Positions 1 through 64,000 of a stretch of DNA of 64,000 nt are shown here, piece after piece. The stretch covers positions 2,418,001 through 2,482,000 of the forward strand of contig JAKIMF020000001.1 of the NCBI GenBank assembly GCA_022605425.2. Direction: 5' to 3'. How positions within the stretch are numbered: position 1 is the first letter of the stretch; the number at the start of each line of letters is the position of its first letter. The translations under genes and the position numbers were made by a program. This stretch comes from Hamiltosporidium tvaerminnensis FI-OER-3-3 (lineage: Eukaryota > Fungi > Microsporidia). The notes beneath the pieces were generated by a model that ran no database searches, had not been told where the DNA came from, and saw nothing but the letters and a program-made list of their open reading frames with translations.

Positions 1-190
1 CTCCACCTGCCATTTTCTTCTTTGGGTCTATAAACACGTCTCAGTACTTTACTTTCGAACATCGCTAGTCTTTGCTCATCAGTCTTCTTAACAACCCAAG
101 ATTCTGATCCATACATGAGAACAGGTCGCAGCGGCGTTTTGTAGAGCATGCGTTTTGTTTTCCTAGTGATGAACTTGGACTTAAAGTGAG
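1..190 (-). mobile_element. Fragment of an RTE-clade LINE (C-terminal part of the RT ORF), running off the window edge
   Basis: Clear nucleotide similarity to 35085-35285 of the RTE element (e.g. ctttgctcatcagtcttctt..cccaagattctgat). The minus strand reads LYKTPLRPVLMYGSESW, typical of the RTE C-terminal region. Confidence 0.8.
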
Positions 191-1730
191 ACCTTCTTAA
201 TATATTTACTGATTCCAGTTTTCTTTTACATCTTACTTCCCATTTTCGAGGATGACCAATATAAAATTTAAATTTGAGTATTTTACTCTGTAATAACTCG
301 GAATTATAGATAATCAGCATATATATCATGTGTGGTTATAGATACTAGAATACAAACAATAAATTTTAAATAGTTCTACATACTCATTTCATAGCAGAAA
401 GTTTTTAATGTTGTTATCTGCCCTACTACTTTTTAAACTTAATGTTTAAAAATACAATCAGAAAAATATAGATTTGGTTTAAAATACTTTAAAAGACAAA
501 AAAAACTTACAGTTTTTATTCTGTTATTGATAAATTAGATTACCTTCTCTGAAATATACTTTAGACTTGAATTAAATTATGATTTTTCAAATAAAAAAAT
601 TAATTATGATTCTTAATATACAAACTTTGAATATTATTAATTTGATGTATGATGCCTAAAATTTTTAAATTCCTTTAGAATTTATACAAAATTTATCACT
701 AATCAGCCAACAAATAACAAATTCGTTGTATTCAAATTTTCTAAAATCAAATTTCAAAAGATTAGCTTAAAACCTCGACATAAGAAAACTGGATAAATTA
801 AACATCTTTAGGTTAATAAAAGAATTCTGAGAGTATAATACGAGCTAGACTTTGAGGATAAAAAAACGAATTATAATCCTAATTGATCATCTTTAGCATT
901 TGATTAAAATAGAAAATTTATTTAAAATTGTAAAAATTCAGAAAAAATTATTTAAGTGATATAATGATTTTTAAAATGACTCAAGCATAATTCTCGAGCT
1001 AGATATAATAGCAACGAATCTTCTATATTCAATATAGAAAGTTTATTATAAGGAGGCAAAAAAAGGCCAATATTGTAGAGCAGCTGATAAAAAAGTAAAA
1101 TCTAGTAATTGGATATTAGAATATATCATAACAAGATTGTACCAGTTTTCACAATACCTTCTTGATGTTATACATTCACTTCTTTTATAATTTCATAAAA
1201 ACCTACAAAACTAATTATGGGTGCCTCTTATTTTCCTGAATTCTTGAAGATGTATATCTAAAATATAATTAGATACTAGAATGATCAATGAAAAAAATTT
1301 TCACACAGAGAATTGAAGGATTTACTTCAGAAAATAAGTTTAATTTAAGTAGATTTTTAACTCAACAGCTATTTACAAGTTTCCTTCGAATTCTAAAATT
1401 AAAAGAAGAGCTTACTTTATAAAACGTAATTGACGGTTATTCAGATATTATTTATAAACGATGTCTAAGCAATTCCTATTTCAAAAAAAGACAAGAATAT
1501 TGTTTCTAATACCATAATTTGTTTAAAAATTCACCTGGAGTTTTGAAAAAAGACATTATGTGGATTATTCTTAACGAATTGGTTGAAATAATTTTTTTGA
1601 TCGATAGAGGGCATGAAGACATTGGTGCTTCAACTAAATGTTGTTATAATCCAAAAAAAGACTTATGAAACATATAAAAATCTAAATCGGCTTAAAATTC
1701 ATATATATAACTAAAGATACATTAAAAAAA

Positions 1731-1962
1731 TTCATTCATTCATCCTTGGTACTACAGCTCTGTACGAGCCTTGGCCTCTCCTAGTAATACCGCATACCGG
1801 TCTTTTTCCAGTAGGTTTGTCTACTTTTTCGGGTTTCGTAACAAGGTGGTTTTAAAGCGTGAAATGCTAGTCCTACGTCCAACCCCAACATAGAGGATCA
1901 TTCCCCTTTAGTCACATCTTACGGGAAGCAGAGAATACACCAAGCCAATTCTGGACCTGGCA
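1731..1962 (-). mobile_element. Short bipartite non-autonomous RTE derivative (5' UTR fused to the 3' end and a microsatellite tail)
   Basis: 1750-1810 matches the RTE 3' end at 34785-34845 (actacagctctg..ccttggcctc). 1850-1960 matches the RTE 5' end at 37738-37852 (cctttagt..cttac..aagcag.gaata..caagccaattctg). A (TTCA)n tail lies at 1731-1743. Confidence 0.8.
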
Positions 1963-3292
1963 TGATGATTAAACGTTAAAATAAAGCATATAATAATTAA
2001 AAACTATAAAAATCTTGCACTCTAAGTAAAAAACGATCAAACCAAAGAACAAACTCAAAATATTGCAGAAAAATATAAAACTTGAACCGAACGTAGTATC
2101 GAAATGCAGTGTAAAGAAACAATAAAAGAGGGATATAAACCAAGATTCAAAATTTAATCTTTAATTATATCAGCTCTATTTTTAAAATATTTCAATACCT
2201 TTTTTATGTTAAAAAAAGAAATATAAACTTGTATTACTTATAAATTCTTATCCCAGCAATCATAAATTGATGTTTTTTTGATGCATATCCTGGCTAAATT
2301 ATGATATATTATCGTTGTTAAACCCAAACAAATATATAATAAAATTTTTATGATTTTTCACATTCTAAAAACTATTGTCATCTGTTTTAATACTATATTT
2401 ATCTTTAAAAACTTCATTTTTTGAATATTCATTGAAACACTTTAAATTTTATTTGTAAGATCACTTCATAGCTATATTGTATAATATTGTTTTTATATTT
2501 GATTCTTTTCGAAAAAATATTCTATAAATGTTTTAATCTTCATTACCATTCCCTATTCAAATAATTTTATAAATCTTTCAAAGGCTTAGCTAATTATAAA
2601 ATACAAACAAAACACTCCATTTAATATCGAATTAATTGAATTATTTTAAATTCTAGTAGACTTACTTCATATCAACGTTTCAATTTCACTTCTAATCTAA
2701 AAGTTCCAGTTCAGTATATATCTATAAAATCAAAAAAAAATGAAATTTTTTTTATAAGTATAGTGTTTAAGAGTTAATTTGAGTTCAAAAAACTGCAGTT
2801 AGTTGTATTACCCACGATTCTTATGATATTATCTTTGATTATAACAATGTAAAGAAATAATTCTAGATTATCAATATTATTTTTTGAAGTATCTATTGAA
2901 AATATAACAAACTTATTTATGTTTTATATTTAATCGATAAAAATACAAGCAACGATTCAAAATTAATCTTAAAAGGAAAGAATGTAAAGATAAATTCATC
3001 GAATTCAATTTTAATGATTAAAAACAAAATTATAAATCATTTTCGTATTTGTTTTGTTTAATCTAGGAAAGAAATATAAACAAATTAGTATTCTTTATAT
3101 ATTTATAATTTTTATATCAAAAAAATATTCTTGAGTATATAATGCTTATTATACTTATATAAGATAATTTTTGATTTTTTTATATTTGTTTCTCCTTAGA
3201 TTATAGCTTAGATTTAATATAATTCCAAAAAAATTAATTAATTACGTAATATATTAATTATCCAACAATATTTTATATTTTTTTGGTTTCAT

Positions 3293-6200
3293 TTTTATTT
3301 AATAAAATTCTGGGTTAAAATATTTTTTACCATTTTTACATGTTTTCTTCTACCTCTTTGACCACTTTTGTCTCTTCTTCCAAATCCGACTCTTCATTTA
3401 TGTTATTGGTCGGTTCCTCTAAAGTGGTTCCTCCTTGTAAAATAAAGGGGGCTTTATATTTTGGTTTAAAATTTTTGGCACCATCTTCCTCTGTTTTCGC
3501 TTCTTTTAAAGGGGGTATTGGTTCCTCATGCATCTCTGATCTCATAATAACACCCATTGACGCTCTCTCCCAGCTCTCTTCGGCATTTAGTCCTGACTCA
3601 AGTCCTCTTCGTCGATCAAAGGAAATAGTTTCGACTGTCTTTTTAAGTACTATAGACTGAATGTATGCTTCTACATTCATGGGTATTTCTAGTCTTTTAA
3701 GATGAGATTTATGGTATTTTGTCACAATACCGTCCCAGGTCATCACATAAGGGATTATCTCAACACTACACTTATAAATAAGGCCCAACTCATTGGCTAG
3801 CAGGTCATACTTCCTAAGTTTTTCAGTTTCAACTATTTGAAGTGAATCTTGGGAAGTGATTCCTACTTCAATGAGTGTTATCTTATTCTTCTTCTTATCT
3901 AAAATAAATATGTCCGGTCTGTTATTCCGAATTTTAACATCAGTTTTAATTCTGGTGTCCACTCTTATCTCTGCATACTCATTATCAAGAATTTCTTGAA
4001 CTGAGTGGCTCCTTATTCGTTTTGAAGACTTAAACTTATATCTATTTAGAAGGAGAAGGTGTAGGCATCTAACCACTTCATTATGCCGTCTAGTGTAATC
4101 ATGGCCTAGCATTTTTTCACATCTAGTTGCTAGATGATCCACAGTCTTACCAGACTTCCCGCAATGTTGACACACACCATCTGCTCCCCAGAATACATTT
4201 CTATCCTGGATATAGCAGAACACAGCTTCATTTCGTGGCCTAATATTTCCTCTCTTTAGCCATCTTGAAGAGTCACTAACACTCACAAGCTCATTTTTCC
4301 TTGCATTATATAACTTTGAATGGAGTTTTCGTTTTTCTATTTCGTTATATAGTTTTGCAAGTTGAGCTTCTTCTAAATTTTTCTTAGTGACTTCTTCTAC
4401 CAACCTGTACTTTACTTTTAAGAAGCCTTTTATTAGTGCAAGATGGGTTTTATTATTATTCTCCACCTTGAGGATTGCTGCTCGTCTAGTTGATATTTCT
4501 TTACTTTTTTCCAGACAATCCAAGAGTTGCAGAAGCATATGTTCGCTTCGCAACTCAACACTATGTAGGCCTCTTCCAAGTTCTGTTCTAGGAAGATACA
4601 AACGCTCTTTACATCCTGGGCGGAGATGTATCTTATTTTTAACCAACACCGCACGCACTGCATCATCTAACTTAGAGAAGTCAGCCGGTTCAAGTCGAAG
4701 TACTCCTATGTGGTAGTTGATTAACGATATCGCATGTTGATTGATTGCAGAAAATAAATTTTTTGCATTTAATCTAGTGTGACAAAGTCTTTCAACTCTT
4801 GATATAAGTTTGCTCTGTACTTCTTCAAATGAGCTACGTGTTGGGATTCCTCTGCTATCTTCTATTATTCCTAAATATTTGTAAACACTAACACCTTCTA
4901 GAAGAGTAGCAGTATCTTCACAACACGTATCATTTGTGGCTGACTTCTCTTTGTTAATCTCTAAGCCAATCACCTCTAAAAATTCCTTTGCCTCGCCTGT
5001 CATAGCGCTCAATGTGGAGCTGTCTTTTGCAAGGAGCTTAAGATCATCAATAAACAAGAGATGATTAGTAGAATGGGATTCTGCATCTGTTTGTACTGTC
5101 ACTTTTGTGTATTTTTCATTAAGCTTTCGGCTTAATGGATCCATACACAACACAAATAACAAAGGTGACAGACTATCTCCTTGTAGAATCCCTCTATCAA
5201 TCTTCTTGCTCATGATTTTTTCAGGCCCTACTGATATATCAATTTTCCATTTTGATATAATTACCTTAATAAATTTCAGGATCCAATCAGGTAAATTAAG
5301 GTTTTCAATGCATTGAGTTAAATAAGCATGATCTATTGAATCATAAGCTTTTTTAACATCAATCCATGTTGCCTTAAGATTATTTCCATACTCTTTATTT
5401 AAGGCAATATTCAGTAGAGCCTGCTCTTTCGCTCCCTGCACACCTCTTACCGCCCCTAGTTGGTTCTCTGCAAGCAGCCCTCGCCTTTCCACTTCAAGTT
5501 GAACGACTTTCGTTACACACTTTGTCGTTAACTTATAGAGGTTGGACATACAAGTGATTGGCCTGTAGTCAGAGCCTCTTCGTGGAATTCCTTTCGGTAT
5601 CAAATACGTAAGCCCGCAGTAAAACCAATCAGCTTGAGGTGTTCCTTCTAAACATATAACTTTCACAATATCATAAAGATATTTGTGAAGAGTTGTAAGT
5701 TTCTTAATGAAAAAATTGTAAATACCATCAATTCCAGCAGCTTTCCAATTAGGGAGCCAATTAATGATATTCACAAATTCATCAAGTGAAGGAAACGTAG
5801 TCGGATGATTATCTGATACAAATGGAATCAAATAATCATCGTACGTGACTGTGTCATCATTTTTGTTCCACATTGTAGACCAAAAACTCACAATTTCATC
5901 ACGGCTAACCACATGCTCGGATTCCACACGCTCGGATAACCCACGATAAAATCGACCTCGGAAAAGCTCAAACATACGATTCTCTTTTCGGAATTGCTTC
6001 CTACTTTCATGCATCGTAATTTTTTTCTCGTAAACATTCAAAAACTCATTCTTCTTAACTAAAGCCTCAGAAAGATCAGTTACGCTGCTCAAGTTTAAAT
6101 TAAACTCTCGCATGATTTTCTTAAGGCTCTTCGTTTCCGAAGTGGAGAGCTTTTCCTGCTTACGAGCTTTCTCGAGGAGATCTTTGGAAAGTACTAACTT

Positions 6201-7097
6201 AGAAATTTTACTTTCTATGTTTTCCTTCCAAGCGGATCTAGGCTTCTCTTTACGTGTTGCCTCGTCATAGCATACCTGCGCAGCTTGCATGATATACGCG
6301 GCTTCCGTAATTGACTCAGGTACATGAGCTCCTGCATATTCACCGACTACTCGATTTATGAGATCCAGAACTTTACTATCAACCAATTCATTTGGATGTT
6401 TTCTAGTTCGGACCACCACTTTTCCAATTTCGTTCTCAGAGATTTCTTTGATTTTACTCAAGAATTTATCTCTCAGGTTTATGTACTCCGTGGTGTCGGT
6501 CAAGGTGCATGTATCAGCGAGACAAGTGGCGATTCTACGTCGCTCTCCATTCTCTTCTGATTTTACATCCTTTCCCATCTCACTTTGTGCCAATTTTTTT
6601 AACACTTCGAGAGTTTCAGTGCAGCCGAATTTCTCATTATAGTACCTGTGAAGCTCTGTCCAGCCATTTCTTGGCATTCTTTCAAACCTTGTCTGTACTG
6701 CAAAAAAAACAATTCGAGGCCATTCCTTCGGGTCGGCTGTTACGGAATCGAATATCGTCCGCAATGCCATTAGCCTGTTACCTTCCGGAATAGCTAGAGT
6801 ACAGGGGCTTGTCATGTCGTACGATGGCTCGCACGCAGAGACTTCAACCGAAGAGGGAACTGGTGCATTAGGCGAAGGTAAGGTGTCAAGCCCACTATTT
6901 TGCATTTTACTGCATGTTTGGCTTGGTGGTGGAGGTGTTATTGTTGTGTAGGAGGAGGAAGGTAGGGGAATCGCCGGTGGGTGTAGCTTACATTTTTGTA
7001 TCTCACTATCACTCTTTTTCACCCCATCAGCGTCGTTTGCAGCCTTTATTTTGGTATTATTCGATATTTCGCTGCTAACATTTTTCTTTCTACCCAT
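3293..7097 (-). mobile_element. Apparently intact site-preferring non-LTR retrotransposon (RT + restriction-like endonuclease; R4/NeSL/R2-type group), flanked by a 13-14 bp TSD
   Basis: Direct repeat TTTTTGGTTTCAT at 3280-3292 and 7098-7110, a single uninterrupted ORF and a 43-nt 3' UTR ending A-rich. Confidence 0.9.
3336..7097 (-). CDS. Non-LTR retrotransposon polyprotein: reverse transcriptase, CCHC zinc knuckle and PD-(D/E)xK restriction-like endonuclease
   Basis: RT motifs KAAGIDG, YRPITC, DVKKAYDS, GILQGDSLSPLLF, LFIDD and YKYLG. C-terminal motifs CQHC-x8-H-x4-C, RHNEVV and RPDIFI..LIEVGIT..KLRKY. Confidence 0.95.
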   Translation of the reverse strand: MGRKKNVSSEISNNTKIKAANDADGVKKSDSEIQKCKLHPPAIPLPSSSYTTITPPPPSQTCSKMQNSGLDTLPSPNAPVPSSVEVSACEPSYDMTSPCTLAIPEGNRLMALRTIFDSVTADPKEWPRIVFFAVQTRFERMPRNGWTELHRYYNEKFGCTETLEVLKKLAQSEMGKDVKSEENGERRRIATCLADTCTLTDTTEYINLRDKFLSKIKEISENEIGKVVVRTRKHPNELVDSKVLDLINRVVGEYAGAHVPESITEAAYIMQAAQVCYDEATRKEKPRSAWKENIESKISKLVLSKDLLEKARKQEKLSTSETKSLKKIMREFNLNLSSVTDLSEALVKKNEFLNVYEKKITMHESRKQFRKENRMFELFRGRFYRGLSERVESEHVVSRDEIVSFWSTMWNKNDDTVTYDDYLIPFVSDNHPTTFPSLDEFVNIINWLPNWKAAGIDGIYNFFIKKLTTLHKYLYDIVKVICLEGTPQADWFYCGLTYLIPKGIPRRGSDYRPITCMSNLYKLTTKCVTKVVQLEVERRGLLAENQLGAVRGVQGAKEQALLNIALNKEYGNNLKATWIDVKKAYDSIDHAYLTQCIENLNLPDWILKFIKVIISKWKIDISVGPEKIMSKKIDRGILQGDSLSPLLFVLCMDPLSRKLNEKYTKVTVQTDAESHSTNHLLFIDDLKLLAKDSSTLSAMTGEAKEFLEVIGLEINKEKSATNDTCCEDTATLLEGVSVYKYLGIIEDSRGIPTRSSFEEVQSKLISRVERLCHTRLNAKNLFSAINQHAISLINYHIGVLRLEPADFSKLDDAVRAVLVKNKIHLRPGCKERLYLPRTELGRGLHSVELRSEHMLLQLLDCLEKSKEISTRRAAILKVENNNKTHLALIKGFLKVKYRLVEEVTKKNLEEAQLAKLYNEIEKRKLHSKLYNARKNELVSVSDSSRWLKRGNIRPRNEAVFCYIQDRNVFWGADGVCQHCGKSGKTVDHLATRCEKMLGHDYTRRHNEVVRCLHLLLLNRYKFKSSKRIRSHSVQEILDNEYAEIRVDTRIKTDVKIRNNRPDIFILDKKKNKITLIEVGITSQDSLQIVETEKLRKYDLLANELGLIYKCSVEIIPYVMTWDGIVTKYHKSHLKRLEIPMNVEAYIQSIVLKKTVETISFDRRRGLESGLNAEESWERASMGVIMRSEMHEEPIPPLKEAKTEEDGAKNFKPKYKAPFILQGGTTLEEPTNNINEESDLEEETKVVKEVEENM

Positions 7098-7153
7098 TTT
7101 TTGGTTTCATATTGTTATATCTATTAAATATTTGAAGTCCTTATTAAGAGATC

Positions 7154-8368
7154 ATGAGTTTCATTTATTTTTTCAATGAATCGTTATTTCTTGTATTTGG
7201 ACTTTCTTTTGTTATATTAACAGAATTATCAAATATAAAAGACAATAATACAGTATTTTGTAATTTAAATGAAATAACAGAAACATTTACAAAAGATTTA
7301 CGTAAAATACATCATGGAATTGAACAATGTATTGATATTTTAACTTCTTATAACATATTTGGGCTTCAATTTGATATCTCAAATTCTGAAAAATGTTTTG
7401 AAAAGATTTTGTATCGAATCAAAGCAAAAACAATTAACAAAATATTTTTTTATGTGATTTCTTTAGATTCAAAAGATAAAAACAAAAAAAACCAATTTAT
7501 TAATTTGTTTTCTTTATCTTCTCATCTATACATAAGAAAATTGGCTATTTTTGTAGAAATTTTAACTGTTCTAAAAAAAGATCAGGTCACTCATTATACT
7601 CATTTGTTTGGACATAAAAACCTTTTAACCAAATTAAATCCGAGTAGTTTTCTATTAAAATTTTATAAGATACTTGCTAAAGTCTTAAATCAGTTATCAA
7701 GAGTAATTCATCCCCAAAAAAATACCTTCTTATTGATTTCACCATTCGAATTAAACTTGGATTCAAAACAAGCACTCAATATATATTTAAACAGATCCTT
7801 AGTAATATATATGAATATGGATATCATATACTTAGAAATCAAATCAAGATCCGAAAATAATATTTTCAGTCTAAATATGGAAAATAAATTAAAAAAAACA
7901 TTTTTTTACGAATTTTACAGCGAATACACATTTATTTCTCGGATAATAAAAATAACCAACAAAATAATCACTTCACCTAATTTCAAACATGACCAGATAA
8001 ATTACATAATCAAATTGTATCGGATATATGATATAAAAAGCAGATATATAACAACAAGACCCAATATTTTTAAATTAGAAACTTTTATCAAACAACATAC
8101 TTCAACAGACAACACAAAGATAGCAATTGATTCTAAACTTTTTATATCAAAAATTGGTTTAAATTTTGAAAATAATATTATCAAAATCAGACTTTCTAAT
8201 GGTTTTTACGTAATTGTTTCCCTCGAAATAAAAGTAGAAAACGGAATTATTGTCTTTTCATTTCTCAAAAGACACTTTATATCCTCTGATACCATTAAAT
8301 ACGGAGATATAACAGACTTGAAAGAAATTCTACATTATATTCTAAAAAAGTATAAAAAAATATTTTAA
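7154..8368 (+). CDS. Hypothetical protein (404 aa) with a hydrophobic N-terminus, possibly secreted
   Basis: 1.2-kb ORF in very AT-rich DNA, N-terminal hydrophobic stretch, no recognisable domain. Confidence 0.7.
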   Translation: MSFIYFFNESLFLVFGLSFVILTELSNIKDNNTVFCNLNEITETFTKDLRKIHHGIEQCIDILTSYNIFGLQFDISNSEKCFEKILYRIKAKTINKIFFYVISLDSKDKNKKNQFINLFSLSSHLYIRKLAIFVEILTVLKKDQVTHYTHLFGHKNLLTKLNPSSFLLKFYKILAKVLNQLSRVIHPQKNTFLLISPFELNLDSKQALNIYLNRSLVIYMNMDIIYLEIKSRSENNIFSLNMENKLKKTFFYEFYSEYTFISRIIKITNKIITSPNFKHDQINYIIKLYRIYDIKSRYITTRPNIFKLETFIKQHTSTDNTKIAIDSKLFISKIGLNFENNIIKIRLSNGFYVIVSLEIKVENGIIVFSFLKRHFISSDTIKYGDITDLKEILHYILKKYKKIF

Positions 8369-8759
8369 TAAAAATAGTACGTTTGTTTACCTGGTTTACT
8401 TTATAATTAAATATAAATTCACTTATTTAAATTAATATTTTGATTCTAATAAGTTTTACATTAAATTACCTTTTCATTTCAATTTACCTTTTTCCTTTTC
8501 AAAAATATACAATTCCTTAGTTTTGAACTGAAATTTTTTTCTTTAAAAAATTAAATTAGATATTTTAAATAAATTAAACCGTAAAAAGTAAATTATCAAA
8601 ATATTTTAAAACTTTAGAAACTAAAAACATTTCTAAGAAAGATAGATTCTATTTAATCTAATATACTCTAAAACACTTTATTAAATTTGATTATAAGAAA
8701 GTATATTAATAACATTAATGTTAGATAAGTTATAGAACTAACACTTTGATCGCATGTCA

Positions 8760-9050
8760 TAGTATTTAACACCTCTTAATCATATACTTCAATATTTAAC
8801 ACCTCTTAAAAATATACTTCTATATTTAATACCTCTTAATTATATATCCTAATAGATAACACCCCCTAATACATAGTACTATTACTAACACCCTCTAATA
8901 CATCTGTACTAATACTAACACCCTCATCTAATACTACAGTATCACTAACACCCCCTAATCCACTACTCCATACATTAACACCCACTTCCACCCCTACAGT
9001 CACTAACACCCTTTACTCATATACCCTAATATATTTAGCACCCCCCTTTC
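8760..9050 (+). repeat. Degenerate ~30-bp tandem array of TAACACC(C/T) upstream of the ARF gene
   Basis: About 10 copies of taacacctc/taacacccc at roughly 30-bp spacing. Confidence 0.85.
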
Positions 9051-9125
9051 ATTTCCCTTCTAAAACATCACTTTTTAAAACGTATGTCTCACTTTTATAA
9101 TATAAAAAACAAAGAAGGGTTAAAC

Positions 9126-9707
9126 ATGGGAGAAATTCTGAGCAGATTGAAAGATTGTTTTAGAAAATCATATCTCAAAGAAATAACGATGGTAGGTTTG
9201 GATGGAGCAGGAAAGACAACAATATTGTATCAAATGAAGATAAGCAGTACAGTTGAAACAATACCTACTATAGGATTCAATGTAGAATCTTTTAATGTAG
9301 GAAAAACCAAATTCAATGTGTGGGATATTGGAGGCCAAGATGCAATTAGACCTTTATGGAACCATTATGTTGAGATGTCTCGTGGTATAATATTTGTAGT
9401 GGACATAATTGACAGTAATAGGTGGAAAAGTGCCGGAAAGGCACTTGGTGATGTAGTCAGAGGTATGGAAAGAAAACCCGTTCTTATTCTTGCAAACAAG
9501 GCTGATGACCCTAATGATCCCTGTTTGAACCAAAAGGTTCAAACCATGGTTGAAGATCTTGGTGTTAAGGATATGAATATTATCTATGAAGTATTTCACT
9601 GTTCTGCCATCCAAGGACCTAATAATCCAAATCCACTTGAAAGACTTGTCCCTGCCTTTGAATGGATAGGAAATACAGTAAAAGAAAAATATGGCGAATC
9701 AAAATGA
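9126..9707 (+). CDS. ARF: ADP-ribosylation factor (ARF/ARL family) small GTPase
   Basis: Motifs [36 protein letters not shown] and CSA. The ATG at 9126 gives the myristoylation-type MG start (MGEILSRL) and is preferred over 9084. Confidence 0.93.
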
Positions 9708-9719
9708 TTAAAGGAATGG

Positions 9720-10040
9720 TTGCTTTATTTTTTTATTTTATTTTTTTATTTTACTTTTTACTTTTTATTTTCTATATTTTTTATTTTATTTTTTATTTCT
9801 ATTTTCTATATTTTTTATTTTATTTTTTATTTCTATTTTCTATATTTTTTTTATATTTAAAATTTACTTTTTATTTTACTTTTTATTTTACTTTTTATTT
9901 TACTTTTTATTTCTATTTTCTATACTTTTTACTTTTTATTTTCTATATTTAAAATTTACTTTTTTTTACTTTTTATTTTACTTTTTATTTTACTTTTTAC
10001 TTTTTTTTACTTTAGTTTTCTTTTTATTTTACTTTTGACA
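9720..10040 (+). repeat. T-rich low-complexity/microsatellite tract downstream of ARF
   Basis: (TTTTAC/TTTTAT/TTCTAT)n. Confidence 0.9.
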
Positions 10041-10124
10041 ATTATTAAATAAAATACCTTCAAAGAACTTAAATTTATTTTTAACTAAAATAAGATTTAT
10101 TTTATTCAAAATATAAAACAAAGG

Positions 10125-10272
10125 AAAAAAATATTCTAATAAGTAATTTATTTATGTAACAAATGAGAATTAAATAATTATTTTATGATTTTTTAAAAAT
10201 ATTCTAATAAACAATTTATTTATGTAACAAATGAGAATTAAATAATTATTTTATGATTTTTTAAAAATATTT
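10125..10272 (+). repeat. ~70-bp tandem duplication
   Basis: aatttatttatgtaacaaatgagaattaaataattattttatgattttttaaaaatatt occurs twice. Confidence 0.85.
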
Positions 10273-10312
10273 AAATTAATGCAAATTTATTATTCTCTTA
10301 ATAAAATCAATC

Positions 10313-10558
10313 AGAATATTTTAAATAGGAAAGGAATAAGAATAGTATCACAACTAACACATGGGTATAGTATTGAAGTAAATTAAACATTAGAATATTT
10401 TAAATAGGAAAGGAATATATAATAGTATTACAACTAACACATGGGTAGAGTATTGAAGTAAATTAAACATTAGAATATTTTAAATAGGAAAGGAATATAT
10501 CAAAGTACTACAACTAACACATGGGTAGAGTATTGAAGTAAATTAAACATTAGAATAT
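10313..10558 (+). repeat. ~80-bp tandem repeat, 3 copies
   Basis: agaatattttaaataggaaaggaat..caactaacacatgggta.agtattgaagtaaattaaacatt occurs three times. Confidence 0.9.
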
Positions 10559-11019
10559 ACAATATTACGTTTTTTTAAAAATAATAGACACATAAGATGT
10601 AAAATGATATGAAAAAATATTAGTATTAGTACGGTATGTCAATATTACAGGGCTAGTTTTTGGAGATTAAACAGTTCAAAAAAGACATTTATAGATTTTT
10701 TTAAGAAACTGTTTATTAGAAACAATTTATTAGAAACAATTTAAAAGAAATTAGTTTATTGAGAACATATTTAAAAGAAATTAGTTTATTGAGAATATAT
10801 TTAAAAGAAATTGGTTTTTTAATCTAATACTTCAAATATATTTTATATATTGTTTGTATAAGATATAACTTATATTATATGATGTATTTAGATTTAGTAC
10901 TTAAAATTATTTTATATATTCTTTGTCTAAGATATAACTTATATCATATGACGAATGAAAGGATACTTAAACACAAGAATATGTAATTAATAATTTATTA
11001 TAAAATTATTTTCTTAATA

Positions 11020-12680
11020 TGGGTTGAAGATGTACAAAGAAAGGTCGGTCACAAATAATGCTGTTGTAAAGATACTGCTTCTCTTCCAGAAAGTGTTAAT
11101 GTGTATAAATATTTAAGAATAATTAAAGATAGCAGAAGTAATTCAACATGTAACTTATTCGATAAAGTCTAAAGCAAACTGATATCAAGAGTTGAAAGAC
11201 TTTGCCACACTAGATTTAAAGCCAAAAAATCATTGCCATTAATTAATCAACATTCAATATCGTTGATCAACGACCAAATAGGTGTACTTCGTGTTGAACT
11301 GGCTGACTTCTTTAAGTTAGATGATGCAGTGCGTGTGGTGTTAGTGAAAAATGAGATGTATCTCAGCCTAGTATGTAAAAGGCGGTTATATCTACCTTAA
11401 ACAGAACATAGAAGAGGTCTGCATAGTTTTGAGTTGCAAAGCAAACATATGCTTCTGCAACTTTTGAATTTCTATAAGAAATCTGCAAATATCAAGTCGA
11501 AGAACAACAATCCTAAAGGTTAAATACGTAAAAATCTCATCTTACCCAATATATGGCCGTTTACTAATTCAAATATAGGTTTGATGAATCACTTCTCACA
11601 ACATCTAGAATAAGCTTAACTTCCAAAAGTATATTGCGAAATAGAAAAACGAAAACTTCACTTAGAGTTATAATAGGGCAAGAAGAAATGAGCTTGTAAG
11701 TTTTGGTGGCTCTTCAAGATGGCGAATAAAAACAACATAAAGCTATAGTAGGAAACATTTTTTGCTATTTTCAGGATAGAAATTTATTCTGGGGAGCAGA
11801 AGTTATGTGTAAACTGTAATCGTCTAAAAAAAGCAAACTATTTAGCAACTCGATGTGAGAAAATGTTCTTCTATAAATACACCAGACGGTATAATGAAGC
11901 GTTCGATGTCTGCACATACTTCTTCTAAATAGATTTAAGTTTAAGTACAAAACGGATTAAAAGTTACCTAGTTAAGAAGTTCTTGAAAACGTGCATGCAG
12001 AGATAAGAGTGGATATCAGATTAAAAACTGATGTCAAGATTCGAAATTATAGACCCGACGTATTTACTTCGATAAGAAAAAAAACAAGATTACACTCATT
12101 GAACTAGGAATTACTTCCAAGATTTACTTCAAATAGTTGAAATTAAAACACTTAGAAAGATGACTTGCTAGTCAATGAGTTTAAGTCGCATTTATAAGTG
12201 TAACTTTGAGATAACCTTAATGTGCTTACCTAGGACGGCATTGTGACAAAATACTATAAATCACACCTTAAAATACTGTAAATACTGCATAACATAAAGG
12301 CATATTTTCGGTCGAAAGTGAACAAGAAGACAGTCAAAACAATTTCCTTTAATCAACCAAGAGAACCTGAATCAGACCCTAATGCCAAAGCGAGCTGCAA
12401 AAAAGCAACAATGTGTGTTATTCAAAGAGACTCGATGCACTAGGAACCAACAACTTCTTTAAAGCAAGGTGGAAATGACGAAAATGGTGGTAAAGAATTA
12501 AAAACAAAAAATAATGCACCCCCTATTTCAAAAGGAGGAACGAGGTATGAAGAAATGAAGATAAACATAAAAGAAGAGTCGGATTTAGAGGAAGAAGCCA
12601 TAGTAGTAAAAGAGGTTAAAAGTAATTATTAAAAGTCATAAAGAATTCTAACCGATAATTGTAATAAGTAAAAATAATTT
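11020..12680 (+). mobile_element. Decayed, 5'-truncated copy of the RT-RLE retrotransposon family
   Basis: Collinear similarity to the reverse complement of 3336-4960 (e.g. gatatcaagagttgaaagactttg, aagttagatgatgcagtgcgtg, catatgcttctgcaact), with many stops and frameshifts. Confidence 0.9.
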
Positions 12681-13218
12681 TAAGTTCAAATCAAACTATT
12701 CAGCAAACCAATATTACATAAGAAGCATTCAAAAACAATCTTTATCGTAACTAAAATACAAAAAATTATTTCCCAATTGCGTAAACGAAATGATTATTCA
12801 TGAAATTCTGGAATAGAATCCATTGATTTTATTACGATTGTGAAATAACTAAAATTAGTATTTTAAAATATGATCTTTTAAATAGTAGAACAAATATAGA
12901 CTAATAATCAATTAATCGAATTAATGATTGTCTAAACACCTTATGAAAATATTCAAAGAGTTGAATATTTAAGAAAGAGCATTTTTTTAATAATTGTTTG
13001 TTTACCAATAAATTATAAAAAACACGTTTTTTGTACAAATTTTAGCAGAGATAAAGTTCAAATTGTATTCGCAGATTAGAAATTTATAATCTGACAAAAA
13101 AACGAAATTTATAAAAATATAAATGAAGAAAGAACAGAAATAAGAAATAATATATTAAAATAAAGGAATCATTATCGAAGTTAATGTTATATTTAGAATA
13201 TTTTATAAGCTATGCCAT

Positions 13219-15609
13219 CTAAAGAAAGTCCAAGTTAAATTCAGAATCTAGATAATTGTTTACTTCATAAGATCTTTCGTAACGAATTGGTCTATTAACT
13301 CTAAATTGCGTGTTTTTAAAATGTTCTTTTTTAATGTTCAAAATTGTTTCATAATAAATTTCTTCACAGGATAAAGATAGAAAAAAAAGTTTTTTAAATA
13401 ACCTTAGAATTTCAATGTCTTCTTTTAGAATTTTACTGACGCAGATAGATAATGAACTGACAGTATTAAATAAATTACGATTAATAAACAATTTTTTAAA
13501 ATCAATATATTCATTCATGTTGCGTATCACAATGTACACTGTTTCAAGGTTGCGCATTTGGCCAAAGAATTTATATTCGGTTTCTGTAATCATGTTTACG
13601 CGATAAATAATCTTAAAGAGATTTGTAAAATCAATTATTTTGGATAGAAAATTCAAAATATTCGATTTATTTGCCAATACTGCTTCTATAATTTCCAATC
13701 GTATTATATAAATTTTACTTTCTATTTGTTTTTCAGAACCAAATATATATCGATAAATTCTTTCTAAATATGATGTTAAATTATTAACAAATATACCTAC
13801 AAACTTTACATACTGCATACATTCAAGCCTACTCATAAAAATCAGAAGGCTTGAATCAATATAACCTAATGAATTCTCTATTTTAAACGATCTGAGCCGT
13901 CGATTGATAATATTGTTCTTTAGAATGCATTTCAAATTAAATGCACAAACGAAATTAGAAATCGTGAAACAAACAATTGTGTTTGATTCTAAAATATATA
14001 CAAGCAGTTCATTACATATAATAATATTTCGCAAAGAAAAGTATTTAATTGTGTTAAAATGTTTTAAGAACAAGAAAATTGTATCACGATGTGTAATATA
14101 TGAAGAATCATGAACAAAATAAAGCCCTAAAGCTTTAAACCTTATTGTCTCATATATTTCAAAATGTTTAGATAGAATTGAACTCTCTTTTGCATCTGGA
14201 TATTGATAATAATATTGACGCAGAAATGGCAAATTCTCGATAGGTATTTCTATATCAGATGCTTGTCTCTTAGCATAATCAACATAGCAGACGAGATTGT
14301 TTGGAATCCGTTTTAATAAATCGATTTCAGTGTCGATAAATTCATATTTTAAACAATAAATTTTGCAATTTATATTTGGATTCTGTAAAGAAAAATTTAT
14401 AAGGCAATCCAATCTCTCAAAATCAAATTTTTTTGTACTTAAGGTAAGTTTTTGAACATTACAACACAAACTCAACAATTTTTTTAACTCATCTGGTGTA
14501 GAATCGAATTCGATTTTTAATACTTTTAAATTTTTTGTAAAAATGTCAGTTTGTTTTTTGGTGAATATATTCATTGGATTTTCATAATAATATATATAGA
14601 GTTTATCCAAATGAAGTCTAGTAATACTAAAAAGCCCAACCAACTTTATATATATTTCTTCCTCCCAAAATATCAAATAAAGAAGATTTAGATTCGTAGC
14701 CTCTAGCAAAATAGACCAAGTAATTATTAAATACCGCGATTTCATGATTCTGTACAGCTTTCTAATAGTAGTATCATCTAGTCTTAAATTTATTCCATTA
14801 ATTTTAGATTTTTCCAATGAATTAGATGAGGTAAAATATTTCGTAATATTTTTAAAGCGCAACTTTCTTTCTGCAGAAACAATATATCTTTGCGCGCTCT
14901 TATCATCAAATGTAATAAAATCAATAAAGAATATCAACAAATCCATAAGAATAGATTTTTTTATGTGTTTATAATGATAACTCTCACAATATTTTTCAAA
15001 ATTAAAATATTCATTTCCATTTTCCATAGCAAACATAAAATTTCTAAGTAATTCTTTTAAAAATATATTTCTTTCTTTGGATTTTTCTATATCTAATACA
15101 GAAATAATCATTAAAATATCTAAAAAATCTTGAATTTTTATTTGATTAACAATAATATCCGAATTATCTATTAATTTAAGGAATAGAAGTAAGGCAGAAT
15201 AAGAAACGTCTTTAAGAAATATCTTAATATTTGTCTGTTTAGATTCAAATGAAGTTTTTGAAAAAATTGGATTGAGTAATATCTCATTTGGGTAAGATAT
15301 TCTTAAAATGGTTGGATTGTAATATTTTGTTTCTTCACCAGATTCAAAGCATAGAATATTATTTTCAAAAAGTGAAATTTTATCCTCTTCTATAAACCAG
15401 CCAGTCAGCTTATTTTCTATTTCAGCGATTCTTGAAGTTGAATTGATAGTACTAAAATTCTTAATCCTATTTTCATCGTTTACGACATAAAAACTTACTG
15501 TAGTTAAGTACACCCAACAAGAAAAGTATATCAACAAAAAATATAAATGTCGGCTCGCTTTCTTAGAATTCAGTTTCGTTATACTTCCAATATTAAAATT
15601 AAATGACAT
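13219..15609 (-). CDS. Hypothetical protein (796 aa) with an N-terminal signal/TM segment and LRR-like periodicity in the C-terminal half
   Basis: Long ORF with hydrophobic residues 22-43 and LxxLxI-type patterns (NLKVLKIEF, RLRSFKIEN, NLETVYIVI, KLFFLSLSC). The family assignment is inference. Confidence 0.7.
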   Translation of the reverse strand: MSFNFNIGSITKLNSKKASRHLYFLLIYFSCWVYLTTVSFYVVNDENRIKNFSTINSTSRIAEIENKLTGWFIEEDKISLFENNILCFESGEETKYYNPTILRISYPNEILLNPIFSKTSFESKQTNIKIFLKDVSYSALLLFLKLIDNSDIIVNQIKIQDFLDILMIISVLDIEKSKERNIFLKELLRNFMFAMENGNEYFNFEKYCESYHYKHIKKSILMDLLIFFIDFITFDDKSAQRYIVSAERKLRFKNITKYFTSSNSLEKSKINGINLRLDDTTIRKLYRIMKSRYLIITWSILLEATNLNLLYLIFWEEEIYIKLVGLFSITRLHLDKLYIYYYENPMNIFTKKQTDIFTKNLKVLKIEFDSTPDELKKLLSLCCNVQKLTLSTKKFDFERLDCLINFSLQNPNINCKIYCLKYEFIDTEIDLLKRIPNNLVCYVDYAKRQASDIEIPIENLPFLRQYYYQYPDAKESSILSKHFEIYETIRFKALGLYFVHDSSYITHRDTIFLFLKHFNTIKYFSLRNIIICNELLVYILESNTIVCFTISNFVCAFNLKCILKNNIINRRLRSFKIENSLGYIDSSLLIFMSRLECMQYVKFVGIFVNNLTSYLERIYRYIFGSEKQIESKIYIIRLEIIEAVLANKSNILNFLSKIIDFTNLFKIIYRVNMITETEYKFFGQMRNLETVYIVIRNMNEYIDFKKLFINRNLFNTVSSLSICVSKILKEDIEILRLFKKLFFLSLSCEEIYYETILNIKKEHFKNTQFRVNRPIRYERSYEVNNYLDSEFNLDFL

Positions 15610-15850
15610 AACGTTTCAAAAACCTTTCATTATATATATTAAAAAATTAATTAATGATAAAAAAAATTTACTTTAATCAATTTTTAAATTTAATATATCA
15701 ATATTTTAAAATCCCTTAATATAGAATTCAATATCTCAGATCCTTGTATAACAAATAGTCTTTATTTGGAAAATATATAAAAAAATATCTGATGTTCTCG
15801 GATATTTAAACAAAGGCAAAAATTTTTTAATTACATTAAATAAAGAATTA

Positions 15851-15902
15851 CTAGTACCACTAAGTGACGTCAAGGATCATAAAGCCTTAATGAACCTTGA
15901 CG
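15851..15902 (-). mobile_element. Possible Helitron 3' terminus (hairpin followed by CTAG|T)
   Basis: 35-bp near-perfect palindrome at 15868-15902, followed on the minus strand after 13 nt by CTAG then T. No 5' end was identified. Confidence 0.4.
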
Positions 15903-17221
15903 ATTTAACCCAATTCTTCTCTATTTTGCGACTGCTTAACTTGAGTGAAGAATACTAAATTTAACATCAAAGTTACTGTTTATTCATTACGTTTAAACAA
16001 GTATCTTGCCAAGAGCTCATTCTTAGAGTAAGAAATCCTCAAAACACAGATTAAATTTTGATTTACTATCATTATATAGAATGCACTCTAATATTGAGAA
16101 CATATGACAATAAATAATTATTTTTACATCCAAAAAGTATTGGTTTTCAAAGTGTATATTTCAGAAGTATATAAAAGAGAAAGATTCATTTGGTAATATG
16201 TGTAACTTAATTGAGAGATCAAAACTTTTATTCAATTTTTCTATGCCTTGATTCGTCATAAGCTACGTAACCAGCAAGAAGATAAATCATTATGTTAAGT
16301 GAACAACAATTTGTGTAAAATCAAAACATTAATAAAAACATAAAAAAACAAAAAAATTTGCATTTGATTATAAGATTGATATTAAAGAATACTAAATAAT
16401 TACGAATTTTTTTTAAACAAAACCATATTGAGTAGGCATTTTATGATTTTTTTATTAATTAAGGAATCCAGTAGCGGTATAATCAACATTTCTCTATTTA
16501 GATTATTATATTTTGCAATATGATTATATCTGAGTCGTAATATGTTATTTCTACCTATTTTTTTATATTTTAGCTGTTACAATGCACATTCTCCTTGGAT
16601 TTTCATCGATTATTAAATTATAATCATTGATTGTAAAGTATCTTTTTTAGAGTTCAAGTAATAGTTTGGTAACATAAGTTCTTTTAGCATGTATATGTAA
16701 CAAAGATAAATATTATTTCCTAATCCCCTATGCTTTGTAATCTAGATCGATATATTTATTTTTTCTGTCTATTTCCCACTAGATTAATTCTACTTTCAGT
16801 TATAAATGAAAAATTTTTAAAATTTTTACAGTTTCGTATAAATTTAAGCTTAATATTTAATTGAAACGTGTAATCTCTAATAATATTTGGTAATATTAAA
16901 TAAAAAATGCTACCAAGCCATAAGCATATAATATTCCAATACGATTCGAAAAATAAAACTTAGTCAACTTATAAGTTTAAACATATAATGTTTGTAGTTT
17001 CATATATATAAGGCACAAACTAGAATCTATATATTATTTCTAATCTTATTAGCATGCTCTTCGTTATTTTAGTTCTAAAAATAGAAAAAAAAATGAAGAA
17101 ATTTCTTCGTTTTAAAATTCAAAAGTAAAAATACCGATTACTGCATAGAATAACAGGTAGTGAAAAGAAAAACTTACTAAATATATTTAAATTACCTTTA
17201 AAATATTATACTATTCCTTAA

Positions 17222-17350
17222 TAATTTAACACCCCTTTATTTATACACTTAAATTGTATTTTAACACCCCGATAATCATTATACAATTCAACATACATTT
17301 AACACCCCGTTAATCATTATACCATTCAACTCAATTTTAACACCCCTTTA
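17222..17350 (+). repeat. Four TTTAACACCCC motifs at ~35-40 bp spacing upstream of the 1586-aa gene
   Basis: tttaacacccc near 17225, 17260, 17298 and 17336. Confidence 0.85.
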
Positions 17351-17422
17351 TTTATTAGACTATGAAACTTTGTATGATATTTTATCTTTCACACCAAAAA
17401 TAAATAAACAAAAACCAAAAAG

Positions 17423-20400
17423 ATGATTCTAATATTACCAACAATACTAATAAACCTAATATCATCCAATATAATACAGATAGTACCATATTGTGACCAA
17501 AAGTGTAAGAACACACTTCTTCTTTCCAAATACATTGCTGAACACATGAACGGACCAATCAATTCTAATTCTTCATTACCATTTATTTTATCATACGATC
17601 ATAACACATCACTAACACATTTAAATTTAACACCTAACGAACACACTACTGGTAATAACAGTAAAATACTTACAAATACAACAGGGTCTTATAATACTAG
17701 TAAAGATATTAAAGGGTCTTATACTCAGTATAACACAGGTAACACTACTAAAGGGTCTTATAATACTAGTAATAGTACTAAAGGGTCTTATACTCCTTAT
17801 AGTAGTACTAAAGGGTCTTATACTCCCTCTAATGCTACTAAAGGGTCTTATACTCCTTATAGTAGTACTAAAGGGTCTTATACTCCTTATAATAGTACTA
17901 AAGGGTCTTATACTCTTTATAGTAGTACTAAAGGGTCTTATACTCCCTCTAATGCTACTAAAGGGTCTTATACTCCATATAATAGTACTAAAGGGTCTTA
18001 TACTCCTTATAGCACTACTAACAGTACAACAGCTTATACACCCTATAATACTGTTAATACCTCTAACAGTACAACAGGGTCTTATTATATACCCTATTCA
18101 TCTAAAAACAAAGAATCTTCAAAAATACCAAAAATAAATTCTTCTGGTGTTAACAACACATTACCAATAATTTCTAACGAACTTTCGTTTAAAATAAAAC
18201 CCTTTAATGATAAAGAAAAAAAGTATATAATTAAAGGGTCTAAATATATTTTTGATAAGAATAACACAAATAATAATAATTCTCCTCATTTAAAGACCTT
18301 ACAGTCTCAACTTACTAATTTCTTGAGTCGTTCTGATATACCGTACTATTCTAGTGAAATAAAGGTACTTTCTAATAAGATTGATACGTTGTATAATATT
18401 GTTTCTAAGTTGAGTGAGATTAAGAAGATTGATGATAAAGCAAGTAGTTTAATGAAAATAGGAAGTGTAAAGGGTGTTAGTGACATAGTTAATGTAAAGG
18501 GTGTTAATATAAAGAATACTAAACAACAGGGTGTTAATAACAGTATAGATAAACAACAGGGTGTTAATAACAGTACAAATAAACAACAGGGTGTTAGTAA
18601 CAGTATAGATAAACAAAAGGGTGCTAACATAAGTACTGGTAAACAACAGGGTGTTAGTATTAAAATTAATACAAAGGGTGTTAATACAAATACTATAAAT
18701 AACACCCCTTTACCTTTATATACACCCTTTAAGTACGGTAATCTATATTTTCTACCTTTTCAAGCCTATAACACCCCTTTAGAGTACAACAGTGTTATTA
18801 ACAAGAACATTGACTTAAATTATACTCAACCCTTTAATTACCCACATAACAGTAATTCTGATTACAATCCATATATTAACACCCCTCCTTATAATAACCC
18901 ATATTTTACTTACGACTATAACACCCATTACAATACCATATCCTCTTGGTATACTAACACCCATTATAACACAGTAAGACCTTCATATAATAACACTATA
19001 CCCCCTTCATATACTAACACCCTTTATAACACTATACCTCCTTCCTATAATAACACCCCTTATAACACTATACCATCTTCATATACTAACACCCCTTATA
19101 ACACTATACCATCTTTCTATAATAACACACCTTATAACACTATACCTTCTTCATATACTAACACCCCTTATAACACTATACCATCTTCCTATACTAACAC
19201 CTCTTATAACACTATACCTCCTTCATATACTAACACCCCTTATAACACTATACCTCCTTCATATACTAACACCCCTTATAACACTATACCTCCTTCATAT
19301 ACTAACACCTCTTATTATTATAGCTCTTATTCAAAACCTAATACTACAATAACACCTTATAACACCTCACTAATATCACCTAAAACCACAATAAAAACAA
19401 TAACAAAAATTAAAAAGATAAACCATACATTAACAGTAGATCATCCTATAACAATAACAGTAACAAATTCTATAGTTAAACCTATATCTGCCACCATTTT
19501 ATCTGATAGTTCTAATTCTGAAGATACTACTAGTGATAGTAATATTATATCACCTGTTATATCTTCTACTATATCACCTGTTATATCTATAGATAGGTTT
19601 AATACTTATAATGAAGATACTGTAAGTAACAGTGTTAGTTATAGTAAAGAGATAAATACTGTTTATAATACAACTGATAGTAGAAACCCTAACCCTAACC
19701 TAACCCTAGATACACGCATAAACAAAAGTATAAATACTGTAAATAACACCCATGTACACCCTAACCCTAACCTAACCCTAAACACACGCATAAATAAAAG
19801 TATAAATACTGTAAATAACACTACTACCTATAGTAATAAGCCTTATTTAAAAGGTAAAAAGAAAATAAAACGTATTTATAAGAAGAAAATACCAAATACC
19901 TTTAACACACTGATTAACACTGTTATAAACACTAACACTACATACACTAACACTACATACACTAACACTACATACACTAACACTAGTGTTCTAAGTACTA
20001 CTGCTATAGTTACTACATATACTAACACTAGTGTTCCAAGTACTACACATACTAACACTAGTGTTCCAAGTACTTCATATACTAACACTAGTGTTCCAAG
20101 TACTACATATACTAACACTAGTGTTCCAAGTACTACATATACTATCACTACTGTCACTTTCAATAATTTACCTATAAATACCTTTAAAGGTATAATTAGT
20201 AGTATTGGTGTTAATAAGCCTTCTTATAAGCCATTAGATAGTAACAATAGCGTTAGTATAAATAAGAGTATAACATATGATAATATAAAGGGTGTTAGTG
20301 TAGATGAAGGGGAAGGGGGTGTTAATAATATGGGTAGTAAGTTAGAGGGTGTTAATAATAGGAGTATTAAAGAGGGTGTTAATATAATGAGTAGTAAAGA

Positions 20401-22183
20401 GGGTGGTAATAATATTGGTAGTAAAGAGGGTGTTAATAATAGGGATAGTAAGTTAGCTGGTGTTAATATAATGAGTAGTAAAGAGGGTGTTAATAATATT
20501 GGTAGTAAAGAGGGTGTTAATGGTATTGATATTGTAAAGGGTGTTAGTAACAGTATTTATAAATTAGACGGTGTTAATGATACTACCAATAAAATAGGTG
20601 TTAATACTACTACTAGTATAAAGGGTTTTAATACTACTACCAATAAAATAGGTGTTAATACTACTACTAGTATAAAGGGTGATAATACTACTACTAGTAT
20701 AAAGGGTGTTAATACTACTAATAGTAAAGAGGGTGTTAATAACGGTAGAATTGATAGTCAAATATCACTTGAAAATATTCCACAAAAACTATCGGTAAGT
20801 GACTTAATAGGTATTTTAAATGAAAAGAGTAAAGAATTACCTTTAAATAATATGAACAGTAGTACGAACAGTAGTATGAATGGTAATATAAATAGTGTAA
20901 TAGGTGATATACCATATGATATATCTTTAAGAAATTTACTTTATAGTGTTTCTAATCCTAATAAGGAAGATGAGTTGAGATATTTGGATAGGTTTAAGAG
21001 AGATACTGTTAGAAAGAGACTTGGTAGGTATTATGTGGGTGATAATTATACAGATGAGTACTTAAAGGGTGTTAATAATGAGGGTAGTAGTATAAGACCC
21101 TTTAATTATACAGATGAGTACTTAAAGGGTGTTAATAATGAGGGTAGTAGTATAAGACCCTTTAATTATACAGATGAGTACTTAAAGGGTGTTAATAATG
21201 AGGGTAGTAGTATAAGACCCTTTAATTATAGTGATACTAAGTATGAATACTTAAAGGGTGTTAATAACGAGGGTAGTAGTATAAGACCCTTTAATTATAG
21301 TGATACTAAGTATGAATACTTAAAGGGTGTTAATAACGAGGGTAGTAGTATAAGACCCTTTAATTATAGTGATAGTAAGTATGAATACTTAAAGGGTGTT
21401 AACGCAGAAGATGATAGAGATAATGAGACATCAGATAGTGGTAATTTAGAAGAAAATAACAAGAAATTTACATATTTAAAGCTAAGTGATTTAATTCGAG
21501 GAATAAATGGTCATAAAAGAGGAATAAATATTAAAAAGAGAAGTAAAAGTGGTTATAATATCAGTAATAATACTGTAAAATCTGATAATTATATGAATAA
21601 TCCTAATAAAGATAGAAAAAGATTAGAAGAGGGTGTTAATTATAAGGATTTTATAAATAGAAAGATAAATGGTAATAGAGAACCTGTTATTGATAATGGG
21701 AATAAAGAGGGTGTTAAATACCTGGATATAATAAGAAGAAGGTTTAACAGTAATAAAGAACCTGTTATTGATAATGGGAATAAAGAGGGTGTTAATTATA
21801 GCGATTTTATAAGAAGAAGGTTTAACGGTAATAAAGAACCTGTTATTGATAAGCCTATTACTGAGGGTGTTAATTATAAGGATTATAGAGAGGATACTGG
21901 TAATAGAGAATCTGTAGTTGAAAATAGAAATAAAGAAGGTGTTAATTATAAAGATTTTAGAAATAGAAGGTTTAATGAAGAAAAAGAAGGTGAAAATATG
22001 GAAAAAAGTAACTCAGAGGAATGTAATGAAGCAGAAGATAAAGATGAGTGTATTAAAAAAGAAGATGGATTAGAAATAGGTAGTGCACTGCATATAGGAG
22101 AAGGTAATAAGGAGGTAGAAGGTGATGGCGTACAATATATGTTACTGAGTGATATTATGAGAAGAAGAGGAAGTGCATTTTAG
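17423..22183 (+). CDS. Large low-complexity, repeat-rich protein (1586 aa) with a probable signal peptide; candidate surface or secreted protein
   Basis: 4.7-kb ORF with N-terminus MILILPTILINLISS and repeat blocks KGSYTP, QQGVN, NTPYNTIPPSY, TNTSVPST, EGVN and YLKGVNNEGSSIRPFN. Confidence 0.8.
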   Translation: MILILPTILINLISSNIIQIVPYCDQKCKNTLLLSKYIAEHMNGPINSNSSLPFILSYDHNTSLTHLNLTPNEHTTGNNSKILTNTTGSYNTSKDIKGSYTQYNTGNTTKGSYNTSNSTKGSYTPYSSTKGSYTPSNATKGSYTPYSSTKGSYTPYNSTKGSYTLYSSTKGSYTPSNATKGSYTPYNSTKGSYTPYSTTNSTTAYTPYNTVNTSNSTTGSYYIPYSSKNKESSKIPKINSSGVNNTLPIISNELSFKIKPFNDKEKKYIIKGSKYIFDKNNTNNNNSPHLKTLQSQLTNFLSRSDIPYYSSEIKVLSNKIDTLYNIVSKLSEIKKIDDKASSLMKIGSVKGVSDIVNVKGVNIKNTKQQGVNNSIDKQQGVNNSTNKQQGVSNSIDKQKGANISTGKQQGVSIKINTKGVNTNTINNTPLPLYTPFKYGNLYFLPFQAYNTPLEYNSVINKNIDLNYTQPFNYPHNSNSDYNPYINTPPYNNPYFTYDYNTHYNTISSWYTNTHYNTVRPSYNNTIPPSYTNTLYNTIPPSYNNTPYNTIPSSYTNTPYNTIPSFYNNTPYNTIPSSYTNTPYNTIPSSYTNTSYNTIPPSYTNTPYNTIPPSYTNTPYNTIPPSYTNTSYYYSSYSKPNTTITPYNTSLISPKTTIKTITKIKKINHTLTVDHPITITVTNSIVKPISATILSDSSNSEDTTSDSNIISPVISSTISPVISIDRFNTYNEDTVSNSVSYSKEINTVYNTTDSRNPNPNLTLDTRINKSINTVNNTHVHPNPNLTLNTRINKSINTVNNTTTYSNKPYLKGKKKIKRIYKKKIPNTFNTLINTVINTNTTYTNTTYTNTTYTNTSVLSTTAIVTTYTNTSVPSTTHTNTSVPSTSYTNTSVPSTTYTNTSVPSTTYTITTVTFNNLPINTFKGIISSIGVNKPSYKPLDSNNSVSINKSITYDNIKGVSVDEGEGGVNNMGSKLEGVNNRSIKEGVNIMSSKEGGNNIGSKEGVNNRDSKLAGVNIMSSKEGVNNIGSKEGVNGIDIVKGVSNSIYKLDGVNDTTNKIGVNTTTSIKGFNTTTNKIGVNTTTSIKGDNTTTSIKGVNTTNSKEGVNNGRIDSQISLENIPQKLSVSDLIGILNEKSKELPLNNMNSSTNSSMNGNINSVIGDIPYDISLRNLLYSVSNPNKEDELRYLDRFKRDTVRKRLGRYYVGDNYTDEYLKGVNNEGSSIRPFNYTDEYLKGVNNEGSSIRPFNYTDEYLKGVNNEGSSIRPFNYSDTKYEYLKGVNNEGSSIRPFNYSDTKYEYLKGVNNEGSSIRPFNYSDSKYEYLKGVNAEDDRDNETSDSGNLEENNKKFTYLKLSDLIRGINGHKRGINIKKRSKSGYNISNNTVKSDNYMNNPNKDRKRLEEGVNYKDFINRKINGNREPVIDNGNKEGVKYLDIIRRRFNSNKEPVIDNGNKEGVNYSDFIRRRFNGNKEPVIDKPITEGVNYKDYREDTGNRESVVENRNKEGVNYKDFRNRRFNEEKEGENMEKSNSEECNEAEDKDECIKKEDGLEIGSALHIGEGNKEVEGDGVQYMLLSDIMRRRGSAF

Positions 22184-22279
22184 AGTTTTAGAATCACTGT
22201 TAATATTAAAAGCACTGATATTATTTATACTTTTTATATTTTATTCTAAGAATTAAAAATATAATAATTGTGGTTTAAT

Positions 22280-22359
22280 TTATTTAATAAAATTCTGGGT
22301 TAAAATATTTTTACCATTTTTATGTATTTTCTTCTACCTCTTTAACCACTTCTGTCTCC
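22280..22359 (-). mobile_element. 80-bp 5'-truncated insertion of the RT-RLE retrotransposon 3' end, with a 10-bp TSD
   Basis: Near-identical to 3295-3376 (tatttaataaaattctgggttaaaatattttt..) and flanked by GTGGTTTAAT at 22270-22279 and 22360-22369. Confidence 0.88.
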
Positions 22360-22370
22360 GTGGTTTAATC

Positions 22371-22577
22371 AATATTTAATTAAATAAATTAAAATGTTTT
22401 TCTGAGATTTATAGTGGCTTTCTATTTCTTTAACTACCATTTTTTATTCTTCTAAATGTGATTTAATTAATATTTAATTAAATAAATTAAAATGTTTTTC
22501 TGAGATTTATAGTGGCTTTCTATTTCTTTAACTACCATTTTTTATTCTCCTAAATGTGATTTAATTAATATTTAATT
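22371..22577 (+). repeat. 98-bp tandem duplication, possibly of an older retrotransposon 3' end
   Basis: Two nearly identical units start at 22371 and 22469, with weak resemblance to 3340-3390. Confidence 0.8.
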
Positions 22578-25500
22578 TAAATGTTTATTCTGTATCAGAT
22601 TTTTTACTTATATTATACCTACATAGCCTTTTTTATTAAACTATTTTACTATATTTAAAGATAAGGGTTTGATTTCGACCATTTTATCTAGATTTTAAGA
22701 TTTCATAATTTTGCTATTTGATTAATTAAAGATTTCTTACTCCTTAGAGTTTATATGTAATTAATTTTTTAGTTTTTACTGTATCTATTGCGTCTCAGAT
22801 GTTCCTTTTCTATATCTGGTTGGTATTTAATTTAAATATACATATTGATCGAAAGAAATGAGCAGACTGTTTTTAAGTATTTTAGGCGTAAGAATTTATT
22901 CTGCTGGGAAATATATAATTACATTTTATAGTTTTTGTGGTATTTCATACAATTGATTTTTTAAAAATTTCTATATTTTTTTGTCAGTGATAAGGTATCG
23001 TAGAACTTCATATTGTATTCTTTTAATTGTATTTTAATCGAATGTACCATATGTTTATAAAAAAACCTCAAAGACCAGTCAAACATTTATATAGCTAGTC
23101 GTTAATACTTAAAAATTGTTTTCTTTTCTGTTTTCGACGAGAAGAATCAAAGAAATAGCTAAAATATTTAGAAATTGTAAAACTTTAGCCAAATTCAAGC
23201 AAGAGTATTTTAAACTCACTTTTTTATTTGAATCACAAGTATAAAGATTTAAAGATATAATTAGAATTAAATTTACAACATTAGTCTATCGAAAAACATT
23301 TGGTGATTTTTTTAGAATAAAATATAATTAATATACTTAATAAAGTAAATATAACTTAAAACTTTATGATTTCTAAAATATCTTTTGAATTTTAAAATAT
23401 CTTAAAAACTTGATAGAAAGTATTTTTATATAAATTATTCTAAAATCTTTTTCTTTATAAAATATATTTAAAAAGCACAAAATTACTCGTTTAATCCTCT
23501 AAAGTTTCAATAAAAAACACAGATATTTTCTAATTTAATATTTGTAAAACGGATATTAAAATTAATCAATGAAAAATTTACTTGAAACAGAAAAATAATA
23601 TATTTTTAATTAAAACCAATAAGAAATTTGAATATAAAACACTGATTGATGTGTTTTAAAGTGAATTTGAATGACCAATAAAAATGTAAAATTTGTAACA
23701 AAACAAATATAATTTGTACTGATTGTATAAAAGTCATACTTTAAAAGTATTTAAGAGAAATCAAAAGTCAAAACAATGAACTTTAAATTTTTTATATTTT
23801 GCTTTTTACTAAAAGTTTTTTATATCATGGGAGTAAAAGAAAGTGGAGATGAAGATGAGGATAGTGAAAATGCACAATCTTTAGATGAGGACGAAGATAA
23901 AGATTAAAAGGGTAAATAAACCGATCTCTATACATTTATTTATTCTTTATTACGCATGTTAAAAAATATTTTAGTTTTTTAATTTGTAAATTCATTGATT
24001 CAAAAGTAAAGACTGTATTTATAAACTAACAAATGTTTAAACTTATTTTAATTTTTACTCTAAGTAAGTCAATAGAAGTTGATAGTTTATTTTTTTAAAA
24101 TTAGAAACTTTTATTCTCTAAGATGAAAATTTGTTTAATAAAATTGTTATGGAAGAGTTTATTTGGATTAAGTTTGTATTTTATTGTCCTTTGAAAATTT
24201 ATTTGTATAAATGAAAGTAAATTTACTGAGAATAAGTTAAAAAAATTAAAAATGAAATTTTGGCGCATTTAAATCGAAATTTTAATAATTATTGGTTGTG
24301 GCTTAGCAAATTAAAGTTGAATTCGCAAATCAAATATTTTAAAGTAAATTTTTTTGTTCAATAAATAAATTCGGATTGTTATATAATACTGCTTCAGAAC
24401 TGTAAAAGTAAGTTAAGATTATATTTGCTTATTTGAAGTGAGATTTTGCAATTTGGGTTTCTTTTTAATTCTTTATTCTTTATTTTGGTTTCTTCATTAT
24501 AGATCTCTCCTGTTTTATTTGAACTGTTCATTATATTTGAATTTTATTAATGTTTGGAGTCAAAGATTCGATTGTAAGAATTTAGTCTGTACTTTGCATC
24601 CAAATATTTCTCTTTGCTTTCTGCCATTTTCGATTTTAACTGAATCCATATGTTCAAAAATGTAGATTCTTTTTGAATTTCTCTCATTCTATATAATCAA
24701 ACGTTGTAATTTCTGTACTATTATCGGTATTTGATTTATTTAATACACCTGCGTTGATTGAAAAATGACTTAGATTTTTTACTAAGTATAATCTATTACG
24801 GTATTTTTTATTCTATATAACCTTTGCTGCTTTAATAGGCAAATCCCAAAGTATTTGATTAAATACTTTAACAGTATATTGCTTAAGTAATTTTTCAGAA
24901 TTAAACATATAAAAAAGACCCGACATATAGGCGAATATAGTGAACCTTTCTGTTTTTTTGTTTAATTAACTAGAAGACCTTCCGTTAGGTGATTCTGCCG
25001 CGTAGGCATACTCGGGTTAAATTTCTTATATAAAAGAAAGATATTCCGTCATTTTACAAATTTTAGACATTGGTTGTTATTCCAAGTCTACTCATATTTT
25101 TGTAAATATATTTTTTTGATTCATACGATAGAATAACATGTAATTCGTTTTGTAGAATGTATTATAATTTTTTCCAACAAGAAGTATACTAATATAGACA
25201 CCTCGGTTTGACATCTATTATGAGTTTGTTTGAATGTTTGTTAGCACAAAGTTGTAAATGGTTAACCAATTTTTAAAAAGTTTCATCATATCGACGCTTT
25301 TAGAAAGTACTGAAACGGGCAATAATAATCCGATCGATTTAAATAACCCTACAACGCGGCACCACCTAAATTTTAAAACCATTTTTTTTAGAATCACTAA
25401 CACCTTCTTTGCCGATTATCTCTAGTGTATGTAGGCTGTATAAAAATTTTCCATTTGTTAAATATATTTTATAACTGAGCGAAAAGAAAAGCATAAAAAC

Positions 25501-28500
25501 CTATCGTCTGAAAACTGTAAGTTAAATTTTTTTTACCAAGTTTGGTATTTTTTTTTTTTGGGGGGGGGGATAACTCACACTAGATCTACAAATAAGTTTG
25601 ATATAATCCCGACTACACAGATGCAAAGAAACAAATAGAAAATTTCCTTATTTTCATTCTTGAACTTGTGAGGTAACAGAGGAACGGAATAACTAAATAT
25701 GAAGTGTTTTTTAGTTTTCACTATATAAACGTCCATGCATCCAATTCGAAGAAATAAATAGCTCAAACCTACAACATTCGGATAAAAATTTAATAATGAT
25801 ATGACCTATAATTCATTTTATAAGATCCATTTCTTTTACTTATTTAATGCTCAATGTTTCTTAGTCTAAGTATATTTCTTTTTGCAATCGAAAATAAACT
25901 TTGTTTTCGTATTCCTACATTGTTTATTCCTCTGAAGTGGTAGTAAATTCCATTATATTTTCTGTGTAAAAGCGCCATCTGTCTATACAGAATCATTCGT
26001 GATCGAGATTTATAAATAACTTCTGAATCTATAATTTTTTTTGATTTCAATCCTCGCTTTTCCAAAGATTTTAATTAAAGAATATACTGAAAATGAGTTT
26101 AGATCATCCATAAGAAAAGAAATATTAAGTGTTAGTAATATGTACTTGTCTGTAAAACCATCTTTTTATATTTTAGTGAAGTTGCGACAGGAAGAACCTA
26201 TACATAACACAATCAAAAAAAAGAAAAAAACATACACGCAGAATAGAATTTTTGATATATATCTTTATGATTAAACAATATTTTACATATTGATTATTTC
26301 TCTTGTAAATTTAATTTTTGAATGAAGGTATTATCTTACAAAGATTCGAGTTCTTAGTTTATTTTACCAAAAAAATATTATATTCTTCATCGTTAGCTAT
26401 TCTGAAATCCAAGCTATCACTATAAAAGTCGTTTTAATATTCTTTTTTTACAGAAATTTTTAAAAAAAATTCATGTGTTTATTACTCGTGGTTTTCTTTA
26501 CAAAATATTCATCAAACCCTGCACTTAAACCTAATATTTAATGATTTCGACACAAAAACCATCATTTTTTATAGATATTTGACACTCATGTGATTCGTAT
26601 TTAGCCAGAGCCTCGTTTTATATTGGTCATCAAATAAGATTCTAAGTCACAGTAGAATATATTAACTCTAATCTGCCCCACTGTAAAACAGACTTACAAA
26701 TATAAATATTTTAAAGCATTGTTAAGGTTCTATTTATGACCGGTTTTCGTATTTTACCAACTTTACTAAATGTTCAAAGCCTTAAAAAATTTCCTTTCTC
26801 GTTAGGTAAAAACGAAGAATATCTCCTTCAGAATAAACATGAAGAAATATCTTTTTCTTTGCTTTGTATATTTTTTTACCTAAAAAAAACTTATTATTTT
26901 TCTAATTTTAGTTCCCCTTATTTAAAACATATATTGAAGTAAAGGCTAACCCATAAAGAATAAAATATTTAGAAGTAGCTAGCGAATTATTATTCTTCGA
27001 ATGTTTTTTTTGTTGCTTAGATCATTTTTTTTACTATTTATATTAATTATATTGTTCCATACAATATTTTGGTGCATTGGAAACTTTATTTTTAAGATAT
27101 ATTTCTTTAAACTATACTTCGCCTTAAAATAACATTAATATTTATTTCAGAGCTTATATGGTTATGTATGCTAAGAGTATTCACCAGAATTACTTTGGGA
27201 TAGAGGAGAGTTCAATAAAAGAAAGAATGAAGGGCGAGATCTTCAAATGAACAAGAACAAATATGGTTACTTTTGTTGTATACTTGGTTTGGATGCGAAA
27301 TTCTCTTGGATTCAAGCTGATAAACTAAAGGAAGAGTAGTCTTTTGTATTTCTACAGAAAGGACTATAAATCTATTTTATATGAATATTCGTGCTTACAT
27401 TTTATTCTGCTTACCAAAGCTCACAACCCATGATAGAAGTATGCTCGAAGTTATTAACAGGTTTAGATTTTGAAGGATAAAATCGATTTCTTAACAATGA
27501 AAGATTAAATGATTTCCTTCGATTTTATACCGGTTTCAATGCAATAAAATAATGTTTTTGTAGTTATTTGATGAATAAGATTTTTTAAAACCAGAGTTTT
27601 GATGCTTTTTTTTAGATTAACTTAACCTTACTATTATTTTTCTATAGAATTTTGGTAGGTGTCAGTCTTTTGCATTTAGAGCTTTCTCAAAGAAGGCTAA
27701 ACTACCAACAGAAAATTATATATCTATGCCAATTTTCTGTAGAAATCTAGGATTTTATTTGCGGGAGTCTGCCTAGACATATCCATTCGCCTTGAAAATG
27801 AATATGAATTTTGTTATTGTCATTTTTTAAAAATTTAACGTTTTTTAAGTCATTTATAGGAACGGTTTAAAAATTTGCATCAACTAATCAGAATAAAGTA
27901 ATATACGTGATAAAATTACTTATATTGAATTTTTCCTAAGAGTGCTTGTATTTTTTCCTAGATAAATCTATTTGTGGTAATATAAGATTATTTTTTTGTA
28001 AAAAGCATAACTTAAAAACATAAGATGCAATTTTATAGTATGCTTATACTTCCACTATCTTTTTTAGTTATAACTGCATCATAATAGTTGTAAAACGAAT
28101 AACTACTGCATATCCTGCTTCTTTATTATAGTAATTCGGGATTATTTTTCGACTTTTAAAGACATTCTATTATCTTAACTAAACTATAATAGCAAAAAAC
28201 ATAATGTGAAACCATTGTTCGCTATGTCTCTAGAATTAAAAGGTTAGACTATAGAAATATAACCTGGTTTATTCTCAAAGAAGATTTAATAATGTGATTT
28301 GTCATACAGTTGGTTTGTAATACAGGTATCGGTTTAAAGAAGGGTATTTTGATTTGGAATTATGCCCACAGGAGATGCCTCGAAGCTACAGAGTTTAGTT
28401 GTATATTATTAGCCAAATAATATAGTAAAAGCAGAGAGAAGATAATTTTATATAGAGAACCGGTTTCAATTACAACAGCTCATTGTCATAAATGGTTTTT

Positions 28501-29160
28501 TGTATGAACTACGAAGGTATAAAAGATAATACATGCGACATTTCTCTACGTATTTAGAGAAAATCAAGTATTTTTTTAATAATATTTAAACTACATATAA
28601 ATTAATATATTTAGAGCAATAAATGACAAATTATTTATTTTTTTTATTAAAATATTATACTATACTTTTTTAAAATGTAGTATAAAATTTCTATCGGATC
28701 TGTAATAATCTCTATTTTGATGATATTAGCATCAGTAGACTTTCTCCGAAGAAAATCCAAAAATATTTTGATTTTTATATTTAATTTCAACAGAAACATT
28801 TACACAGAAACCATTAGAAAGTCTTTTCTTGCGAATATTTTTTTCAAAATTTATAGAAATTTTTGATATAAAAGTTTGAAATCAATTTCGATCAACTGCA
28901 TATTATCCGAGGAGTATGCCCTTTGATGAATGTTTAAAATGAAATTATATCAAGTTTGTCTGTTCTATATCTACATTTAATATCATGTTTAGATTGGATC
29001 TGATAGAATAATTAACCTGATTATTTTCTAATCGCGGCCGGCTTTCTTGTCTTAATTTATGAATTTATTTCCTCTTTTATTGATTTAAATTACGAGAAAT
29101 GCACTTATTATAATTGCAAAATCCATAGAAATTTTTTTTTACCATGTATTTTTCATATTA

Positions 29161-30849
29161 TAGGGGTTTTCGATCAATATAATAATCCTTGCAATCAATA
29201 TAATAATTTTTCGATCAATATAATAATCCTTGCAATCTTATTAATAATTTTTCGATCAATATCATAATTGTTGCAATCAATATAATAATCATTGCAATCA
29301 ATATAATAATTTTTCGATCAATATCATAATTGTTGCAATCAATATCATAATCCTTGCAATCAATATAATAATTTTTTTAAAAAATTAAAAAATAAAATTA
29401 TAAATAGTACTTGAGATTTATTATTCAATAATCACTTGTCCTTCTTCAGACTTTTGCAAATACCCTAACATTTTACGGTAAAAAGAACTACAATGTTCTC
29501 CCGTGATCTCATTAAATTTTTCACAAATTAATATTCTCAACTGAGGCTCAGTACGAGCACCACCTCGAATTACTTTATTTTTCCAGACTGAGAATACATT
29601 CTCAATTGGATTAAAAAATGGAGAGTAAAGCGGAAGATATTTTATCATACGAAGCAATTTCCTCATCATCATTCAATACCCAATAGTGATGAATTCTCGC
29701 ATTGTCCATTACAAATATTGGAGTCTAAGTTCCTTGCCGTTGACAACTTTCATTAATCTCCTTAATGTATAATTTTAAATCCTCATCATTTATGGCCCTC
29801 TCATGAATCTTATGGTATATCATACCATATTTGTTCATTGCTGCGACTACTGAAATATTTCTAGTTCGGGCTGCTGTTACAGATAAGTATGCAGATTCAC
29901 TTCTCATATTACAACCTCTGCTACAGCGTGTTTCTACTGCAAACCCAACTTCATCTGAAAAGACAAAGTTTTTGTCATCGTTATCAACCTCCAACTCACG
30001 AAAACTAGTTGCGTAATTGGTTCTTAGCTCAATTGTCGAAAGTGTATTTCTACGCTCGAGCACTAATGTTACACGCTTTAGAGTGTAATGGAACTCCCTT
30101 AGTGCGCGATCAATTGTACTAGTTGACACATCAATATTAAATGTACATTTGACCCATTCTGCCAACTCATACAGGGTTTTTGTACATTCCAAATCAACAT
30201 AGGCTTGTAAGCTCTCTTTTATTTCCAAGCTTAACTTTGAGCGCCTATCACCACCTCTTTTATCGACAAATACCAAGCCAGTTTTTAAATATCGTCTAAC
30301 GATACTATTAACCGGCTGGTAATTTATTCGATACATCGAGGCAATTGCGAACATAGAATAGCCTTCTAATGTTTTATCAATTATGCCTTCCCGATCATTA
30401 ATAAAAACCATATGTTTCCTCAGAGTTGGAATGGTGGATAGTGGGAGATTTTCATCATGTAATCCAGATGTTTCCACAAGACACTTCAAAACATTGTCAT
30501 TTTCGCACTCTATACATTCCGGTTTTTCACCTACACGAAAATCATATTTGTTCTCGTTGGTATTTTTACCTGAAAAAGAATTTGACACGGAGTTAATTTT
30601 ATAATGAATGAATTATTTTTTAAATTTTTATGTTTTAAATTTTTCTTTTTTAAAAATAATTATTATATTGATTGTAAGATTTATTATATTGATTGCAAGG
30701 ATTATTATATTGATCGAAAAATTATTATATTGATTGCAAGGATTATTATATTGATCGAAAAATTATTATATTGATTGCAAGGATTATTATATTGATCGAA
30801 AAATTCTTATATTGATTGCAAGAATTATTATATTGATCGAAAAACCCTA
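29161..30849 (-). mobile_element. Tc1/mariner-IS630 superfamily DNA transposon with ~200-bp TIRs built from ~21-bp subunits; TA flanks
   Basis: The left end TAGGGGTTTTCGATCAATATAATAAT.. is the reverse complement of the right end ..ATTATTATATTGATCGAAAAACCCTA. There is TA on both sides and an internal transposase. Confidence 0.92.
29421..30588 (-). pseudogene. Frameshifted Tc1/IS630-type DDE transposase
   Basis: HTH region and FSDEVGF in ORF 29725-30588, MDNARIHH out of frame at ~29686-29709, and YLPLYSPFFNPIENVFS in ORF 29421-29672. Confidence 0.9.
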
Positions 30850-30899
30850 TATACCTATCCTTCGGATTATCTCTTCTGGTGTTAGTTTGAATAAAATGT

Positions 30900-33620
30900 A
30901 TAATAATGTGGCTTCTGGTTTTAATCATTTATTGAAATTACATCCTTTTAATATATTAACCGTCAAATAAATTTTTCTTTTGTATCATCGAGTGTCATTT
31001 GGTTTGAACGGATAAATTTCAATGGAATTTTCAATTTTCCAAGTGTCTTATATAGAAAATTCTGATCAATGCTATCATTTGCTTGTTTGTAATCATCAAA
31101 AATATTATGCTTCAATATATTGTATTCGTAGCATCGTTAAAGTATCATTTTTATCGTGAATATTTTGTCAGTTGTTAATCTACCTCTTTAAAATCTATAT
31201 TGATAGTTGCCAAAAGCATTTCCTGCATTAGATTATAATCTCCAGCAATTATTCGTGTTAGAACTTTGAATCCAACGTTTAGGAGATATTCCTCTATAGT
31301 TGATACACTGTTATTTCAATTCCTTCTTTGAGTAGGGAGCTTCAAGCCGACATTCAATTCGCTAGTTATTTTTTCCTAAGCCAAATTTTCTTGATTGAGA
31401 TATTAAGAGTATCCCTCAAAGAATAGCCTCCGTGTTTAAAGGGCATGACTGTGATCTTGTCTTATCCAGGCGCTCTATTATTTTTTAGGTTTATTATGGC
31501 TTCACTTTTCTTAAATAAGTATGATTCCGGGAAATTGATTTCTTCATAACTTGCTTCAACGAAAAATCTATTATTCGATCTTTCGGGTTATTCTCCATTT
31601 ATTTGCGCGATGGGTTTCAAAGTATTTGGCCAATCTATTTAAGACCTTTTCAACTTCTGTGAGCAAGTATTCGTTTAAATTTTTCACCCAGAGAGATAGA
31701 ACTTAGGAACCTTCTTATCTATTTCTTATCATTGCATACACTTTTCGATTTCTTGTTTCTCCGCCATTTTTTTCAATTGCGTTTATTTAACCAACTTCAC
31801 TTATTCTCTTTGGAATGTTCGTAGTGCTCCAGACAATCCAAAAGGCATTTGAAGGAATTAATAATGTATAATCGATTTACTAAAGGCAATTTTTTTAATA
31901 TCTACTGTGTCCATAGCTATTTGGTAATATCCGTTTGTCAAATCTATTTGTGAAAGATATGTTGCTTCTATTAAGGAATGCTCAGACATTTATATGTTTG
32001 AAAACGGATACTGTTGTACAATGGTTCTGGTATTTAATTTAAGGTAGTCAATGTGTAAACGAATCCCGCCGTTTTTTTAAGATTGGTATGCTGGTGAGCA
32101 GAACGGGAACTCACTATGTCTTATAATATTTAATTGAAGTAAACGATCGAGTTCTTGCTTTAATCTTTTGTCTAGTTTATAAGGGATCGAATAAGGTTTT
32201 GCAAATACAGGCAAAGAAGCATTTAGTGTTATTTGATGTCCTATGTTGGAAATTAATCCGATTTGTAGATTTTCTTTTTTTTATGAAATAATTGCTTGAT
32301 CGAATTCTTCGATTATCTATATGGAAGATACTTTGTCAATAAGCATTTGATCTAGGTCTAGAACAAAAGATGGTGTATTTAGGTTCAATGGTAATTTAAC
32401 AGATCTTATAGTTAATTATTTTTCCTAAAGCTGATCTCTGCATTATGTTTGTCTAAAAAAACAATTCTGAAAATAACGCTACTTTGCATAGATGGTAAAA
32501 CCATTGCATCGACTATAAAAGTAAGAGTTGGATGCAATGTAAATTGGAGCTGAAATTCTACCTTTTCTAATATTTGATAGGTTTCTCTATTGGCTGCTGA
32601 AATGTCTTAGTATTTTTTAATCTAATTAGTGAAATGCCTGTTTCTTTGTGAAATGTTTAGTTGAGGTAACTGTATGATGCTCCAGTATCCACTAATACGC
32701 TATCAAAGATAATATTGTTGGTTTTTGCAGTGAATTCCATAATTTTGACCGGGTATTCTTTTTCTTTAACTAGAATAGATTGCTTTGATTGATTAATTTT
32801 TTTTTTCGTATTATATCTAATTTCTTTTCTTGATGAGCGATGCACTCTTGGTTTGTATATTATTGCTTGTATGGTAAGAGCATTTATACTGCGAATCTGG
32901 TATTTTGTTTGAAAGATAGATTAATCTGATGTTCCTTCATGTATCTTTCACAAACATTTGTTTTTTTGATTCTGTAATAGTGTTGCGTGATCTGCTAGAA
33001 TGTTTCCTCCTGAAATCCACAAGTTTTTTTTCTTTGCTTAGGTATTAGACCTACTATTAAAAAATTAAAATTTTCATATTTACGAATTTCTCGTCAAGCG
33101 GATGGCCGTGATCAAGATTTTTAAGTAAGTTCTCAACTGCGTTTGTACATAGTGGGCGTTCTGTTTTGCTAATACGAGATATTTCTTAATTGGTTTATGT
33201 ATTTGTGCCTATCTGAAAGCCGGAAGAAAAGTGCGATAAGAGTATCTACACATGTCCATAGTCTTGATTGTGATAAAAAATAAGACTATGTGTATATTGA
33301 AAGATGGATAAAAAGCATGTTCAGGCTATCACTCTGATCCCCATTCGTTAATGGTAGTGATTAAACGGAAGTTGGTAACTTATGTGTAAATATGATCGAT
33401 GAATCAGTATAGACGTTCAGTTTTAAAGTTGTAAACTCGGTTGGTGCTTCTATTGTTACCTCGAATCTGAAATTTAAATGTTTCTTCTGGTTGTATAAAG
33501 TTAAGCATTGTGCTACATATTGTTGCATTAATCAGTTTTGAGCCGAAATTCCGTATACCGGCGTATAAGAAGTATTTAAAGGATGGTTTTCATTGACTGA
33601 GGGTCTTCTGTTTTAGATCG
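30900..33620 (-). mobile_element. Decayed Ty3/Gypsy LTR-retrotransposon internal region (protease and RT); boundaries approximate
   Basis: Protease motif VLVDTGASYSYL (~32660-32700). RT motifs KNGGIRLHIDYLKLN (~32035-32078), IDLTNGYYQIA (~31915-31950) and MPFGLSGA (~31826-31849). Many stops, and no LTRs recognised. Confidence 0.85.
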
Positions 33621-33674
33621 TATATTTTTTTAGGGGTAAAAGAAATAATTATTTGACGATTTTAGTGTCATTTC

Positions 33675-34400
33675 TCAGGATGAGTTTACTAATGTTATAT
33701 TTACCGGAAATTCTAAACAATCCCTCTTTTTAATTCCTTCATCCATAATATGGTCACCAACGGTATAAACAAATGTATTTGCTTTTTTTATATGATAAGA
33801 ATCTTTCTTAAACGAAGATCTGAATATATCAGAATTTTTTTCTAAAATATTATCTTTAAAGCTGGATCTATATTTACGAAGTCTCTTAAAGCAGAAAAAA
33901 GCCAATTTTATCTTTTCTATATCACTAAGTAAATCATACTTTATAGTATTATTAGCTTTTTTTTTCATTATTTTCTAATTTATTAAATTGAATTTCTTGT
34001 TTTTTATTTTGAGATGGTTTATCTACAAGCTTTGATTGATAATAAATTTCATTTTTTTTGTATATCATTATAGGAAATTTATATTCCATATGATATTTTA
34101 ATATTGGGAATATCTTATCATCATGATTCCAAATATTGATTTCATGTATTTTAATTGCTGGGTTTTCAAGAAAAGATAAATCTACTTTTTCCAAATCTTC
34201 TTTAGTTTTTATACTCTCTTCTTCTTTCTCCTTTAATTTCAAATTTTTAATGATTTTAAATATACTTTTGTGTATATTTCCTGTTTCATTGCTATCTTGC
34301 TTGCATTCATAAATTTTATTTAAGATTCCAATCAGTTCACTCGATTCAAGCCCTGATTTTTTGTCGCTTCTGAAATATTAATTTTTTTAATATTTACACT
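33675..34400 (-). pseudogene. Probable frameshifted hypothetical gene (two overlapping ORF pieces)
   Basis: ORFs 33952-34242 and 33675-33968 overlap at an A-run and have coding-like Lys/Glu composition. Confidence 0.4.
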
Positions 34401-34769
34401 ATCCTTTATTTTGCCAATCATTTGTTGATTATTGTTTTTTTTATTTTATAGCTTTAAAATCGAGTGTTTGTTCTTAAATTTGCATTGATTTTCTTTATCT
34501 TTAAATAAAGTGTTTCAAAATAAAAAAAAGGTATTAATTTATCTTTTAATCTTTTTTTAATTTTTGAATGATATTACATCAGATATTTAATTAATTTTTA
34601 ATAAAATCATCTGCCATTTATTATCATATCTTATATTGTTAACCTTAAATAAAATAATAAACAATTGAATATTTTAAACCATCAATAGAAGATGTTCTCC
34701 TAAGTATAAGAAAAAAGGTTTATTTAAGCTAAATTTTTTTGAAATATTTTTATTCATATATCTAATTTC

Positions 34770-37700
34770 TTATTTATGCTCGGAACTACAGCTCTGCACA
34801 ATCCTTGGCCTCCTTCTGTAATGCCGCTGACTATTCTCTTTTCAGCGCCACATTCCATCAGTCTTTTACTCCCAGAAGTCAGGCGGTCTTTTCGATTTGA
34901 TCAATCCAGCATGTTTTAGTTTTCCCTCCTTTCCCTTTCCGACTGGTATATGGCTTAAAACGTTAGAAGGTATCCGATGTTTCCCGATTTTTAGCAGGTG
35001 TCTTCCCCAGCGTTGTCTGTTCAGGCATACGCATTCTACGCCTGGCATATACCTTTATTCGAGATAAGTTCCTTGTTGTGTCATTTCCTCTACTTGCAAT
35101 TTTCTTCTTTAGGTCCATAAATACGTCTCGGTACTTTCCTTTTGAACACCGCTAATCTTTGCTCATCAGTCTTCTTCACCACCCAAGATTCTGATAAATA
35201 CATAAGAAAAGATCCAGCAGCGTTTTTTAGGGCATCACTATTATCTTCCTAGTGATGCTTAGACTTAAAGAATTTTAAGAGACTATAATAGCAAATGTTA
35301 GTCGCCTGGATTCTTCTTCATATTTCTTTTGAGCTGTTGTTGTTTCTATCTATTCGGGATCCCAAATAAACAAAATCTTCTACTGTTTCAAAGATATAAT
35401 CCCCGACTTGAAATTGCGTGAGTTTTGGGTCATTACTAAATGTACTATATTTGGTATTGCTGATGCTAATAATAAGGCCTATCTTTTTGGCTAAAGATTC
35501 AAGCCTATGAACGCTCTTTGCGGATTAACTTTTCATCTTGCAATAAGGTAAATATCATCAGCGTATGCTATGATTTTAATTTGCTCGTTAAATACGTGAC
35601 CTCCATTTTTAGGCCTTATTCGCGAAATACTTTTCTTGAGTCAATAAAATAGTAGGCCCGCAAGTGCGTCTCTCGTCTTATAATCATTAAATTTTCAATT
35701 CGTTCTGATAGAGTTGACTCAACTTTGATCTTGACATTCAATCTAGACATTGTCATTTTAGGTAATCTAATCAATTTAGGGGAAATACTAAATCCCTTCA
35801 TTGGCTTTGTAAAGTTTTTTTCTGTTGGCTTTGTCATATGCTTGCTGAGGCTGTAAAAAGGCAGTGAGCACTTATTTTATATTGCAATTTTTTTCCAGAA
35901 TTTGTTTTGGTTTAATAATCTGGTTAGATGTCGACCTATCTTTCCGGGCCGCATTAGTATTCTCTAATGCTGTTCTCTGCATAAGGTAGCAGTCGTGGGC
36001 AAAAAATCCTAGACAGAACTTTGTACGTTGTGTCTAGAAGAGATATTCTTCGGTAATTTTCACAATTCAATGTGTCACCTTTTTTGTGAATCAAAAAGGA
36101 AAGTCTTTATCCCATTCTTTAGGCATTTTCTCTTCTTTCCATATCACCCCAAGATAATACGTCAACTCCTTAATGCAATTTCCACGAGTATTTTTAATGA
36201 GTTCGGTAGAAATTCCGTTCGTTTCAGCGGCTTTAATGTTTTTCGGTTTTTCGACAGCTTTATTTACTTCTTCATAAGAAGGCACAATGTCTTCATAGCT
36301 ACATATATCCTCTGGTTTTTCAAACATGTTGTCCGTGTCTGCTTGATCTCCGCATTCACTCAGTAGTTCTCTAAAATGATATGACTATCAATTTATTACT
36401 CCTTGTGTATCACTTATTATATCACCCGTTTTACTTCTACAGCTATTTGTTTGAGGAATGAAAGCTCGTCTGGTATCATTCACTGGGCTAAACATTTCTC
36501 TGCTCAGTAGTTTAGTATTATATTTCTGATTAGCTCAATTTGCGTCATCATGGTCGTTCTATTATTGTTCGATTTATTCTCTTTTACACATTTCGCGCAT
36601 CTCTATACTTTTTAGTATGCTCTAGACTGCTTTTTTTATATCATCAAGTTGTAGGTTTCATTCTTAGCTTTGGTTATGCTTACACATTCCTCATCAAATC
36701 ATCCATTTATTTAATTCCTTCGCTTAAATCCAATTAATACTCGAACTGTTTTTACTACATTTTGTTTAAGCATGTTCTATTTGCCATCTATATCTTCATT
36801 ACCCCGTTCTCTAACTATTTCGTTAGTTTTTGACTCATAAATTTTCTTTCTTTTTCTCATCCTTTAACATACAAGTGTTATATCTGACAGACCTAGTTCC
36901 TTTTTAATTTCTGGTGTGTAAGATTCTTGCTCTAGTTCGTGCAACGAGGAGTAAATAATCACTATCGGCGTTGGCACTGCGACGTACTCCAACATCAAGT
37001 AAGCTGTAGCTGTGAACCTTGTCAATGGGGATGTGATCTATTTGGCTGACTATATCCCTATCCAGCGTCGTCCAAGTACTCTTGTGTATGTTCTTGTGAT
37101 TAAAAACAGTTCCCCCAAGAATAAATTTCGCTTATTGCAAAATTAATCGGTCGGAATTCATTTTCAGAATGCTCTTAAGTAGACTATAATTTCCAAAACT
37201 GCTACAGACAGAGTCATTACTTATTTTTGCGTTCATGTCTCTTTACAGAAATTTAATGTCATTTCTAGAAAAATCGTCGTATACTTTTCCTCTGAGATCA
37301 TAAAAGGCCCTTTTCCTTCTTCGTTTTATCTTTGTGTGAGCATGAGTATTGATGATACTATAATTAAAAAATTTTCTTCATATTCTGATTCTAAATAGCC
37401 TGAGTGTGTAGGCTTGAAAATGATTACAACCGGTTTTATCATGTTCTCAACCATGAATCCCGTCCCGAGTATGTGGTTTTTTTCGTGACAGCTATAGTAG
37501 AGTGAATGGTTCTTCCTATCTATAATTCCTTTTCCCGTCGTTCTCATTTCTTGTAGGGCTACAATGTCGATTTTACGTTCAAAGATTACATCAGACAGAC
37601 ACTTCAGGGCACCTGGTCTATGTAGGGAACGCACGTTCCATGTTGCAAGTAGAATATCGTTTTTTTGTTTAACCACGCTAGGTAGTTTTTTGATGTTTAG

Positions 37701-37855
37701 TCAGGATGTAATTTCGTTTTTGAGTGTCTTAACATTTTGGTTTTAAAAAGTAGGCTGTTACCTCTAAGTCAAACCCCTTGCCCGGAAGACCAGTTCCTTT
37801 TAGTTGCTTCTTACAACAAGCAGGGAATATTTCAAGCCAATTCTGCTTCCAGTTT
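34770..37855 (-). mobile_element. Near full-length decayed RTE-clade LINE (APE endonuclease and RT)
   Basis: APE motifs LATWNVRSL, DIVALQEMR and QIDHI (~37030-37045). RT motifs AYADDI (~35550-35570) and FVYLGS. Short 3' end and an RTE-type 5' UTR, with multiple stops and frameshifts. Confidence 0.9.
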
Positions 37856-38489
37856 GGAGAGAATTCGTATATCTAATATTATATGAAATTTAAAATGTAT
37901 TCGAGCAGAGTAATTGTAAATAAGTAATTTTTTTATGAAACCATAAAATTTAATAATAAAAAGATAATATAAAACGTGTTTATATAGAATTGTAGACAAA
38001 TCATATCAAACATTTTATATCTTTTTGTTTTTAATATTTCATACAAAAATTATCAACAATGTTAAGAGATTTCAAAAAATATGGGCTTTGAACTTAATAT
38101 GTGGAATTCACTCTCAAATAATAGATTCTCCTATGATACTTTTACTGATTTGGAAAGTTTTGAGATTTGTAAATTTTACAAAAAGTTATAAAATTACTAA
38201 GAAAACAGGGAAAATAGTTTTTTTGCAGAAGCAAAAATAAAAACACTCGGAATCCAAGGCCTTTGTCGCTGTAAGTAAATGCCAGAGGGAATTTTTTGCG
38301 ACCGACTATCATACGAAACTCTTGAAAACTATTCCGCAGAAGTAATTCAGTCTTTACTGACGAATTTTTTGATATTTAAAAATGCGTTTTAAGTAGTATT
38401 GTTAGCGTAAAAAAATCAAATTTCTAATTTGGATTGAGTTTGTTGCTTCTTGTGTAAAAAGTTGCAAAATTTTTCATGGTTTTAAATTG

Positions 38490-39690
38490 TAAAGTGAGCA
38501 TATGCTTCTGCAAATCTTGGGTTTTCTAAAAAAAACAGCCGATATAAACCCGCTAAGCAAAAAACTTAAATTTGAATAATACTAATAAATCGAGTTTTGC
38601 ACCAATAATAAGCCTCTTAAACGTAAATATAGGTTGAAAAAAGAATCTTAAGAAAATTTGAGGAAAATAAACTTGAAAATATATTCCAAAATAAAAAAGC
38701 GAAAACTTCATTAGCATCATTTAATGAAGAAAATAAGCTTTTATGGGCTAGTGACTCTGCAAATAGTTGAAGAAAGGGAATATTATGTCAATTATCGAAT
38801 CAGTCTTCTGCTTTTTCCAGAATAGAGATGTGTTCTAGTGATCAGAAGGTATGTGTAAAAACTTTAGTAAATCTGGCAAAGCAGTAAGTCAGTTAGCAAC
38901 AAGATATGAAAAAATGTCTGAACATGTTTAAATCAGACTGCCTAATGAAGTGGTACTATGTATAGATTTAATCCTATTGAGTAGATATCATTTTTAGTTA
39001 TCATAACGAATTAAGCGTTACTTGTTAAAGAAACTCTTGAAAATAAGTATCCAAAGATAAGAGTAAACACAAAAAAAACTCGATGTCAAGATTCGAAATA
39101 ATCGACCCGATATATATTTCTTTGATAAGAGTAATAAAGAGATAATACTTATCAGAACATGAATTTCTTTCCAAGATTCACTTCAAATAGTTGAAACTAA
39201 AAAAACCCAGGAAGTATGACCTGCTAGCCAAAGAGCTAGGTTTTTTTATAATTACGTTGCTGACATAATCTTTTATCGCATGGCCTAGGAATGTATTTTG
39301 ACACAATACCATAATTCACATCTAAAAAAACCGAAAATACTTATGAATGTAGAAGTATGCATTCATTCAATAGTATTTAAGAAGACAGTCAAAACAGTTT
39401 CCCTTGTTCGACGAAGAGAGCTGAAATGGAGCGTGAAAAGGTGGTATTAATCAAGCCGAGATGCGCAAGGAACCAACACCTCGTTTAAAACAAGCTATTA
39501 GCACGGAAGATGGTGTATCCCGTTTTAAAAGAAAAAATAATCAATCTTATATTTCAAATAGTAAAACACCACTAGAAGACCGAATGATAAATATATATAA
39601 AGATTCAAATATTAAAACAAACGGATAAAGGTAAAAGAAGAAAAATAAAATCTAAAAATGTGAAAATGGTTTTAACATTGAAATTTATTT
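38490..39690 (+). mobile_element. Second, older decayed copy of the RT-RLE retrotransposon (C-terminal/RLE part)
   Basis: Similar to the reverse complement of 3336-4550 (gagcatatgcttctgcaa, gattcacttcaaatagttgaaact, ggaagtatgacctgctagccaa, atgaatgtagaag). Confidence 0.85.
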
Positions 39691-40102
39691 AATTAAAAAA
39701 TTATTTTTCGAACCATAATTTTTTTTTCACTTTTTATACTTTTTATTTCCTTATTTTTTTTCTCCCCATACTTCACCCAAACAAAATCATACAAAATACC
39801 ATAAATAAAAATCATCTTTTCTTACTGATGTAATCTACCGGTTAAAAAGTTAAGATAAATTAAAATTTATTTTAAAATAGATGAACACACTAAACAAATT
39901 AGCCATGGGGATAAACCTAAAATATGACATTTAATCACATTACAAGAAAAAAAAACAACCAAAAGCATCTTTCCTAATAAAATATATAAAAAATTCTAAA
40001 AAATACATTTTTTTATTCAAATTTAAATTAATATTTAAAATTTTAATTTATTTTATTTCTAAACTCAAAAAAATATTATCAATCTCATATAATCTTCGTA
40101 TT

Positions 40103-40560
40103 TCTTATAATCTCTTCTTATAATCTCTTCTTATAATCTCTTCTTATAATCTCTTCTTATAATCTCTTCTTATAATCTCTTCTTACTTAATCTCCCATCA
40201 TTATACATCTCTATAATACATATATCTATACATATCCCTATATCTATACATCCATATAATATCCCTCTCTATACATATATCTCTATCTCTATACATTCAT
40301 ATAATACATATCTCTATCTCTATACATCCCTATGATATATCTCTATCTCTATACATTCATATAATATCCCTCTCTATACATATAATACATATCTCTATAC
40401 ATCCATATAATATATCTCTATCTCTATACATTCATATAATATATCTCTATCTCTATCCCTCTCTATACATATATCTCTATCTCTATACATCCCATAATAT
40501 ATCTCTTTAGATCCCTATAATATATCTCTATCTCTATGTATATCTCTAACCTCCATATAT
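40103..40560 (+). repeat. 13-bp tandem repeat (TTATAATCTCTTC, ~6 copies) followed by a degenerate CTCTATA/CATATA minisatellite, upstream of midasin
   Basis: Directly visible. The tract is almost G-free on the plus strand. Confidence 0.9.
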
Positions 40561-40590
40561 TTATATTTATAACAAACCCCATCAATCTAA

Positions 40591-43500
40591 ATGGAAATAA
40601 ATTCACAAAATAAAAGATTAAAACAAACAAACCAAACTCTCCTACAAAAAGCACTTCACTACAAAATACCAATAAACATATACGGCACACATCCACACAC
40701 ACTTATATCACCACACTTCTTTACAATAGATCTACGACAATACACAGATCTTTCTACACTTATTTATACTGTTCATCTTACATCTACACATCTGCAATAT
40801 ACAGAAGGATTGTTAACTACTGCTTGTAAATATGGATATGTTACTGTTATTACACATACAGATACTAACCCTTCTATATTTGATTATTTAAAACCACTAT
40901 TCAATGGATTATTAAACATTAGCAATGAAAAATTTGAAAATGAAATACAAGATGGCTTATATAACGAGAATAACGGGTATAACGGTAACGGTTTAAAAGA
41001 GAATAACGGGTATAACGGTAACGGTTTAAAAGAGAATAACGGGTATAACAGTAACGGTTTAAAAGAGAATAACGGGTATAACGGTAACGGTTTAAAAGAG
41101 AATAACGGGTATAACAGTAACGGTTTAAAAGAGTCTGATAATAACACCTCTTGTGGGAATAGTACTTATAATAACAACTCCTATGGTAATAGTACTAATG
41201 ATAACACCTCTTGTGGGAATAGTACTTATAATAACACCTCCTATGGTAATAGTACTTATAATACCACCCCTTTAAATAACAATAATACTATTAACACCCC
41301 TTTAACCGACAATAATAGTATTAACACACCTTTAACCAAGAATAATACCATTAACACACCTTTAACCAACAATAATACTATTAACACACCTTTAACCAAC
41401 AATAATACTATTAACACCCCTTTAACCAACAATAATACTATTAACACCCCTTTAAATAACAATAATACCATTAACACCCTATCCTCTATATTATCACCCT
41501 TTTATAATCCACACCCAAACTTTAGAATAATATTTACTTCTTCTACAAAACTACAGTCGAATAACACTGTACATATAGGACCTGTTACTTATACTTTACC
41601 ACTCACACCTCTTATTTCCTTACTAAATACTTTTTATCCTTTTAATAAACCACCTACCTTACAAGATACATACTTTATAACACGTCTTACTAATAGATTA
41701 CAGTCATTATCCCTTTATACTGCCATACAACAGACATATATAATAACACTTAAGACACTTAAAGAACAGAAAGAAGTAGAAGAGAAGATAAAGGGTTTTA
41801 ATATAGAAGAGATAGATAATAACACCCCTTTAGTTGAGTGTACTTATAATAACACCCCTTTAAATAACCGTACTTACGATAACACCCCATATTCCAGTAC
41901 CTTTATCACTAACACCCCTTTAAATAACAACTCCATAAATAACACCCCTTTAAATAACAAGTATATCAATAACACCCCATTATCCACTACCATTATAAAT
42001 AACACCCCCTCCTTTGCCCCTACTTCCCAGTCCCTCGTAACACTGTCTGCTTTATCTTCTTGTATTCTCTATAACGAACCCGTACTTCTTATAGGAGAAA
42101 CAGGTGTTGGTAAGACACATCTAATACAACACTTATCAAATATAAATAATAAATATCTTTATATTTATAACATGTCTAGTGATACTGATGTATCTGATTT
42201 ATTGGGGTTTTATACTTCTGTACATCCTATAAGTGTTATTGAAGAGTATGTTGGTAATATTATTAAAAGAGAAATTAATGAGACACCTCTGTGTTACTTA
42301 GAAAGGATAGAAAGGTATATAAATGATAATAGGGAGACTGAGGGTGTTAATGATAGTAGTAAGGAAGAGGGTGTTAATGATAGTAGTAAGGAAGAGGGTG
42401 TTAATGATAGTAATTATAAGGGTGTTAATGATAGTAGTAGTAATTATAAGGGTGTTAATGATAGTAGTACTAATTATAAGGGTGTTAGTAACAGTACCAA
42501 TAACTATCACCCCTTTAATAACAGTACCAATAACTATCACCCCTTTAATAACAGTACTAATAATTATAACCCCCTTAATAACAGTACCAATAATCATAAC
42601 CCCCTTAATAACAGTACTAATAATTATAACCCTCTTATTCCTTATATAAATATACCTTTATTATTAAATTCTATTAAAGAATGTAAAATCCTTATAAATA
42701 AAGGTATACCTCATTTTAAATATCAACAGGGTGTTATGTATAAAGCAATGACAGAAGGTAAATGGTTATTGTTAGATGAAGTTAACCTTTCACCAAAAGA
42801 GACCCTTTTATTTATAGACAGTATAGTAGAAAGGATAGTTAAGAGTAATTATGAGGGTAGTGGTAATAACACCCCTTTAAGTAACAGTGGTATAAATAAC
42901 ACCTATAACTATAGTATTAATAACACATATAACACCCCTTTAAACAACAGTACTAGTAATCCTTCTTATAACACCCCCTCTAACCGACATACTACCCTTT
43001 ACAATATACATTATAACCCCTTGTTATACAACATACATCCTAACTTTAGACTCTTCTGTTGTATGAACCCTCCTGGTATAGGAAAGAAGGATTATAAAGG
43101 TATTTTATTTTCTAAAATATTTATGTTAGATTTTACAGATTCTATAACAGATATTAACATATTAACACATTACTTGTTAAGAGAAAGGAATAGTAAAATA
43201 ACACCCTTAAGGAATAGTAAGTTAACACCCTCAATGGATAGTAAGTTAACACCCTTAAGGAATAGTTGTTTAACACCCTTTTATAAAGCACAAGAAATCA
43301 ATAGTGAATTAACACCCTTTTATAAAGGAGAAGAAAACAATAGTAAGTTAACACCCTCAATTGATAGTAAGTTAACAGCCTTAAGGAATAGTTGTTTAAC
43401 ACCCTTTTATAAAGGAGAAGAAAACAATAGTGAATTAACACCCTTTTATAAAGGAGAAGAAAACAATAGTAAGTTAACACCCTCAATTGATAGTAAGTTA

Positions 43501-46500
43501 ACACCCTTAAGACATAGTAAGTTAACACCCTTTTATAAAGGAGAAGAAGGCAATAGTAATTTAACACCCTCAGTAGATAGTAATTTAACACCCCCTTCTT
43601 TATCTTGTCTAACACCCCTTGATTCTTTACCTTTATTTTTCTTTAAATTAAAAGAAAATGTATTAAATAAAGAATTAAAAGGTTTTTATAATAAACCACT
43701 TATAACAGGTAGAACATATTGTAGATTAATTAATATGATAAATAAAGGGTGTTGTATATATGATAGTATAAGACTTGTTATTTATACACAATTTAATAGA
43801 GAAGGTGTTAATTATATAGATAGTATGGTAAAGGGTTATAATTTATACTGTGAGTGTAGATTAGAGGGTGTTATTGATAAGAATGATGATTATAAGGGTG
43901 TTAATGATAAGGATATGTTGGAGGGTGTTAGTGATAAGAATGATGATTATAAGGGTGTTAGTTATAAGAATGATGATTATAAGGGTGTTATGGATAAGGA
44001 TAGTAATATAAAGGGTGTTAACATTAATACTAATACTTATCACCCTCTTAATAACATTAATACTTATCCCCCTCTTAATAACACTAAATCTTCTCACCCT
44101 CTTAATAACACCTTCTCCCTTACTTCATCTAATACCCGTTATATAGAAATACTACAATTATCTATAAAATATAACCTACCTATTCTTTTACAAGGACCTA
44201 CTTGTACAGGTAAAACAGCTTTAATTACTTACATTTCTAAGATAAATAACACCCCTTTAATACGTATAAATAATCATAACAATATAACACGTGCTGATTA
44301 TATAGGAACATATCAACTAATAAATAACACCTGTACCTTTATTTATGGACCTTTATTACACTGTATGTTAAAGGGGTGTTATTTATTATTAGATGAATTA
44401 AATTTAGCACCAAGTGAAGTATTAGAAGTACTTAATAGGGTGTTAGATTGTAATAGAGAGATATATGTTGATGAGATACAACAGACTGTTAAGTGTAGTA
44501 AAGGGTTTAGAGTGTTTTGTACACAGAATGTTATGTATGGAGGTAGAAAGGGTCTTAGTGAAGCATTACGTAATAGATTTGTAGAGGTTACTGTTGAACA
44601 GTTAACACTGGAAGATATAAAGAGTATAGTAAGGGGTAGTATAAAGGGTAGGGAGGGAGTAGGGGGTGTTAATGATAGTAGTAGTAATTATAAGGGTGTT
44701 AAGGATAAGCATAGTAATTATAAGGTTGTTAATAAGAATAGTAGTGATTATAAGGGTGTTAATGATAGTAATAGTAATTATAAGGGTGTTAATGATAGTA
44801 GTAATTATAAGGGTGTTAATGATAGTAATTGTAATTATAAGGGTGTTGGTGATAGTAGTAGTAATTATCACCCTCTTAACAAGTGTAGTAATTATCACCC
44901 TCTTAACAAGTGTAGTAATTATCACCCTATTAGTAACACTACTGATACTTTACACCCTCTTAACAATAACAATACTATACAACACCCCCTTTCTACACGT
45001 ATTATAAATAAGATACTTTCTGTTTATGATAGTCTAAGATTATATAGAAATTTTAATAGTCTTATAAGTATAAGAGATATATTAAGATGGGTAAGAAGGA
45101 AGGGTGTTAGTGAAGAAGAAGTATATGAAAATGGTGTTATGTTGTTATTTGAAAGACAAAGGAATTATATGGATAGGTGTGTTGTTAAAGGGGTGTTAGA
45201 TGATGTGTTTAGAGGGGTAGTAAGAAGTAGGGGTGTTAGTAACAGTACTAGTAATTATCACCCTGTTAGTAACAGTAGTAATAATTATCACCCTCTTAAT
45301 ATCAATACTAATTCTCATCACCCCTTTAGTAACAGTACTAATACTTATCCCCCTGTTAACAACAGTAGTAATACTTTACACCCTCTTAACAACAGTATTA
45401 ATAATTATCACCCTGTTAGTAACAGTACTAATACTCATCACCCCTTTAGTAACAGTACTAATACTTATCACCCTGTTAACAACAGTAGTAATAATTATCA
45501 CCCTGTTAATAACACCAATAATAATTATCACCCCTTTAACAACAGTAGTAATACTTCCTTTGTATTAACACCCTCTTATTTACGTATGTATACGTTAATA
45601 TATACAGCTTGGATTAACAAGGAACCTATACTTCTTATAGGAGAAACAGGTATTGGTAAAACAAAGATGTTAGAATATGTTAGTAATCTTATGGGTGTTA
45701 ATATAGAGACATTCTCATGTAATAGTAATACACAGACACATGACTTTATAGGGTATTACACGTTAGGTAAAGGAAGTAATGAGGGGGGTGTTAATGATAG
45801 TAGTAGGGTAGAGGGTGTTAGTAATAGTAGTATGTTAGAGGGTGTTAATCATGAGGAGTATGAATTAGAGGGTGTTAGTAATAGTAGTATGTTAGAGGGT
45901 GTTAGTAATAAGGACTATGGATTAGAGGGTGTTAATGTTAAGGACTTTGGATTAGAGGGTGTTAATGTTAAGGGTAGTAATTATAAAGGTGTTAATGTTA
46001 AGGAGTATAGATTAGAGGGTGTTAATGTTAAGAGTCCTAAACAACAGGGTCTTAGTAACAGTACTAATACTTTACACCCCTTTAGTAAGATAGATCGTAA
46101 ACAACAGGGTCTTAGTAACAGTACTAATACTTTACACCCCTTTAGTAACATAGATTCTAAACAACAGGGTCTTAGTAACAGTACTAATAATTTACACCCC
46201 TTTAGTAAGATAGATCGTAAACAACAGGGTCTTAGTAACAGTACTAATAATTTACACCCTCTTAACAACAGTACAAATAATTATAACCCTGTTAGTAACA
46301 GTACTAATACTTTACACCCTCTTAACAACAATACTAATAACAATAACACTAACACCCTCTTCAAATACGGTCCCCTTGTTACTGCTATGAGAACAGGTAA
46401 AGCCTTTTTATTTGATGAAATAAACTTAACAGATGATTCTGTCTTAGAACGTATAAATTCTTTATTAGATGACTCTAACACTCTTTATATACCAGAGACT

Positions 46501-49500
46501 AATGAAACTATATATCCTAATAATAATTTCATATTATTAGCTACTATGAATCCTGGTACAGATATTGGTAAGAAAGAATTAAGTCCTGCTTTACGTAGTA
46601 GATTTAATGAAATATATTTTGATATTCCTAATAATGAAATAGAGGGTGTTATGATGGATAGAGTAGGTTATAGTGTAAAGGGTGTTAGTATGAGGAAGGT
46701 AGAGATAGTGAGTGAGTTTTATAATGTAGTGAGTGTTAGGGATATGTTAAAGGGTGATAGTAGGGTGGGTGTTAGTGACAGTAATGGGGGTGTTAGTGAT
46801 AAGGATAGTAAATTAGAGGGTGTTAGTAATAAGGATAGTAAATTAGAGGGTGTTAATAATAAGGATAGTAAATTAGAGGGTGTTAGTAATACTACTAATA
46901 CTTATCACCCTGTTAGTAATACTACTAATACTTATCACCTTGTTAATACTAATACTAATACTTATCACCCTGTTAATACCCCTTTACAGCAATACTTTAA
47001 TACCCTTCTTCTTAATCTTAAAGGTACTATTACTATTTATAATACTAACACCTTTTATTCTATTAAAGAAGAATCTTTAGAATTAATAGGTTTTAAAAGT
47101 AATAAAAAACCTATTTTATATGAAAATAACAGGGTATTTGGTGTTTTACCTTTTCTTATAGAAAAGTATGAGAAAGAGGGGTGTTATGATATGTTAGAAG
47201 GTAAAGATAACAGTAGTAATAATAACACCCCTTTAAACAACTGTACTAGTAATAACACCCCTTTAAATAACTGTACTAGTAATACCTATAATAACACCCT
47301 CTTAAACAATAGTACTGATGATAACACCCTTTTAAACAACAGTATTAGTAATAACACCCTCTTAAACAACAGTATTAGTAATAACACCCTCTTAAACAAT
47401 AGTACTGATGATAACACCCTCTTAAACAACAGTACTGATGATAACACCCTATTAAACAACAGTATTAGTAATAACACTTATTTCTCCTTTGATAACTTAA
47501 CTACCCTTTATAATCTACGTAGAATACTAAAGGGTATGTTTATAAGAAAACCTATATTATTAAAAGGTATACCTGGTGTAGGTAAGACAGATATTTTAAA
47601 AAATATTTCATATAAATTAAAAATACCATTTATGCGCATAAACATGTCAGAACAAACAGAAGTAGAAGAACTATTTGGTACATACGTATTAACAGACAAA
47701 AAGTTAAAATATAAATTATCTTCTCTTTCAATCTCTTTAAATAACAAATTACCTTCAATAATACTTTTAGATGAAATAAATTTAACACCTAGTAGTGTAA
47801 TAGAAGGTGTTAATTCTTTATTAGATTATCGTAGAGAAATAAGTGTTGAAGGTTTTAAAATATGTAATTATAATAGTTTTATATTTTGTAGTTGTAATTA
47901 TGAAGGAGAAGGAAGAAAAAGTATGCCTCGTAGTTTTATTGATAGGTTTGTTGTTATTGATATGGAGAGTTATACAGAAGAAGATATAAGTAAGATAATG
48001 GGGTGTTATAATACTAGTGATATAAATTATAGTAGAGGGTATAATGAGGGTGTTAATGACAGTAGTAGTGTGGGTGTTAATGACAGTAGTAGTGTGGGTG
48101 TTAATGACAGTAGTAGTAATAGGTGTGTGGATAACACCCTATTAAATAACAGTACTTTCAATAACACCCTCTTACCTAGTACCAATATAAATAACACCCT
48201 CTTACCTACTACACCATCTAATAACACCCTCTTACCTACTACACCTTCTAATAACACCCTCTTACCTACTACACCATCTAATAACACCCTCTTACCTACT
48301 ACACCATCTAATAACACCCTCTTACCTACTACCAATAATAACACCTTCTTACCTACTACTAATATAAATAACACCCTATTACCTACTACCAATATAAATA
48401 ACACCCCTATCACACCTTCTAATAATAACACCCCTCCCTTTAATATTATGTCTCTTCGTACCCTTTATAACCTATCCTTACGTGACTGTCTTAAGATAAA
48501 ACTACTTAACCATAATTATTTCTCTATAAATAACCCTAAATACTTTATAAGAAATAACACCCTTTATATAGGTAGTGCAATATTACCTTTAAATTTATAT
48601 ACTAACACCTATACTTTATTACATAACCAGTTAAATTCTTTAGAAACTATAATACATTGTTATAATAGAAGAATACCTGTTATTTTACTAGGATGTAGTA
48701 GATATAGTGTTATACGTTTTATTTCTTATGTTAGTAAACATAAGGTTAGTTATATTTATTGTTATAAAGGGACAGATACTAATGACTTATTAGGGACATA
48801 TGGGTTTAGTAAATTAGAGGGTGACAATCATAGTGATTATATGGGTGTTAATGAGAGTATTGGTAAAGTAGAGGGTGATAATGAAAAGGATAGTGATTAT
48901 AAGGGTGATAATGAAAAGGATATTTATTATAAGGGTGTTAATAAAAGTACCAGTAATTATCACCCTGTTAGTAACACTACTGATAAACAACACCCCTTTA
49001 ATAACACTACTGATAAACAACACCCCTTTAATAAAAGTATCAGTAATTATCACCCTGTTAGTAACACTACTCATAAACAACACCCCTTTGGTGACACTAC
49101 TCATAAACAACACCCCTTTAATAACACTACTAATAAACAACACCCCTTTAATAACAATCCTAACTCTACTTCCTTTACCTGGTCTGATTCTTCTCTGGTT
49201 ACTTCTATTATAAATGGTAATATTACAGTAATTAATAGGGTAGATTTAGTAGATAAAGGTATATTTGATAGATTATGTTCTTTATTTGAATTTAATAGGT
49301 CTTTATATATAACAGAAAGAGGTTTCATTAATATAAATAAAGATACTTGGTTAGTAAGTATCGTAGATGATTTAAAGGGTGTTAGTACAGCTATGAAGGA
49401 TAGATGTGTTATTGTAGAGTTAAAGGGTGTTACTGACTGTATAGATGTATGGAAGATGCATAGTAGTGTTAAGAGTAGTAATAAGGGTGGTGATAGAGGG

Positions 49501-52500
49501 TATGTAAGAGATAAAGGGGTCTTAAATATTAGTGATAGGAATAACACCCCTTTGGATATAGATAGTAATAAGAATAACACCCCTTTGGATATAGATAGTA
49601 ATGATAACACCCCATTGGATATAGATAGTAATAAGAATAACACCCCTTTAATCAACTATAGTAGTAGTCACTTTTATAACACCCCTTTAACAACACACTG
49701 TATAGATAACACCCCCTTACCTCTTACACTTCCTCTCTATGATGTTCCTTTTCCTCATATATTAGACTTATTAAGTAATAATACTTCTTATATTAACACC
49801 CCTTTATGGTTTAATAATACTTTAATAGAAGAAGAAATTAAAGGGTATTCATTTCCTTATAAAGTAAAAGGTTTTAATTATAATAATATAGGTAATATAC
49901 CTTTATTAACAGTAGAATTATATAAAATACTTTATTATATACCAATAGGTGTTAATGATATAGAAAAGTTAGATATACTAATTAATAACAGGGGTAGTGA
50001 TAATGATATGTTGGGTAGTGATATGTTGGATAGTGGATTAGAGGGTGTTAATAATAAGAATATGATTGAGGGTGTTAGTAACAATACTAGTAATTATCAC
50101 CCCTTTAGTAACGGTACTAGTAAACAACAGGGTGTTAATAACAGTATAGATGATTATCACCCCTTTAGTAACAGTAATAGTAAACAACAGGGTGTTAATA
50201 ACACTATAGATGATTATCACCCCTTTAGTAATAACCTCTATACTCATAACCCTGTTAATGATATTACCTTGTTTAAAAGAAGTGTTATATTCCTTAGTAA
50301 TAGTGTTTTAAGCGTATGTAAGGGTTATAGTGTTATAGAATTAAAAATAAATTTTATTAAGAAGTTTATAGGGTGTAGTGTTAAAGAATATAAGAAATTA
50401 AAAGATATTTATAATAAATTAAAGGGTGTAGAGAATTTTAAGATGTATAAGTGTAGTAGTGTAGATATAATAGGGGGTGATATAGGTAGAGATATTCTAG
50501 GGGGTGTTAATAACAGTACTAATGAACAACAGGGTGTTAATAACAGTGGCAATACTTATCACCCTGTCAATGATAGTACTAATACTTATCACCCCTTTAG
50601 CAACAGTAACAATACACAACACCCCTTTAACAAGAATACTAATACTCAACACCCCTTTAACAACACACCATATACTCAACACCCCTTTAACAACAATACT
50701 AATACTTATCACCCCTTTAACAACAGTACTAATACTTATCACCCCTTTAATCACACACCTACTCTCCTTCATACAACTAACACCATTCCTTCTTGTCTTA
50801 CCTTTATTATTAATATTATACTTACTTATAATATAGACCCTTTAAATATCATAAGAAATAACCTTATAAACAAGTATAATGATATGATAAATAAATATAA
50901 GAATATTCTTTATAATGAATTTATAAAAGGTTATAAATATGGAGAAAGTAATGAATATACATTTTATTGTAAAGAATTTATTGTTATTTATAAGGAGTAT
51001 ATTAAGAGGATAGAAGATATTGAAAATAAAATAGAGAGTAGGAATATAAAGGGTGTTATAGAAGAGTATAAGAGAGTAAGGGGTGTTAGTGATAAGGATA
51101 AGTATAGGGGTGTTAGTGATAAGGATAGGGGTGTTAGTGATAAGTATAGGGGTGTTAGTGCAGGTACTTATAATTATAACCCTGTTAATAATCTTTCTAA
51201 TAAACAACAGGGTGTTACTGATACTACTAATAATTATAACCCTGTTAACTCATATACGTGTAAGCAACAGGGTGTTTATAATCTTTCTATAAAACAACAG
51301 GGTGTTAATAATACTACTATGAATTATAACCCTGTTAATCTAAATACTAGTAAACAACAGGGTGTTAATAATACTACTATGAATTATAACCCTGTTAATC
51401 TAAATACTAGCAAACAACAGGGTGTTAGTAATCTTTTCAATAAACAACAGGGTGTTACTGATACTACTAATAATTATAACCCTGTTAATCTAAATACTAG
51501 TAAACAACAGGGTGTTAATAATAGTACTATGAATTATAACCCTGTTAATAACTTTAATATTATTGACTTTTCTGATTGGTTAGATTCTTATTATACGGGT
51601 CTTTTTAATGATATTGTATTGTTAGGTATGTTATTTAAGAAAGAGGTGTTAATAGAAGTAAATGATATTCATAGACTGTTAGACTATTGTTATATAAGTA
51701 GTAAGGTAAAGGGTGTTAGTGATAAGGATATGGATAGAGGTGTTAGTGATATGGATAAGGGTCTTAATGTTACTACTGATGTACAACAGGGTGTTAACAA
51801 CTGTACCAATGAACAACACTCTTTAGATATAAGTACCACTAAACAACACCCCTTTAATAATACTAATATTGATATTAAGAGTCTTATTGATACTCTTATA
51901 TTTAACACCCCTTATTCTTATACTACTAATGTTATTTCTAAAGCAATATATTTATTATATTATAACAGGGGTGTTAATATAGAAGAAATAGTATTAGAAT
52001 GTATAAAGGGTGATAAATATATAGAAGTATGTGATAAAGGGTGTAATAGGTATAGTAAGGGTAGGTGTGTGGATAACACCCCTTTAAGTAATAGTAATAT
52101 CTATAATAATAACACTGGTACTACTGGTACTGAGAATAACACTAGTATTAGTAATAATAACACCCCTTTCAGTAATAGTAATATCTATAATAATAACACT
52201 GGTACTACTGGTACTGAGAATAACACTAGTATTAGTAATAATAACACCCCTTTCAGTAATAGTACCATTATACCTTATATATGCTGTTCTAGTCTTACTG
52301 ATATGTACTTTACTTATATAGATAGTCTAATGTTATTTGTATATAAAAATATAAATAATAAAGCTTTACTGTTAGATAAGTGTTATGGTGATAGTGTTAG
52401 TGACTGTAGTGTTAATATAAGTGAAATAGAAATAAGAAATATAATAAGAAATAAAGGGGGTGTTAATTACAAGGATATATTGGAGGGTGTTAATGATAAG

Positions 52501-55500
52501 GATATATTGGAGGGTGTTAATTATAAGGATTTGATAGAGAGTATTAAGAGTGTTAATGATATGGATATATTGGAGGGTGTTAAGGGTGTTAATTATAAGG
52601 ATATATTGGAGGGTGTTAATACCAGTACTTATAAACAAGACCCCTTTAATAACCGAACTCATAAACAAGACCCCTTTAATAACATTACTGATAAACAACA
52701 CCCTGTTAATGACACTCCATATAATTATCACCCTCTTAATAACAGTACTACTCAACACCCTCATAATAACACCCTTCCTTTCTTTAACCTTTTATCTCTT
52801 TGTTTAGATTTAAATGTAAAAAGAAAATATAAAGAATTTGTATGGTTAGTTTATAAGAAATATTCAATACAAGAATTAGAAGGATGGTTAATAAGAGGAA
52901 GTATAGGAGATTTTATAGATAGATTGTTATTTATAGAAGAATTAGTTATTAATTATAAAGGTAGTAGTGTTATTTATAATATTTCATTACAATATTTATC
53001 TTTTAATGTTGTTGAAGAGGTTATTAGAAGGATTAAGAAGGGAGAGAAGGGAATAGAAGTGTTAAAGGGTGTTATTTATAAGGGAATGGTAAAGGGTTAT
53101 CGGGATAGTAAATTAGAGGGTGTTAGTTATATGGATAGTAAATCAGAGGGTGTTAGTTATATGGATAGTAAATCAGAGGGTGTTAGTTATATGGATAGTA
53201 AATCAGAGGGTGTTAGTTATAAGGATAGTAATTATAAGGGTGTTAGTAATAAGGATAGTAATTATAAGGCGTTTAGTAATAAGGATAGTAATTATAAGGG
53301 ATTTAATAACAGTATAGATATAGAAGAGGGTGTTAATAATACACCATATATTCAACACCCTGTTAGTAACAGTAGTAATAATTATCACCCCTTTAATAAT
53401 AACACTTATGAACAAGACCCTGTTTATAACAGTATAGATATAGAAGAGGGTGTTAATAACAGTACAGATAATTATCACCCTGTTAATAAAACTCCATATA
53501 ATTATCACCCTGTTAATGACAGTACTATACTTAACAGTACACTTAACACCCCCATTATTTCTATCCTTAAAATTGTTGATAATTTATTTACTTTTTATGA
53601 TAAACCTGTTATTTCTATGTTGAAGAGAAATAAAAGTAAAAATAAAATTACATGTGTATGTAAAGAGGGTGTTATCATTAATAAATGGGTAAAAGACTTA
53701 TTAAATACTTTAAGTATAAATAAAGGGGTATGTGATTGTTATAGATGGAAGGGTGTTATTAAGGGAATGAGTTGTAACAGTAAAAAGATAAAGGAAGTAC
53801 TTATAGAGGAATTAAAGGGTTATAGAATAGAGGGTGTTAATAACAGTATAGATAATTATCACCCTGTTAATAACAGTATAGATGATTATAAGGGTGTTAA
53901 TAACAGTACTAATACTTTACACCCTGTTAACAACAGTACTAATAATTATCACCCTCTTAATATTCCCTTTATATTTTATAATAGAAATATCCCTTTAAAT
54001 CCTTATAGTAAAGAAGAAAGGGTGTTAGGTTCTATAATTACATATTATACTGAAATAGAGGGTGTTAGTAACAAAGATATAATAGAGGGTGTTAGTAATA
54101 GTATAGATGTTTATAACCCTGTTAGCTATAACACTAATACTTTACACCCTGTTAACAATAAGAGTAATGAACAACAGGGTGTTAGTAATAACACTAATAC
54201 TTTACACCCTGTTAGTAACAGTACTAATACTTTACACCCTGTTAATAATAAGAGTAATGAACAACAGGGTGTTAGTAACAGTACTAATACTTTACACCCT
54301 GCTAATAATAAGAGTAATGAACAACAGGGTGTTAGCTATAACACCAATACTTTACACCCTGTTAGTAACAGTACTAATACTTTACACCCTGTTAATAATA
54401 TACTTATTTATTCTTCCTTAATAAATAACACCTATCTTCCTTACCTGTTATTTGTATTGGAATATTTATGGATTGTTAATAATGAATGTGAAATAACAGA
54501 TTGTAATGAGGAATATGTAAAAGGTATTGATAGAAGTAAAGGGGGTGTTAATGAAGAGGGTAGTGAAGACTCTGTTAGTGAGGAAGATGAAGAGGGTGTT
54601 AGTGATGAAGGTAGTGAAGAGGGCGTTAGTAACGGTACTAATAGTATAGATGAGGAAGAGGGTGTTGGTGATGAAGGTAGTGAAGAGGGTGTTAGTAACA
54701 GTACTAATAGTATACATGGGGAAGAGGGTGTTAGTGATAAAGGAGATGGTAAAGGAGAGGAAGAGGGTGTTAATGATAAAGGAGATGCTAAAGGAGAGGA
54801 AGAGGGTGTTAGTGATAGTAATTGTGAAGAATATGATGAAGAGGGTGTTAGTGATAGTACTTATGATGAAGAGGGTGTTAGTGATAGTACCATTATACAA
54901 GAGGGTGTTAGTAACACATCTAATGACGAAGGTGTTAATGAAGAAGGTGTTAGTAACATTTTACAAGAGGGTGTTAGTGACTGTAGTCTTATAGACTATG
55001 AAGTAGGTGTTAATGAGAGTAATAATGAACAGACAGCATTAACAGGTGATAATTATACTACTATTGTAGAAGAGGGTGTTAATAATACTGAATTACCATT
55101 AACAGGTGATAATTCATTAGAGTTACAACAGGGTGTTAATGAACAGTTAGATATAGAAGAAGAACCATTAACAGGTGATAATTGTAATATGGAGGGGGGT
55201 GTTAATCAACAGACAGAGACCACAGATACCTTAGACCTGTTAAGTAACACTATGCATAATAACACCCCTTTAAATAACAGTAATGATTCCCCACGTGAAA
55301 ACACCCCTTTAAACAACAGTAAGGATTCTCTATGTAATAACACCCCTTTAAATAACCATAAGGATTCTCCACGTAATAACACCCCTTTAACAAACGGTAA
55401 GGATTCTCCACGTAATAACACCCCTTTAACAAACGGTAAGGATTCTCTTGTTGATAACACCCCTTTAAACAACAGTAAGGATTCTCCACGTAATAACACC

Positions 55501-56328
55501 CCTTTAACAAACGGTAAGGATTCTATAAGTGATAACACCCCTTTAAATAACTGTAAGGATTCTATACATGATAACACCCCTTTAACCAACAATACTATTA
55601 ACAATACTAATAACACCCCTTTAACCAACAATACTAATATCACCCCTTTATTTTCTTCCCTTGATACTGATACTCTTATCTCTAGACTCTTATTAACCCT
55701 TAATGATACAGGTGGTATGCGTTATAATAATGGGTGTTATAGAAGTGGTAGAAAATTATCAATAAAAAAGGTTGTAGAGTATATAGCTAGTGGTTATAAA
55801 AGAGACAGAATATTTATGAGACGTAATAAGAAAGGAGGAGGTATTTGTAAGATATGTATATTTATAGATAACAGTAAAAGTATGAAAGATTATAAAGAAG
55901 TTGTTTTTAATTTATTAAATATATTAATTAATATAATTAATAATATAGGTTGTAATATAGAAATGTATAGATTTGGTAATGAAGTGATTAGTATAACTGG
56001 TAAGAGTGATATGACATTTACTGATACTGTAAGTGATATATGTATTGGAGATATGGGTGATATTATTGATGATTCTGTTGTTTTGGTGATTACTGATGGA
56101 ATATTTAGATGTGATGAGATTTATGAAAATGTGTTGTGTTTACTTATTGATAGGGTTGGGTTAAGGGATATGGATAGGGTTAGTGTAGTGGGTGATGAGG
56201 TTAAGGTTGTTAAGTTTCTTGATGAATTTAAAATGAAGTATTGTGTGGTGGGAGAGGATAATTTTGTTGAGGGGTTTGTTGAAGGGGTGAGAGAGATAGT
56301 AAGAGTAATGAGAGAGAGATGGGAGTAG
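40591..56328 (+). CDS. MDN1: Midasin (Rea1/MDN1) AAA+ ATPase, 60S ribosome maturation factor, inflated by about 25 in-frame repeat inserts
   Basis: Tandem AAA modules: GETGVGKT/LLLDEVNL, GPTCTGKT/LLLDELNLA, GETGIGKT/FLFDEINL and GIPGVGKT/ILLDEINL. Also HPNFRLF, ATMNPG, LSPALRSRF, a D/E-rich tether, and a C-terminal MIDAS (SGRKLSIKKVVEYIAS..IDNSKSM..ITDG). Confidence 0.95.
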   Translation: MEINSQNKRLKQTNQTLLQKALHYKIPINIYGTHPHTLISPHFFTIDLRQYTDLSTLIYTVHLTSTHLQYTEGLLTTACKYGYVTVITHTDTNPSIFDYLKPLFNGLLNISNEKFENEIQDGLYNENNGYNGNGLKENNGYNGNGLKENNGYNSNGLKENNGYNGNGLKENNGYNSNGLKESDNNTSCGNSTYNNNSYGNSTNDNTSCGNSTYNNTSYGNSTYNTTPLNNNNTINTPLTDNNSINTPLTKNNTINTPLTNNNTINTPLTNNNTINTPLTNNNTINTPLNNNNTINTLSSILSPFYNPHPNFRIIFTSSTKLQSNNTVHIGPVTYTLPLTPLISLLNTFYPFNKPPTLQDTYFITRLTNRLQSLSLYTAIQQTYIITLKTLKEQKEVEEKIKGFNIEEIDNNTPLVECTYNNTPLNNRTYDNTPYSSTFITNTPLNNNSINNTPLNNKYINNTPLSTTIINNTPSFAPTSQSLVTLSALSSCILYNEPVLLIGETGVGKTHLIQHLSNINNKYLYIYNMSSDTDVSDLLGFYTSVHPISVIEEYVGNIIKREINETPLCYLERIERYINDNRETEGVNDSSKEEGVNDSSKEEGVNDSNYKGVNDSSSNYKGVNDSSTNYKGVSNSTNNYHPFNNSTNNYHPFNNSTNNYNPLNNSTNNHNPLNNSTNNYNPLIPYINIPLLLNSIKECKILINKGIPHFKYQQGVMYKAMTEGKWLLLDEVNLSPKETLLFIDSIVERIVKSNYEGSGNNTPLSNSGINNTYNYSINNTYNTPLNNSTSNPSYNTPSNRHTTLYNIHYNPLLYNIHPNFRLFCCMNPPGIGKKDYKGILFSKIFMLDFTDSITDINILTHYLLRERNSKITPLRNSKLTPSMDSKLTPLRNSCLTPFYKAQEINSELTPFYKGEENNSKLTPSIDSKLTALRNSCLTPFYKGEENNSELTPFYKGEENNSKLTPSIDSKLTPLRHSKLTPFYKGEEGNSNLTPSVDSNLTPPSLSCLTPLDSLPLFFFKLKENVLNKELKGFYNKPLITGRTYCRLINMINKGCCIYDSIRLVIYTQFNREGVNYIDSMVKGYNLYCECRLEGVIDKNDDYKGVNDKDMLEGVSDKNDDYKGVSYKNDDYKGVMDKDSNIKGVNINTNTYHPLNNINTYPPLNNTKSSHPLNNTFSLTSSNTRYIEILQLSIKYNLPILLQGPTCTGKTALITYISKINNTPLIRINNHNNITRADYIGTYQLINNTCTFIYGPLLHCMLKGCYLLLDELNLAPSEVLEVLNRVLDCNREIYVDEIQQTVKCSKGFRVFCTQNVMYGGRKGLSEALRNRFVEVTVEQLTLEDIKSIVRGSIKGREGVGGVNDSSSNYKGVKDKHSNYKVVNKNSSDYKGVNDSNSNYKGVNDSSNYKGVNDSNCNYKGVGDSSSNYHPLNKCSNYHPLNKCSNYHPISNTTDTLHPLNNNNTIQHPLSTRIINKILSVYDSLRLYRNFNSLISIRDILRWVRRKGVSEEEVYENGVMLLFERQRNYMDRCVVKGVLDDVFRGVVRSRGVSNSTSNYHPVSNSSNNYHPLNINTNSHHPFSNSTNTYPPVNNSSNTLHPLNNSINNYHPVSNSTNTHHPFSNSTNTYHPVNNSSNNYHPVNNTNNNYHPFNNSSNTSFVLTPSYLRMYTLIYTAWINKEPILLIGETGIGKTKMLEYVSNLMGVNIETFSCNSNTQTHDFIGYYTLGKGSNEGGVNDSSRVEGVSNSSMLEGVNHEEYELEGVSNSSMLEGVSNKDYGLEGVNVKDFGLEGVNVKGSNYKGVNVKEYRLEGVNVKSPKQQGLSNSTNTLHPFSKIDRKQQGLSNSTNTLHPFSNIDSKQQGLSNSTNNLHPFSKIDRKQQGLSNSTNNLHPLNNSTNNYNPVSNSTNTLHPLNNNTNNNNTNTLFKYGPLVTAMRTGKAFLFDEINLTDDSVLERINSLLDDSNTLYIPETNETIYPNNNFILLATMNPGTDIGKKELSPALRSRFNEIYFDIPNNEIEGVMMDRVGYSVKGVSMRKVEIVSEFYNVVSVRDMLKGDSRVGVSDSNGGVSDKDSKLEGVSNKDSKLEGVNNKDSKLEGVSNTTNTYHPVSNTTNTYHLVNTNTNTYHPVNTPLQQYFNTLLLNLKGTITIYNTNTFYSIKEESLELIGFKSNKKPILYENNRVFGVLPFLIEKYEKEGCYDMLEGKDNSSNNNTPLNNCTSNNTPLNNCTSNTYNNTLLNNSTDDNTLLNNSISNNTLLNNSISNNTLLNNSTDDNTLLNNSTDDNTLLNNSISNNTYFSFDNLTTLYNLRRILKGMFIRKPILLKGIPGVGKTDILKNISYKLKIPFMRINMSEQTEVEELFGTYVLTDKKLKYKLSSLSISLNNKLPSIILLDEINLTPSSVIEGVNSLLDYRREISVEGFKICNYNSFIFCSCNYEGEGRKSMPRSFIDRFVVIDMESYTEEDISKIMGCYNTSDINYSRGYNEGVNDSSSVGVNDSSSVGVNDSSSNRCVDNTLLNNSTFNNTLLPSTNINNTLLPTTPSNNTLLPTTPSNNTLLPTTPSNNTLLPTTPSNNTLLPTTNNNTFLPTTNINNTLLPTTNINNTPITPSNNNTPPFNIMSLRTLYNLSLRDCLKIKLLNHNYFSINNPKYFIRNNTLYIGSAILPLNLYTNTYTLLHNQLNSLETIIHCYNRRIPVILLGCSRYSVIRFISYVSKHKVSYIYCYKGTDTNDLLGTYGFSKLEGDNHSDYMGVNESIGKVEGDNEKDSDYKGDNEKDIYYKGVNKSTSNYHPVSNTTDKQHPFNNTTDKQHPFNKSISNYHPVSNTTHKQHPFGDTTHKQHPFNNTTNKQHPFNNNPNSTSFTWSDSSLVTSIINGNITVINRVDLVDKGIFDRLCSLFEFNRSLYITERGFININKDTWLVSIVDDLKGVSTAMKDRCVIVELKGVTDCIDVWKMHSSVKSSNKGGDRGYVRDKGVLNISDRNNTPLDIDSNKNNTPLDIDSNDNTPLDIDSNKNNTPLINYSSSHFYNTPLTTHCIDNTPLPLTLPLYDVPFPHILDLLSNNTSYINTPLWFNNTLIEEEIKGYSFPYKVKGFNYNNIGNIPLLTVELYKILYYIPIGVNDIEKLDILINNRGSDNDMLGSDMLDSGLEGVNNKNMIEGVSNNTSNYHPFSNGTSKQQGVNNSIDDYHPFSNSNSKQQGVNNTIDDYHPFSNNLYTHNPVNDITLFKRSVIFLSNSVLSVCKGYSVIELKINFIKKFIGCSVKEYKKLKDIYNKLKGVENFKMYKCSSVDIIGGDIGRDILGGVNNSTNEQQGVNNSGNTYHPVNDSTNTYHPFSNSNNTQHPFNKNTNTQHPFNNTPYTQHPFNNNTNTYHPFNNSTNTYHPFNHTPTLLHTTNTIPSCLTFIINIILTYNIDPLNIIRNNLINKYNDMINKYKNILYNEFIKGYKYGESNEYTFYCKEFIVIYKEYIKRIEDIENKIESRNIKGVIEEYKRVRGVSDKDKYRGVSDKDRGVSDKYRGVSAGTYNYNPVNNLSNKQQGVTDTTNNYNPVNSYTCKQQGVYNLSIKQQGVNNTTMNYNPVNLNTSKQQGVNNTTMNYNPVNLNTSKQQGVSNLFNKQQGVTDTTNNYNPVNLNTSKQQGVNNSTMNYNPVNNFNIIDFSDWLDSYYTGLFNDIVLLGMLFKKEVLIEVNDIHRLLDYCYISSKVKGVSDKDMDRGVSDMDKGLNVTTDVQQGVNNCTNEQHSLDISTTKQHPFNNTNIDIKSLIDTLIFNTPYSYTTNVISKAIYLLYYNRGVNIEEIVLECIKGDKYIEVCDKGCNRYSKGRCVDNTPLSNSNIYNNNTGTTGTENNTSISNNNTPFSNSNIYNNNTGTTGTENNTSISNNNTPFSNSTIIPYICCSSLTDMYFTYIDSLMLFVYKNINNKALLLDKCYGDSVSDCSVNISEIEIRNIIRNKGGVNYKDILEGVNDKDILEGVNYKDLIESIKSVNDMDILEGVKGVNYKDILEGVNTSTYKQDPFNNRTHKQDPFNNITDKQHPVNDTPYNYHPLNNSTTQHPHNNTLPFFNLLSLCLDLNVKRKYKEFVWLVYKKYSIQELEGWLIRGSIGDFIDRLLFIEELVINYKGSSVIYNISLQYLSFNVVEEVIRRIKKGEKGIEVLKGVIYKGMVKGYRDSKLEGVSYMDSKSEGVSYMDSKSEGVSYMDSKSEGVSYKDSNYKGVSNKDSNYKAFSNKDSNYKGFNNSIDIEEGVNNTPYIQHPVSNSSNNYHPFNNNTYEQDPVYNSIDIEEGVNNSTDNYHPVNKTPYNYHPVNDSTILNSTLNTPIISILKIVDNLFTFYDKPVISMLKRNKSKNKITCVCKEGVIINKWVKDLLNTLSINKGVCDCYRWKGVIKGMSCNSKKIKEVLIEELKGYRIEGVNNSIDNYHPVNNSIDDYKGVNNSTNTLHPVNNSTNNYHPLNIPFIFYNRNIPLNPYSKEERVLGSIITYYTEIEGVSNKDIIEGVSNSIDVYNPVSYNTNTLHPVNNKSNEQQGVSNNTNTLHPVSNSTNTLHPVNNKSNEQQGVSNSTNTLHPANNKSNEQQGVSYNTNTLHPVSNSTNTLHPVNNILIYSSLINNTYLPYLLFVLEYLWIVNNECEITDCNEEYVKGIDRSKGGVNEEGSEDSVSEEDEEGVSDEGSEEGVSNGTNSIDEEEGVGDEGSEEGVSNSTNSIHGEEGVSDKGDGKGEEEGVNDKGDAKGEEEGVSDSNCEEYDEEGVSDSTYDEEGVSDSTIIQEGVSNTSNDEGVNEEGVSNILQEGVSDCSLIDYEVGVNESNNEQTALTGDNYTTIVEEGVNNTELPLTGDNSLELQQGVNEQLDIEEEPLTGDNCNMEGGVNQQTETTDTLDLLSNTMHNNTPLNNSNDSPRENTPLNNSKDSLCNNTPLNNHKDSPRNNTPLTNGKDSPRNNTPLTNGKDSLVDNTPLNNSKDSPRNNTPLTNGKDSISDNTPLNNCKDSIHDNTPLTNNTINNTNNTPLTNNTNITPLFSSLDTDTLISRLLLTLNDTGGMRYNNGCYRSGRKLSIKKVVEYIASGYKRDRIFMRRNKKGGGICKICIFIDNSKSMKDYKEVVFNLLNILINIINNIGCNIEMYRFGNEVISITGKSDMTFTDTVSDICIGDMGDIIDDSVVLVITDGIFRCDEIYENVLCLLIDRVGLRDMDRVSVVGDEVKVVKFLDEFKMKYCVVGEDNFVEGFVEGVREIVRVMRERWE

Positions 56329-56339
56329 TAGATGGGATG

Positions 56340-56600
56340 GTAATGATAGGTGTGGGTTATGGTATTAAGATATATTTCTGGATATTAATTTTACTTATTA
56401 TTTTAAAGGTTTTATTATGGTTTATTATAAGGGTTTTCTTATGTTTTTATTGTTTGTTTTAAGAGTCTATTTATGGGTTATTATAAAGATTACTTTAAGG
56501 TTATTATAAGGGTTATTTAAAAAGGTTACTTTATGGTTATTTATGGTTTATTTAAGATTCTATTATAGGTTTCCTATGGTTTTCTATGGTTTCTAATTTT
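56340..56600 (+). repeat. Degenerate GGTT(A/T)-rich low-complexity tract downstream of midasin
   Basis: Repeated ggttat/gggttat/ggtttt units. Confidence 0.7.
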
Positions 56601-59600
56601 TTAATAAAAAAATATTTGTAAGGGGAGGGCATAAAAAAAAGAGAGGAGAAAAAACGTTTAGTGTTTATACAATACTTGTATTTTATAGAGTAGAAGTAAG
56701 ACAAAATATTATTTTATAGAATTTAGAATTTACAGTTTAAGTATCTTTGTGATATTGTGAAAGTTATATGTTTAGAAGATGATTGGTTTTATTGTGGACT
56801 TACGTATTATTTCTGATTAGAATATTTGGGTATAAACTTACTTTATATTATTTTATATATCAGAATACTAATTCTTTTACGAGAATTACCATTGAGAGGT
56901 TTTAATAAAGGAATCGATTTTTATTTTATTAAAAATGTAATATATGGATTTATATGGTCATGGTTTTTTGAAAAGCTATGATATAAACATTTCTTACATT
57001 AAATGAATATTTCATTCTTTTTTAAAAATAAACAATGATATGTTTTTCTAAAGGATATTAGCGTTTCTGTGTAAAACAAAATGAAGCTTTGTATACTTCG
57101 TATATATTCTAAGAACATATATTCCTAGGGTTTTCATGTAAGAAGGTGTTATATAACTCGTTTAATAAGTAGGCAGTTCTTTTGATTTCGTTAATTTTAG
57201 TTTTATGTGGTGTGATTTCATTCTTACCTCATCTTGAGCTTTCTTTTGACAAGCAGAATCTCTACTTATTCTGCATTTTTTGAATTTAACATATTTTTAG
57301 CTATCGCCTATTTCTGTTACTTTCATGATCTATGTGTAGAAGTTTTGTGTCATGTCCTCGGATATGATCTGCTGATTGGTTTATATTAAGTTTAGAAATT
57401 ATATTTCTTATTTTCCTGGCGCTAAATCTTTTAGCCTGAGTTAGACAGGCTGAGGTTGCATCTTATACATGTAAATTATCTACAATATAGGTCTTAGTAT
57501 CAAGCTCGTTAACAAAATTATTGATTTTGAGGAAAAGGCTTCTATCTTGCAACCCTTGGCTCTGATTAAGAAAATACAATGATCAACTGAAATTGTAGTG
57601 TGGTATTTATTTCACTAAAAGTCCAAACAATGAATTCCATGCCAAATCCAGCGAAGTATTACTTAGAAACGGTTTAGTAAATATATTTTTGTCATTGTAA
57701 ATACAAGTATAATAAATATCAAAACGAATGAGTGGACTTTCATGAATTAATTCGATATTTATAAAAATTTTAACCTTTTGATTTTTATAATGCTATGCTA
57801 AGAATGATTTAAAGAAGATAAAAAAAAGGATATTAGCAGAAATATCAGTGTTTTTTATTCTAATTATTCAATTTATAAATAAAATGTATATGTGCAATGG
57901 TAAAGAATATATCCTCAGTTTTCGTATTTTTCTGTTGATGTAATTTATAAGAATCGATACATTACTGTTTAATTTGTTTAATATTAGAACGACTTTGACT
58001 TGAGCAAGTATTTCTTATTTAATAAACAATAGACATACACACTATATATTTAAAATGATAAATATATGGAACATACGATTTGGGATTGTTTTATTTAACA
58101 TTCGAAACAAATTTGTGTGTGAAATTTTAAAATAGTAAATGAATTAATTAAATTTACATTATTTAAAACAAAATTATGCTTTGTACATTTCATTTGCAGG
58201 TTTTTTACATCATCGATATGAGTCGGAGTGGAATATAATGAGCTGGTTAAGCTACAGTAAAGTTTTAAAAATTGACAAAATATATACGTTTTTACTAATC
58301 ATACCCATCAAAGTTCATTATACTATAATAATATCAATAAAGAAACAATCAGTTATTTTTTTATAGAGCAATATTTTCATTGGGAAATAAAATAAATCAA
58401 AAAAGTCACTTTTATATGTGTTTCATTCTCAAATACTATCAAAATTTAAAAATCAAAGCAGCGATATAAAATTTACTACTAAATTTTTACAGATTATTAC
58501 GATGAATCTTAAAGCTTGTATAAGAATCGATTTATATCCTTCGTTTTTAATAAATTATTCAGTGTAAAAAAAAAGGTAAAAATAAAAGATAAAGATACCG
58601 AAACGAACCAAATAAAATCATCAATTTTAAGTAATATCATTGATAATATATAAGTGCAATTGTTTTTATAATAACTCATAGGAAGACATTTATTTTGTTC
58701 TTTGCCTATACAATGTAAATTCGAAACAAATATTTAAAAAACAAGAGTTTGTATTTGAATAACTTATAGGTGCCTGTATAGATTAGATTTATATAAAAAA
58801 CAAAAAAATAGGTTAAATTACATATTTTTAATCAACCATTTGAACTTAAATTTAAGAACATGGAAAATATGGATTAAATACACGAAAAATCGACGTCTAA
58901 AGAATCGCCTCTGTGTATTAATAATGCTGTAAAATAAAAGAAATCACAGATAAAAACTTTTTACAATATATATTTTGGGTCGAAACATAATGTCTTTACC
59001 TAGAAAGCAGTTGAAGTTTTTAACAGTTATGAATAAGTTTACTATAAAAATATTTTAAAACCCAACCAGAAAAAAACTTAAAGAATAATAAAAAAACTAC
59101 AAAATGAAAAATAATCCCAAAGCTTAACTTATTATTCTTTAGCTGAATTTACTGCCAGTTCGTTTTTTTAAATAAATTATTCTATCTTAGAAGCATATTT
59201 GATTCGTTTTTGTCTAAAAATATACATAGGGTACTATGTGCTTTTATTACACCACTAGACGGCTCTATTTATACTATTCTATATGCTCGCTACTTTTCAT
59301 ATCACAAAAATATTGTCGAATGATTTTTTTTCGCCTTAAAAATCTCTCTTCCAGCGGTAAAGAAAAAAATTTGTTAGTCGATTTGGGTAATCGGCGGTAA
59401 ATTAAATATACATACGTTAAGTAAAAACTATAAAATAGTACCAAATTTTATAAGCATGTAAATAATAAATTATGTATAAAATATTTGATTAGATGTAATT
59501 AATCTCATGATTATTTTTAATTTCAAATTATGATTCATTGGCGTTAAATGCATATGCAATTAAACTTTGATATAATATAGAAGGGCGAGATTCGGGAACG

Positions 59601-59919
59601 TTTCAAAGAGAAAAAAAGAAAATTATGTCATAAAACTACCAAAGTAATTCCAGATTCTAATAAATTTCGGGTTTAAGCAATAATTGTGTTAGATTCTTTA
59701 GTAGAATAAAAAAATTATAAATTCTTCGATTTACTCGAAAAGAAAGTATAAAAGATTAAGAAACATCTTAATAATATAAAATATAGATTTCAGTATTAGA
59801 TTAGCATTTATTTTTTAAAAATCAAATATTTGGATTTTAATAGCATACTCATTAAAGAAATAATTGAGATACACTTATCAATTCAATTCCCTTTATTCTA
59901 GAAAACATTAATATTTAGC

Positions 59920-64000: not shown

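What the first reader, a model, noticed from the sequence alone, without database searches (positions are those of the whole stretch)
40591..56328. One DNA motif (GGGTGTTA/TAACACCC) underlies nearly all repeat inserts in midasin, on both strands and in several frames
Seen: the different-looking peptide repeats are the same nucleotide motif. GV[N/S] is GGT GTT A, GCY is GGG TGT TAT, NTP is AAC ACC CC, LTP (43190-43620) is TTA ACA CCC, and HP[V/F/L] is CAC CC. About 25 arrays with units of mostly ~21-36 nt (often 30) interrupt the gene roughly every 0.4-0.8 kb and never break the 15.7-kb frame. The same motif builds the repeats of the unrelated 1586-aa gene and non-coding arrays at 8760-9050 and 17222-17350. 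Inference: the selected or propagating unit is the DNA/RNA motif and not the peptide. That points to a genome-wide motif system (protein-binding site, recombination/repair hotspot, or templated addition) that inflates essential genes.
Basis: partly seen in the sequence, partly recalled or inferred. Interest (0 to 1): 0.92.

Follow-up and report, generated by a model that had tools for sequence, protein, structure and literature searches.

The report
Polar minisatellites bloating microsporidian essential genes
In a water-flea parasite (Hamiltosporidium), more than half of the ribosome-assembly gene midasin consists of fast-changing, in-frame DNA repeats. They share one 8-base core and sit on a G-then-C strand-bias wave, so the DNA rather than the protein appears to drive them, though what recognises or creates the core is unknown.

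Summary
Confirmed with corrections. The genome is Hamiltosporidium tvaerminnensis. Midasin (40591-56328, 5,245 aa) carries 24 tandem arrays (9.3 of 15.7 kb). The octamer occurs 178 times in it (codon shuffle about 1) and 6,387 times genome-wide (reversed control 288), on both strands, in many conserved genes and in gene flanks with units that are not multiples of 3. Inserts are real: an independent assembly, a second isolate and H. magnivora keep the frame while unit numbers change. Corrections: 93% of plus-strand copies use one frame, GCY is 4 strays, and stop and hydrophobicity filtering picks the frames. Arrays are polar (G-strand copies first, C-strand second; 17/17 mixed arrays) and ride a roughly 600-nt GC-skew sawtooth that reaches third positions of conserved AAA codons (p=2e-10) and also shapes core-free repeats. 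Best reading: core-seeded coding minisatellites, expanded by slippage under weak selection at sites with a strand-asymmetric G/C substitution bias resembling fungal gene ends. A binding protein is plausible but untested; foldback/MITE is rejected. One paper mentions the inserts (MCM only); I found none on the motif. This scan found the same family before on other DNA. No RNA evidence was obtained.

The parts
40591..56328 (+). Midasin/Rea1/Mdn1 ORF, 5,245 aa, one open frame
   Evidence: Pfam AAA_5 x5; midasin hits; near-identical TBU05365.1 of 5,243 aa from an independent assembly; intact Walker A at aa 502, 1202, 1684, 2326
40050..40590 (+). Core-free, C-only upstream tandem repeats (skew about -1), ending in a CCC-type element just before the ATG
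40960..41480 (+). Array 1: core-free 33-nt repeat followed by C-type (NTP) units
   Evidence: 99-nt in-frame deletion in a second isolate
41806..43041 (+). Arrays 2-4 (41806-42027 C-only; 42327-42654 G then C; 42853-43041 C-only); arrays 3 and 4 split one AAA domain between and after its Walker motifs
   Evidence: copy-number differences in H. magnivora and a second isolate
43185..43639 (+). Array 5: LTP-frame C-type units (24/39/126-nt periods), 14 cores
43851..47003 (+). Arrays 6-10, each G-strand units (GV) then C-strand units (HP)
   Evidence: indels across four other assemblies net multiples of 3
47164..50766 (+). Arrays 11-16, G then C; array 16 shares an exact 46-nt stretch with the HDAC gene on contig C2
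51034..54411 (+). Arrays 17-22 in the linker region (G-only, G then C, or alternating GV/HP)
54528..55757 (+). Arrays 23-24: acidic G-type units, then NTP units, before the C-terminal domain
56330..56600 (+). Core-free, G-skewed downstream flank (skew +0.5 to +0.9)
17423..22183 (+). 1,586-aa ORF without Pfam match, with the same GV and NTP units (39 cores) and the same skew wave
19685..19800 (+). Short canonical telomere-repeat tracts with a constant 3' tail inside the 1,586-aa ORF; 60 such composites genome-wide vs 1 control
8760..9050 (+). Non-coding C-type array (28-30-nt units) directly upstream of the small-GTPase-like ORF at 9084, grading into a CCC element
17222..17350 (+). Non-coding C-type array (35-38-nt units) upstream of the 1,586-aa ORF

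Best explanation
These are core-seeded, strand-polarised coding minisatellites. Step 1 (shown): housekeeping-gene islands carry an extreme strand bias, C-rich on the sense strand at gene starts and G-rich at gene ends; inside long genes the same C-to-G ramp repeats, resetting at every insert. Step 2 (shown): the octamer lies in the orientation of the local skew, once per repeat unit. Step 3 (inferred): closely spaced cores act as short direct repeats, or as a bound-protein pause site, that template slippage and unequal exchange, so each new unit carries one core. Step 4 (shown): arrays gain and lose units between isolates. Step 5 (shown filter, inferred cause): in coding DNA only stop-free, hydrophilic, frame-keeping units in tolerant loops persist, probably because selection is weak. 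Step 6 (inferred): the inserts behave like internal gene ends, where a strand-asymmetric process exchanges G and C on either side of the centre; this turns GV units into HP units in register and biases neighbouring conserved codons. The core is most likely the site of a sequence-specific DNA-binding factor related in use to the microsporidian CCC promoter element (inferred, untested).
For: Enrichment and both strands. G-before-C order in 41/45 mixed clusters and 17/17 in midasin. C-type upstream and G-type downstream of genes. Third positions of 911 profile-aligned AAA residues: C67:G19 after an array vs C12:G41 before the next, p=2e-10; identical residues p=5e-4. No such wave in three fungal midasins or in the TE-rich part of the window. 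Gene-end skew amplitude tracks motif load, rho 0.76. Isolated cores agree with local skew 11/11. G and C swap at nearly constant A, T and G+C. Indels confined to arrays and frame-keeping; array substitutions mostly non-synonymous, flank ones mostly synonymous. The five other frames hold 144-945 stops, three of them also hydrophobic. Gene-end skew is known in fungi (PMC3315797); CCC element in microsporidia (PMC2803860; PMC11592040); low Ne argued for this genus (PMC6944219).
Against: No binding, break-mapping or RNA data. The full octamer is not ATG-proximal in most sampled genes; shorter ACCC forms are. Selection on the core was not demonstrated. Coding units of unlinked genes share up to 46 nt exactly, more than two null models give, so some transfer between loci may add to local slippage. 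The loci compared were chosen for having the motif, which inflates the correlations. Whether skew or motif came first is not resolved.
Confidence: 0.5

Rival explanations
1. Break-and-repair hotspots: array centres are recurrent double-strand-break or fork-collapse sites. Resection leaves the top strand single-stranded on the left and the bottom strand on the right; cytosine damage with translesion repair gives G-left/C-right, and repair slippage expands the repeats, as with human core minisatellites at recombination hotspots.
For: The polarity matches 3'-overhang geometry and is opposite to what divergent transcription or a replication origin would give (inference). G/C exchange at constant G+C. 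One Y-family polymerase and a weak Spo11-like hit are present, no Ku was found.
Against: A break site every 600 nt in an essential gene is hard to sustain. The same polarity at ordinary gene ends is known without breaks. Too few SNPs to polarise. Not exclusive of the best explanation.
Confidence: 0.2
2. Mutation-only attractor: a regional mutation bias (loss of GC and CG dinucleotides and of A-runs, strand skew) makes the octamer the commonest GGG word, with no factor recognising it.
For: Non-array parts of array genes are also depleted of GC (rho 0.41 vs 0.86) and CG (0.35 vs 0.78) and enriched in core fragments. Core-free polar repeats exist. Core conservation is weak.
Against: One 8-13-nt core per unit across unrelated unit lengths and flanks, and 22-fold excess over the reversed word, are too specific for composition alone.
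Confidence: 0.12
3. Telomerase-templated healing: telomerase adds G-rich DNA to both ends of internal breaks, which rejoin head to head, and the repeats then drift and expand.
For: Polarity equals a telomere-fusion junction. The octamer resembles the telomere repeat with two extra bases. Short canonical telomere tracts with a constant tail occur in the same genes, 60 vs 1 control. TERT is present.
Against: Telomeres are pure TTAGGG and essentially lack the octamer. Cores are about 30 nt apart, not head to tail. The G-to-C switch is made of direct units in register. The tail is not the subtelomere junction. The telomere-like tracts read as hydrophilic Asn-Pro and could be convergent.
Confidence: 0.06
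4. A mobile or copied unit (MITE, foldback element, Rickettsia-type palindromic element, or ectopic gene conversion) spreads among genes.
For: Exact sense-to-sense matches of 29-46 nt with HDAC, PRP8, a helicase and the 1,586-aa gene; 1,559 bases covered vs 300 +/- 61 in a core-fixed shuffle. Coding units resemble other genes' coding units (8-13% vs 0.6% null).
Against: Arms are not inverted copies (longest 10-16 nt; 51 direct vs 2 inverted matches between arrays). RNA helices are 15 bp or less. No fixed element length or ends. Non-coding units match nothing else (0-1%). No Rfam or phage match. Like-with-like conversion between coding arrays stays possible.
Confidence: 0.08
5. The peptide is what matters, or the inserts are removed as introns or inteins (inteins were raised for MCM in PMC6944219).
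For: Frame and hydrophilicity are preserved; the inserts split conserved domains.
Against: Synonymous positions follow the core. The same core occurs in non-coding DNA. Residues in arrays change freely. No intein family among the Pfam hits for aa 1-4600. Strict frame-keeping argues for translation. Confirmed introns average 28 nt (PMC10542269).
Confidence: 0.04

Closest known systems
Coding minisatellites and megasatellites of Saccharomyces and Candida glabrata (PMC2566889)
   Same: In-frame tandem units in multiples of 3, strand skew, mixed units, related units in several genes
   Different: There mostly cell-wall and adhesin genes with C-skew only; here conserved enzymes, dozens of arrays per gene, one shared core, G-then-C polarity
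Opposite GC skews at 5' and 3' gene ends in unicellular fungi (PMC3315797)
   Same: Sense strand C-rich at starts and G-rich at ends, reaching synonymous sites and flanks
   Different: Here amplitude near +/-0.8 to 1 and repeated about 24 times inside one ORF, resetting at each insert
Microsporidian CCC/ACCC promoter element (PMC2803860; PMC11592040)
   Same: ACCC core on the sense strand upstream of genes
   Different: Known element is single, within about 20 nt of the ATG and T-preceded; the octamer is multi-copy, tens to hundreds of bases upstream, reversed at 3' ends and inside CDS
Asn-rich in-frame MCM expansions in Hamiltosporidium (PMC6944219)
   Same: Very probably the same phenomenon: in-frame inserts splitting conserved motifs
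   Different: Reported for one gene family, at protein level, with no motif, polarity or skew
Human core minisatellites at PRDM9 hotspots (own knowledge)
   Same: Unrelated arrays share a short core; instability tied to a DNA motif
   Different: Those are GC-rich, non-coding and subtelomeric; no hotspot data exist here
Plasmodium Asn-rich low-complexity inserts; Rickettsia palindromic elements; interstitial telomeric repeats (own knowledge)
   Same: DNA-driven in-frame inserts in protein loops; telomere-like polarity
   Different: Plasmodium inserts have no shared core; RPEs are discrete palindromes; ITS are head-to-tail telomere repeats

Membership tests
Coding minisatellite (VNTR) | Tandem units of about 10-100 nt | tested here: met
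Coding minisatellite (VNTR) | Copy number varies between isolates, frame preserved | tested here: met
Coding minisatellite (VNTR) | Retained in mRNA and protein | tested here: inconclusive
MITE / foldback element | Long terminal inverted repeats | tested here: not met
   Longest inverted match within an array 10-16 nt
MITE / foldback element | Discrete ends, family-wide length, target-site duplication | tested here: inconclusive
   Arrays of 190-700 nt fade into flanks; no empty-site orthologue retrieved
Palindromic coding element (RPE-like) | Stable long hairpin with conserved full-length sequence | tested here: not met
   Helices 7-15 bp, z +1.5 to -3.6; non-coding units unrelated beyond the core
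Interstitial telomeric sequence | Head-to-tail copies of the organism's telomere repeat | tested here: not met
   Telomeres TTAGGG; cores about 30 nt apart. Met only for the separate short tracts
Microsporidian CCC promoter element | Sense-strand CCC motif within about 20 nt of the ATG | tested here: inconclusive
   Orientation matches; short ACCC forms lie near many ATGs but the full octamer usually does not
Microsporidian CCC promoter element | Marks transcription starts or binds a factor | not testable with these tools
   No TSS or binding data
Fungal gene-end GC skew | C bias at 5' and G bias at 3' ends including synonymous sites and flanks | tested here: met
Intein / spliceosomal intron | Hint domain, or removal from mRNA at GT-AG ends | tested here: inconclusive
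   No intein family among Pfam hits for aa 1-4600; frame conservation argues against removal; no RNA reads
Midasin/Rea1 | Tandem dynein-related AAA ring, linker, acidic tail, C-terminal MIDAS | tested here: met
   AAA ring by Pfam and homologues; tail read from the translation; MIDAS not scanned

The most novel reading that the evidence does not exclude
A sequence-specific factor binds the octamer and marks sites of strand-asymmetric DNA processing, so that every gene, and every conserved block inside long genes, is bracketed like a miniature chromosome. The marked sites mutate and expand themselves, inflating essential proteins and rewriting neighbouring codons: a self-reinforcing, motif-driven mutator not described elsewhere.
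Probability: 0.2. Interest if true: 0.85.

Novelty: new variant of a known kind. Interest (0 to 1): 0.6.

Why it matters
Microsporidia are the textbook case of protein shrinkage, yet here midasin, PRP8, dynein, Elp1 and IleRS are inflated by one repeat family. It gives a compact system for two open questions: how minisatellites with a shared core arise, and what causes the C-start/G-end skew of fungal genes. Here that skew recurs inside a single ORF, so it cannot be only an effect of real transcript ends unless the inserts act as cryptic ones. Population genomes and Iso-Seq data for this species exist, so the tests are within reach. Practically, these arrays break gene models (the current annotation gives 4,197 aa) and cause assembly frameshifts.

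Tried and rejected
Assembly artefact: rejected. Codon or amino-acid composition: rejected. Octamer as the telomere repeat: rejected. Telomere-tail composite as a copied subtelomere junction: not found at 14 contig starts with telomeres. Foldback, MITE or long hairpin: rejected. Internal poly(A) signals at arrays: depleted, about 1 vs 7 per kb, on both strands. Simple C-to-T deamination as the only cause: T barely rises in G-rich stretches. Purifying selection on the core: inconclusive. Polarising SNPs: 21 sites, too few. Other organisms: named hits with the repeat signature were Hamiltosporidium only; animal low-complexity proteins in that list (one mucin-like) were chance matches and not pursued. 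Rfam and phage DNA: nothing. ATG-linked pattern search: uninformative.

Full report
Source. The genome has 21,638,905 bases in 17 contigs and TTAGGG telomeres, matching the Hamiltosporidium tvaerminnensis assembly of PMC10542269. The protein's cluster holds H. tvaerminnensis and H. magnivora midasins. The window is contig C12:2,418,001-2,482,000.

Observation. The ORF 40591-56328 encodes 5,245 aa with five AAA_5 stretches. It holds 106 plus-strand and 72 minus-strand octamers; codon shuffling gives 0.5 each, and a synonymous shuffle with the protein fixed gives 20 and 4.4. Motif clustering defines 24 arrays covering 9.27 kb. Genome-wide there are 6,387 copies against 288 of the reversed word, evenly split between strands and clustered. 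The same units occur in PRP8, IleRS, a helicase, PI4-kinase, RPC82 and HDAC and in dynein and Elp1. An independent assembly gives an almost identical 5,243-aa protein, so this is no artefact.

DNA or peptide. The core is a DNA feature. Different amino acids precede GV, yet their codons end in G in 82 of 87 K/E/Q cases against 118 of 279 elsewhere in the arrays; His before Pro is CAC in 59 of 60 against 5 of 24. Non-coding arrays have units of 28-30, 38-40, 46 and 75-77 nt and share only positions -5 to +7. The protein still acts as a filter. The coding frame has no stops and GRAVY -1.0, the other five frames have 144-945 stops and three are hydrophobic. On the plus strand 99 of 106 copies sit in one frame; GCY is four strays. 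Across four other assemblies indels fall in arrays (apart from one pair at a contig edge) and net to multiples of three; substitutions are several-fold denser there and mostly non-synonymous, while flank changes are mostly synonymous. The arrays are therefore fast-turning VNTRs that are most likely translated.

Arrays are polar: G-strand copies precede C-strand copies in 17 of 17 mixed midasin arrays and 41 of 45 overall. Outside genes, C-type arrays lie upstream of start codons and G-type arrays downstream of stops. The switch is not an inverted duplication: units stay direct and in register, GGG is replaced in place by CCC with few intermediates, and inverted matches inside arrays are 10-16 nt. 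Under this lies a GC-skew sawtooth of about 600-700 nt, from about -1 after each switch to about +1 before the next. It is not only repeat debris. In 911 residues aligned to a fungal midasin profile, one linker at a time, third positions are C67:G19 after an array and C12:G41 before the next (p=2e-10; identical residues p=5e-4). Fungal midasins and the TE-rich part of the window show no wave. Core-free polar repeats flank midasin and other genes. Isolated cores follow local skew 11 of 11 times, and gene-end skew tracks motif load (rho 0.76, in a motif-chosen sample). G and C trade places at nearly constant A, T and G+C. Array genes also lack GC and CG dinucleotides outside their arrays.

Mechanism. 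Best supported (0.5): a short core, abundant and strand-oriented at housekeeping-gene ends, seeds slippage and unequal exchange; coding copies survive in tolerant loops under weak selection (argued for this genus in PMC6944219); and a strand-asymmetric substitution process centred on the same sites produces the polarity and leaks into neighbouring codons. Polarity, turnover, frame filter and codon skew are shown. Seeding by the core, a binding factor and the chemistry of the asymmetry are inferred. Break-and-repair (0.2) fits the geometry, since 3' overhangs would expose the top strand on the left and the bottom strand on the right, and is not exclusive; the genome has one Y-family polymerase, a weak Spo11-like hit and no detectable Ku. 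A pure mutation attractor (0.12) does not easily give one core per unit. Copying between loci (0.08) has some support, with exact 29-46-nt sense matches above two nulls, but only coding units resemble other coding units, which fits convergence or like-with-like conversion. Telomerase healing (0.06) rests on polarity and on 60 short telomere tracts with a constant tail, but the octamer is not the telomere repeat. Selection on the core itself was not demonstrated.

Comparison. It works like yeast coding minisatellites (PMC2566889) laid over an extreme form of the fungal gene-end skew (PMC3315797), with a core oriented like the microsporidian CCC promoter element. It passes the VNTR tests and fails those for foldback or palindromic elements and interstitial telomeres; membership of the CCC element is open. 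PMC6944219 mentions Asn-rich in-frame expansions in MCM only. In nine paper searches I found no description of the motif, the polarity or the intragenic sawtooth; the library lacks most subscription journals. Named proteins with the signature were all Hamiltosporidium, but only ten hits were looked up and no close outgroup was available.

Verdict. Real, genome-wide and DNA-driven; a new variant of known kinds, with mechanism open. This scan reported the same family on other DNA (s1-599485, s1-599502). What this work adds is the codon-level test in conserved AAA residues, the cross-species frame test and the coding versus non-coding sharing test. Limits: about 230 kb of motif-chosen loci rather than a random sample, no compact microsporidian orthologue, no reads. 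Interest 0.6.

Noticed in passing
L020 (G000:C1:853-862 kb) and L026: PRP8 carries the same arrays and shows frame breaks in this assembly; two of them (L020 about 3177 and 3870) are absent in an H. magnivora contig, so probably assembly errors in repeats. L025 and L033 show similar breaks.
   Followed up: partly
window 19685-19800; L020, L022, L025, L026: Two to three canonical telomere repeats followed by a constant short tail, in the C-strand sense inside unrelated genes; 60 genome-wide vs 1 control; not the subtelomere junction.
   Followed up: partly
window 40591-56328: Only four canonical Walker A motifs; the N-terminal domain and first AAA module barely align to fungal midasins. The public annotation gives 4,197 aa instead of 5,245.
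   Followed up: partly
array-bearing genes: Strong loss of GC and CG dinucleotides, alanine (1.2% vs 2.5%) and A-runs even outside arrays; genes without arrays are near neutral.
   Followed up: partly
L029 and L030 (C1:1.17 and 1.26 Mb): Two near-identical PI4-kinase genes in opposite orientation that differ in array length (1,809 vs 1,848 aa).
   Followed up: no
window 29161-30849: Tc1-like element (HTH and DDE_3) flanked by inverted arrays of 21/41-nt units.
   Followed up: no
window 3339-7097: Intact 1,253-aa non-LTR reverse transcriptase ORF, with one motif copy and no skew wave.
   Followed up: no
L019:3593-4048: Small acetyltransferase-like ORF lies just before the non-coding C-type array, so that array is downstream of one gene and upstream of another.
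   Followed up: no
L017 (start of contig C17): This contig end without telomere begins inside a loose C-type motif cluster.
   Followed up: no
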